Assembly: GCA_043228905.1 (NCBI GenBank)
Contig: JBHGNT010000010.1
Coordinates: 19,530,001 to 19,594,000, forward strand
Direction: 5' to 3'
Length of the DNA: 64,000 nucleotides
DNA from: Azolla caroliniana
Taxonomy: Eukaryota > Plantae > Polypodiophyta
A program made the translations under genes and the position numbers. The notes under the pieces were generated by a model. It was given only the letters and a program-made list of their open reading frames with translations, had not been told where the DNA came from and searched no databases. Positions 1 to 64,000 of the stretch are shown in pieces (positions within the stretch are counted from its first letter, which is position 1; every line of letters starts with the position of its first letter).

Positions 1-1131
1 ATCATTTGTATCTTGACATTATTTCGGCATATTCCAATATTCGTTATTTCTCGTGGGATTTGATTTTATTCATTATTCCCTCTCTTTGTGATAAAAAAGG
101 ACTTTTTAATGGGACATTTTCCTAAAATTTAGGTGCAATGTTGTTAAGTCATTTTGATTTTTGCCTTGGAAAGGAAAAACAAAAGCCTTCTCATATCAAG
201 CCAAATGTAATGGTTTAATTTTTTGACATTCTAATTGGTTTTCATACATCGTGACTTAAGTGAGTGCAAAATTGACAGAGTGATGAAAACATGCTGAAGC
301 CTAGTTTCTAATGATAATAATGAGTGTACACCCTTTAATCAAGAAAATGTATCTTGAATTGGGGATACAACCAAAAATCTGAAACTCAGTTACATGGAAA
401 AAATCTTGTATGGAATTGTGGATAGCAGCTGCTTATAATCACAATGTTGTGGTTTTCCATTTGTATTTGTGATTGTAATAAAAAGGCTTTTGACTCGTAT
501 CATATTTGAATGGAGACCTGGTAATTTACTCAGCTTTGACGAATCTCTTATGTATCTCTATGCAAAGTCTTGGCGGATGCAATGCTTATAAGAAATTGAT
601 TGTTCTTTGCTTGCCTGTAGGAAATAGTTTCGCTTTATGCAAGGCTGGTTTCTATACCAATCTCTTTAAATGATGAACCATGTTGACATAATGACACTGT
701 ACTTCGAAAGAAAGGATTCACTTTTTGGTTTACAGCTTTCTACGATTGCATATATTGGTTCAGATGTGGAAAGTAAAAAAGCAACAGAATTGAAGAATTG
801 CAGTGTTATGCATCACAAAAATGAGGATCAAGCTTGTGAAGTAGTTTCATTTTAGCCTTCAGTTGATGTCTATGTGTAGTAGCTTTTTTGTGGGGAGCTG
901 CACAAAAGGAAGCAATTTTGAACCCATTGTATTAGTTAAAAGTATATACATATTTGGATTCCAAATGTTAGAAACTTGGAGCCCACTATAATTAGTTAAA
1001 ACCATACATCCATATTTGGATCACAAATGATGTCAAAGCCAACTATAATAGTTAAAAGTGTGTATAACGTTTGGTGGTTCATTTTGAGTAATTATAATAG
1101 AAAAAATTAGAAAGATTAAGCATATCATTGA

Positions 1132-1212
1132 GACAGTTTGGCCGAGTGGTTAAGGCGTTTGACTCGAAATCAAATGGGTTCGCCCTCGCAGGTTCGAATC
1201 CTGCAGCTGTCG
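1132..1212 (+). tRNA. tRNA-Ser, anticodon CGA
   Basis: Full cloverleaf: acceptor GACAGTT/AGCTGTC, A box TGGCCGAGTGG, anticodon arm TTTGA-CTCGAAA-TCAAA, long variable arm, T arm GCAGG-TTCGAAT-CCTGC, discriminator G, no encoded CCA. Confidence 0.96.
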
Positions 1213-1219
1213 ATCAAAC

Positions 1220-1223
1220 TTTT
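1220..1223 (+). terminator. Pol III oligo-T terminator of tRNA-Ser
   Basis: TTTT 8 nt after the tRNA 3' end. Confidence 0.6.
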
Positions 1224-1558
1224 CCTTTACTTATTAACTATTAAATGCAATCAGGATCTTTCCTTTTAATTGTTTAATGCGATGAAAAATGTTTCTTTCT
1301 TCCCAAGTTTAAAAAAGAAGAAGAAACTCTTAATGGAATGAAATCTTTGTGCCAATGCCTTTCATTGAATATGCTTTTCGGAAGCTTTTCGAATGGAAAG
1401 TTTGACAAAGTTAAAACATTGAATATGCGTTTCAATGGTTGATAAATATAATGAGTTTCCAATGTAGGTTAAAACATTGAATCTTGTCTTCAATGGTTAT
1501 GATGAGCTTTCAATCCGAAGGTAACATGAGGTAGGTAGCTTTAGGGTCACGTTATAGT

Positions 1559-1746
1559 CAAATCATAATTCAAATTTTGCATAATTAACTTAAACATGTT
1601 TTACTTTAGGCTCAAAATTACATGTGTAATGAAATTACAAATTCAAGGCATCAACAAATCATAATTCAAATTTTGCATAATTAACTTAAACATGTTTTAC
1701 TTTAGGCTCAAAATTACATGTGTAATGAAATTACAAATTCAAGGCA
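1559..1746. repeat. Tandem duplication, 96-bp period, 2 copies
   Basis: CAAATCATAATTC...TTCAAGGCA at 1559-1650 and 1655-1746, identical by eye. Confidence 0.92.
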
Positions 1747-2344
1747 ATATGATGCCTTATGTTATATCAACCATTATGATTTGGGGAGTGTATATTTTTT
1801 GTTACATGTAACTAATTCATATAAGAAGGTCGTATTATATTATTGTTTCTCTCTTTTGGGCAATAAGGTTTGATTTTTCAAGAGTTGATTAAAAGTCAAA
1901 ATATAACATGGTTAGTTGTCATAGTAAACTTATAGATTCACATGGACTCTCTATTCTATGTATAAAGAAAAGTTTTTGAATGGCATATACAATTTATGTT
2001 TGGAAAATATGTAGAATTCATAATATCCAATTAATCCAAGTAGCTAGCTATGTATGAAGAGCGATACTCAAGCATCCTAGCTGAAAACTGTGAAATAATC
2101 TTAATAGTCTTTGTGGCATCCAACATTTATAGCACAAAAAATGCAACGTGAGTCCCAATAACAAACTTATATACATTCAACAAACATGTCAAAGTAACAT
2201 TCTTTTAAAAGAGGCACCTCGTCACACATTTAAGAAATCCAAAGTGCTTGAGAATTTTCCAAAGGGTTTGAAGTCACACAATAACTAGTCCACACGACAA
2301 TAAATTTCCATCACAATGAATGAGCAAACATATGCACCACTTTT

Positions 2345-2539
2345 AATCTACCTTATAATAGTACAATGAGATACAAATGTGTAGGATCAATGCATGTCTT
2401 TAAAGTTTAAACCCATGATTTGTGTCATCAAGAGTAATGTACAATCTACCTTATAATAGTACAATGAGATACAAATGTCTAGGATCAATGCATGTCTTTA
2501 AACCCATGATTTGTGACATCAAGAGTAATGTACAATCTA
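2345..2539. repeat. Tandem duplication, about 98-bp period, 2 copies
   Basis: AATCTACCTTATAATAGTAC...GTAATGTACAATCTA repeated with 2 substitutions and a 7-bp indel. Confidence 0.9.
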
Positions 2540-2950
2540 TAGTGACTAGATTTTTCATGCACTCACTCATTGAGACTTCCTTATTAGAATGATTTCGTAT
2601 TTTTTGCGTGCTCTACTCTATGCGCTTTTTACCATTCCCTTGCTTATTGGTAAGCTTTCTTTTGCAACTTTTTATAACACACAGTTTGCATTGATCGTAA
2701 TGTGGTTGTAGTCATTGAAAAAGGTTCCTTCTAGCTCAAATTTAGGTGAAGAAGCTAACGAAAACTAATTCCCCAAGTAATAAGTACCTAAAACTATGAC
2801 AAGATGCATTTCATTCTAGTTTACAAGGAATGTATGGCAATGTCTTTTATGATAGATATTACATGTCTTACCATAAAAAAGGTGAACCATAACGCTTTGT
2901 TGTCAATTGGTAGATGAGTCCTCTCCGAAAATGATAAATAAGTTGTCTTT

Positions 2951-3680
2951 CTTTTTTTTTCCAAAAAAAACACTACTTCGTATTAGTTAGCAAACAAAGT
3001 ACATCAAAGACCAACAAATTTCAGCAAAACTCACTCTGGTCTTCTCACCAAAGTGATCATAGTCCCCACCCCCTCATTTACAACAAAAGTATCCCATCAA
3101 CTCTTTTAACATTGTAACTACCTTGTAACACAACTATACATATTTACAACTCCTGGTCACTAATGGAAGCAATTGGCGGAAACAACCATATGGGTGCTTG
3201 GTAGTTCCATTTAGGCCATGATGATGATCTGACCACCATAGGCAAACTGCCTCATTTCAGCAGAAACTTTGATCGAGCTCTTTCTGCTTCATCTAATTCC
3301 CCCTAAATCGAATCATACCGTCCCCGCAGCCAAGATACCAGGTTGAACTAGATGTTTAACAACACCTCACCGCTTGGGAGCTTGTGCTGTTGAAAAACAA
3401 ACTTACAACGCTTGGTCCAAATGTGCCAAACAATTAAGCAAGCCACCATCATCCATATCTCCTCAAAAAATTCAGAGTTTGTGCCAGGTCGAACTCCAGC
3501 ACATTGAAACACATTGCCACCCTGCACTATCAATCCATGACCATGGGGGTTTAACTGTTCCGCCCAGCCTTCCCCTCTTAACTTCAACCCCTAGAAGGAC
3601 CCCCATACAACTCTCCCATTCACACTGCATGCTTCCACGATCCTAAGATATTCTAGTTTTCTTGCAAACCATGAAGCATT
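2951..3680 (-). mobile_element. 5'-truncated LINE (non-LTR retrotransposon) 3' fragment
   Basis: Minus strand encodes WHIWTKRC...EVLLNI and KWNYQAPIWLFPP, homologous to WNVWKARC/RWNYQPPRWLFPA at 15.2-15.5 kb; ends in CTAAT..GAAG..TTTTGG-polyA. Confidence 0.75.
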
Positions 3681-4515
3681 TTAAAAGGGTGAATACAACT
3701 CAATGCTCGAGAAGTATGGATTCTTATAAGCATAATCTAATAAAAAGGGAAAACCTCTAATATATCATCAATAGCTTTTCTTCTACTTCTCCAATGCTCC
3801 TCTAAGAAGATAGAAAAAGGGGATTTGTTGATGACATAAATGCTCAATTAACACATATAATTGATTGAGGTGGGGGGTTGACCGTTGACATTCGAAGAGA
3901 AACAAAAAACATGCGGGGTATTTCAAGTAACTTGTCTTGCATAACATTCAAAGACTTTATTCTAAAGTTGTTTGAAAGGAATAACCTTTATGTGTTCATG
4001 AGAAGAGTCGAAGAGGTAATGCTCATCCTTTGTAACCTAAGGGCATGGGTGTTGAGTGTTACACATTACACTAATTATTAGCCATCACTATCCTCCTAAG
4101 GAAATGGCTTTTGAAACTCCTTTTCTACAACCCAACAATTGAACCTTGAAACTAATTTTCGTTACGAGCACATTGATATGTATATTTAATTATTTAAATT
4201 AAAGTCATTAATTTTAATTCTAGTTATTTTAATCTTATGATCATGAAACACAATGTCATGTATTTATAAGTACAAAGGCTTAAGTGTTGATGCATCAACA
4301 CTAATATTTAATATTTACATAAAATCATCTTACAAGTTTATGGTTACTGTAAATATTCTAGTCATTCATTAGCCAAGATTCATGAATCTTAATCTTGGTT
4401 GAATGCATCATCCGAGTTTTATTAAGATCAATTCGTAAATGATACTTTTATGTGAGTGTATCTCTCAAATATATGGTTCACGATTGTGGGAGTGCATAAA
4501 CATAGTTTAGATTCC

Positions 4516-4769
4516 TCAGAGTTCAGTGTGAACATTGTCTTGTTGCTTCATAGGTTGAAATTCTTCTTGCAAGCTTTTAGGATAGGTGTATGGTGGCCCA
4601 TTGTTCCACAAGATATCTATTAATTGAGGGTAAAACTTTGAAGTTGGATGATAAGCATCCCAATAAAAGTGATCTTCCACATTGTCACATGGTTTCAAAC
4701 CACGTAAACAAGTTAAGAATCCGTTATATTTTCCTATCCCGCAACAAGCTGTGTTCCCTGTTTTGAAAC
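4516..4769 (-). CDS. GDSL lipase exon 5
   Basis: ACCGIG...HFYWDAYHPT to stop; TAG acceptor. Confidence 0.9.
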
Positions 4770-6733
4770 CTATACATGGAAACATAATAATGTTTTTGCT
4801 TTGAAATGATCAATCTTTCAAGGTTAGCTACATTTAAGAAAAGGAGAATTCATGAATTTATTACTTTGTACGAACCACAAGCACATGGACCAATGAGTTA
4901 ATATATTATTAATACCCTACAACTACAGGTAAAAGGACAAACTAACAAAACATTGCATAATTAATCACAATCTAAAACAATTGCAAAAAGCATGGTCAAC
5001 TGTGGCATCAATCAGTATGTGGAACATTTGGAAATACATGTCTCAAATGGTACTTAGGGGAAACACACACAATTGCAGATGCCATCACAACTATATGGAT
5101 TGATCTAGTGATATCCTCGCGTGCACAATTTGAAAACCTATAGAGAGATTCATAGTCTCAAGAGTTGACACAAGCACAATTTATCTCACTTTGGGCAACT
5201 ACACCATTGGTGAACTTCACATTAGGACATCTGAAATGGTGCTTCCAACCGCCTCATTGGCTCTACTCCCAACTGACAACTTACCCATATTGCTTTTGGT
5301 GATATCCATCTTGTTGTACCCATCTAACAACATTCAGAAGCTTGTTAGATGTGTCTTGATCGTTGTTGAAAAATAACAGGTTTTGTCAGGTAACCGTTTG
5401 TTGTTATGTGGACAACGATTGACCCACCTTTTTTTATCTAAAGTGTCATACAACGATAACCAAATATATATGAAAGTGACCTATAAATTAGAGTATCTAT
5501 TGATACTTAGAGTGTCCATAGCCTGATTTGTGTATGCAATTCACCTCACTAATTGGAAGCAATTATTTTCTCAAACAAAAATAAAAAAGCTTTTAGAGAT
5601 AAGGCCTTTTTTTTTGTTCCAAAAAAAAACTCCTTCCATTAGTTATAAAATTCTACAAATGAGGCCTTTTTAGGTGTTTACGCATAAATATGTGATGATG
5701 TTGTGCTAAAGGATGTGGGTTCAAGTCTTGTGCAATAATTGTCCATTTAAAACAATACTAATAGTTGTACTTTGAGGTGATGCATGCTATTAGTTTTCTC
5801 TTGACAATATCATTGTTTCCTTAAAATGATTCGTGACTTAGGCATATTAGCTCAATAGTAAAAGGATATGAAATTATAAAGATGTTGCATGCCATTAGAC
5901 AATGGAGAATGAATGCATGAATGACTAAACTCGTACATGTGTTCAACTTGACTTGACCTTACCAAATTGAGTTGGGTGTTGAGCAGCATTCAATATTGAG
6001 GTGTATATGTTAATATACATAATAGTCGTATTCGGAAACTTCTCGTTAAGTGATAATATTTCAGGAAGGAGATGCTCGTTATAATCTTTCGAGACATCGT
6101 TGATGTAATCAACACAACTACCATTTGAATTGTACGCTAATAGTTGAGAAGGACAACAACCTAAAGCAGGTACTCCTGCAACAACAATCCTTCTAGCACC
6201 TACTTCATGGATAGCCTTATGACAAAAGAACAAACAAACATTAGTTTTATAAATGTGATGATGATATAGCAATATGATTACTTGAAAATCAAGTATGTAA
6301 TTTGAAGTATTAAGAGCCATTTGAATTGGGAGAAAAACTTTGGAATGCCCTTCATTTTTTGTTATTTTCCCAAATATCCCTAGGATAACCTTGAAAATGA
6401 GGAAAGAAATCGGATAGACCACATAATTGCACAAGTAACACACTTAATGGAGAAAATCGGATAGACCACATTATATGAGATGGAATAGATCATATAATTT
6501 CTCTTGGAGGTTTGACCAAGGGCGTTTGGAAAATAATTGACAAAAATAATAAAATATTTGGGGAAATAACTTGGGATATTTTAGAATTTCCCCCTTTCAA
6601 TTATAGATAGAAGACTGAAGTGTATTAACAATGCTTCAAGGTTAAGTAGAAAATATGCGAGGATATGTATGTAGCCATAGTTTCTTTCTCATATTCCGGA
6701 ACTCGACCGGGGAGGGAGGGAGGGGATTCCCCA

Positions 6734-6787
<54 letters not shown>

Positions 6788-9700
6788 ATATGTATGTGTA
6801 TGTGTATGTGTATATATAAGCCACCTTGTATAGCCTTTTTGTAAAAATCTCTCCAAACTAATGGGAAAGTAACTCCTATTTTGGAAAAAAAACAGTGCGT
6901 CAAGATGGTAACTAACTTATAATGAATAAATAATGAGCATTGATCCATTGTACTCTAAAGTCAATAGAAGAAACTTAAGACGAAAGGATAGAAAAGCCAA
7001 ATACATGTGAGACTTAACTTCTCTTTTAATCGATTCAATGATTGCCAAAGTCGCCATAAATAGTTTATATGTAAATAGATATATATAGTAATGGTTGACC
7101 AAATGTACCTTAATGTGAGAGATGAGCTTTTGGATGAGTTTGTCTCTATGTTCATCAGTAGTAAGGGAGCTTAGGTGGATGTAGGGAAGGAGGGGATTAA
7201 AGTAGGAGAGGAGCCAATCATTAGATCCTGTAACCACAACGAAAGGAGATTTCGCAAACAATTCGTCAGTTGCCACTTTGCCAATCAAGCTAATGATTTG
7301 CTTTTTTGTCTTTAGTAGATTCTCAATTTGTTCCTCTAATGAGACAACTTGCCCCTAGTAACCATATGAAAAAAGTATTTCAGTTTGACCATATAACAAC
7401 AATTGTAAGGCATGATTGAGTTTTTAGACGAACATTGTTTCATAATGCATGAAATTAAAAGAAATTGTAGATTTTTTTATCATTAAACTATATGCAAAGT
7501 GGTTTTTCAAAATTTACCATCATATTTAAAACTTTATAGAATGATATACCAACATGTCAACAATGTTTTTATGTAACCATCAATCTCTATAGGTTGTTTG
7601 TTATAATATCAACCCATGGGTTTTTGGGAAAACAAAAGAAATCTTGGAGGTTTCTCAAAGTTATTATTTTCTTACATCACACTATATCCGTTAAACAATT
7701 GGTTATGTTGCAAACCTTATCTCTATCATGGTTTAATTAGGTTGGGTATACGTAGGAGAAAACTTAAAATGATTTATGTTCTTCTTGACTTAAAAGAGGT
7801 GCGTAAAAGTTTTCCATGACAAAAGTTGTATACATGGTATGGTGGTGGTGTTTCCGTAATATGATTTGTTTTACAAGTCCTTGAAATCTAGAAGTGTGTG
7901 ATAGAACAATCAAGTGATTTGATTAATTACTAAGTATATTCCTACACAAATCTCAAACATTGTACCAATTATGTGTTGCCTCCATTGATCCCACCATAAG
8001 CACAAGTTTTACTATAGGATATGATAGCTGCATGTTTTTTTACATGTATTTGTGGCCCCGTGTTTGTGAGGATAATTCACACTCACTTTAGTTGGTTGTA
8101 AACTTCATGAAAGGAAACATTGACATTTTTAGCACTATTCGAAGGCAATGGTATTATTGACAACCCTTGGGTTGTGGAAAGTGATATGTGAATAAAAATG
8201 ATTAAGAATGGTTAAACTTGAAAATATTAAAAATACTCATTGGAAAAGTAATGAAGATTTGAACAAACAACTTTAGGTTATACAAAACTACACCATTGTG
8301 TTTATTTATCTCCTTATGCATTAAGAATTTTAACAATAGGAATGAAGATGTAGCCTGTGGATTGAGGGGTTTACTACATGGTGAAGTCATGATAAAAGCA
8401 AAGGACTTGGAAGAGGTTTTGAACTAGAAAAAGACAAAAGGGAAGAAGCATTGGTTGAAGGGAAGACATTGTGACGCAAAACTTGAGGAGATAATGCATA
8501 ATATGGAAAGAGCATGCAAAGATACTCAAAGACTTAGCTAGAGATGTTTGTTGTTGAGACACATGATATTGTCTAACTCAATGCATTGTTGATTGCTAAC
8601 TCTTAATAAATATGAAGTTACTTCCATGGGATCTTAATCCAAGAGTTAGTAAGACCTAGCCCAGTAAAATGCTTTCTTGGTTAAACTGCAAGTAGGCTTG
8701 GTGCTTTGCCAATCCCAACATCAAGATCTATCATTCATGCTAAAAGCAAAGTCTCTTATATGATGTAAAATAGTAACGATTTCATATTGTACTTTGGCTC
8801 GTAATGTCTTGATTTTTGTTCTAGGAAGGATTGACTTAAATTGGCACTAAACTTAAGCATGCTTCTTATGATAGTTATTAGTATGATTGTGTGATTGGGA
8901 TCATGCTTGTACCTATGCGTATATATGCAATTGTCTTTTGTGTGTTTGCATTGTTTGAATGAGGACATTATTCTCCATAAAACTAAGTGAGTAGTTGATG
9001 AATACAAGTTACAAGTTACAACTAATAGATTATTTCTATGAGCATGGCATTGTTTCATGTTCACTTATGTAGGGTTCCTAGTTGTGAATATTTGCAAAGG
9101 AAACATTGATAATTGCTTTACAAATGATTGGTTTGTTATAAATTTAAATAAATAAATTGAAGCGATTGTGGGCATTTACATAAAGTTTTCCCGTATTTGA
9201 ATCGATTCCAGAGCCTCCAGACGCAAAATTAACACCTTGTAAGATTTTCTTTCCTTTAGTCCCTGGATTATTATAAGCTGGAATCAACGGCAGCCCAAGC
9301 TTTAAAGCTGCATTGAATTGCCACATCGAATCAATAAACAAATCTCAAATATTTGAAGAATAATCATATTCATGTACTACCTTCATTGAGAAAATTGTAT
9401 TGTTTTTTGGCACAACATCAGTGATAGAGCATGCTTAAAAGAAAACACACATACATATACACAATGTTGTGCACATAAAAACAAAATAAGCGAGGTTGGC
9501 CTTGAAATAACTATTCTTGGTATCAAAGTAGGAGACTAGTAAAGTTTCGAAAGTGTGGTTGGCCTTGATATAACTATTCGTGTGATTGACAAGTGTTTTA
9601 TTGTGAATGATGTGGGGGCAATTCATGATACTCATAAACACAAACAACAATTTGGGTGTTGTATAAACGCAATAAAATGGGGAGTATGTTACCGATGAAA

Positions 9701-9972
9701 TCGGCCGCAGTATAGCCATTTGAGAAGCGCCCCGAGGGAGCACCCCCAACGAAGTCCATACCATAAGGGTAATAATCAACCTTTGCAAGTGTAAGTATGC
9801 CATTATTGTTACCCGCATCTAAGATAGAGTCACCTAGAATGAACAAGGCAGGAACCAAAGGTTTCTTTGTTTCAGTTTCACATATTGTTACTTCCACACC
9901 CTTGACCGTATCAATCCAAGATGCTAATGATACACTAATCAATATAATTAAGAAATGTTTGAATTGCCCCAT
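4516..9972 (-). CDS. GDSL esterase/lipase (SGNH hydrolase), 5 exons: 9972-9693, 9307-9180, 7354-7109, 6215-5963, 4769-4516; 386 aa with signal peptide
   Basis: Block I LFILGDSILDAGNN, block II GRFSNG / GVNFASGGSG, block III GSND, block V WDAYHP (DxxH); all introns GT-AG; spliced length 1161 nt stays in frame; hydrophobic N-terminus MGQFKHFLIILISVSLASW. Confidence 0.93.
4985..5300 (+). mobile_element. Degenerate LINE ORF2 C-terminal fragment in GDSL intron 4
   Basis: MWNIWK..C and KWCFQPPHWL motifs match the C-terminus of the LINE at 15.2-15.5 kb. Confidence 0.55.
5963..6215 (-). CDS. GDSL lipase exon 4
   Basis: GARRIVVAGVPALGCCP...HPTQFG; AAG acceptor, GTAAG donor. Confidence 0.9.
6641..6890 (+). 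mobile_element. LINE 3'-UTR insertion in GDSL intron 3 with poly(A) and probable TSD
   Basis: GGAGGGGATTCCCCAAT...AACTAATGGGAAAGTA...TTTTGG-A8 matches 15635-15762; flanked by AACAATGCTTCAAG (6627-6640) and AACAGTGCGTCAAG (6891-6904). Confidence 0.75.
6735..6818. repeat. Compound (TA)/(TG)n/(TATGTG)n microsatellite
   Basis: Direct reading. Confidence 0.95.
7109..7354 (-). CDS. GDSL lipase exon 3
   Basis: GQVVSLEEQI...TGSNDW; TAG acceptor, GTACAT donor. Confidence 0.88.
9180..9307 (-). CDS. GDSL lipase exon 2
   Basis: LGLPLIPAY...GVNFASGGSGI; CAG acceptor, GTAAAT donor. Confidence 0.9.
9693..9972 (-). CDS. GDSL lipase exon 1
   Basis: ATG at 9972, GDSI catalytic Ser motif, donor G|GTAAC. Confidence 0.9.
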
Positions 9973-9994
9973 GAGAGAGAGAGAGAGAGAGAGA
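9973..9994 (-). promoter_or_regulatory. (CT)n / GAGA tract abutting the GDSL start codon
   Basis: (GA)11 on the plus strand immediately next to CAT at 9970-9972; a regulatory role (BBR/BPC site) is inference only. Confidence 0.4.
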
Positions 9995-11029
9995 ATGAGT
10001 GAATGAGAAAGTGAAGGAGATGTATTATGCAATGCCTCCTTTATTAAAACTTCAATGAAATTAATATAAGTTCTTTTTATCTCTACTTATTTTACACTCA
10101 ACAATAATGTACAACATCTCGAGTTTAGGGTATACAAGGCACATAGGTCAAACTTCTCACCCTCTTTATTTAAACAAACTATAAGCAAACAACTCATACA
10201 CAATCCACAACACTTTAATATTCCATAAAAAGGGGGCGTAAAAAACCCATGTAATCGCTAGAGGTAAAACAAAACGCATAACTAGTCGTATATAATTCAT
10301 AAATCAACAATGAAAACATATCGAACACGAAAAAAGAAGATTTAATCTGAAATCAAAAGGAGTAAACAAACTGAAATAACCAAAGATAATTAGAAACCAA
10401 ACAAAACAAACTATATTAGAGATCTCACAATGAAAACCAAGCACACAACCTATAAAATAATGGTAACAAACCAACTAACATCCATGCAACGTAGAACCAA
10501 AATCTTCATACTAAAATACATAAGCTAACTAATAAACAAGATATGAGATGGTAAATATACAATGCGAAACATGGTTGTATAATACTCAACATACAATCCA
10601 TAGTTCAAAATAAATCAATAAAATACTGAGAATCGTATTCTATACATAGAGTACATTACATATATAACATACATTAAATACTTCTTTATTTGTGTAGCAT
10701 ATAGAAATTGTCAAATTTTAAACTATTTTAATTTTAAGAAAACGTAAAATATTTCTTAAATACGTTGAATACGTTAAATACACGTAACATGTTGAAATGA
10801 TAGTTCTAAAATGTGTAATATGAGGTTAAATGCTTCAAGGGTATTCTAAAATGTACTCTATGAATAAAATATGCATTTTTTTGAACTGTATGTATACGAA
10901 AGCATTGGTTTGATATGTGAATGTTGGAAATTTGTGTCCTGAAAAGAGTTCTAATCTACTACTCAATCATGCTATTTTGAAGCTTTGGTGGTCACAAATA
11001 GTCATTAGGACATCAACTAACTAAGAGGT

Positions 11030-11250
11030 TACTTTCAATGATAGACTCTAGATGGAGGTTTACAAGTGGGAACTTGGATGCCTTTACCTAGGGGCAATCC
11101 CACATGTACTAAATGTAATGACAATGTGCCCGACTCACAAATACATTGTGTGTGGCTATGTTCTCGTGCACATAACATGTGGTATGTAGTTAGTTTGTTG
11201 CTTTCACCCTCAAAATTGCATATTTCTTTTCTCTTTTGTTGGGGAATATG
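11030..11250 (+). mobile_element. LINE zf-RVT domain fragment
   Basis: CTKC...DSQIHCVWLCSRAHNMW (CxxC-x8-H-x4-C), homologous to CPLC...ETLRHCQWDCPHAQKVW at 14.9 kb. Confidence 0.65.
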
Positions 11251-14200
11251 ATTGTGGTTGAGGAATACGTAAATGCATGCTCATTTAATGTATACAAACG
11301 AGTTTTGAACTATATTTATATGGTTATTATATAGGTCATCCTAGCAAAATTTGGCTATGTTACCTTCTAACAGAGTAGAGGATCATCATTGGGATGTTAG
11401 CTTTAGTAAAGTCTCAAGTATTGCATGAGAATGTTCAAAAGAATCAATTATCCAGTATACTCGACGAGAAAAATCTACAACATATGTAGTTGATCTAAAG
11501 CCATGTTGTGAAAAACAAAAAAAGGACAAAAATGAGAGAGAGAAAAACATTAGGGCATATGTGCTCATCATCATTAGAGTTAACCTCATTTTAATGTCAC
11601 CATCATCATCGTCATTTATTGCATCATCACCATCATTTTTTATTCTCATCCTCAATCACAATCTCCTCATTACAATCTACCAATAGTCTTCACCATCATT
11701 TTGATCAATAGACCATCATGTTGGTTACAATAAAAAAGATATTTGATTCCTAGAGGCCATGAAAGTCCCAATTGATCAAAGTGTAAAGAACCTAAAAACA
11801 TGCACAAACTAGAATGATATGGAGCATTGGTGCAATTATAAGGCTCATAAAGTGGAGGTCAAGAATGGATATATTGTGATCAATATTGTGGGAGTTTATG
11901 TCAACAAAAACATTGAAAAGATTAGCCTAAGATAATGTATAACCAAGGTGTAAACATCTATGGACTTGATATCAAGGAGGATAGATGGGAAGAGGCTAAT
12001 GATGATAGTTCGTCATCATAGAATAAGAGACACTAGTTAATGGACAATAGCTAAGTTTTGACATGACATATATATATATTGTAATTTTTGTCAATTTTAT
12101 ACATGATTAGTTAGTGAAAAGCATTTACTTCATTCTTTTTAATTGTTAGGTTAATAAAGTCAATCACAAAGAGAGTGAGAGCAAAAAGAAATCTTAAGTT
12201 TGAGAGCGATAAAGCACGGCAGGTGGAGACCAAGTGAGAGAAATACAGGTAGAGAGCGACATTATGAGAAAAGATTAGAAAGTAAATGTGCTTTATATTG
12301 AAGATAATGTACATTTAACCCACTACAAGTTCATGTTAATATTCTACTATGATGTAAGACATTTAGAGTTGCGTAAAATACAAGATGTTTAACATGGCAA
12401 ATGCACAACACTAAATGTCTCGTTGAATTCAATATTGAATGTGACATTCATCAAGATACTCGAGACCATTGTGCTATGCAATGTGTTTTCCTTATGTGAA
12501 CATCGTGTTCTTTCCAACTAATTCAATTTGATTTTGGCTTGACATACTCATTTAACACATCTTCTAGTAACTTCAAAACCATTGTTGGGGCTCAAGTTGT
12601 TAGGCCTAATATGACTACAAACAAAACTAAATTAGAGAACTAGAAACAAACATAAACAAATCACTCAAAGTTATTTATTCTTAACTTCAAAAAATGGATC
12701 TCCATAAAAATCACTATCAAGATTACTAAAAAATAGCTACAAAAATGGCAATAAAACTTCCCTAAACACCACATTAGATGTAAATTTGTGCACTTTCAAC
12801 GGGAATCCGATGCAGTGCATCGAATTCTTGTTGAAAGAAGTGCACTTTCAACAACAATCTGATGCATTGCATCAATGTTTAGTGGGATCTTCTATTGAAA
12901 TGCGTTTGGATGCTTGCACATGAGTTGAAGGTGTTGTTTTTACCAACCAAGCATACATCTACTCTAGTCTACGACATAACACCTATTGTGCTCAGAATGT
13001 CACTTAAAAAAGTGTAACACATTGCTAAACGTGACTAATTGTCTCAATAAGGGATTTTGGGTCCTCATGAAAGGTAAGATGCAAAGCCTTCAGATAATTG
13101 TGTAGCCTATGCCAAATTCCTTTAATTAGTGTCGCTTGCTCCTTCATCCCAAGGAATCTCATACACAAGAAGGTGAAATTATGTTGTATAAACTAAGCCA
13201 AGGCGATCCTTGTGACAATTCTTCATATCTTGTTTTTCATCATTCTCACACGATTTGTATCTCCAAACCTTTGAACAAGGGCACATGAGCTCTTAAATAA
13301 GGAAACTTGATTCCAAATCTTGCAAGAGTGACATGATAGTTCAAGTTTTGGAAGCTCGGATGTTGAAGACATCAAATTGTTGGCTCAATCTTTATCATAA
13401 GCGCGTCAAAAAAGTGAAGTGAATAAGGTTTAGTGTGTCAAATTGTAGAAGGATTTCTGCATCTATTAGATTCTGAATTGTAAGTGGGTCAGCAAACAAT
13501 TAATTATGGTCATCATATATGTTTAGAGTGTGGTAGATACATGTACATAGAGGTGGTTTGCAAATGCATAAGGGGAGATATGAATCATGGTCCATAAGGA
13601 GGTTTAGTAGAAACTAAAAAGTTAACTTATTGAAGACCAGAGAACCTTGAACAATATGTAACTATTCACACTCATACCCTAATAAAAAGTTTAGTAAAAT
13701 TTCTTAATTTTCATTTCAATCTTTTTGTTCTTCTCTAGAAGGGTGTCAACATATGTACAATAACCATTGCAAATAGTTTAGGACGTTCTTCTATACATTA
13801 AGAAGTTCTTTGGTTTTGTTCCTGAAGGATCAAATAATAAGATTTTGTATTGTTTTCTTGAGTAGAATCAAACATTTAAAAAGAGGTGTGATGTGAGAAA
13901 CTTGGAATCATACAAACCTACAGGTTATTCAAGCATCATCATTTAATGATCAGTGAGCGATTTATGTAATTGTTACTGTTGATATGCCACACATGATGTA
14001 TATATCATATAAATGAGTATTGAAAAGATTCTCCCATCTCACTTGATTTTTAGTATCTTTATCAAAATTATGATTGCTCAAAATGATCTCACTATAGAAT
14101 TATTTTGGAAATGACAACAAAATGTTTTTTGTTATAGTTGACCGTCATTTTTTAAAGATGTATGTCATATGACATGAGATTGCAAAAACTAACATGTCAT

Positions 14201-14704
14201 TTGACATACAAATTTTAATAATGAAAAGCTCTATATGATGCTTCATTGTTATACATTTCATTACTGTAGAAAGTACAGAAAGATGCACAAATAAACATAA
14301 CTACCTCACAAAGATAATGAAATACATAAAATTAAATATCATGTTAATGTTTTTACTAATAAGTATGAAAAAAGGTTATTTTTGGAAAAAAAAGGTTAGT
14401 AAATTTTTTTGTTTTAACTTAAAAATTTATGTTAGTAAAAAATTTAGTTTTAACTTAAAACTTAAAACATTAAAATCAAACCTAGAGTTTACACTCTTAA
14501 AGTATTTAATAAAGGTTATTGTTTAAAATTTCAACTAATATTATTAGTAACGAATACATATTTGAGAATATATGTATATCATTATTACAAGATGATGATA
14601 TTATTTTAAGCGTGTTATAAAAAACGTCTAATTTTTTGGAAAAAAAACATATAGTGTAAATATATTATTATACACACTTCATAGTATCTATAATAATACA
14701 CACA

Positions 14705-15762
14705 GGGGATTTCAGGTGGCAGATTTCGCCATTTCATCGAGTACAACACTAAATTGGGTCGGGCTTTTCAACTGCAGCTAGATGGCCCCTTACGCAATGG
14801 TTGTCGTACATTGGGCATCCCTGATGAGGTGCTCATTACCTTTTGGAAGGGTCTCTGGCGTCTCCACTTGCCGGAAAAGATAAAGTTTTTTTGGTGGCAA
14901 ATCGGGCATAATGTGGTTCCCGTTGGTGAATGGCTAGGTAAATGTGGCGGCCCGTTAGGCTGCCCACTTTGCCATTCACCTATTGAGACTCTGAGGCATT
15001 GTCAGTGGGATTGCCCTCACGCTCAAAAGGTATGGGATAGAGTGACTCACCTCCTTATAGCATGTGAAGTGGAAGGAACAACATCGTGGGGTGCTGCGGC
15101 ATGGCTTGATCATTCTGGTGATAGGTGGACGGACGCCTTCAATGCGGATAGTTGGTGCTATGTATGCATGCAAGGGAAAATCTCCAAGATTCGATTTGAG
15201 AGAGGCTTGCAATCCGCATCCCCTAGGTTCTCGGACATTTGGATGCTGATCGCACCCTGTGGAACGTATGGAAAGCGCGCTGCCTAAAGGTCTTCCAGGA
15301 TCTTGTGCGACCCCCGGAGGAAGTGATCATGGACATATGGTTTGCGCTTATTAGTTGCCTACGAGGGCGATTGGACGAGGTTTGCAGCCATTCCTCTGAC
15401 GTGGATACTGCCTGTTTGCGCTTTTGGCAGAAATGGCGGAACACGCCTATGGTGACACAAGGAGGAAGTGGCCTGAGGTGGAACTACCAACCCCCACGCT
15501 GGCTGTTTCCAGCGCACTTACCACCCTCCCTCTGTTGTCGACCCCAAGAGTTGTCTCATACTAGCCATCACTACAGGGCACTGTTTTAGCTGTAGGTACT
15601 TACACTAAGTAGTCTGTCTGAAAGGCAATGTAACTAGTCTCAATTTCTAGAACTTGATCGGAGGGGGATTCCCCAATCTATGCTTAAGCCTCCTTGTACA
15701 GTCTCTTTGTAATAATCTTAACTAACTAATGGGAAAGTAGCTTCATTTTGGAAAAAAAAAAA
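14705..15762 (+). mobile_element. 5'-truncated LINE (L1-like; zf-RVT, C-terminus, 3' UTR, polyA)
   Basis: FWKGLWRLHLPEKIKFFWWQ...CPLC...HCQWDC zf-RVT; frameshift near 15250; 3' end TTTTGG-A12; more GC-rich than flanks. Confidence 0.85.
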
Positions 15763-17911
15763 GTGAAATATGTATATATAATTATATGACATGGAAAATA
15801 ACATTTTAGCATGTCATGTGACATGCATAATTTGTAGGGGCCTTTCACATGAAAAATGGAAATTTAAACTTTATATGTCAGTTGATGGGCATTTTTATTA
15901 TGTGTATGTTTTTGACGGGCATGACACCCGTCAAATTCTTGCCATGATAGTGGAGTCTTGTGATATTGATCTCAACCAATATAACAAAAGCCCATTGCTT
16001 AGACATGTAACCTCAAGACTACGAACCACAAGATTAATCGCTACCTATTCACATTTATATCCGCAACTTCAAAAATTTGAAGATAACATCAAGAATCTAT
16101 AGCTAATAAAGGTTTTGAAGAGTAGTGTTTGAAGTCTCTAGTATATTTCGTGAAGGCAATGCAATGATGTTATGTTTCTAAAAAATAATGGCAGTCTGAT
16201 TCTCCATCACCAATTGATTAATTACATGATACATCATAAGAAGCAAGTCAAACACTCAATTTTTGCAGAGGCAACCAGACACACACTATGTATCTTTTAG
16301 TATTTTTGTTACATATATACATACATATGGAGATCCACGCAAGGATGATAAACTTTCTTATTTGTTCACATTCAATTAAAAATAATTGGGGGCACATATT
16401 TAAAACTTCTCGTAAACGTAAACTTTTAGTTGCTTAAATGCATGTGCGATAAAAGTAATTGAATAAAATAGGTTTAAGTAGTTTCATGATTATGACTTAC
16501 GCAACAAGAAAGTACATGCTCAAACACAATGCAAGAGCATTATGTCATAGATGAGACTTTATACATCCATGTAAATGACTGATTATAGACTCACTATAAT
16601 ATAGAACTTCTATGAGGGCAATGATTCAGTGCTTTGTAACATTGAAATTTGTGTTCAAGCCTAGCAATGAGTTTGACATTACATTTCATTCTAAAATATC
16701 CTTATAAACGTAATTTGAGATCATATTGAAAAGCCATTTGTTCTTGAAAAGTGGTTTTACAATGTTGGCATTCACATTTCTTTTGTGACCGTTTATCGTT
16801 GATTATATATCAAGCACAACTTTCATATACAAATTTATTAAGAGATCACATGTAAGTTGAAATCTATATATGTAATTAACAAACCTATCTTTACAAGACT
16901 TTATCCAATCCATCATTTATCAAATGAATTGATAGAAAGAAGACAACTATGGGAACAAAGTTCATACAAAAAACATTTCTTTAATGACATCAACACACCT
17001 CCCCATATCTTTAATTATTTCAATAGAAGCACGAGTTTCATGCAAAAATTACATTATCATATGATTCATATGTAAGTTGAAACATTCATTCCAATTATTA
17101 TGAGAATCATTCTTCATATATATGAAATAAATAGTATGTGAAGTTTGAAAATGTTGTTTGTCTCATCCTATGATGATACAAATGGGGTGAATCTAGTAAT
17201 GATTACTATTGAGTATAAAAAATGTTTACAAGTCAAGCTCAACTATAGCTTGTGTATGAAGACAATGGTTGGAGAAAATATGTCAACTCCACTCTTGTAA
17301 TAATGTTTGGGAGTATGTACTAAATGGAGTGGACACTATAATATATATGTTTCTCTCTCATCATGATGCATCAATTTAGAATTCTAGTGAAGCACAAGTA
17401 GAATGTAGACTTGCATTAACCAACTCTCCCCATTTATTCAAGTTAATTGATAGTTATTTTATCATCCCCATTTTGCTTAATATAATATTGCTTAGACTCT
17501 AGAGTACTATCCTATCCTTTTCTATGACTTGTTCGATGGCCATGATTTATACTATATCATCAAAGTTGTAACTTTGAGAGAACCCAAGTTCAACCCTTGC
17601 CATGGGCTTGGCCTTGTTCCATAGATCGAAATTGGTCTCTTGTGGACATTAAAAAGACCTCTCTCACACACACAAACGATGACAGGGCATTGGGCACGAA
17701 CGATGAGAGTAATTGACTATGTACACAATGCCCTAAACAAGTTCAAGCGTCTAAGTATCACACTTTGATACTATGCTCTGTCTTTGATTACATTCAACTA
17801 TGTTTTCCTCACATCATCGACAAATCCAATCCTTGCAAGAATGTCTTAGTAATCATAATATGCACTCTTAATCATTCGTAAAGTTCTTGAACATCGAGAG
17901 TTACCACTCAC

Positions 17912-18130
17912 TTTTTTTCCAAAAAAAAAAATCCTTCCATTAGATAAGAAAACCAATTTTGCTACAACATACAAAGTATGTGGAAAGAAAGCCAAGATAC
18001 TTCCTAAAGCCCTCTTGTAAAATTCAATGGGCAACCATAGATCTTTCCCTAAAGAGGCTAAGGAGATGGATCTATATACATCCCAACTTACAATGGAGAA
18101 CAACCAACAAAGGGGGGGAAATTGCTAGAT
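17912..18130 (-). mobile_element. LINE 3'-tail fragment
   Basis: Minus strand CTAATGGAAGGA-T-run-GG-polyA, the same tail as the other LINE copies. Confidence 0.5.
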
Positions 18131-18199
18131 CATCTTACAATCTACTCATCGAAAAACTAGAATACAACTTCAAAGCTTCTGAAAAGAAATTTGTAATAA

Positions 18200-18640
18200 C
18201 AATGTAGAATCCATGTGTAGCAATACTATCATATTTGTCTTTTATCCAACTCAGAGAAATGCCCATGCTTTGTATTTGTTCAAATGAATTGAGTGCTTTG
18301 TGACCCTGTCCATGCTGTCTAGCACTTCCTTGGCTGTTCCAAACCTACCACATTTGTCATACATGTCCATCGAAGCATTGCCCAATACCATTATATCATT
18401 ATCCACAAGAGCCATAGCCGGTTTTCCCTTGTCGATAGCTTCTACACTTCCACAAGCCTTTTCTATAGCAAGCTAGGAGACCACATGTAAAGGAAAAAGC
18501 AATCTCCAACATGTAAAAACAAGTCCATTTTATCATGAGTGCATTCCAAATGGCCACATTTGTAGTTAGAAGTGTCTGAAACACATCTTCCTTTGCCCCT
18601 TATCATCTGAAGATCATAGTCAACATATATACATGGTGAA
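18200..18640 (-). pseudogene. Degenerate PLS-class PPR protein gene fragment
   Basis: Minus-strand motifs AKEDVFQTLLTTNVAIWNALM, GLLAC, VLGNASMDMYDKCGRFGTAKEVLDSM, KALNSFEQIQSMGIS, with stops and frameshifts. Confidence 0.7.
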
Positions 18641-19086
18641 AATATAATTTATTTGGTTTCATAGGTCATATTTGACTTTTGAAGATGATAAAAAAACTAC
18701 AGGTTCCTTCTATCGAACTATAGCCTTAGCCTTATTTGTTCGACGTATGGTGCAATTGGGATCCTCCCATTCTATTATTCATCATCTTCTTTTGGTCACA
18801 CGACGACTTGTTTCATCAGGCCCTACCATAGTCTGAGTTTGGATTTACGTTGTTGTAGTGTTGGCATGATGGATGGTTGTAGAGTTTTTTTTTTCTAAGA
18901 CAAACAATGCCCAGAGACACTCGTCTGTGGACTGAATGGGGTAGTGGATGAAGCATTGGAGCCGCGCTTTCACTTCATGTGCCATGGAACATAGAGTGTT
19001 GTTGACACCAAATCCCATCAATATTTTGTTATAGTTAAGTGCGCTTGTGTGAACAATATTGGGATGGGTGACCTCTTGTAGTTTGA

Positions 19087-19167
19087 GACAATTTGGTTGA
19101 GTGATTAAGGCATTTGACTTGAAATCAAATGCCTTTGCCCTCATAGGTTCAAATCTTGCAACAGTGC
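19087..19167 (+). pseudogene. tRNA-Ser pseudogene, decayed paralog of 1132-1212
   Basis: Colinear ungapped match to the tRNA-Ser with about 17 changes, mostly C>T/G>A; acceptor stem broken. Confidence 0.85.
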
Positions 19168-19177
19168 AATTACAAGA

Positions 19178-22100
19178 TGTTAGGTAACAGGTCCCTCCAG
19201 ATGGGAAGAAGAACACGAGTTGAAGAAAAGGGAGAACCGAATCGGTTGGCAACAACTCAATCGAAGCTGGAAAATCAAACCGATTGTTCAATTCGGTCCT
19301 GCCCCAAAATCGAATCCAAATCGATTCGACTAATAGCCGAATTGGTTGAAGCCAACTCGGGGCTATATCTATAAATAGAGTTAATATGCCCTTGTGGGCT
19401 ATATTTGTAAATAGCCCTGAATGTTGTATTAGTATAAATATATCTAGGGCAATCATTATGGTGTATGATCATTGTTGTATTGTTGTTGAAAAGTTAGAGT
19501 TGGCAGTTGCCTTTGTAACTAATTAAGGGTAAGAGAGTGAGAGCGAGCAACTTCTCCATAGCCGTATGCTTAGACGAAGAAGAACTCAAGGTTGGTGCCT
19601 TGCAAGTTCTTATTGTATTCCTCTTACTGATAGTGAGATAGTTCGAAGTCTATGGGCTCCCGTGGTTTTTCTCCATTTCAGGTTTTTCATGTAAACATCC
19701 TGTGTCTCTGTACTTCTATTGTTTGTGTACTATCATTCACGATCTTTGCACCCACATTCACATACGTATCAACCGGTTGTGGCCGGAGTCGATTCTCAAC
19801 AAATCGTTATTAGAGCAAGGTTAGTAAATGGAAGAATCATTTGGTGGAATGTTCAAGTTAACCGGCTCCAACTACTTGGAGTGGAAGTCGAAGATATGCT
19901 CGTGTGCAAGAATCTCTGGCTGTCGGTGCAATATGGGAAGACCAATCCTAACAAGATTGATGCGTCGACTTGGGAAGTCATGCATATGAAGGCAACAACG
20001 TACATAAGGTTTTTTATAGACATGAGTCTATACAACAACTTCAATGAAGAGAACAAGGCAGACACCCTTTGGGAGAAGATCGACATTATGCTTGAGAACA
20101 AAAATGCCGTCAACAGAGTCTGAGTTTTCAAGAAGATCGTGAGACTTTGGTATCAGGATGGCTCCAGCATGGCAGAGCACCTGAATGCCTTTAGGGACTC
20201 ATAAACCAAACCACCTCTTTGGAAGTACCTCTAGCCGATGAGGTATTAGCATTATTGCTGTTGGGATCCCTTCCGAATAGCTGGGAAATGCTCTTTGTCA
20301 TGTTGGGAAACGTCAGACTGGAAGGGAAGCACTTATCCCTAGAGAAGGTGAAGTCGAGCTTCCTGAATGAAGAAGCTCACCGAAAGGACAGAGAGGCAAT
20401 ATCCGACCCAAAGGCCTTAATCCCTGAAGGTGACACTAATCGGGGAAGACGACGAAATAGAAGTCCCCAGAACCGAGAGAAGTTGGGGAGAAGGTCGAAG
20501 TCAAGAGGAACGCCTACGTGCTTCTATTGTGAGACGCCGGGGCACTTCCAAAAGAATTTCCAACACTTTTGAAAGGACAAAGGGGGAGCCAACGGTGCGG
20601 ATCCGAAGAAGAATCCTGATCGAAAAGGCACTTCGACAATCGCAACAAGTGAGGAGGAGTTGTTGGTCATTAGTGAGCAAAGTGAGCTCAACCTTTTCCG
20701 CGATGAATCGACATGGGTGGTCGATTCAGGTGCATCGTTCCACCTGACCCCCAATAGAGGATGCTTCTCATCGTATAGAGCTGGAGACCATGATTTTGTA
20801 AAGATGGGAAATAAAGGAGCATGCAGAATCGTCGGGATAGGAGATGTGTGTTTGGAAACGTCTATCGGGTGCAGACTGGTATTGTCAGATGTTCGACACG
20901 TTCCGGAAGTCAGATTGAATTTGACATCAACCGATTGGCTGGATGATGAAGGCTACATGGGTAGCATCCGGAACAGAACTATGAAGTTATGTAAGGGAAG
21001 CCTGATTGTGGCCCGCGCCCGGAAAACCCTAAACTCAACGGGTTGGCTAAAAGGTTGAACCGGACCATCATGGAGAGGGCCAGAAGTATGTTAGCACATG
21101 CCAAGTTGTCCATGACGTTTTGGGCTTAGGCGCTGATGACGACAATGTATGTGATAAACAAATCACCTTCAACACCCTTGAATGAAGATATTCCACAAAG
21201 GGTGTGGACCAACAAGGATGTCTCATACCGACACCTGAGGGTGTTCGGTTGTCTTGCCTACATGCATGTTGCTAAGGACCAGAGGGGAATACTGGATCCG
21301 AAAACTCGGCAATGCATATTTCTCGGATATGGTGACAACGAATTCGGCTATTTGCTATGGGACTTAGCCGAGAAGAAAGTGATCCGGAGTTGAGACATTG
21401 TCTTTATGGAAGAAAAGACAATCATCGACTGGGAGAAGGAGAAGTCAAACATATCCTCCCAACCAGGCGGAAGTCAAAAGCCGGCTGAAGAGCATGGAGA
21501 GTCGATTGTAGTTAGACCAAGAGTCGGGTCGGTTGGAGGCCAGTTGGGAGTCGGACTCAGACTCGGACGCGGAGTCAGATCCGATGAGGAAGAAGAATTA
21601 GTCGACTCCAACCTAGACGAAGTACCAGCCAAAGGAGAAGAGGAAGATCCTAGCGAGCCGACTGAGGAAAATAGAGGAAGACGATACCCTTTGAGAGAAA
21701 GACATGCCCCTCGAAGAATTTTGGATACAGAATATGTGCTACTAACCGATGAGGGGGAGCTGGAAAGCTTTGAGGAAGCGAAGAGGGACACCCACAATAG
21801 AAAGTGGTTGAGTGCCATGCAGGATGAGATGGATCCTCTGTATGATAACCACACATATGAACTGATGGAGTTGCCGAAAGGAAAGAAGGCATTCCGAAAT
21901 AAGATACAAGTTGAAACCGGGAGATGGTAGGAGTCCACTCAAATACAAGGCTTGAATCGTGGTGAAAGGCTTTCAACAGAAGAAGGGTGTGAATTTCAAC
22001 GAAATATTTGCCTTGGTAGTGAAGATGACATCCATCCGAATGGTGTTGAGCAGAGAAGCCAACATGGATCTCGAAGTCGAACAATTGGATGTCAAGACGG

Positions 22101-23701
22101 TGTTTTTGCATGGTGATCTTGAGAAGGAGATATACATGCAGCAACCAGAAGGATTTGGCGAAAATGGAAAGGAGAATCTAGTGTGTCGGTTAAGGAGAAT
22201 CTAGTGTGTGGGTATGCACATTATCTGAGACCGGACAAAGAAGTTGTTATTGTTGTCACAGGAGAAATATGTGACAAAGGTGCTTCAGAGGTTCAACATG
22301 CAGAATGCGAAACCGGTCGATTCGACATTACCGACAAACAGTAAGCAGTTTGGAAGTCAATGTCCGAAGAAGAAAACAGAGAAGGCTGAGATGAGCAAGG
22401 TCCCATATGCCTTAGCTTTCAGAAGCCTTATGTTTGCAATGGTATGTACTAGGCCGGACATTGGATACGTTGTCGGAGTTGTCAGCCGGTATATGAGCAA
22501 TCCCGAAAGGGAGCTTTGGGCTACGGTAAAATGGATACTTCGGTACCTGAGAGGCACCTCAAGTGTGTGCCTCCGATTCAGCTCAGGTAACCCCATATTG
22601 GAAGGTTATACTGATTCAGACATGTCGGCTGATGTGGATACTAGCCGATCCACGTCCGGATACGTAATGACTTATGCAGGGGGAGTTGTCTAATGGCAAT
22701 CGAGGCTGTAGAAGGCCGTGGCATTTGCGATTGTGAACCATAGAAGCCGAGTACATGGTTGCTATAGAAGCCGACAAGGAAATAGTTTGGATGAAGGAGT
22801 TCATCGGAGAGTTGGGGATTCGGTAGGAGGAATTCCGATTCTACTGCGACAACCAAAGTGCAATCCACATTGTGAAGAATGCCGCCTACAATTGAGGACC
22901 AAGCATATCCAAAGGAGATACCATTGGCTCTGGGAGCAAGTAGAAGAGAAGGAGTTTACTCTAGTGAAGGTATGTACACACAACGGAGAACAGGTCGAAC
23001 ATGTTAACGAAGGTGCTGTCGGCTGGAAAGCTGGGTGCGTGTCGAAGACAGGTCGGACTGACGAAACACCCCGTGCCAGAGTGAAGGGGGAGTTTGTTAG
23101 GTAACAGGTCCCTTCGGATGGGAAGAGGAGCATGGGTCGAAGAAAAGGGAGAACCGAATCGATTGAAAGCAACTCAACCGAGGCCGAAAAATCAAACCGA
23201 TTGTTCGATTAAGTCGTGGTCGAAAATCAAATCCGAATCGATTCAGCTAATAGCCGAATTGGTTGAAGCTGACTCGGGGCTATATCTATAAATAGAGTTA
23301 ATGTGCCCTTGTGGGTTATATTTGTAAATAGCCTTGAATGTTGTATTAGTATGAATACATCTAGGGCAATCATTATGGTGTATGATCATTGTTGTATAGT
23401 TGTTGAAAACTTAGAGTTGGCAGTTGCCTCTGTAACTAAGTGAGGGTAAGAGAGTGAGAGTGAGTAACTTCTCCATAGCCGTTTGCTTAGACGAAGAAGA
23501 ACTCAAGGTCGGTGCCTTGCAAGTTCTTATTGTATTCCTCTTACTGATAGTGAGATAGTTCGAAGTCTGTGGGCTATCGTGGTTTTTCCCCATTTCGGGT
23601 TTTTCACATAAACATCCTGTGTCTCTGTACTATCATTCAAGATCTTTGCACCCACATTCGCATACGTGTCAACTGGTTGTGGCCGGGTTCGATTCTCAAC
23701 A
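19178..23701 (+). mobile_element. Ty1/copia element A, degenerate with internal deletions; LTRs 19178-19801 and 23095-23701
   Basis: TG...CA LTR pair, degenerate Met PBS (AATCGTTATTAGAGC), PPT GAGTGAAGGGGGAG, gag CFYC..GHF, PR WVVDSGASFH, RT QLDVKTVFLHG, RH GYTDSD; integrase core and part of RT deleted; flanks CAAGA/TAGAC do not match. Confidence 0.92.
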
Positions 23702-24688
23702 TAGACCTAGCGATGCTCAGGTGGATCGCGTACATTAAGTCCCCGAACCCGGAGATACGGCACATCTCCGGAAAGGATAACGTCATGGCCGATATGCTTT
23801 GAAGGGCGCGGCTCAACGATGAGGACGGCATGGTTTCGGATAACGAAGAAGTTGGCGAGGACTTCTTCGGGTCAGCTAACGTAGCAACAAGAAAGGGGAG
23901 CACTTCGGCGCTTAATGAATTCGACGAGAGCAAGTACGATGGGGAGTGGCTCTAGATCGGTGGGTTCCTAAAGATAATGACACTGGACGCGGCGTGGACG
24001 AAAGAAGAGACCAACCGGATTCGGAAGAAAACGTTGTCGTGAAGAAAACCGTCCCTTAGCGCAATCGGTGCATAACGCGCGTGAACCGGCTCTTCATGCA
24101 TGCGCGCCCTTTAATGTATATAATAGGGAATTAGGTACATAGGCATATCCGGGGGTAGTTAGATTCGGTAGGTAGGAAGTAAATGAGGGAGACGGCTCCC
24201 CTCTAAATCTATAAAAGAGAGGGAGACGCGGGGGAGAAGGAAATCGCGCATTGAGGAGGACGAAGTGCTGTCGAACCGTAACTAAACGCTTCTCCTCTGT
24301 TCATTCTCCATCGCTCTGCTCTGCAGGATTTCGGGAGGCTCGCGCTGCTTCGAGGAACGCCCGTGTGCTTCCGGCAGCACCTCCATCCTATCCCCTTTCG
24401 TGCGCAGACGAACAGGCATCGACATCTGTTCGCCGGCCTGGTCGGTTGTAACCGCTCACGTGCTCTGTTGTTTTGTGTCATTTGTTAATATACAAACATT
24501 CGTGTCTCTCTGTCTCTGTGTCCATTCGTGTTTTCTGCGTTGACGGGCCGTGTCCTTGTGTTTCTTTGCTCATACGTTACCGGTCGTCTCTCTCTTTCTC
24601 TTTCCCCTCCTATCACCTGCGCTTCGGTTCAAGACCCCGGTGGTCCTGCCTCGTTTCTCCACGCACGCGCATAGCAACACGACATATT

Positions 24689-24706
24689 TGGTGAATCCGA
24701 CGTGAA
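24689..24706 (+). promoter_or_regulatory. Primer binding site complementary to the tRNA-Trp 3' end
   Basis: TGGTGAATCCGACGTGAA is the reverse complement of TTCACGTCGG(A/G)TTCACCA, the plant tRNA-Trp(CCA) 3' end as I recall it. Confidence 0.8.
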
Positions 24707-26855
24707 ACAGGCGGCAGAGGAGCAGAAGATGAGGGGGTCGGATCTTGCAGAGGCCATGGCTTCGGCCGTAGACCGGATAGTGAGCGCGCGCGAGGGCACC
24801 GGCGCCCTTGACAGGGCTATTGAGGCGATCATCGGTATGATCGGCCGGTTCAGTGGAAAGGATGCCACGAGTTATTTGGCGTCCTACCGGGCGGAGATGT
24901 TGATGAGGGATATTCCGGAAGAGAGGCGTCTTGCCGGATTCCCTCGAGTGGCGATGCCGGGCATCCATGCGGAGGTGCTCGAGGTCCGGGCGGAGAGCCG
25001 GACCTGGGAGGAGTTCGAAGGACGGCTCCTGGAGAAATACGGGCTGGATGACGCGCTTCGACTTTCGAAGCGGGGCTTCATGGAGTGGGTGGAGTCCCCC
25101 GACAAAGGAAGAAATGCGTCGGCACTCCTCCGGGAGTTTGAGGATCGCTTTGTGCGCCTTTCGGCGCTCGATCAGACCGTTTTGGACACAAGTCGTGTCC
25201 TACTGTTTGTCAAATCGGTTGACGCATGGGATCGGGAGCAAGTGGGCTCCTTATTGGAAACCGAAGACGGGCTGACGGCCGACTGGGCCGCGGTAAAAAG
25301 AGTCTGCGGTCATTTTGACAAACGGTGGGAGTGGGCTGATACAGGGGCGACCGGGGCCGGTCCTGTCGCAGCAAGGAATCTCGAACTGATACCGCAGGTG
25401 CGACGAGAAGAGACCCGGGAATGGCTCGAAACCGGTTCGGCTTCGACCGGCGTGGTCAGAGGCTCGTCCGGGGGGACAGCTTTGGAGGAGTTGACACAGG
25501 CGGTAAAGGATCTCCAGATCGCCCAAGCTCGGAGGGAAGGTGGCGAACAGGCTCGTGACCGATGGCCTCCGGCAGGAAATAAGTGCATGTGGTGCGACGA
25601 GGTCGGCCACATCCGGAAAGACTGCGGGGACTTTGCGGAGGCTTTGAGAAGCCGGGTAGTGTACCTGTGGGAAGGTCGGGTGCACGCCAGCGATACCCGG
25701 AGGGCGCTGAACCGAAACGACGGGCGAGGAGGAATGAAAAGGCTGATGGAAGAGGCGGCGGCCCGGCACGTGGAGACCGTCCACTACTCAGCGTCAGCCG
25801 GTATTCGGGTCGGAGGCAACGAGGCCCAGAAGGAGAGCAAAGCCGGGTTCTGGCCGACGGTGCTGGAAGGCCTCGCCGGTGCCCGACGAAAGAAAGACGA
25901 GGCGGACCGCGCGGAGAAGCGGGTCCAGGGGGTAACCGGGTGGAGTGACCCGGTCGAAGAAAAGACGGGTTTCGTAGAAGTAGCTTGCCAGAACTACGAG
26001 GCTCTAGTTGAAGACAAACTGGTAGGTAAAACCGGAGGGGCCGGACCCTCACAAAGATACGAAACCCGATTCAGGCCGAAACGGAACGAGGCCGGTGAGT
26101 CCAGTGCCCGGGATAACCACAAGAAGGGCGGATACCGTTTGGGCAAGGAGATCGAAAGGACCACGGACCTACGAAAGGTCCTGGAAGAACAAATCCTCGA
26201 CAGCAAGGTGGAACTGTCGTTGCGGGAGGTGCTCGGAATCGCCAAGAAGGAGTTCCACAACTCCATCGTAGACTTGGTGAAGAGGAAGAGGCTGTCGACG
26301 GAGGAAGAACCGGAAAGGCCGGTGGAGGTGCGGACGACGCACATAGAGGACATGGCGCTGGAAGACGAGTGGGCAGAGAACCACTATTCGAGGCCACACT
26401 CGGCCCGAGCGACCACGGAAACCCCGGTGAAGATCGGAGATGTTCAGGAACCGGTGGTGGCGCTGGTGGACCACGGTTCGGAAATAAACCTGATGTCCAT
26501 GGACTTCTACAAGAAGGGGAATTGGCCGATCAACACCAAGCATGGGTGGAAGATACGGGCGGCGATGCGCACCACCGAGGAACTACACGGGGCCTGCCCA
26601 AACGTGCGAGTCAAGATCGACGACGTCGAGATAGACCAACACTTCTTTGTGCAGGAGACGTCCTCACACCCGGTCATACTGGGAGAACCGTACATTACGG
26701 CAGCGCGAATGGAGACCAAGGTGCTGGACAACGGGTCGGCTTATGCGAGGGTCAAGAGTCAGGACGGGCGTCACTCGGTCCAGTTCCTGACGGTGCGATC
26801 GAACCACGAGCAAAACCGCGACTCCCTCAGTGGCGAGAACCGAGAGGATTTTTAG
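24702..26855 (+). CDS. gag: Gypsy G1 Gag-protease ORF (first ATG at 24729)
   Basis: Zinc knuckle CMWCDEVGHIRKDC; aspartic protease ALVDHGSEIN ... VILGEPY. Confidence 0.88.
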   Translation: MKQAAEEQKMRGSDLAEAMASAVDRIVSAREGTGALDRAIEAIIGMIGRFSGKDATSYLASYRAEMLMRDIPEERRLAGFPRVAMPGIHAEVLEVRAESRTWEEFEGRLLEKYGLDDALRLSKRGFMEWVESPDKGRNASALLREFEDRFVRLSALDQTVLDTSRVLLFVKSVDAWDREQVGSLLETEDGLTADWAAVKRVCGHFDKRWEWADTGATGAGPVAARNLELIPQVRREETREWLETGSASTGVVRGSSGGTALEELTQAVKDLQIAQARREGGEQARDRWPPAGNKCMWCDEVGHIRKDCGDFAEALRSRVVYLWEGRVHASDTRRALNRNDGRGGMKRLMEEAAARHVETVHYSASAGIRVGGNEAQKESKAGFWPTVLEGLAGARRKKDEADRAEKRVQGVTGWSDPVEEKTGFVEVACQNYEALVEDKLVGKTGGAGPSQRYETRFRPKRNEAGESSARDNHKKGGYRLGKEIERTTDLRKVLEEQILDSKVELSLREVLGIAKKEFHNSIVDLVKRKRLSTEEEPERPVEVRTTHIEDMALEDEWAENHYSRPHSARATTETPVKIGDVQEPVVALVDHGSEINLMSMDFYKKGNWPINTKHGWKIRAAMRTTEELHGACPNVRVKIDDVEIDQHFFVQETSSHPVILGEPYITAARMETKVLDNGSAYARVKSQDGRHSVQFLTVRSNHEQNRDSLSGENREDF

Positions 26856-29800
26856 AGAGGGCTGTCAAGGCGTGGGGCCGCGACAGTCCGGACATTCCGG
26901 GAAAACTCCACAAATGTACGATAGAGGCGAAACCGAAGAAACCTTGTATCATAAATAGGAAGTTTTGTTTCTCCGACAACGGAGGTTGTACGATAGTCGG
27001 CGTCGTAGGCCGAGAAAAGACAAGGGCGGAAGAGCGACTTCGGGCGTGCGGAGTTCTCGGGCCCAGCGAGGAAATCAACGGAGCCGTGGAGGCGGTCTCC
27101 TTTGACGATACCTTGGGAATACTGCGAGAGGTGGTCGGAGAGGGCCTTAAAGAGGACCGGACGATACCGGTTTGTTCAGAAGAGATGTATGAAGTCATCG
27201 CGGACTTCAGTCGAGGGCTCGAGTCGGATCGGACGGCCCGGGTTAACACGAAGTACAAGACTGCGGACCGGAAGGTAAGGCCAGTCGCGGCACCCTTACT
27301 GGAGGGCAGCGAGTTGCGGATCAAGGGGGTCGCGTCGGACCTCAGTTTACGAGATCTGGCCTACATAGGACACACCTTCACCGACAGAACGCTCCGGGAG
27401 CTCAAAATCGGTGGGGGCGGGTTCCTACTGCCGGCGGAAGAAGATCGGTTTCGGAGAATGCTCGGAAGGCACGGGAAAGCCTTCGCATTCTCACCGGGAG
27501 AGATCGGGTGCGTAGACCTGACAGTCGTGAAGCCGATGGTGATATTCACGGTACCGCATGTGCCGTGGAATCTCAAACCAATTCCGGTACTGAGAGCTCA
27601 CATCCCGGAGCTGATGGAGCTGTTGAGGAAGAAAGTCGATATGGGCATCCTCGAACCGTCGAGTGCCCCGTACTCGAACCGGTGGTTTACCGTACCGAAG
27701 AAGAACGGGACGTTGCGCTTCATTCAAGACCTGCAACCGGTCAACAGAGTGACCATTCGGAACGCAGGAATCGGACCAACGATAGACGAGTTCGCGGAGG
27801 CCTTCGCTGGAAGGTCGATCTACTCGGTCGATGATCTGTACGCAGGGTACGATCAGTTCCAACTAGCCGTAGAGAGCAAAGACATTACGACGATGCGGAC
27901 TCCTCTCGGCCTAGTACGGATGTGTACCCTGCCACAAGGAGGGACGAACTCGGTGGCCCACATGGTGAATGCGATGAACAACGTGCTGAGGGATTGTATC
28001 CCGGACATCACCATGCTATTCCTGGATGACATCCCGATCAAGGGATGTCTGGTGGAGAAAAAGGACGAAACGATCGGACCGGACGGATGCTGGAGATTCG
28101 TGGCGTCACACATTGACAACTGCGAGAGGGTGCTGCAGAGGCTAGAGGACGTGAGGCTCACCTTCTCCGGGGAGAAATCGGCCTTCGGGCAATCAGAGAT
28201 CATGGTCGTCGGACATCTATGCGGACCGTATGGCCGGAAACCGTCTCCGGCTAAGGTGGAAGCCATCTCCGCAATGAAGCCCGACTGTAACTCGGTCACG
28301 GAGGTACGGAGGTTCTTGGGAGCATGCGCGTTCTACCACATATGGATCCCGCATTACGCCCACGTTGCCGAGCCGCTATACGGGTTGCTGAAAAAGGGGC
28401 GAAAATTCGAGTGGCGAGTCGAGCATACGGAGTCGGTCCGAAAGATGAAGGAGGCTCTTGCTACAGCTCCGACGCTCCGGAAGGCTGTCTACGAGAAAGG
28501 CACCCCCATCTACATAACGGTAGATACAAGTCCGACCGGGATCGGATGGGTCGTCAACCAAGAAGATGAGGACGGTATTCGGTTCCCAATCCGGTTCGGC
28601 GTGAAGGTCCTCGGTGAGCGACAGCGAGGATACGCCCAGGTTAAACGCGAACTCTGGGGTATCGTTTCGGCGGTAAAGGCCGATAAAGACTATCTGATCG
28701 GGACAGAGGTGATTATCGAGACGGACTGCCTGCCGATTCTCGGCATGGTTTCCGGATGCGCAACCCCGGACCTGGCAATGCTCAGGTGGATAGCGTACAT
28801 CAAGTCCTTGGATCTGGAAATGCGACACATGCTTTCGAGGGCGCGATTCGACGACGAGGGCGGCATGGTTTCGGAGGACGAGGAAGTCGGCGTGGACTTC
28901 TTCGAGGCGGCTTACGTAACAACCGAGGGGGGGAGCACTCCGACGCTTAACGATTTTGACGAGAGCAAGTATGATGGGGAGTGGCTGCAGATTGGAGGAT
29001 TCTTAAGGACGATGACGCCGGACGCGTCATGGACAAAGGACGAGGCCAACCGGATCTGGAAGAAAGCGTACCGATTCTTTCTGCGGGACAGATACTTGTG
29101 GAAGCACCCGAAGAAGAGAAACGGCATCCCGCTCCGAGTAGTGGCGATGAAGGAGGAACAAGAGGAGTTGCTGAAGGCCTACCACGACAGCCCCTGGGCT
29201 GGACACCGTGGGACGTGGGCCACGTTCGAGAAACTAAAGGGGAAGTACTGGTGGCCGGGGCTGTACCGGGACGTGCATCAGTTCGTGACAAATTGTGAGA
29301 GCTGTCAGATGCACTCCATAGTCTGACATCGGGACGAGCTTCACCCTACTTACCCTCCGGCCATCCATTTCAAATGGATGGTAGATTTGGTGACGATGCC
29401 GATGGGCGTAGGGCAGATGCGATATCTGGTGCTGGCCCGGGAGGACCTGACGAACCAGGTGGAAAGCCGAGCCCTGCAGAACAAAACGACCGCGGCCGTG
29501 TGTCGGTTCCTGATCGAGGACGTGATATGCTGGTACGGGTGCGTCGGGAAGATCGTGGGTGACCGTGGGGAGTTGGACGTCGAAGAGGCCGAGGAGTTGT
29601 TTGACCGGTTAGGGGTCAAGCTCACGCTCACCACAACGTACAATCCGGAGGCGAACGGGAAGGTGGAGCGCGGACACGGACCGATCGTCAAAGCGCTAGT
29701 CCGGGCGTGCAAAGGCCAGGTCGGGAACTGGCCACGACTGTTACCCTATGCCTTGTGGGCGGACCGGACAACGCACAGTTCGGTAACCGGTTTCCTGCCG

Positions 29801-30313
29801 TCAGAGCTCATGTTCGGACAGAAGCCGATCATGCCGATGGAACGGACGATCTCCTCTTGGGCGACAGTAGACTGGAGAGACGAGATGGGTCGGGAAGAAC
29901 TGCTAGCGGCGCGTATACGACAGCTCGAGCGGAGGCCAGAGGACGTGGACCGAGCGGCGGAGAGACTTCGGACGGCGAGGATGAAGAACAAAGCCCGGTT
30001 CAACCGAACGCACCGGCTCCGACCAAAGAAAATCGAGGAAGGCGACTGGGTGCTAGTCTACGACAGCAGCCTCGACAACCAGCACCGAGCAACACGGAAG
30101 TTTGCGAAGCGGTGGTTCGGGCCTTACGTGGTAACGAGCGCCAAAGACAACGGGACGTATCACTTGGCGGAACTCGACGGTACGAGGATGGCGATACCGG
30201 TAGCAGGGAAGCGGACGAAAGCGTTCAAGAAGCGCCATGACTGCGAACTGGATCTAAGAGGCCTGGACAACGTTGACGAACAGTCCGAAGCGGAGGACGA
30301 ACCGATGGACTAA
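26846..30313 (+). CDS. pol: Gypsy G1 Pol (RT-RNaseH-integrase) in the -1 frame; one internal stop at 29324-29326
   Basis: LPQGGTNS, FLDD, RH VDTSPTGIG/ELWG/TDC, INT H-x6-H...CESC, D-D-E core, GPY. Confidence 0.88.
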
Positions 30314-32365
30314 GAATCGGAACCCGGACCGGTTTTCTCCAACTAGAACCCAATTTTGGCGCATACCGGTGGATGCGCGGTTAGGTGGGGGCGGATGTTG
30401 TGAAGAAAACCGTCCCTTAGCGCAATCGGTGCATAACGCACGTGAACCGGCTCTTCACGCGTGCGCGCCCTTTAATGTATATAATAGGGAATTAGGTACA
30501 TAGGCATATCCGGGGTAGTTAGATTCGGTAGGTAGGAAGTAAATGAGGGAGATGGCTCCCCTCTGAAGCTATAAAAGAGAGGGAGACGCGGGGGAGAAGG
30601 AAATTGCGCATTGAGGAGGACGAAGTGCTGTTGAATCGTAACCGAACGCTTCTCCTCTGTTCATTCTCCATCGCTCTTCTCTGCAGGATTTCGGGAGGCT
30701 CGCGCTGCTTCGAGGAACGCCCGTGTGCTTCCGGCAGCACCTCCATCCTATCCCCTTTCGTGCGCAGACGAACAGGCATCGACATCTGTTCGCCGGCCTG
30801 GTCGGTTGTAACCGCTCGCGTGCTCTGTTGTTTTGTGTCATTTGTTAATATACAAACATTCGTGTCTCTCTGTCTCTGTGTCCATTCGTGTTTTCTGCGT
30901 TGACGGGCCGTGTCCTTGTGTTTCTTTGCTCATACGTTACCGGTCGTCTCTCTCTTTCTCTTTCCCCTCCTATCACCTGCTCTTCGGTTCAAGACCTCGG
31001 TGGTCCTGCCTCGTTTCTCCACACACGCGCGTAGCAACGCGACAACGTATTGATTCTTCCTACGGGACGGGAGCATATGGAAGCACCCGAAGAAGAGAAA
31101 CGACATCCCGCTCCGAGTGGTGGCGAAGAAAGAGGAACAGGAAGAATTGTTGACGGCATACCACGAGAGTCCCTGGGCCGGACACCGCGGGACGTGGGCC
31201 ACATTCGAGAAGCTAAAGGGGAAGTACTGGTGGCTGGGACTATACTGGGACGAGCATCGGTTTGTGACGACTTGCGAAAACTGTCAGGTGCACTCCATAG
31301 TTCGACATCGGGACGAGCTTCACCCGACCTACCCTCCGATCGTCCACTTCAAGTGGATGGTGGATCTGGTGATGATGCCGATGGGGGTAGGCAGATGCGG
31401 TATCTGGTGCTAGCTCGGGAGGACCTGACGAACCGGGTGGAAGGTCGAGCGTTGCAGAACAAAACGACCGCGGCCGTGTGCCAATTTCTGATCGAAGAAG
31501 TGGTATGCGAGTACGGGTGCGTAGGTAAGATCGTGGCCAACCGCGGAGAATTGGACGCGCAAGAGGCGGAAGAACTGTTTGACCGGCTAGGGATTACACT
31601 CTCACTCACCACAACGTACAATCCGGAGGCTAACGGGAAGGTGGAACGCGGACACGGGCCGATCGTCAAAGCGTTAGTACGGGCATGTGGGGGCCAAGTC
31701 AGGAACTGGCCGCGGCTCTTACCCTATGCGTTGTGGGCGGATCGAACTACGCATAGTTCGGTAACCGGGTTCATGCCGGCAGAGCTAATGTACGGGCAGA
31801 AGCCGATCATGCCAATGGAGCAAACAATCGTCTCATAGGCCACGGTGGACTGGAAAGATGAGATGAGCCAGGAGGAGCTGTTAGCGGCACAGATTCGGCA
31901 GCTAGAGCGAAGACCGGAGGACGTGGACTGTCAGGAATAGTACTAAAGCAAAGATGGAATTAGTACTAAGAAGAGTGGTACTATTAGTACTAAGAGGACG
32001 GGACTGCGTAAGATTCCCGAGAGAGAGGAAGTGAGAAGAGGAGAGAGAGAGAAATAGGATGATGACAACAGCTCTTATATTATATGAAAGATAAGTACAA
32101 ATCGGCTAAGAGGCTTAAGACTGGTGTTGAACCAATTTGGTTCAAAACAATGCCTTGTGCCTTCTTTTATAGTGTTTTTAGGAATAATCCTGAAGCTTCT
32201 AGAATGTTCCAGAGAGATCTGGAATATACATCAATTTTCTATGATAAAGCATAAATGAAAATAATATCCTACAAAATACAATTCATAGTCTAATGGTAAG
32301 AGCTCGACCCATGTAGCATAACGTCATGGGTTCGAGTCTTGCCATATCATGACACTATCTCCCCC

Positions 32366-34590
32366 TTAAAGACGACGAGTGGAACGAGTCGGCGCTAATT
32401 GCGGACCGGGTTTGTCCGGATACTTTCGGTGGAAATTAGCAAGAATATCTTGTGCATTGGCAACATGCTCGACGGGTTCCCAAGTACGTTCGCTCAGACT
32501 ATAACCGAGCCAATCGACCAAGTAATAAAGTTTGTTGCGAACAAGTTTGGAATCGAGGATGGCAGCAACTTCATACTCCGGGCCGACGTCCAACTCCAGC
32601 GGGGGCGGCGGTGGTGTCACATGATCGGGAATGGTGTTTGCTTTATAAGTTTTAAGAAGAGAACAATGGAAAACCGGATGTATCTAAAGCTGCGGAGGGA
32701 GATCAAGGTGGAAGGTGACATCATTAATCTTCCCCGTAATACGGAAAGGACCGAGTCGTCGATAATCCAACTTGTCGCATGGTCGAGTAGTCTTGATGTG
32801 ACGACGTAAGAGCCATACTCGATCTCCGATGGCAAAAGAGGAGGGAATCCGATGACGATCCGCATAAGTCTTCTGTGTGTGTTGAGCATGACGAAGGTGA
32901 GTAGAGAGATCCATCTGGATCTTGCGTAGCCTCTCCAAATGATCCTCGGCACGAGGGTTGGTAGGTAGCTCCGGAGTGTCGATCACCGACCAGCGAGGAT
33001 GGAAACCGGTATAAGCGAAAAATGGGGAGACCCGAGTCGAGGAGTGAATAGCATTATTATACACAAACTCCTCAAAGTGGAGAATCTCAGCCCAATCGTC
33101 CTGTTGATAACTTAGGAAACACCGGAGATATTGCTCCAGCGTTTGGTTTGTTCGTTCCGCCTGTCCGTTGGTCTGAGGATGGTAGCCGGAGGAGAGGTTG
33201 CAGGAGACCTTGAGCATCTTGAAGAGATGCTGCCAAAATTTGGAGACAAATTGCGGGCCTCGGTCACTGATAATACTGTCTAGGAGGCCATGATGCCGAA
33301 ATACCTCACGCATAACAAGAGCGGCGGTTTCCTCGCTAGTGATGGCTTTAGTACATGGCACAAAATGTGCCATCTTCGTATATCGATCGACGACGGTTAG
33401 GATTGCATCGAACCCCTTCGAGACCGGCAGATCTGTGATAAAATCAAGACAAATAGACTGCCATGGCTTACTTGGAATCGGTAAAGGTTCCAACAAGCCA
33501 TATGGATGGTGTCGTGGCATCTTTGCTCGGCAGCAAGCATCACAGGTCCGAACGTAGTCGTCGACAAAACGGCGCATGTGGGGCCACCAAAAAGATCATT
33601 GCACTAGCTCCAACGTCTTAGTATTACTGAAATGTCCCGCCGTATGGGTGTCGTGACAATGTTGGACGATTTGAAGGCGACAGGAGCAATCGGGGACATA
33701 TACGCGCTTTTTAAAGAATAACAAACCATCATGATATTCGAATTGTCAGTAGTCAATACCTGGTTGTTGAGACTGAGAACAGGATGCCCGAGAAGTATCA
33801 ATGTGCGCCAGGATGTCTTGAGCAAAACTATCCGTCTTCAAGGTTGCACGTTGTCGTGAAGAATGTGCTTCACGATATAAAAATGAGCTTAAATGTTGTA
33901 TTTAATAATATTTGAGAGACTTGAACCCACATCCTTATATACGATGTACAATGTACATACCACTAGGCTAGGCTATTTATTTGTAAAAGTGTGTAATAAA
34001 TGTGCTTCATGATATAAGAATGAAGCTATATATTGTATTAAGTAAAATTGAGGGACTTGAACCCTCAACCTTGTATATCAAGCACAAACCATACACCACT
34101 AAGCTAGGTTATTTGTTTTAGGGTTATATCCATCATTATACTTATCCCAATACATGGGAGCTCAAATGAGCATGATGGCTATCATGCATCACATGCAATG
34201 CATGTGCGCCAAATGGCGATCATGCATCAGATGTAACTCATGCATTACATGCATGACATTACCATATGCATGGAAATACTTATAAAAAGAGAGGAAAGGA
34301 AAACAAAAGGGAATCAAGGAATCAAGAGAGAGTAAAAAAATAATACAATCAATTGAAGAAGACTAGCTCATTGGGTGGAGAACCTCTCATTTCGAAGTTG
34401 AGGTCGAGGGTTCAAATCAAGGGTCGGTATTGAAAAGATTCATCTTGCGATCAAGGATTGTAAAGTTGGTAAAATATTATATTTTTAATATACATCATGT
34501 TTATATCATATACTCTTGTTTCTAGAATCATATTTTGTCTAAATCTTCTTTCTTGAATCATACATTGTCTCTATCTTTTATCTATGCTCG

Positions 34591-34682
<92 letters not shown>

Positions 34683-36888
34683 TACTTGTAACTCTTCGCC
34701 GTACTACCCTTAACCATTCTATCATCACCATACAAGCCTTATTAAAAGTTAAGTTTCTTCAACTCCCCTTAACCTTAGTCCCCGCGACTTCGCCGCACGA
34801 ACCACAACTACCCCGACAACGTATGTCATCGGTAATCCGTGAATCCATCGGGGTGTGAAAAATCCGCGTCGTGTGCAATCGTGTTGGTCCCAAGATTACT
34901 TGCTTTTGATTATCAAATGTTGCGTCACCAGGACGAGGTGCAAGATATGAATGCCGTGATAGTGCATCTGCTTTTCCTTGCTGCTTCCCCGGTCGATATG
35001 TGATTTTGAAGTCGAAACGCGTGAGGAATTGCGCCCACCGAGCTTGCCGTCGATTTAGTACGCGAGCGTTCTGAAAATAAGCAAGATTTTTATGATCGCT
35101 AAAGACAATGACCTGATGTGGAGAGCCCTCTAAGAAATGCCGCCATTGTACAAATGAATCCACGATGGCTAATAACTCCTTGTCATGTATTTCGTAGTTG
35201 ATTTCTACGACATCGAATTTGCGCGAATGGAAAGCCACCGGATGCAACTCTTCTTTATCGCCTTGTTGAGAAAGGATGCTACCGAGGGCGAAATCTTATG
35301 CGTCGGCCTCCATGATGAATGGTTTTCTTGTATCCACATGAGCTAGAATCGGTGCTGATGTAAAGGCTTTCTTAAGATGCCGAAAAGGCATATTTGCTTC
35401 TATGGACCAAAGAAATACTTGGCCCTTCTTCGTAAGTTGTGTGAGAGGTAAAATAATCTTCGAGTAATCCTGTATAAACTTACGGTAGAAGTTAGCAAAA
35501 CCTAGAAAACATTGTACATCTCGTACCGACCGTGGAATTTGCCACTCTAGTATAGTTTAGATTTTAGCTGGATCCATGGCGATGCCCTTTGAGGAGATGA
35601 CGTAGCCTAGAAATTCCACTTGCTTGCAGTCAAAGCTACATTTTTCTAGCTTGGCATAAAGACCATTCTCGCGGAGTCGCTTTAGTACTAATAGTACATG
35701 AGAATCGTGCTCTTCCTGGGCCTTCGAATAAATCAACAGATCATCCAGATAAATGATCAAACAGATATCCAAGAGGTCTCTGAATATATCATTTGCCATG
35801 TGTTGGAAGACTGCGGGTGCATTGGTTAGGCTAAACGGCATAACAGTATACTCGAAATGCCCATACCGCGTGCGAAAGGCGGTCTTCCACTCATCTCCCG
35901 ATCGGATCCGCACGAGATTATACACTCCTCGTAGGTGGATTTTCGTAAAAAACTTGGCACCATTAACTCTCTCTAAAAGACTTGATATAAGAGGAAGTGC
36001 ATACCTATTCCGGATGGTGACTTGACAAAGACGAAGTGAGCCATCTTTCTTCTTGAGAAAGAAGATGGGTGCACCGGCCGGAGATTTCGAATGGCGGATG
36101 AACCCGCTTGCCAAGTTCTCCTCTATGTAGGCTCGAAGGACTTCTAACTCGGTGGGTGACAAGTTGTAAATTGGTCCCCATGGTGGCTCGGTTCCTGGTT
36201 GTAAATCGATGGGACAGTCATAGGGACGGTGATGAGGAAGGGTATTGGCTTTTACCTTGTCAAATACATCGGCATAAGGATGATATTTTGCTGGAATTTG
36301 TACTGAGGAGTCCTTCTTAATAGTGCTGGAAGGATGTACTGATATTGCAAATAGGAACATTGCCTCCTTGGGTCCTTCTTCGCGTAGTTGATGGAGTGAA
36401 ATGGTCGAAACTTGGTGAGTTGATTCTTGGGGTGGTCGATATCGGACTTCTCTTCTTCTCCAATCTATGGCTAGATTATGTAATTCAAACCAAGGTAATC
36501 CTAGGACAATGGGATGCTCTGGACTACTAATTATATTAAATGATATTACACACACAAAACTACCTAGGACAACTTGAATGGGTTCTGATTCTTCTACAAT
36601 ATTCCCGGAAGCAATGGGACGACCATCAATGACTACTACAGATGAGGGACAAGGATGTTTTCTTAAGGATATCTGAGAAGCTTGGGCAAAATTTCGATCC
36701 ATGAAACAGGAATTAGCTCCGGAATCTAAAAGTGCTAGGACGGGTACTGGGGGAGTACTTTTAGTACTAACAATGACTTGGGCTAGGAACACATTGCTAA
36801 CTTGCTTGGAAGGAATGGAACCACTAATGGGCTGTACAGATCTAGGGCTGCTATCCAACCAAACGACTCCTATTTTGGCTGGACTCAA
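32366..36888 (-). pseudogene. pol: Chromovirus pol (PR-RT-RH-INT-chromodomain), disrupted by stops and a solo LTR
   Basis: ORFs 35557-36888 (PR, RT), 34759-35247 (RH), 32684-33577 (INT), 32366-32620 (YEVAAILDSK..YYLVDWLGY..RTWEP chromodomain). Confidence 0.88.
33852..34818 (+). mobile_element. Solo LTR of a G1-related Gypsy; 4-bp TSD ACGT
   Basis: TGTCGTGAAGA...CCCCGACA termini, ACGT at 33848 and 34819, TATAAAA near 34280, (CT)n(CA)n tract 34590-34681. Confidence 0.85.
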
Positions 36889-38043
36889 TCGTTTAACTCT
36901 TCATCTAATTGACTAAGGATTTCAAATTTATTTGAGATACTTGGGCTATTAGTACTATGAATACTATCAAACACTCTATTAGTACTATTAATACTATCAG
37001 ACACTCCTAAGGGAAGAATTGACTCAGGTTTAGTACAGGCTACAATTTGATTTACCTGTCTTCTTGGCCTATGGGGACAATTGATTGTGATATGCCCTGA
37101 TCCACCGCAATAAAGACATAATTGATTTGCACGTCGTTGTTGCTTTTCTTCTTCCGATAACGGGCCGCGTCGACGCATGATATCGATCTCCATCGGTGTC
37201 GAAGTATTTGCTTGAGGAATGTCTCGTGCAAATGGTCTAGCCGCGACTGCGGCGTAAGTGGGCTCCGGCCTAGCGCTTGGTATCTATAATTGACGTTCCG
37301 AACGCCGTTCGAAGAGGCGGTTGTTACATCGGACCGCTCGACTGATTGCCTCCGTAAGAGACTTTGGTTCTTTGGGGAAGGTTAGAAGTAGATCTTTGAC
37401 ATCATTTCGCAGGCCATAGCGAAACTGCTCCATTAGTGCTTGATCATCCCAGGGTATGTCGGAAGCGAGTAGGCGGAAATCCGCCGCATAGGCAGAGGCT
37501 GGACGATCGCCTTGACGCAATCGCCGGATCTTGTTGATCGCCGTCCTGATGCTGTCGGTGTCTCCAAAGCAGGCTTTGAACTCACTAATAAAATCTTCAA
37601 AGTTATTAAGCAAGGGCGATTGTTTTTCTAGAAGCGGAGCGAACCATGTTAAGGCTGAGCCGCTAAGCAACGTGCCTATTAAGCCGACTCGGGATGCATC
37701 AATGGGGTATCGGGAAGGATGCATTTGGAGGACTAATCGTACCTAATTAAGGAATCCCCTGAATTGCGATCGCGTTCCATCAAATTTCACAGGAAGTCCA
37801 ATCTTCGGCTCTTTATGAAATCCTTGGGGACTTGATCCTTGTTGTTGCAATGCCACTTCGAGTTGTTGCACCCGTAATGCTAACTCCCCATGTTGTTGTT
37901 GCGTTTGTTGCTTTTCTAGAGCGATTTGTTGAAGATCACCTATCAGCCGTTGTTTTTCTTGTTCTAGGGCAACAAACTTTTCTTTTAGGCACTGTAACTC
38001 GGAGAAAACAGATTGATATTCTTGGGCGCTAACAGTAGCCATA
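36885..38043 (-). pseudogene. gag: Chromovirus gag, interrupted by stops
   Basis: KFDGTRSQFRGF, retrotransposon-gag LRQGDRPASAYAADF, PMEID, CLYCGGSGH. Confidence 0.82.
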
Positions 38044-39613
38044 GTAGGGGGAAAAGGATAGGAGGATGAGGGAGAACGACAAGTAGGCTGGAAGAAAATT
38101 TGGTTCAAACTGTCAGGAATAGTACTAAAGCAGAGATGGAATTAGTACTAAGAAGAGTAGTACTATTAGTACTAAGAGGACGGGACTGCGTAAGATTCCC
38201 GAGAGAGAGGAAGTGAGAAGAGGAGAGAGAGAGAAATAGGATGATGACAGCAGCTCTTATATTATATGAAAGATAAGTACAAATCGGCTAAGAGGCTTAA
38301 GACTGGTGTTGAACCAATTTGGTTCAAAACAATGCCTTGTGCCTCCTTTTATAGTGTTTTTAGGAATAATCCTGAAGCTTCTAGAATGTTCCAAAGAGAT
38401 CTGGAATATACATCAATTTTCTATGATAAAGCATAAATGAAAATAATATCCTACAAAATACAATTCATAGTCTAATGGTAAGAGCTCGACCCATGTAGCA
38501 TAAGGTCATGGGTTCGAGTTTTGCCATATCATGACATGGACCGAGCCGCGAAGAAGCTACGGGTGGCGAGGGTAGAGAACAAAGGACGATTCGACCGGAC
38601 TCACCGACTGAGATCGAAGAAGATCGAGGAAAGCGATTGGGTTCTAGTGTATGACAGCAGCCTCAACAACCAGCACAAGGCAACGCGGAAGTTTGCAAGA
38701 AGGTGGTTCGGGCCTTATGCGGTGACAAGCGCCAACGACAATGGAACCGATAGCGGGGATGGCGGTACCGATAGCGGGGAAAAGACAAACCATTCAAAAA
38801 GTGGCACGAGGCTGAACCGGACCCGGACGACCTCGATAGCGACAACGATCGGCTCGAAATGGATGTCGATCCGGAAGACGAAGGATAAGAGTGGGCCGGT
38901 CTTCTCCGTCAAGAGTCTAATTTTGGCGCATACCGGTGGATGTGTGGTTAGGTGGGGGTGGATGTTGTGGGGAAAACCGTCCCTAGGCGGAAACCGGGTA
39001 TAACGTGTGTAAACCAGCCCTTACACGTGGGCACAAGTTTTGTTGTATAGTATGTATATAGGTACAAGTCGGTTGAGGTGAAATCCTAGGTAGCACGCAT
39101 TCATTAGGGAGAAAATCGGGGTGTATCCCTGTCTGAAAGGACAGGGAATTAACATGATGTAACGGGTGGTAACGACCTCCCTCCTTGGGGTATAAAAGAG
39201 AGGGAGAGGTATTGTAAAACATATCGCGTTTTGTGGAGGACGAAGTGTTGCCGGCCTGGAACCGAGCTCTTCTCCTCTGTCTTCTCCATAGTCGTTCTAT
39301 GCAAGTTTTCGGGAGGTTGACTCTGCTCCGCGGAACGCCCGAGTGCTTCCGGCAGAATCTCCATCTCGCGTTCTGTGTGTATGTGTGCAGGTGTCGGAGC
39401 CTATCACTCGCCGGCTTGCCGGTTGTAACTCCTTGATTTATATATATATATACATTCGTTCTGTCTCCTTTGTTCAACTCCTGTGATTCTGTGTGTCTAT
39501 GCACGTGTGAAGTACATCAGTAGTTTCCTTCCCCTCTCCTCATTCGGTTATTATCGGTCCAAGGCCCCCGTGGTCCTGCCTCGTTCTCCGTGCACGCACG
39601 TAACAATGCAACA

Positions 39614-40001
39614 ATGGGCGTAAAAATGTGACACCGTGCCTCCTCAGCATCCTCCGAAACCGGTCCTCCTCCACTGACAGTAGGAAGCTACCCCCACCGA
39701 TCTTCAGCTCTTGTAGCGTCTCATTTGTTAACCGGTGCCCTATGCCGGCCAGATCTCGTAAACTCGGGTTTGTCGCTACTCATTTCATCTGTTCCTAGTT
39801 GTCCTCCGGCAAGGGAGCCGCGACAGGCCTCACCTTCCAACCCACAGTCTTGTACTTGGTATCTATTCGGGCGGTCCGATCCGACCTGATCATCTTCCCG
39901 AAGTCCGTGATGACTTCGTATATCTCGACGGAATTTACCAAAACGACTCGGTCTTCACTAAGAACCTCCTGGACCACCCTCTTGACCTCCCCGAGTGTGT
40001 C
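39614..40001 (-). mobile_element. Gypsy pol fragment (G1 family, pre-RT region)
   Basis: TARIDTKYKTVGWKVRPVAAPLP...GGGSFLL..EEDRFRRML matches G1 Pol. Confidence 0.8.
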
Positions 40002-43000
40002 TATAGAAAGTAGCGTGCGGAAGCAGGTATGAAGACCGAACAGAAGGAAGGAAACTCAGGTTTAATGGAGAGCTTGAGCTTACACGGTATACGCAGGAGA
40101 GACAGAGAGAGTGAGAGAGAAGACACAAAAAAATATGTTCAACAATAATACTCAGTCTGTACATAAGACGTGCTCAGTGAACACTTTTATACAAGTCCTA
40201 GAAGGACTGACAGTACTTCAATGCTCATCAAGAGCTCCTACACTAACTCCCAAATATATTCCTCATGGAATATCTTTCCTAACGACCTCCCGGTTTACGC
40301 ACTCGGCCTAACCGATCGGTCCCAACCGATCCGGTCCTCAGCTTCTTTAGCCGATCTGGCCGATGTTGAGCTTGTCTCTCAACACTCCCCCTCAAGCTCA
40401 ACTTGAGGCTCTTCGGGATCTTCACAGCACCGGTTCCTCTTGGCTTCTCGCCTCGCTCGCGCTCCTCGACCTGTTCGACTCCGCGCGCTTCGACCCTTCC
40501 GGTCGGCTTGTCTGCTCATGCGGCCTTTATAAGTTCTTCTGCTGTTGCGGTGTTGACGCTTCTCCTGCTGCCTTTTCTTCCGCTTGGGCCTCGGTTCGAC
40601 TCCGCGCGTGGAAAACGGGGTTCTTCGAGAGTTGGATGCTGCTGAGGTTGTCGAAGTAGATCGTCGTTGGATCGGACACCTCCTCTTGTAGGTCCTTAAG
40701 TAGCCGCTTCAACCATATGGCTTCGCATGTCACGACAGCCGCTCCTCGGTACTCAGCTTCGGTGCTCAACAGTGCAACTATCGGCTGCTTCTTACTGCTC
40801 CACGCGATCGCGGCACTCCCGAGCGAGAACGAGTATCCGGACGTGGATCGGCGATCGGCGGCGTTGCCAGCCCAATCAACATCGGTGTAGCCGACTAACT
40901 GCGCGGCTGCAACAGTCCGATATAGCAGTCCCCGGTCCTTAGTGCCGTTGACATACCGAAGTATGCGTTGCACACACTGAAGGTGCTCCTCGGTAGGTCG
41001 CGCCATGAACTGACTGATCACCCCGACCGGATAACTGAGGTCGGGTCGGGTGATGGTCAAGTATATGAGGCTTCCGACAATTTGTCGGAACCTCGTCGGG
41101 TCGCATACCTTTCCCGTATCGGGACGAAGCTTGACGGTTCTGTCCAGAGGAGTTGAGACGGACTTAAAGTTGGCCATCCCAAGTTTGAAGAGCATACCCA
41201 GCACGTAATGACGTTGGCTGATCAATATGCCTTCGGGGGTACGGATCACTTCGATCCCGAGGAAGTAATGAAGGTCCCCCAGATCCTTCATGTCGAACGA
41301 TGCCGCAAGCTGGAGCTTCACGCGGTCGATTTCACCTAGGTCGGCGCCGGTGATGACCAAGTCATCAACATATAGTAAAATACTAACCGGTCCGAGTCGA
41401 CCTTTCCGGATGAACAGGGAAGAGTCCGATTTTGACGTGACGAAGCCCATCCGACGTAGTTGTTGCATGATCTTCGCGTTCCAGGCACGCGGGGCTTGCT
41501 TCAGTCCGTAAAGGGACTTCTTCAGTCGGCATACTGCCGAGGAGTTCGTTCCGGAGTGAAATCCGGGGGGTTGTACCATGTATACCTGTTCCTCAAGATC
41601 ACCTTGCAGGAACGCATTCTTTACATCCATTTGATGTAAGTGCCACCCCTTCGCCGTAGCTACTGCGAGCAAAACATAGACGGTCGTCATTTTCGCGATT
41701 GGCGCAAATGTCTCATCGTAGTCGATGCCGTGTTTTTGCGCGCAACCCTTTGCCACTAGCTGAGCCTTGTACCGGTTGACTGAGCCATCGGTGTTGTACT
41801 TGACTTTGTACACCCACCTACACCCGATCGGTTTTACCCCCTTCGGTGCGTCAACCAGGTCCCAGGTCTCGTTCTCCGCCAATGCGTGCATCTCTTCCTC
41901 CATCGTGGCACGCTAATTCGCGTCTTTAACCGCTTCTGCGTAGCTCTCCGGCTCACGCACTTCCGCTACACGGGTCATGTACGCATAATGATGCGCCATG
42001 TACTCGTATCCGAACCGCAAAACAGGATTCTTCTAGCGGGTAGATCGGCGTAATCTCACATTAGCCGATGTCGAGACCTTCTCGGTCGACGTGGTCTTCA
42101 CCTTTAAAGACCCATCACCGGTTCCCTCGGAGTCGAACTCGCGTCAGTCTGACTCGTTCCTATCCGTGCCAGAATCCGACACCTTCTTCTTTCCCTTTCT
42201 CTTTGCGCGTAAGTCGTCTCCTTGGCTTCCTGCGCGGGGAATGCACAGCCGAGTCTCCACTACTCGCCGGCTCTTCATCGGACTGGTCGTACCGACTCAG
42301 TTGTCCAATCGGTCCACCTAACCGGAGTGAAATCAGACTCTCGTCGCGGGTCTCGATTTCGGGCTCATCCGGAGGCATCTCGGCCTCGCTGACCTCATTG
42401 TCAGAGCTCGGATTCGAGTCGAGGTTCGTAGTCGGGGGCAGGTACCAGGACGCGGACTCGTCAAACACAACGTCGCGGCTGTTTGGTGCGAGGGTTATAA
42501 CACCAAGATGCATTTCTCGGCCTTTGCGTCCAGCTTCCTCCTTTTCTCCTTCAGTACATGCACATATGCAATTCTACCGAACACCCTCAAGTGTCGCAAG
42601 TTCGGCTTCGTTCCGAAATATAGCTCGTGCGCCAACACTTTGTCTCCGATCCGGTTCTGGATGTATACCGCGGTCCTTACCGCCTCGGCCCAGTAAAACT
42701 TGGGCAAGCTCTTCTCCTCCAGCATTGCCCGTGCCGCTTCCACAATCGACTGATTCTTCCTCTCGGCCACGCCGTTCTGCTCCGGCGTGTATCTACAACT
42801 GAATTCGCGCCGAATTCCCATTTGTTGTAGATAACCGTTGAATTGACCAGAAAAGTACTCTTTCCCGCCATCCGACCGCGGGCACTTGATCTTTCGTCCC
42901 GTTTCCTTTTCCACGAACCCTTTGAGGTCCCGAAAACAGTCGAAGACTTCGCTCTTCCTCTCAATGAGGTAGATCCACGTGTGCCACGTGTGGTCGTCGA

Positions 43001-44290
43001 TGAAGGAGACGAAATATCGGCTCCCGCCAAGACTAACGTTTTGTGCCGACCCCCATACATCGGAGTGTATAAGGTCGAGCTTGTTCCGGCTCCGGTTTTG
43101 CTCGTTGGGGAAGGGAAGCCGGTGTTGCTTCCCGAGCTGGCACGCTTCACAAATTTGTGCCTTTCGGCCACTAAATTATGGCAATCCAAACACTACCTGT
43201 TTCGATTGCAGATCTTGAAGCCGCTGGTGGTTGACGTGGCCTATCCGCTTGTGCCACAAGTCGATGTCCAACTCGGTCTTTTGTCCCTTTGCGAACATTG
43301 CGGTGCCACCATCAGTGGAGTCGAGGATGAACATCCTCCCGTCTCTGCGCCCTTGCGCAATCACACGACCTTCTTCCTCAATCAAGCACCCGAGGTGTGT
43401 AAACCAAACCTCCATCCCTTGGTCGATGATCTGTCCGAATGAGACCAAGTTTTTCGTTATTGTCGGAACGTGTAGTACGTTCATGAGTTTCCCTTTCTGC
43501 CCGACATGGTTAAGGGGAACTTCTCCGACATTCGCGATTGGATGCGAAGTGTCGTCTCCAGTTGCGACTACTCCAGGTTGTATCGGTTTTTCGAGGTACG
43601 AGAACCACTCCTTATGGCTCGTCATGTGGTTCGACGCGCCGGAGTCTACGTACCACACCTCGTCCGATCTCGGGGTGCTCTGTTTCACTGAGTTTGCTTC
43701 GTGTCTCGTCACGAAGACAGACCCTTCTCCGGCTCTCCCGGAGTCTTCGGCGTAGTGCGATCGCTGCCGATTTCCCTTGTCGGTATGTCTGGAGCCGTTC
43801 CCGGAACTAGTTCTCTCCGAATCGGCGCGCTGCTTCCAACACTCACTTTCCCTGTGGCCTTTCTTGCCACAGTACCAACACTCCGCGATGGACTTCCCTT
43901 GCCGGTTCTCATCGCTTCGACTCCCCCTGTTTCCGAAGGGTCCGGAGTTGCTGTCGGCATCACTTCGGTGCCTTGTTCCCTGATCTCGTCGGGCGCCTCC
44001 ATTGCGCGCCGACTCGTCTCGTCCTCCACGTCCACGGGGCCTATCTCCCTCCGTGTACAACATTTTGATGTCGGTGTGCGTGCTTGTAGACGCACCCGCA
44101 TGGTTCTCCTCTACCAGGAGCATTGACTGTAAGTCAAAGAAGGACGACGTATTCTCCCGGGTACACACAGCCGTTCGAAACGCTCCGAACTTCGACGCCA
44201 AGCCTCCGAGACAGATCTGGACCATCTCGCTCTCCTCGATGTTCACCTCTATGGAGGCGAGGGAGTCGCAGATATCGTGCATTTCCATGA
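40002..44290 (-). mobile_element. 5'-truncated Ty1/copia element D with 3' LTR about 40002-40384
   Basis: gag CWYCGKKGH and PR WYVDSGASNH (43176-44288), INT RSDGGKEY/TPEQNGVAERKN, RT-RH 40527-41903 (MDVKNAFLQG, YVDD), PPT AGCTTGAGGGGGAG. Confidence 0.92.
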
Positions 44291-44399
44291 ATTTGTTGGG
44301 TGTCGTGCATTTCCCAACGAACTACAACTACTTAGTCTCGGGCGCTTCGGGATTTGGGATTTGGGATCTTTATCATGCACTATCCAATGATAGACCGAA

Positions 44400-44800
44400 T
44401 TAGGGATGCCATTGACAAAACAAACTATTGGGTTCTAGAGCCGATTTTTGAATTTGGGTTCTAACATAGTGAACATAATCTTCTAGCAAGGAAAACTTCT
44501 GGCTAGAGAGCTTGATTAAAGCTTGTGTTGCCTCGGTTCGAGATAGAGGTTGCAAAAATTGACCCTTGAAAATGACGACAAAGTTTGTCCATGTATCAGG
44601 CAATTTCCCCGTAGTGCGGAGCCCACGCACCAAGCGACGGCCTTATCCCCTAGTTCTCGACTAACATAAGCAATATTCGTTCTATCTGGCTTGGGATAGA
44701 GCTCAAAATGAGACTCCCATCAACCCAGCCACATGCAGATTGCTTCTTCGATTCTTTCCTTTTTTTCTCCCGTAAATGGCTTTACGACAATGATGGTTCA
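44400..44800 (-). mobile_element. Very degenerate Gypsy gag-like fragment
   Basis: WESHF...LPDTWTNFVVIFKGQFL...LEDY, resembling a retrotransposon gag domain. Confidence 0.45.
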
Positions 44801-45295
44801 TCTTGATGATCATTGGGTCTATTAGTATCACATTGTATACTAATGACACGTGCCTAAAAAGCACGATGAGAATGCTGAATTTCGGAAATCTCGTTCAAGG
44901 TAGAGTTAAGGAAATTTTGTATTTGTAAAAAATATGAGTCAATGGGGATTTTGCCCTAGGAGGATTTACTTGAACCCCTTTCAGTTGGCTGGATGTTATC
45001 GAGTCATTATTATGAGCCATAACAATATAATTTCTACCAAAGAAATAGGATAGGGTCAGACAAATAGCCATAACATAATGTCGTGATGTAAACACATCAT
45101 GGGCAAACATTATTCGATATCATGATCTTATGTCAATAGCCCTCTAGACGTATGAGATGAGGTTCAAGATCAAGTTACTATGGTAACACAAAGATGTTTT
45201 AAAAACCAAGCAAGTGACAAATGAATGTTTTTCCCTGATCTCTATATCGATTTTTTCATGGAGGCTCCCCGAGGCTCAACCATGTATGTTCACGT

Positions 45296-46178
45296 TGTCT
45301 CGGAAATCCGCATGCACATGTCGGATCGGGTGGGACCACCGGAGTCACGGACCAGGAAGAGATGGATACCGGGAGACCGACTCTCTGTAGAACCAGCCAC
45401 GCTGACCGTGGCACAAACCGGAGCGATTTCAGACGCATATCGGAGGCTACTGAACAGAAGAGAGGGAGAGAGAGAGAGAGTACACGCGCAACACCGACTC
45501 AACGCTCGTCGCTTATGTACAGAAAAGGGGAAGAACGAAAACACACGCGACACTAACAAAGACACAAATGTGCACAATTTCTTATGAATGTATATACAAG
45601 CCCACGAAATTACAACACCAGTTCCAAGTCGGTCCAGTACCGAACAAATACAACAATCTTCTATAAGCAAGCACCAGTCGGGGAGCACTCGGGCTCACCT
45701 ACGAGAGTGGAAGCCTTGCACTAAAGACGGGCCTTCTTACCGAAGCACAGCAGTTGTCTGCCGCCAAGCCGCCAATCGGGGAGCACTCGGGCTCGCCTAT
45801 GCGAGTGGGGTCTTGCACAGGAGACAGAGCTATGAACAGAAACCCTCAGAGCATATGAGCTCTAAACCGGACTAAACCCTAACCAAGAAGGGAGATAGAA
45901 ACCCTAAATTGTCACTCCAAGAAGAACACCCAAAAGAAAGAATAAGAAGAAAGCTACCAAGCCCTAGATCTAACAGTATACTCTTCTAACTCAAAATGGG
46001 CAACCCCTCATAAGATCCCCTTCCTCTCCTTTTATAGCCCAAGGAGGGAAGGACATTACAATTTGGGATAAATATCCCCTTGTTATTTTATACATATTTT
46101 CGAATGTACATGTGCACATGGTACACATTGCAGACTTTGCCTATTCCATCTAGTTTTGGAACAAGAAAATCAATGACT
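45296..46178 (-). mobile_element. Gypsy LTR (G1-related), reverse orientation
   Basis: Shares GGCAACCCCTCATAAG...TTTTATAGCCCAAGGAGGGA...GGGATAAA with solo LTR 60630-61147; left terminus TGTC preceded by ACGT. Confidence 0.7.
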
Positions 46179-48845
46179 GTTGAGGGAGCTCTGGCACTCC
46201 GAAAGGCTGTCTACGAAAAGGACACTCCAATTTACGTAACGATAGACACGAGTCCGACTGGGATCGGATGGGTCGTCAACCAAGAGGACGAGGACGGCAT
46301 GCGTTTCCCGATCCGGTTTGGCGCAAAGGTCCTCAGCGAGCGACAACGAGGATACGCTCAGGTTAAACGCGAGTTCTGGGGTATTGTTTCGGCGGTAAAG
46401 GCCGATAAAGACTACCTGATCGGTGCAGAGGTAATTATCGAGACGAACTGCCTGCCAATTCTTGGCATGGTTTCCGGATGCGCGATGCCGGACCTGGCAA
46501 TGCTCAGGTGGATAGCGTACATCGAGTCCCTAAATCGGGAAATACGACACATTTCTGGGAAAGACAATGCCATGGCCGACATGCTTTCAAGGGCGAGGTT
46601 CGAAAACGAGGGCGGCATGGTTTCGGAGGACGAGGAAGTCGGCGTGGACTTCTTCAAGGCGGCTCACGTAACAACCGGCAGGGAATGCACTCCAACGCTT
46701 AATGATTTTGACAAGAGCAAGTACGCCAGGGAGTGGCTGCAGATCGGCAGGTTCTTGAAAACGATGACACCGGACGCGGCATGGACAACGGACGAGGCCA
46801 ACCGGATTCGGAAGAAAGCCTATTGATTCTTTCTCCGGGACGGGTACATATGGAAGCACCCGAAGACGAGGAACGACATCCCGCTCCGAGTGGTGGCGAA
46901 GAAGGAGGAACAGGAGGATTTGCTGGCGGCGTACCACGATAGTCCTTGGGCTAGACACCGTGGAACGTGGGCCACATTCGAAAAGCTAAAGGGGAAGTAC
47001 TGGTGGCCAAGACTATACCGAGACGTGCATCGGTTTGTGACGACTTGCGAAAGCTGCTAGGTCCACTCCATGATCCGACACTGGGACGAGCTCCACCCGA
47101 CCTACCCTCTGACCGTCCACTTCAAATGGATGGTGGATTTGGTGACAATGCCAATGGGGGTAGGACAGATGTGGTATCTGGTGCTGGCTCAGGAGGATCT
47201 AACAAACCAGGTTGAAGGCCGAGCCCTGCAGAACAAGACGACTGCAGCCGTATGCCGGTTTTTGATTGAGGACGTGGTATGCCGATACGGGTGCGTAGGG
47301 AAGATTGTGGCTGACCGTGGTGAGTTGGACGCAGAAGAGACCGAAGAGTTGTTCGACCGGCTAGGAGTCAAACTTTCGCTCACCATAGCGTACAATCCGG
47401 AGGCGAACGGGAAGGTGGAGCGCGGACACGGGCCAATTGTCAAAGCGCTAGTACGGGCGTGCGGAGGCCAAGTCGGGAACTGGTCACGACTGCTACCTTT
47501 TGCCTTGTGGGCGGACCGGACTACGCACAGTTCGGTAACCGGGTTCATGACGGCCGAGCTTATGTTCGGACAGAAGCCGATCATGCCAACAGAGCGAACG
47601 ATCTCCTCGTGGGCCACGGTGAACTGGAGGGATGAGGTGAGCCGGGAGGAACTGTTGGCGGCGCGTATTCGACAGCTCGAGCGGAGGCCGGAGGACGTAG
47701 AGCGTGCCGCGGAGAAACTTCGGGTAGCGAGGATAAGGAACAAAGCCCGGTTCGACCGAACACACCAGCTCCGGCCAAGGAAAATCGAGGAAGGCGACTG
47801 GGTGCTAGTCTACGACAGCAGCCTCGACAATCAACATAGGGCCACGCGGAAGTTTGCGAGGAGGTGGTTCGGGTCTTACGTAGTAACAGGCGCCAACGAC
47901 AATGGGACGTACCATCTCGCGGAGCTCGACGGTACGAGAATGGCAATACCGGTAGCGGGGAAGAGGATCAAAACGTTCAAGAAACGACACGACGGTGAGC
48001 CGGAGCTAGGGGGCATGGACAGCAACGACGAGCTGCCCGAGGTAGAGGATGAACCGGTAAACAAGGAATAAAAGCAAGGATCGGTTTTCTCCCGTAGGAA
48101 CCCAATTTTGGCCCATACCGGTGGATGCGCGGTTAGGTGGAGGCGGATGTCGTGAAGAAAACCGTCCCCAGGCGCAAACCGTGTATGGTGTGTGTGAACC
48201 GGCCCTTACACATGGGCACGCCCCTTGTTGTATAGTGGATAGGTAGGCACAAAGGTCAAATCCTAGGTAGCAATATTCTACAGGGGAAATCGAGGAGTAT
48301 CTCTGTCCGAAAGGACAGAGAATTAATGTGATGTAAACGGGTGAAACGGCCTCCCTCCTTGAGCTATAAAAGAGAGGGAGACGGGGGAGAGAAGGGAGCG
48401 CGCTAGAGGGGACGAAGTGCTGTCGGACTGGGACCGAGCTCTTCTTCTCTGTTGTTCTCCATAGCTTTCTTTGCGCAAGTTCTCAGGAGGTTGATCCTGC
48501 TCCGTGGAACGCCCGTGTGCTTCCGGCAGAATCTCCATTTTGCTCTCCTATGTGCGTGGGTGATCAGGCGTCGGCATCCATCTCGCCGACCTGATCGGCT
48601 GTAACCGTTCGAGTCGTCTGCATACATACAAATACATACACATATTTATATACATACGCTAGCGTTCTCAACTCGTGTCTCCTGTGTTGTTGGGCCGCGT
48701 CCCCGTGCGCTTCCTTTTCTATACGTGCGTGAGCGTCTCTCCCTCTCTGTCTCTCTGTCTCTCTCTCCCTCTTCTCACCTATTCCTCGGTCCAAGACCCC
48801 AGCGGTCCCACCTTGTTCTCCACGCACGCGCGTACCAACGCGACA
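46179..48845 (+). mobile_element. 5'-truncated G1-family Gypsy (RH-INT) with 3' LTR 48148-48845
   Basis: LRKAVYEK...DLAMLRWIAY, INT ORF 47070-48071, PPT AGGTGGAGGCGGA, LTR TGTCGTGAAG...GCGACA. Confidence 0.9.
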
Positions 48846-49783
48846 ACGGGTTGTCACCCCCGGTGGTGTGTATTTGAAACCCCAGGGTTACCCACAAATC
48901 CTTGCGCAGAGGATCGTTTGGAGCGGTTACGCAAGTTACAAGCGGATTTATCTACTCATCTACAGCAAGCTCAACAAACACACAAGGTTTACGCAGATCG
49001 TCAACGGCTTCCATCTAGTTTTAACATTTGAGATCTACGACACATCAAGACTAGTCGACCATGCAAGAAGTTGGATTATCGGCGATTAGGTCCTTTCCGT
49101 ATGATCGGAAAAATTAATGATGTCGCTTTTCGTCTCGATCTACCTCCACAACCTCGGATACATCTGGTGTTTCATAGTTCTCTCCTCGAACCCTATCAAG
49201 TCAGCACCATCCCAAGCCGTATTAAACAACCTCCACCCCCGATCGAACTTGAAGATGGACCTTAGTACGAGGTTGTTGCCATCCTCGATTCCAAGATTTT
49301 TCGCAACAAGCTTTACTATTTAGTCGATTGGCTAGGATATAGTCCCAGCGAGTGTACTTGGGAACCAATAGAGAATGTGACCAATGCTTGTGCTCTTCTT
49401 GAAGACTTCCATCATCAATATCCAGACAAACCGGGTCCTCAATCCAAAACGACTCGTGACACTCGTCGTTTTAAAAGGGGGATAGTGTCATGATATGACA
49501 AGACTCGAACCCATAACCTTATGTTACATGGTTCAAGCTTTTAACCATTTGACTATATGTTGTAATACGAAAGATATTATTTTCATTTTAAGTTTTACTA
49601 TGAAAAATTGATGTATATTTCCAGATTTCTCTGGAACATTCTAGAAACTTTAGGAGTACTCCTGAGAACACTATAAAAGGAGGCACAAGGCATTATTTCG
49701 AACCAAATCAGTTCAACGACAGTCTTAAGCCTCCTAGCTACGATTGTATATTCTCTTACCATAATATATATCTTTTGTTATCA

Positions 49784-49825
<42 letters not shown>
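48846..49825 (+). mobile_element. Chromovirus 3' fragment (INT C-terminus, chromodomain, partial 3' LTR from 49486)
   Basis: HPRW..LDYRRLGPF..YEVVAILDSK..YYLVDWLGY; PPT AAAAGGGGGATAG; LTR homologous to 38536-38111. Confidence 0.88.
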
Positions 49826-49826
<1 letters not shown>

Positions 49827-49829
49827 TTC

Positions 49830-51335
49830 CGCTCCAATCGGGCCCTTTCGTCGGATCTTGTTCACTTGCCGCCACCATCCATCTCTCTCAGTCTCACATC
49901 GGCTCTCGGGCCGGACTGCCGGAGTCTCTTGATCGGTGTGAGGATCGTCGTTCTGCCCCACACTCCGTCCTCCACTTTCGTCACTTGTATTGGTCGTGAC
50001 CTCCGCATCCTCACCGCCACTTTCCGTCTCTTAGGTCTTCCGTTGGTTCTCAAACACAACCGCCTACCGAACTTTGCATCAGCTTCGATCTTCACTTCCG
50101 AGGAGACGACTTGGTCTCAGTCCTCCGACTCCTTCATATCCGTATGGGGCATGGGTCCCCGTTCTTCCCGACCGCCTGTTGGATATCGCACCTTGTCCAT
50201 ACCTGTTTCGACCCAACCGCTTCCTCGATCCGTCACAGCCGCACGTCGAACTCCTTCTGGCTCCCTGTCATCGTCCATCCCCTTAGTGCTTGCAACTCGT
50301 CCCTTACACGGCCATATTGCACACTTCTCATTCCGCTCTTCATTGTGTACTTCTTCGGGTCAACACACATTTTCTCTGACTACCGCATCGGTCCCCTCTG
50401 GTTTCGTATCCTCCGCATTCTTCGGTAACGTTGCACCACTCCGAGGAACACCTTCTTCGCCCGATTGGCCCACTTGGCCTCCGTTGTTCTCTGCATTTCG
50501 GCCCGGTTTCGGCCGAACGATCCATGCCCGGATCGTGCTCCATCCGAATCGGAATGCAGACCGGACCGGCTCCCAATCGGGTCGACTTCTGAATCCACTC
50601 CTTTCATCGCCGCCTCTCATTTCTATATTTCGCTCCACCACGGCTTCGTCCTTGGCCTCCTCACAGGACATCTCCAATCCATCTTCGTTAGCATCGTGCT
50701 AGGACTCCTCGATGTCACTTTCCATTTCTCCGGTCTCACGTCGGCACACGGGCTCAACTGTCGAAGTCTCCGGAATCGGTCTGGTGGGGTCTTTCTCCGC
50801 ATCCATCTTTGTCTAGGCTTAAAGGCCCTTGTTGCATCCACCTCTGGATGGTCCGACTCGTCGCTTGCTCGGATCGGTCTCAGCCGATTTCATCTTCCGC
50901 ACCCGCCGCGGTTTCGTCTCTAGCCACCTCACAGGCCTCGTCCTCAATTTCGTGCACTTTGGCCTTGGGCCATGTCCTCTTGCCACCACCTTTCTTCTCT
51001 CTGGTCTTACATTGCCACATTGGCCAAACTAGTGAAGACTCTGGATACGATGTGGAGGAACCACTCCGTCCGCACTTCTCCGCATTGTCGAATCCCGTTC
51101 TCCCTCCACCACCATCCTTCTATTCGGTCTCACGTCGGCTCTCGATCCGAATTGTCGAGGCTCGGAGTCTCCGAGTTAAGTATGAGGAGACCCATAGGAC
51201 CGTCCTTCGTTTCCCCGCCGCCTTTTGTACTTCTCTCGTACTGAGTCACCTCGCTGCCACCGTCCATCTCTCCGGTCTCACGTTGCCACGTTGGCCGAAC
51301 TGCCGAAGTCTCCTGAAACGGTGTGGAGGGATCTC
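49830..51335 (-). other. GC-rich scrambled sequence with four diverged 60-80 bp units, probably decayed Copia-derived
   Basis: Units (CCATCT..GTCTCAC..CCGAA..GTCTC) near 49868, 50714, 51105, 51252 and 63678; weak matches EEAKD, KTPP..F..KVTSRS and VGIGEV to Copia B Pol. Confidence 0.4.
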
Positions 51336-51995
51336 ACATTGCCGTGATTGCCGTCGTTCCTTTCCGGTCCGTTCCCCTCCGGTCTTTACCATTCCGGTCC
51401 GGTGTCCGCTTCGAATCGGTACCATCAGTTTCCTTGTCTTTCTAGAAATGCCGACAGTTCTTCTGGAAGTGTCCCGGTTTGCCACAATAGAAGCAAGTAG
51501 GCCTCCCCCTTGACTTTGACCGTGTTCCTGACTTTTCCCGGTTCTGGGGACTACGGTTTCTTTGTCTTCTGCGGAGTCGGAGCTCGTATCCTTATCTTTC
51601 CGACATGCCTCCTCATCTAGCAAGCTCGACTTCACTCTTGCTAGGGATAACCGTTTCCCTTCCAGCCCGGCGTTGCCCAAAGTAACAACCAACGTCTCCC
51701 AGCTATCCGGGAGGGAACCGTGCAGGAGTAGCGCTAGTACCTCATTGGCGAGAGGTACTTCCAATGATGTTGCCTGGTGTATCAGCCCCTAGAAGGCATT
51801 CATGTGCTCCGCCAAGCTGGAGCCATCTTGGTACTGGAGTCTTACTAGCTTCCGGAATACCGAAACCTGGTTAACAACATTTTTGTTCTGAAACATAATG
51901 TTGATCTTCTCCCAGAGCTCATGAGCCTTGCTCTCTTCATTGAAGTTGTTGTATAGGCTCATGTCAATGAAGCACCGTATGTACGACGTTGTCTT

Positions 51996-54900
51996 TGTTG
52001 AGAAGCAAGCTCAACATGACATGTGATGCTTATTAGGAAATAAGCTATAGTAGCTATTTAGCTACTTGTGAACATAAAGGAGAAAAAGCTAATTAGCGAC
52101 TGACAGCTAATTAGCTACTGACAGCTATTTAGCGACTGACAGCTAATTAGCTACACGCAGCTAATTAGCTGCATACGTAAGTAACTTATTACTTAGGTAA
52201 AAAGTAAGAGAGTAGGTAAGTAAGAAATATACAAGAAGTAGAACTCTGAGAGAGAGAGTGAGGATAGAGAGAAAGAACTCAGAGAGTGAGAGCAAAAGAG
52301 AGAAACAGACGAGAGCAAGTAGAGCTCCGTGTGTAATGAAATAGAAGAAGTTTTTGGCTGCTACAGAGGTAAGTCTCCTTCCCCCTTCCCTTCTGTGTTT
52401 GAGCACCAAACGATCTAGCACACCACGATCCGCCGCGCACATAAGAAGAGCCCGAGTGGCTTCTTCACGTTTTCTTAACATGGTATCAGAGCAAGTTGCT
52501 CATAAAGAAGAGTACAGAAGTGCATAGATCTGAGAAAGGTATTTCTCTATTTGCTGATCTGAATCAGAAAGTTACTTGTTGAAGTAATCGTAGCAGAAAC
52601 CCTAGTTTGGAAGAGATAATGGCTGCAGAGAATTCGGGCCAAATAGTTACAGAGAAACTAGATAAAAACAATTTCCCGGCGTGGAAATTTAGAATGAAAA
52701 ATTTCCTGATGGGGAAAGGATACTGGGATTACATTGAAGGAGACCTAGAAGAGGCTCCGGAGATCCCAGAAGAAAATGCCACATCAACACAGATTAAAGC
52801 ATTCAAAGATTGGAATCAAGGGGCAAGGAAGGTAATGCATTGGCTCTCACTTAGCATCTCAGATTCGATGCTTGGGCACATACAAGATGCTATGCTCCCA
52901 AAAGAAGCTTGGGACAGTTTGGTAAAATTGTTTGTAGTAAACACAAAAGCTAGAAAGCTACAGTTGAAGACTGAGCTAAATACCTTAGAAAAAGGTAAGA
53001 TGTCAATAAATGAGTATGCCTTGAAAATAAAGAGCATATGTGAATCACTTGCTTCTATCAATGTAAAGATAGAAGATGATGATAAGGTAGAAATATGCTT
53101 GAGAGGCTTGGGACCTCAATACAAAAGCTTTAAAACCTCCATGCTTACAAGGGATAATATCCCAAGTTTTCCAGATTTGGTTTCAATGCTTGTAGTAGAA
53201 GAAAGGAATCATATGGATGATGTAAATAAAGGAAATCTTGAGAATGAGGGGCAAGCCCTATATAATAGTGCCGGAAGAGGCCGTGGAAGAGGCCATGGAA
53301 GATTTGGCTCAGCAAGAACCAACAATAATGGTTATCAAGGAAGAGGACAACAAACCATTAGAGGAAGAAACAACAACAGAGGCAGGGGGAGCAACCAAGG
53401 TAGAGGTAAGCAAACATATGTAAATGATGATGGTTGTTGGTATTGTGGAAAACCAGGCCACACACAGGTTGAATGTTACAAGAAGCAAAATGATGAGAAA
53501 AGAGGAAAGAGATAGCAGAATAACTATGCCCAAACTAGTGAAGATTGTGAAAAAGATGGTGCATTTGTGGTACAACATGAGATAGCAGCAGTGGCTGAAA
53601 GCTCATAGAAATGTAATGAAGAGTTTACATGGTATGTAGACTCGGGGGCATCTAACCATATGACTAGACATGCAAACTGGTTTGAAAGGTTGAGAGAACC
53701 AGAGATTCCTGGCTATGTACAGACGGGTAATAATAGTACTCACCAAATAGAACATGTTGGAGATATCCCATTGTGGGAAGAAAAAGGAAAGACTAAGTAT
53801 ATGTTGAATGTAATGCATGTTCCAAATCTTGCTAAGAATCTGATTTCTGTTGGACAGATAGTAGAGCAAGGTATGCAAGTAAAGTTTAAGCAAAGTGGAT
53901 GCTATATAGAAAAGAATGGGAAGCTCAGTGCAAAAGGAAAACGACAAGGAAGAATGTTTATTTTGGATGTTGACATGCCTAGACAGATTTCAGCTATGTT
54001 TGCAAATGGAATGAGTGTAGTCTCAGATGTGGAAATGTGGCATAAAAGGATTGGCCACATAAGTATGCAAACCCTAAAGAATATGTTGAGAAAAGATGCA
54101 GTGGTTGGACTGCCAAAACTGAAAAATTGTGAAATGGAAAAGATATGTGAAGCATGTCAATATGGAAAGCAAAATAGGTTGCCATTCCCTCATGAAAGAC
54201 ATGTAAGTAAAAATTTGTTGGATTTGGTACATACGGATGTATGGGGACCAACTAAGAATGCATCTATGTAACTTTTATTGATGATTGCTCAAGGAAAACA
54301 TGGGTGTACTTCATGAAAGAGAAAAGTGAAGTGTTTGAATGTTTTCGTAAGTTTAAATGCATGGTAGAAAAGCAGGCAGGTACAAGAATAAAATGTTTAA
54401 GATCTGACGGAGGAGGAGAGTATTTCTCCAATGAATTTTCTGATTTTCTATGCAATCAGGGAATAAGAAGACAGTTCACATGTAGATATACTCCACAGCA
54501 AAATGGAGTTGCTGAGAGGAAAAACAGAACATTGGTGAACATTGCAAGGGCTTTGATGACAGAGAAGAATATGCCATTGTACTATTGGGCAGAAGCTGTA
54601 AATACAGCAAATTATATTCTAAATAGATGTATAACATCGGGAGTACATGAAGCAACTCCTGAAGAGTGTTTCTATTGAAGGAAACCTAGTTTAGAACACT
54701 TAAAAGTGTTTGGATGCCTTGCATATGTACATGTGCCTGCAGAAGTAAGAAGTAAGCTGGATCCAAAAGCAGAAAAATGTATTTTTGTTGGCTATTCAGA
54801 AGAACAAAAAGGGTATAGATGTTATAACCCTGTAACAAAGAAGATTGTGACAAGTAGGGATGTAATCTTTGATGAGTTAGCCAGCTGGTACAATCCAAAA

Positions 54901-57418
54901 CAGAATCCAAAGACTGATGAAGATAATGAGATTGAAGACAGAGACAAATCTGAAAATGTAGAAGACTGCCACAGAGATGGAAGCAAGGTTGGACAACAAA
55001 GTCCAACATCAACAGAATGTTCTGGACCATCAAAAAGCCCAGATGGTAAATCTGATTCGAATTCTTGGAGTGGAAAAAGTGGAGGACACAAAAAATGTGA
55101 TGATAAAAAAGGAAAACAGAAAATGCCAGAGTATGAAATGTTGGATGACTTGCCTAAAAACATGGAAGATGAGGATTCAGATATGTCATTGGATGACCTT
55201 CTTGGTATAAGAGGATTGAAAATCCCTGGTATGGAAAAAGCATTGAAGGATGCAAATCAGAAACTGAGAAGATCAGATAGAGAGAAAAAAATTGTTGAAA
55301 GATTTGGTTATGATACATATATGGCTATGCATTATGCATATATGTCTAAGGTGGTACAGATCCCTGATCCAAGTAGTTTTGATGAGGCTAAAACTGAGAA
55401 GAAATGGGTGGATGCAATGCAAGAAGAGATTGATGCATTGGCTGAAAACAGAACTTGGGATTTGGTGAAGTTACCAAAAGAAAAAAATGTGGTAGGTTGC
55501 AAATGGGTCTACAAGACAAAGCATGATTCCAGTGGGAATGTAAGTAGACATAAAGCAAGATTGGTTGCAAAGGGATATGCCCAAATGCAAGGAATTGATT
55601 ATGATGAGACATTTGCACCGGTTGCAAAGATGGCAACATTGAGGACATTACTGGCTGTAGGTGCAGCCAGAAGATGGTTTCTTCATCACATGGATGTAAA
55701 AAATGCCTTCTTACATGGTAACTTGGAAGAAGAAGTGTATATGTGTCAACCACCAGGTTTTGAAGATAGGAAGCATCTAGATTATGTATGTAAGTTGAAA
55801 AAGGCTCTCTATGGACTGAAACAGGCACCAAGAACATGGCATAGAGAACTTTCAGATTATCTGAAAAAACTTGACTTCAAAATGTCAAAGGCTGATTCAT
55901 CATTGTATGTTAAAAGGAAAGATGATTGTATTGTTGTGATTCTGATTTATGTTGATGATCTCATCATTGGAGGTGATTTCATGGATGAAATAAGTAAGCT
56001 GAAAAGAAATTTGGAAATGAAATTTCATATGAAAGATTTGGGAGATCTGAGATATTTTTTGGGTATTGAAAGACAATATGCAACAACTATGTTGAAAAAG
56101 TATGGTATGCTCGGATGCAAACCTATTGGAGTGCCACTAGATAAAAACTGCAAATTGAGGGCTGATTTGGGAGCCAAAATAGAATATGTAAACATGTACA
56201 AGTCTATGGTGGGAAGCCTTATTTATTTGACCATAACAAGACCTAATTTGAGTTATGCAGTTGGATTAGTCACCCAATTTATTCAACAGCCAACAAAGCC
56301 GCATTTGGACTGCATTAGAAGAATTCTGAGGTATGTAAAAGCTACTCAGAACTATGGATTGTTTTACAGGGCTGATTTGGACATAAATCTGGAAGGATAT
56401 ACAGATGTTGATTGGGCTGGAAGCCAAACAGATAGAAGATCCACAAGTGGATATATGTTTACATTGGGAAGTGCAGGTATTTCATGGAGTAGCAAGAAAC
56501 AGGCTACTATTACATTGTCTAGTACTGAAGCTGAGTACAGAGGAGCTGCCATAGCCACTTGTGAAGAGGTATGGATCAAAAGATTGCTTGCTTATTTGGG
56601 AGAGTATACAATCTGGTGTGACAACATGAGCAGCATTCAGCTTGCAAAAAACCCAGTGTTCCATGCAAGAACAAAGCACATTGAAGTGCATTATCACTTT
56701 GTTAGAGAAAAAGTGATTGAAGGAGAAGTTGATCTGGTGTATGTGAATACAAATCAACAGGTTGCTGATATTCTCACAAAGGGATTGAGTGTGGAAAAGC
56801 ATACACAGTTTCGGAACATGATGGGAGTTGTAGACATTGATATGATGGTTGAAAAGCATCATGGAAAAAAAGTGGTAGATAACCCCAAGAAAGGATAAGT
56901 TGAGCTTGAGGGGGAGTGTTGAGAAGCAAGCTCAACATGGCATGTGATGCTTATTAGGAAATAAGCTATAGTAGCTATTTAGCTACTTGTGAACATAAAG
57001 GAGAAACAACTAATTGGCGACTGACAGTTAATTAGCTACTGACAGCTATTTAGCGACTAATAGCTAATTAGCTACTGACAGCTATTTAGCGACTGACAAC
57101 TAATTACCTGCATACGTAAGTAACTTATTACTTAGGTAAAAAGTAAGAGAGTAGGTAAGTAAGAAATATACATGAAGTAGAACTTTGAGAGAGAGAGTAA
57201 GGATAGAGAGAAAGAACTCAGAGAGTGAGAGCAAAAGAGAGAAACAGATGAGAGCAAGTAGAGCTCCGCGTGTAATGAAATAGAAGAGTTTTTGGCTGCT
57301 ACATAGGTAAGTCTCCTTCCCCCTTCCCTTCTGTGTTTGAGCACCAAACGATCTAGCACACCACGATCCGCCGCGCACATAAGAAGAGCCCGAGTGGCTT
57401 CTTCATGTTTTCTTAACA
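51996..57418 (+). mobile_element. Full-length Ty1/copia element C; LTRs 51996-52480 and 56917-57418; TSD GTCTT
   Basis: PBS TGGTATCAGAGC (tRNA-iMet) 52481-52492, PPT AGCTTGAGGGGGAG, TSD GTCTT at 51991 and 57419. Confidence 0.96.
52619..56898 (+). pseudogene. pol: Copia C gag-pol polyprotein with several stops and a frameshift
   Basis: CWYCGKPGH, WYVDSGASNH, CEACQYGK, RSDGGGEY, MDVKNAFLHG, YVDD, ADILTK. Confidence 0.88.
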
Positions 57419-58124
57419 GTCTTCATGTGCATCACCTCCCATATCGTGGCGTCGATTTTGTCCGGTCTCTTGTCCCCGAACTGAACCGGCAACCAAAGAT
57501 CTTTAACCACGAGCATGTCCCTCATCTTCGACTTCCACACCGAGTAGTTGGAGCCGGTGATCTTGAACATGCCTCCCAACGAATCGTCCATTTTCTGTGT
57601 GGTTTCGCTCTTATACCACTTGACAAGGAACTACACGCTCCCCATGAACAACGCTCGGCCACAACCAAGCTTAGAATCAAACACAGAAAAACGGGAATGA
57701 AGGCTCGATACAATGGAGAGAAGAGTACAAAGGAAAGAAAAGAAAATATAGGATGTTAACGTGGAAAACCCAAACTAGAGAAAAACCACAGCAGCCCACA
57801 GACTGCAAACTATCACTATATCACAATGATTACAGCAGTGAGCTCACGGAGGCAACGACCTCGTGCTCACAATCTTCGCCACAGGCTGCGGTTACAACAG
57901 AGGCAACGACCTCTTCGTTTCTTTCTCTCTCTCTCTCTCTCTGTACACTGTTGCGCTCTAATCTTGCGTCAACAAGGATGACAACATCTCTACATACAAA
58001 GTTTGCCCTAAGTCATATTTATACTAATATGACTTTTCGGCTATTTACAAATATAGCCCCGATGGACTCTCAGAAGACATATTTACGAATATGTCCCTTC
58101 ATCCGGTGAGCGCTCCTCACCGGG

Positions 58125-58325
58125 CCTGCATCATCCGGATCTTGCCGGGCACACCACGTCCGGTTCTCACCGGGTCCTCCGTAGCGGGGTACTCGTCATC
58201 CGGCGCTTGACGGGTACACCACATCCGGTTCTCACCGGGTCTGCCGTAGCTGGGTACTCGTCATCCGGCGCTTGCCAGGTACACCACATCCGGTTCTCAC
58301 CGAGTCTTCCGTAACCGAGTACTTC
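58125..58325. repeat. 65-bp tandem repeat x3 in Copia B U3 (also about 63445-63645)
   Basis: ACACCAC..CCGGTTCTCACCG..TC..CCGTA at 58151, 58216 and 58281. Confidence 0.88.
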
Positions 58326-60629
58326 TCACTTCCCATCCGGAGGGACCTGTTTCCTAACAAACTCCCCCTTCACTCCGGCATGGGATGTCTTACTAGTCCG
58401 ATCCGCTTCCGGCATGCATCCAGCATATCTGACCCGTTCTCGTCCATGTGGATCTTCGTCAGCGCGAAGTCCTGGTCATCTACTCTTTCCCGGATCCAGT
58501 GATACCTTCGTTGGATATGCTTCATCCGGGAATGGTAGGCCGCATTCTTAGCAAAGTGGATGGCACTGTGATTGTCGCAATAGAGCCGGTATTCATCTGG
58601 CTGGATACCGAGCTCTCCGATGAAGTCCTTCATCCATAATATTTCCTTGCCGGCTTCCACAGCCGCCATGTACTCCGCCTCCGTGGTTGACAACGCAACC
58701 ATCTTCTGCAGCCTCGACTGCCACGAAACAGCTCCCCCTGCATATGTCATTACATACCCGGATATAGACCGGCTGGTACCCACATCAGCCGACATGTCCA
58801 AATCGGTAAAACCGTCAAGTTGAGGTTTTCCGGAGCCGAATCGGAGACACATATTTGAAGTTCCCTTCAAGTATCGGAGTATCCATTTGACCGCGTTCCA
58901 GTGCTCCTTGCCGGGATTGCTCATAAACCGGCTCACCACTCCGACTGCGTATCCTATATCCGGTCGGGTACACACCATTGCGTACATCAAGCTCCCGATG
59001 GCAGAGGCATATGGAACCTTCGTCATATCAGCCTTCTCTACTTTCGTCTTCGGGCTTTGCTTACCAGATAACCTGCAGTTTGCCGGAAGTGTCGATCCGA
59101 CCGGTTTCACATTTGACATGTTGAACCACTAGAGCACCTTTGTCACATATTTCTCCTGTGACAGGCACAATTGCTTCATTGGCCGGTTCCGGATGATATG
59201 CATCCCCAACATCTGTCTTGCCGGACCCTAGTCTTTCATTGAGAAGGTCCGGTTGAGAGCCTTCTTCAGCATCCATATTTTGGCTTGGTCCCGTCCGACG
59301 ATCAACATCTCGTCCACGTACTGAAGGAGTATCAGGAACTCGCCTCCTTCGAACTTCTTCACAAACATGCAGTGATCGGCCTGCGTCTTGTGGTACCCTT
59401 GATCGGTCATGAAGGAGTCGAACTTCCGGTACCATTGTCGGGGAGCCTGCTTCAGTTCGTACAGGCTCTTCTTCAACCAGCATACCAAGTCGCTCCTTCC
59501 CTTTCTCCACGAATCCTTCCGGTTGCTGCATGTAGATCTCCTCTTCGAGGTCGTCGTGAAGGAATGTCGTCTTCACATCCAGCTGCTCTACCTCGAGGTC
59601 CATGCTTGCCGCTATACTCAGCACCGTCCGGATGGAGGTCATCTTTACTACCGGGGCAAATATCTCGTCGAAGTCCACGCCCTTCTTCTGCTGGAACCCC
59701 TTCACCATGATCCTGGCTTTGTATCTCGGGGGGTTGCCGGCATCTCCTGGTTTCAACTTGTACACCCACTTGTTTCGAAGTGCCCGCTTTCCTTTCGGCA
59801 ACTCCACCAATTTGTACGTATGGTTCTCATGCAAGGAATCCATCTCATCCTCCATGGCACTTAACCATTTGCGGCTGTGGGTGTCATCCTTCGCTTCTTC
59901 GAAGCTTTCTGGCTCCCCCTCATCGGTTAGCAGCACATGCTCTGCATCCGGAAATCTCCGGGGGGGCCTTCTCTCTTTGAGAGGATATCTCTGTCTCTAG
60001 GCTTCAGTAACCGGCTCCTCCATTTGCTCTTCATCCGAATCCGATTTGGGGTCTTGGCCAGTTCCGGTTTCAGCTTCCTCTACTTCTTCTTCTGCCGGTT
60101 CGGTATCCTCACCGTAACCGACTGGTTCCTCAAGTGCTAACCGGTCTCTTGCCGGTTGGGTCTGATCATCGTAGAATCGATCCTTACCAGTCAACTCGGA
60201 GTTCATTATCTTCTTCTCCGACTCCCAGTCGGCGAGCGTCTTGTCCTCCATGAAGATAATATCTCGACTCCGGAATACCTTCTTGTCGACCAGGTCCCAC
60301 ACTCGGTAGCCGAACTCATCATCATCGTAACCGAGGAATATGCATGGTCGGGTCTTTGGATCTAACTTTCCTCTTCGGTCCTTACCTACATGCATGTACG
60401 CGAGACACCCGAATACCTTCAGGTGCCGGTAGGACACTTCCTTACCGGTCCATACTCTCTGCGGCGTGTCTCCGTCCAAGGGTATTGAGGGTGATTTGTT
60501 TATCACATATGTCGTCGTCGACAGTGCAGCCCAAAACTTCTTGGGTAGTTTTGCATGTGCCAGCATACTCCGGACCCTCTCCATTATGGTCCGGTTCATC
60601 CTCTCGGCCAGCCCGTTTAGTTCCGGCGT

Positions 60630-61147
60630 TGTCGCGTTGTTACGCGCTTGCGTGTAGAAGGGGCGGGACCACGGGGGTCTTGGACTAGGGAGTGGAGGAG
60701 AAAGAATAAGACACAAAATGGAAGCTTAGCTCAAGAGGAGGTGAGAAAGAATAAGACAATAACGTAGAATAGATGGGCAAGATGCTCAACAAGTTAGCTT
60801 AAGGGAAAACAAACACTTTACAATGGTGGCCGCCATGGCCGCACCAAACGACTATATCAAAACCCTAAAGGAAAACCCAAGAAGAAAACCCTAATCGAAA
60901 CCCTAAAACCGAATAGGAAACCCTCGACCTAAGTGGTATGCCTCTCTCCCTCAAAATAGGCAACCCCCTCATAAGTGACCCCTCCCTTCCTTTTATAGCC
61001 CAAGGAGGGAGGGACCTTACAATGTGGGATAAAATTTCCCCTCTTCTTTCTACACACCATTTCCTAGTATACACGTGCACATGTTGCACACCACCGATTT
61101 TCCTATTCCACCCCGGTTTTCGCCTATGGACGAAAATCTTCACGACA
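60630..61147 (-). mobile_element. Gypsy solo LTR (G1-related) inserted in the Copia B integrase; 4-bp TSD GCGT
   Basis: TGTCGCG...CACGACA termini, GCGT at 60626 and 61148; integrase FTVPKT|PELNGLAERMN rejoins across it. Confidence 0.92.
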
Positions 61148-64000
61148 GCGTCTTCGGCACGGTAAATTCGAGTCGGATTCCCTTCGAGTGACAGTACTCT
61201 TCGAACTGCCCCCGGTATTCACCTCCGTTATCTGCTCGAACCGCCTTCTGCTTCCGGCCGGTTTCTCTTTCCACTCTCGCGTGGAGCTCTTTGAAGACGG
61301 ATAGCACCTGATCCTTCGTCTTCAACGGTGTGGCCCACAATTTTCGGCTGTGGTCATCTATGAACGTCACGAAGTACTGCGATCCTGCATGTGACTTCGT
61401 GTCCACTTGACACACATCAATATGCACCAACTCCAGTGGTGCATTACGTCTCATCGGTGGCCTTGGTCGGAAGGAAGTCCGGTTTTGCTTACCGGCCAAA
61501 AAATCAGTGCACTTCTCCAAGTGCACATTCTTCACTGGAATGAGGTTGTCATCTGCAAGCCTCTTCATCCCCTTCTCGCTCATGTGACACAGCCTTTTGT
61601 GCCACAGCTCACCGGCAGTGTCGGATGCCACGTTCACTTCCTCCAGACATAACCGGGCATTCATCAAGTACAACGCGTTGACCTTCCAGGCCCGAGCCAC
61701 AATCAGGCTCCCCTTGTTGAACTTCATAACACCATTCCGAATGCTACCCGTGTAGCCTTCATCATCTAGCCGACCGGCTGATATCAGGTTCAAACGAACC
61801 TCCAGAACATGTCGAACATCCTTCAGCAGTAGCTTGCATCCGGTTGGTGTTGTCAACGACACGTCTCCTATGCCGACAATTCAGCATGTACCTTCATTCC
61901 CCATCCGGACACAGTCATGATCACCAGTTGCGTAGGATGAGAAGCATTTTCGGTCCAGGGTAAGGTGGAACGATGCTCCGGAGTAGACCACCCAAGTCAT
62001 CTCGTCGCCGGCAAGGTTTATCTCACTCTCCTCAGTGATGAGCATCAACTCTTCTTCACTTGCCGCGATTGCCGTCGTTCCCTTCCGGTCCGTTCCCCTC
62101 CGGTCTTTACTGTTCCGGTCCGGTGTCCGCTTCGAATCGGTACCGTCGGTTTCCTTGTCTTTCCGAAAATGCCGACAGTTCTTCTGGAAGTGTCTCGGCT
62201 TGCCGCAATAAAAGCAAGTACGCCTCCCCCTTGACTTTGACCGTGTTCCCGATTTTTCCCGGTTCTGGGAACTATGGTTTCTTTGTCTTCCGCGTTCGGA
62301 TTCGGTAAGGAGCACTTTGGAGTCAGAGCTCGTATCCTTATCTTTCCGACGCGCCTCCTCATCTAGCAAGCTCGACTTCACTCTTGCTAGGGATAACCAT
62401 TTCCCTTCCGGCCCGGCGTTGCCCAAAGTAACAACCAACGTCTCCCAACTATCTGGGAGGGAACCAAGCAGGAGTAGCGCTAGTACCTCATCGGCGAGAG
62501 GTACTACCAATGATGTTGCCTGGTGTATCAGACCCTGGAAGGCATTCATGTGCTCCGCCATGTTGGAGCCATCTTGGTATCAGAGTCTTACTAGCTTCCG
62601 GAATACCGAAACCTAGTTAACAACATTTTTGTTCTGAAACATAATGCCAATCTTCTCCCAGAGCTCATGAGCCTTGCTCTCTTCATTGAAGTTGTTGTAT
62701 AGGCTCATGTCAATGAAGGACCATATGTATGTCGTTGTCTTCATGTGCATCACCTCCCATATCGTGGCGTTGATTTTGTCCGGTCTCTTGTCCCCGAACT
62801 GAACCGGCAACCAAAGATCTTTAACCACGAGCATGTCTCTCATCTTCGACTTCCACACCGAGTAGTTGGAGCCGGTGAGCTTGAACATGCCTCCCAACGA
62901 ATCGTCCATTTTCTGTGTGGTTTCGCTCTTATACCACTTGACAAGGAACTACACGCTCCCCATGAACAACGCTCGGCCACAACCAAGCTTAGAATCAAAC
63001 ACAGAAAAACGGGAATGAAGGCTCGACACAATGGAGAGAAGAGTACACAGGAAAGAAAAGAAAATACAGGATGTTAACGTGGAAAACCCAAACTAGAGAA
63101 AAACCACGGTAGCCCACAGACTCCAAAATATCACTATATCACAATGATTACAGCAGTGAGCTAACGGAGGCAACGACCTCGTGCTCACAATCTTCGCCAC
63201 AAGCGGCGGTTACAACAGAGGCAACGACCTCTTCGTTTCTTTCTCTCTCTCTCTCTCTCTGTACACTGTTGCGCTCTAATCTTGCATCAACAAGGATGAC
63301 AACATCTCTACATACAAAGTTTGCCCTAAGTCATATTTATACTAATATGACTTTTTGGCTATTTACAAATATAGCCCCGATGGACTCTCAAAAGACATAT
63401 TTACGAATATGTCCCTTCATCCGGTGAGCGCTCCTCACCGGGCCTGCATCATCCGGATCTTGCGGGGCACACCACATCTGGTTCTCACCGGGTCCTCCGT
63501 AGTCGGGTACTCGTCATCCGGCGCTTGACGGGTACACCACATCAGGTTCTCACCGAGTCTTCCGTAGCCGGGTACTCGTCATCCGGCGCTTGCCGGGTAC
63601 ACCACATCCGGTTCTCACCGGGTCTTCCGTAGCCAGGTACTTCTCACTTCCCATCCAGAGGGACCTGTTTCCTAACAGTGGCCACTTTGGCCGAACAGCC
63701 GAAGTCTCCGGAACGGTGCGGAGAACGATTTCGTATGTTCGCCCTCCAACGACTTGTCCATAGCCACTGACTCCTCGGTGGGGTACCCGAAACTGCCTGT
63801 CTCGTTCCAAACCCGCGATCGTCACTTCTCCGATTCCGACCTTATCCTTGGTCGAACTATCTCGGCAAGTCGAGAGGGTGTTGTGCTCCGCACCTTCTCC
63901 CGTGGTACCTTCCTTCGGCCTACGCATGGGCCACATCCGTCTCATTCGGAAAGCCGACTAACTTTGGATCTCCGAAATCCCACCGCGCATTGGATCTCTC

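What the first reader, a model, noticed from the sequence alone, without database searches (positions are those of the whole stretch)
33852..34420. Solo LTR carrying three tRNA-type Pol III (A-box/B-box) modules
Seen: two tandem units of about 137 bp at the U3 start each hold, on the minus strand, an A box (TAGCCTAGTGG 33970-33960; TAGCTTAGTGG 34106-34096) and a B box (GGGTTCAAGTC 33928-33918; 34064-34054), 42 nt apart. A third module is on the plus strand downstream of the TATA (TAGCTCATTGG 34364, GGGTTCAAATC 34408). The sequence between the boxes differs heavily between units while the boxes and spacing are kept. Known: A/B boxes at this spacing bind TFIIIC; tDNAs act as heterochromatin barriers in yeasts; Cassandra TRIMs carry 5S-type Pol III promoters in their LTRs. 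Inference: this LTR may bracket its Pol II promoter with TFIIIC sites as a built-in insulator against silencing, or drive outward Pol III transcripts. I do not recall tRNA-type modules described in plant Gypsy LTRs.
Basis: partly seen in the sequence, partly recalled or inferred. Interest (0 to 1): 0.8.

Follow-up and report, generated by a model that had tools for sequence, protein, structure and literature searches.

The report
Outward tRNA promoters in retrotransposon LTRs
Two unrelated families of plant jumping genes carry worn tRNA-gene promoter boxes at the outer edge of their terminal repeats, pointing away from the element, and in the family that could be tested the boxes vary less than the DNA around them, so they likely bind the tRNA transcription machinery and would thereby help keep the element's own promoter from being silenced.

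Summary
The three A/B modules are real and far beyond chance. They sit in a 967-bp solo LTR (33852-34818) with a 4-bp ACGT target duplication, confirmed by empty-site contigs. The family is abundant under four organism labels, and the U3 unit occurs once, twice or three times. The two U3 modules are one duplicated module. Common variants hit 1 of 44 box positions against 14 of 62 spacer positions (p=0.0035; p=0.23 under the strictest filter). The Tcn1-like chromovirus that the LTR interrupts, an unrelated lineage, carries a different module at the same place and orientation in both LTRs, as does a third LTR. Sister Phygy-like LTRs carry none. So the shared feature is an outward module at the U3 edge, not a bracket. 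tRNA-like LTR segments are known (Helenus TRIMs, one in a plant), so this is a new variant: antisense, beside a Pol II promoter, and in a gag-pol element. TFIIIC binding, transcription and insulation are untested. The scan noted similar modules in fungal LTRs, not on this DNA.

The parts
33852..34818 (+). Solo LTR, 967 bp, TG...CA with 5-bp inverted ends; likely from a Phygy-like Ty3/gypsy family
   Evidence: first 12 nt and TATA context shared with the LTR at 24035, whose strand is fixed by its PBS and ORFs
33848..33851 (.). Left copy of the 4-bp target-site duplication ACGT (NCGN type)
   Evidence: empty-site contigs in X5 (15) and X9 (16) leave here and go on with the host sequence that follows the right copy (table 7)
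34819..34822 (.). Right copy of the target-site duplication
33852..33989 (+). U3 unit 1, starting at the LTR terminus
33990..34125 (+). U3 unit 2, a duplicate that begins with a worn copy of the LTR terminus, 20 nt upstream of the unit-1 A box
   Evidence: joints 34119 to 33852 and 33856
33918..33970 (-). Module 1, outward: A box 33970-33960, B box 33928-33918; anticodon-type stem 5 of 5 pairs, T stem 4 of 5
33879..33883 (-). T5 run, first possible Pol III terminator for module 1
34054..34106 (-). Module 2, outward: A box 34106-34096, B box 34064-34054; anticodon-type stem 5 of 5, T stem 5 of 5; Rfam tRNA 21.2 bits (cut-off 29)
34044..34047 (-). T4 run just behind the T stem of module 2
34150..34270 (+). 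Palindrome-rich U3 segment, presumed enhancer; many contigs join it to a different upstream sequence
   Evidence: loose ends before 34150 in X5 (27), X9 (32), X13 (17)
34281..34287 (+). TATA box of the presumed Pol II promoter
34364..34418 (+). Module 3, sense, in R/U5; boxes kept, T stem lost (1 of 5); T5 run at 34482-34486
   Evidence: bins 34360-34419 covered in 4 of 4 runs
34591..34681 (+). CT/CA microsatellite in U5
31929..38536 (-). Host element: Tcn1-like chromovirus, LTRs 426 bp (419 of 426 identical), 5-bp TSD, gag-PR-RT-RH-IN-chromodomain with several stops; the solo LTR sits between its RNase H and integrase ORFs
32286..32338 (+). Outward A/B module in the host 3' LTR; B box ends 16 nt from the LTR terminus
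38468..38520 (+). Same module in the host 5' LTR, with one change at the last B-box position
49502..49555 (-). Homologous outward module in a diverged Tcn1-like 3' LTR starting at 49486

Best explanation
The modules are tRNA-derived type-2 Pol III promoter boxes built into the LTRs of two Ty3/gypsy lineages; they likely bind TFIIIC at the outer U3 edge and would thereby hold chromatin open next to the LTR's Pol II promoter, which would favour the copies that keep them. Shown: solo LTR with target duplication, abundant family, variable unit number, tRNA geometry, fewer common variants in the boxes, and the same place and orientation in an unrelated chromovirus. Inferred: capture from tRNA genes or SINE heads on at least two occasions, selection acting through the elements' own replication, and TFIIIC binding. 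Least supported: that the benefit is a barrier rather than a short RNA. I put 'boxes are functional Pol III-type sites' at about 0.6 and the barrier reading within it at about 0.4 overall.
For: (1) Variants at 15% or more in any of 4 runs: 1 of 44 box, 14 of 62 spacer, 15 of 105 other positions; Fisher p=0.0035 against spacer and 0.007 against all others. Sliding the box mask gives so few variants in 7 of 211 shifts, 5 of them within 3 nt of the true place. The boxes are richer in G+C (23 of 44) than the spacers (20 of 62), and G/C sites varied at 1 of 23 in boxes against 6 of 20 in spacers and 8 of 26 elsewhere. (2) The only indel at that level lies outside the modules. (3) The one box variant is at position 52, where the recalled B-box consensus allows either purine. 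(4) The Tcn1-like LTRs (chromodomain E 2.5e-13; RT 27% identical to the Phygy-like RT) carry a module at the same edge and strand, with an unrelated spacer (p 0.075-0.76 for the cross-type pairs). (5) The cloverleaf is not shared (anticodon stem at most 2 of 5 in Tcn1-like modules, T stem 1 of 5 in module 3), and a terminator is absent from the host LTRs (first T4 364 and 453 nt away). What all modules share is the DNA boxes and their spacing, which fits a DNA-binding role better than a conserved RNA product. (6) Outward modules cannot make the element's genomic RNA. (7) Precedent: TFIIIB/TFIIIC barriers in yeast (PMC9540200, passage) and B2 SINE boundaries in mouse (PMC8136502, passages).
Against: No occupancy, RNA or methylation data. 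Eight of the 14 varying spacer positions vary only towards the other unit's letter; without them the contrast is 6 of 62 against 1 of 44, p=0.23. Contig depths are collapsed and short contigs from other repeats may pile on the boxes. Between the two Tcn1-like LTR types the boxes are 21 of 22 identical against 201 of 256 elsewhere, p=0.09. Phygy-like LTRs at 24035, 30396, 48148 and 61147 show no module, nor do the 245 bases of LTR in L002 by eye, so neither lineage is shown to need one. The three Tcn1-like LTRs are one family, so the convergence rests on two lineages in one 64-kb window. The passages read give no plant example of a tDNA or TFIIIC barrier. The insert's lineage is inferred from its ends, not from its own pol.
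Confidence: 0.4

Rival explanations
1. Passenger relics: SINE heads or tRNA pseudogenes landed in ancestral LTRs and are carried along without function; the apparent box conservation comes from small numbers and contig mapping.
For: p=0.23 under the strict filter; p=0.09 in the Tcn1-like pair; sister LTRs lack modules; one host LTR twin has a changed B box; a lone B box at 5718 shares 20 of 20 nt with unit 1, so such pieces may be common in this genome. An earlier unchecked note read a reversed tRNA relic in a fungal LTR this way (e1-9852194).
Against: Both boxes and their spacing persist in three module types whose spacers are no longer alike; no tail or own target duplication; all 6 non-tRNA modules with at most one mismatch in total lie in Ty3 LTRs; G/C-rich boxes should decay faster, not slower.
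Confidence: 0.27
2. The modules are Pol III genes whose short RNAs (about 70-130 nt in the insert family) do the work, as decoys, small-RNA precursors or tRNA mimics, like the Pol III cassettes in foamy-virus LTRs.
For: T4/T5 runs 59, 87 and 118 nt from the A boxes and CAA triplets upstream of all six modules (CAA and poly(T) are plant Pol III signals, PMC13578239 passage). Both units keep a 5-bp anticodon-type stem; variants fall on 6 of 14 loop and 3 of 20 stem positions, p=0.12. Changes at T-stem partners 52 and 62 have matching shares in three runs (0.10/0.10, 0.33/0.32, 0.44/0.45; X5 0.04/0.08).
Against: Fold and terminator are not shared with the Tcn1-like modules or module 3. The 52/62 match is not phased and may only mark a subfamily. 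CAA and T runs are common in AT-rich DNA, and the real tRNA-Ser gene of the window has no CAA in its 45 upstream bases.
Confidence: 0.2
3. Landing pad: the modules attract Pol III-targeting integrases, as tRNA genes attract Ty3 and Tj1, and the unit duplication is a self-insertion at the module's start site followed by recombination.
For: Unit 2 begins with a worn LTR terminus 20 nt upstream of the unit-1 A box, about 13 nt before the nominal mature 5' end; Tj1 inserts 5-11 bp upstream of that end (PMC4600332, passages). Many contigs diverge at 33982 and 34119-34120. Earlier unchecked notes propose this for fungal LTRs (e1-10420520, e1-10420559).
Against: One junction only, copied in register; its four upstream bases are not NCGN; neither the insert nor the element at 24035 sits beside a Pol III unit; a reverse-transcription slip would also start at the U3 end.
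Confidence: 0.07

Closest known systems
Helenus / TRIMp3 (Kojima 2024, PMC10886601; parts 1-4 of 6 of the text, figure legends and searched passages read; supplements not read)
   Same: [quoted passage not shown]
   Different: Helenus are short non-coding TRIMs (311-1263 bp) thought to use the module as their own promoter; only TRIMs under 1000 bp were analysed, and the paper expects autonomous partners to rely on Pol II. Here one LTR alone is 967 bp, keeps a TATA box, has up to three or more modules, the U3 ones face outward, and the host element codes for Gag-Pol. Orientation in Helenus is not stated in the text read and may be visible in its supplements.
Cassandra TRIMs (PMC10853983, passages)
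   Same: Pol III internal promoter in a plant LTR; boxes conserved, bases between them variable.
   Different: 5S type (A, IE, C boxes), mid-LTR, replaces the Pol II promoter, non-autonomous.
Foamy-virus LTR Pol III microRNA cassettes (PMC3993851, passages)
   Same: Several A/B-box Pol III units with T-run terminators inside the LTR of an autonomous retroelement that also has a Pol II promoter.
   Different: Those are proven transcripts forming miRNA hairpins in animal viruses; here the units are tRNA-shaped and no RNA is shown.
tDNA/TFIIIC barriers in yeast and B2 SINE boundaries in mouse (PMC9540200, PMC8136502, passages)
   Same: B-box elements at the edge of a regulated domain; a mobile element carrying the boundary.
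   Different: Shown in host loci of yeasts and mammals, partly through CTCF; not described in the passages read as a device of an LTR element or in plants.
Phygy and Tcn1 Ty3/gypsy clades (Neumann et al. 2019, PMC6317226, passages and supplement file 3 row; Jedlicka et al. 2019, PMC6911290, passages)
   Same: Phygy: 4-bp NCGN TSD. Tcn1: chromodomain and self-priming. Phygy nested in Tcn1 was the commonest repeated pair in Physcomitrella.
   Different: No Pol III modules are mentioned in the passages read; the clade names here rest on structure, not on a tree with REXdb references.

Membership tests
Helenus / TRIMp3 | tRNA-like LTR segment with kept A and B boxes | tested here: met
   motifs as in PMC10886601 section 3.5
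Helenus / TRIMp3 | Short element with two LTRs around a small non-coding interior with PBS and PPT | tested here: not met
   The insert is one 967-bp LTR without terminal direct repeats; the host element encodes Gag-Pol. The interior of the insert's parent was not seen.
Helenus / TRIMp3 | Module placed to make the element's own RNA | tested here: not met
   U3 modules are antisense; module 3 is sense but has T5 at 34482-34486, inside the LTR
tRNA-derived SINE insertion | Own target duplication and 3' tail | tested here: not met
   Flank words no longer than shuffles in 4 of 5 modules tested; the 11-mer at unit 1 is the tandem repeat itself; longest A or T run 3-5
tRNA-derived SINE insertion | Free copies outside LTRs | tested here: inconclusive
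   None in 64 kb except a lone B box at 5718; no genome held
Functional tRNA gene | Full cloverleaf with acceptor stem | tested here: not met
   Not called by ARAGORN; best Rfam score 21.2 bits over model positions 8-63, cut-off 29; acceptor stem absent by inspection
Phygy (Ty3/gypsy non-chromovirus) | 4-bp NCGN target duplication | tested here: met
   ACGT for the insert and for the element at 24035-31044; definition
Phygy (Ty3/gypsy non-chromovirus) | tRNA-Trp PBS | tested here: inconclusive
   A solo LTR has no PBS; the sister element has a tRNA-type PBS at 24689, read as Trp from recall only
Phygy (Ty3/gypsy non-chromovirus) | RT/RH/INT group with Phygy references | not tested
   No REXdb references at hand; named relatives of the sister element's RT-RH are from Riccia sorocarpa and Adiantum nelumboides
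Tcn1 chromovirus (host element) | Chromodomain after integrase | tested here: met
   PF00385 E 2.5e-13
Tcn1 chromovirus (host element) | Self-priming PBS instead of a tRNA site | tested here: met
   The bases behind the 5' LTR repeat a palindrome about 25-40 nt after the TATA box and can pair with the predicted RNA 5' end (read); feature
Tcn1 chromovirus (host element) | RT/INT group with Tcn1 references | not tested
   No reference tree built
TFIIIC/tDNA barrier | TFIIIC occupancy and blocking of silencing spread | not testable with these tools
   Needs ChIP or CUT&Tag, methylation profiles and a reporter
LTR Pol III small-RNA cassette (foamy-virus type) | A/B boxes plus T-run terminator giving a defined hairpin transcript | tested here: inconclusive
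   Terminators present for the three insert modules, absent within the host LTRs; folds -12.6 to -28.8 kcal/mol without shuffle control; no transcript data

The most novel reading that the evidence does not exclude
Protein-coding Ty3/gypsy retrotransposons of a non-seed plant have, in two unrelated lineages, captured tRNA promoters at the outer U3 edge and use TFIIIC there as a portable anti-silencing barrier; one family multiplies the module by tandem duplication. Every solo LTR would then be a mobile Pol III-type insulator, giving hundreds of natural test sites for TFIIIC barriers in plants.
Probability: 0.3. Interest if true: 0.8.

Novelty: new variant of a known kind. Interest (0 to 1): 0.52.

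Why it matters
If the boxes bind TFIIIC, this would be a cis-acting way for LTR elements to resist silencing, and it would make the open question of tDNA/TFIIIC barriers in plants testable on many natural copies with 0, 1, 2 or 3 modules. It would extend Pol III-type LTR modules from miniature non-coding elements to gag-pol elements, in a role other than making the element's RNA. Even if inert, such modules may inflate tRNA gene counts in repeat-rich plant genomes, as Helenus does in rust fungi (PMC10886601, Table 2).

Tried and rejected
No whole genome is held, so per-copy alignments were not possible. No RNA holder was listed for the stretch; this says nothing about expression. The one metagenome scan gave a single chance match inside a bacterial contig (L001). 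Two scans of viral contigs found no relative of either pol. The prokaryote genome scan gave one contig with a related integrase, whose 245 bases of LTR show no module by eye (L002). Look-ups of earlier findings by place and by sequence were blank for this DNA. Rfam miRNA hits over the LTR are far below their cut-offs and were dropped. The first, ungapped unit comparison (18 of 55 downstream of the B box) was spoiled by an indel and replaced by the gapped one. The variant table was cut (178 rows hidden; 0 of 24 shown positions in 33852-34430 lie in a box) and was not used for statistics. Rejected: the insert as a whole TRIM (no two LTRs); the LTR lying on the minus strand (5' end, TATA and CT-rich U5 match the oriented element at 24035); the modules as true tRNA genes; the Tcn1-like module as a primer (that element looks self-primed). 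Ten paper searches listed no paper describing outward A/B modules in plant gag-pol LTRs; most listed papers were seen as listing and abstract start only, and the library lacks most subscription papers and Repbase reports.

Full report
What is there. The finding lies in a 967-bp insert, 33852-34818, with TG...CA ends and a 4-bp duplication ACGT on both sides. It has no terminal direct repeats, so it is a single LTR and not a miniature element. It interrupts the pol gene of a minus-strand Ty3/gypsy element, 31929-38536, between RNase H and integrase. Contigs of four public DNA runs under four organism labels were laid on 33700-34585 (1260, 1671, 1092 and 1009 records). In two runs, 15 and 16 contigs leave the window at 33851 and go on with the host sequence that follows the right-hand ACGT, which is the empty site. 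All element bins are covered in three runs and all but one in the fourth. Joints show copies with one unit (skips from 33936-33982 to 34150-34158) and with a further unit (34119 back to 33852 or 33856). The modules are therefore a property of an abundant LTR family.

Lineage. The insert shares its first 12 bases and its TATA context with the LTR of the element at 24035-31044, which has the same ACGT duplication, a tRNA-type PBS, a DUF4100 Gag and no chromodomain. Neumann et al. give 4-bp NCGN duplications as the mark of Phygy (PMC6317226, passages and one supplement row). Named relatives of that element's RT-RH come from a liverwort and a fern (240 hits, 120 listed, most unnamed), so the plant is likely a non-seed plant. 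The host element has a chromodomain, a 5-bp duplication and a PBS that can pair with its own predicted RNA start, as in Tcn1. The two RTs are 27% identical. Phygy nested in Tcn1 is a known arrangement in Physcomitrella (PMC6911290, passage). No tree with reference elements was built, and the insert's own pol was not seen.

The observation. Six A+B pairs occur in the window against 0.06 expected; in 2000 shuffles of the element one had a single pair. The two U3 modules are one module duplicated: boxes 21 of 22 identical, spacer 19 of 31. The duplicate starts with a worn LTR terminus. The modules have tRNA geometry (T8 to G53 = 44-46 nt). Both units keep a 5-bp anticodon-type stem and a T stem, module 3 has lost its T stem, and none is a tRNA gene. 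None has its own duplication or tail.

Both LTRs of the Tcn1-like host (32286 and 38468) and a diverged relative (49555) carry one module at the U3 start, also facing outward, with the B box 16 nt from the terminus. Its spacer is not significantly like those of the insert's modules (p 0.075-0.76), which points to separate captures or long divergence. The looser scan gave 13 hits against 2.6 in shuffles; the six with at most one mismatch in total, leaving aside one hit in the tRNA gene and one in a pol region, are these LTR modules. Four Phygy-like LTRs in the window show none. So the recurring feature is an outward module at the U3 edge; a bracket around the promoter is seen only in the insert family.

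Are the boxes under selection? On 33895-34125 the variant table was complete at a 15% threshold: 31 rows, 30 positions. They fall on 1 of 44 box, 14 of 62 spacer and 15 of 105 other positions (p=0.0035 and 0.007). A sliding-mask control gives 7 of 211, five of them within 3 nt of the true place; G/C sites vary at 1 of 23 in boxes, 6 of 20 in spacers, 8 of 26 elsewhere. The only indel is outside the modules. Variants this common mark lineages of master copies, so constraint would act through the elements' own spread (inference). Against this: 8 of the 14 spacer positions vary only towards the other unit's letter, and without them p=0.23; depths come from collapsed contigs; and the Tcn1-like pair gives 21 of 22 against 201 of 256, p=0.09. 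The A-box position at which the units differ does not appear as a variant in either unit, which argues that cross-mapping is modest. I read the evidence as moderate support for constraint on the boxes.

How it most likely works. Outward modules cannot make the genomic RNA, and both LTR types keep a TATA box. What all modules share is the boxes and their spacing, not a fold or a terminator: T runs follow the insert's modules at 59, 87 and 118 nt but are absent from the host LTRs. I therefore favour TFIIIC binding at the U3 edge that holds chromatin open beside the Pol II promoter (0.4). The precedents are TFIIIB/TFIIIC barriers in yeast (PMC9540200, passage) and mobile B2 SINE boundaries (PMC8136502, passages). 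Rivals are inert passengers (0.27), short Pol III RNAs as in foamy-virus LTRs (0.2; PMC3993851, passages; hints here are the kept stems and matching shares of changes at T-stem partners 52 and 62), and a landing pad for Pol III-targeting integrases (0.07; PMC4600332, passages). Binding, transcription and insulation are all untested.

Comparison with what is known. Kojima 2024 described Helenus, TRIMs with tRNA-like LTR segments and kept boxes, with one family in Selaginella, and noted that 'not a few' Repbase LTRs hold part of a tRNA while analysing only TRIMs under 1000 bp. Cassandra carries a 5S promoter with the same pattern of kept boxes and variable gaps. The insert and the host fail two defining features of Helenus, so they are not filed there. 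Ten searches of the held library listed no paper on outward A/B modules in plant gag-pol LTRs; passages of PMC2864245, PMC10946416 and PMC7466625 read for this did not mention them. Repbase reports, subscription papers and the Helenus supplements were not seen and may hold such cases. Earlier notes of this scan report tRNA-type boxes in fungal LTRs, read once as landing pads and once as a passenger; none covers this DNA.

Verdict. Observation confirmed and extended to a second lineage; interpretation partly supported. New variant of a known kind, interest 0.52. The boldest reading, convergent portable TFIIIC barriers in plant gag-pol LTRs, has probability about 0.3 and would merit 0.8.

Noticed in passing
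window 19087-19167 and 19178-23701: A tRNA-Ser pseudogene (83% to the intact tRNA-Ser gene at 1132-1212) lies 10 bp before a copia element.
   Followed up: no
window 5709-5728: A lone B box in AT-rich DNA shares 20 of 20 nt with the variable loop and B box of unit 1, without an A box or a similar spacer.
   Followed up: partly
window 32338-32354, 38520-38536, 49486-49502: In the Tcn1-like LTRs the B box ends 16 nt from the LTR terminus, close to the 15 nt between C61 and the CCA end of a tRNA (recalled numbering); the LTR end may derive from a reversed tRNA 3' end, though no acceptor stem is left.
   Followed up: partly
window 33984-33999: The unit duplication starts at a worn copy of the exact LTR terminus; natural variants in other copies lie closer to the terminus sequence.
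   Followed up: partly
window 34150: Many contigs join the palindrome-rich U3 segment to other upstream sequences, so LTR subfamilies seem to swap the module-bearing part.
   Followed up: no
window 24035-31044: Phygy-like element with the same ACGT target duplication, nested in an older copy of its own kind; GC-rich LTRs without modules. Notes on this genome report tRNA ends in place of the PPT in other Ty3 lineages; the bases before this 3' LTR are purine-rich by eye.
   Followed up: partly
window 23686-23695: B-box-like decamer at the end of a copia 3' LTR, changed in its 5' twin, no A box.
   Followed up: no
window 5946-6443: Part of a GDSL lipase gene on the minus strand in the AT-rich left part of the window.
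   Followed up: no
PMC13578239, section 6: The review reports more than 7500 predicted tRNA genes in the fern Azolla filiculoides; LTR-borne modules of this kind could inflate such counts. The organism of this window is not known to be that species.
   Followed up: no
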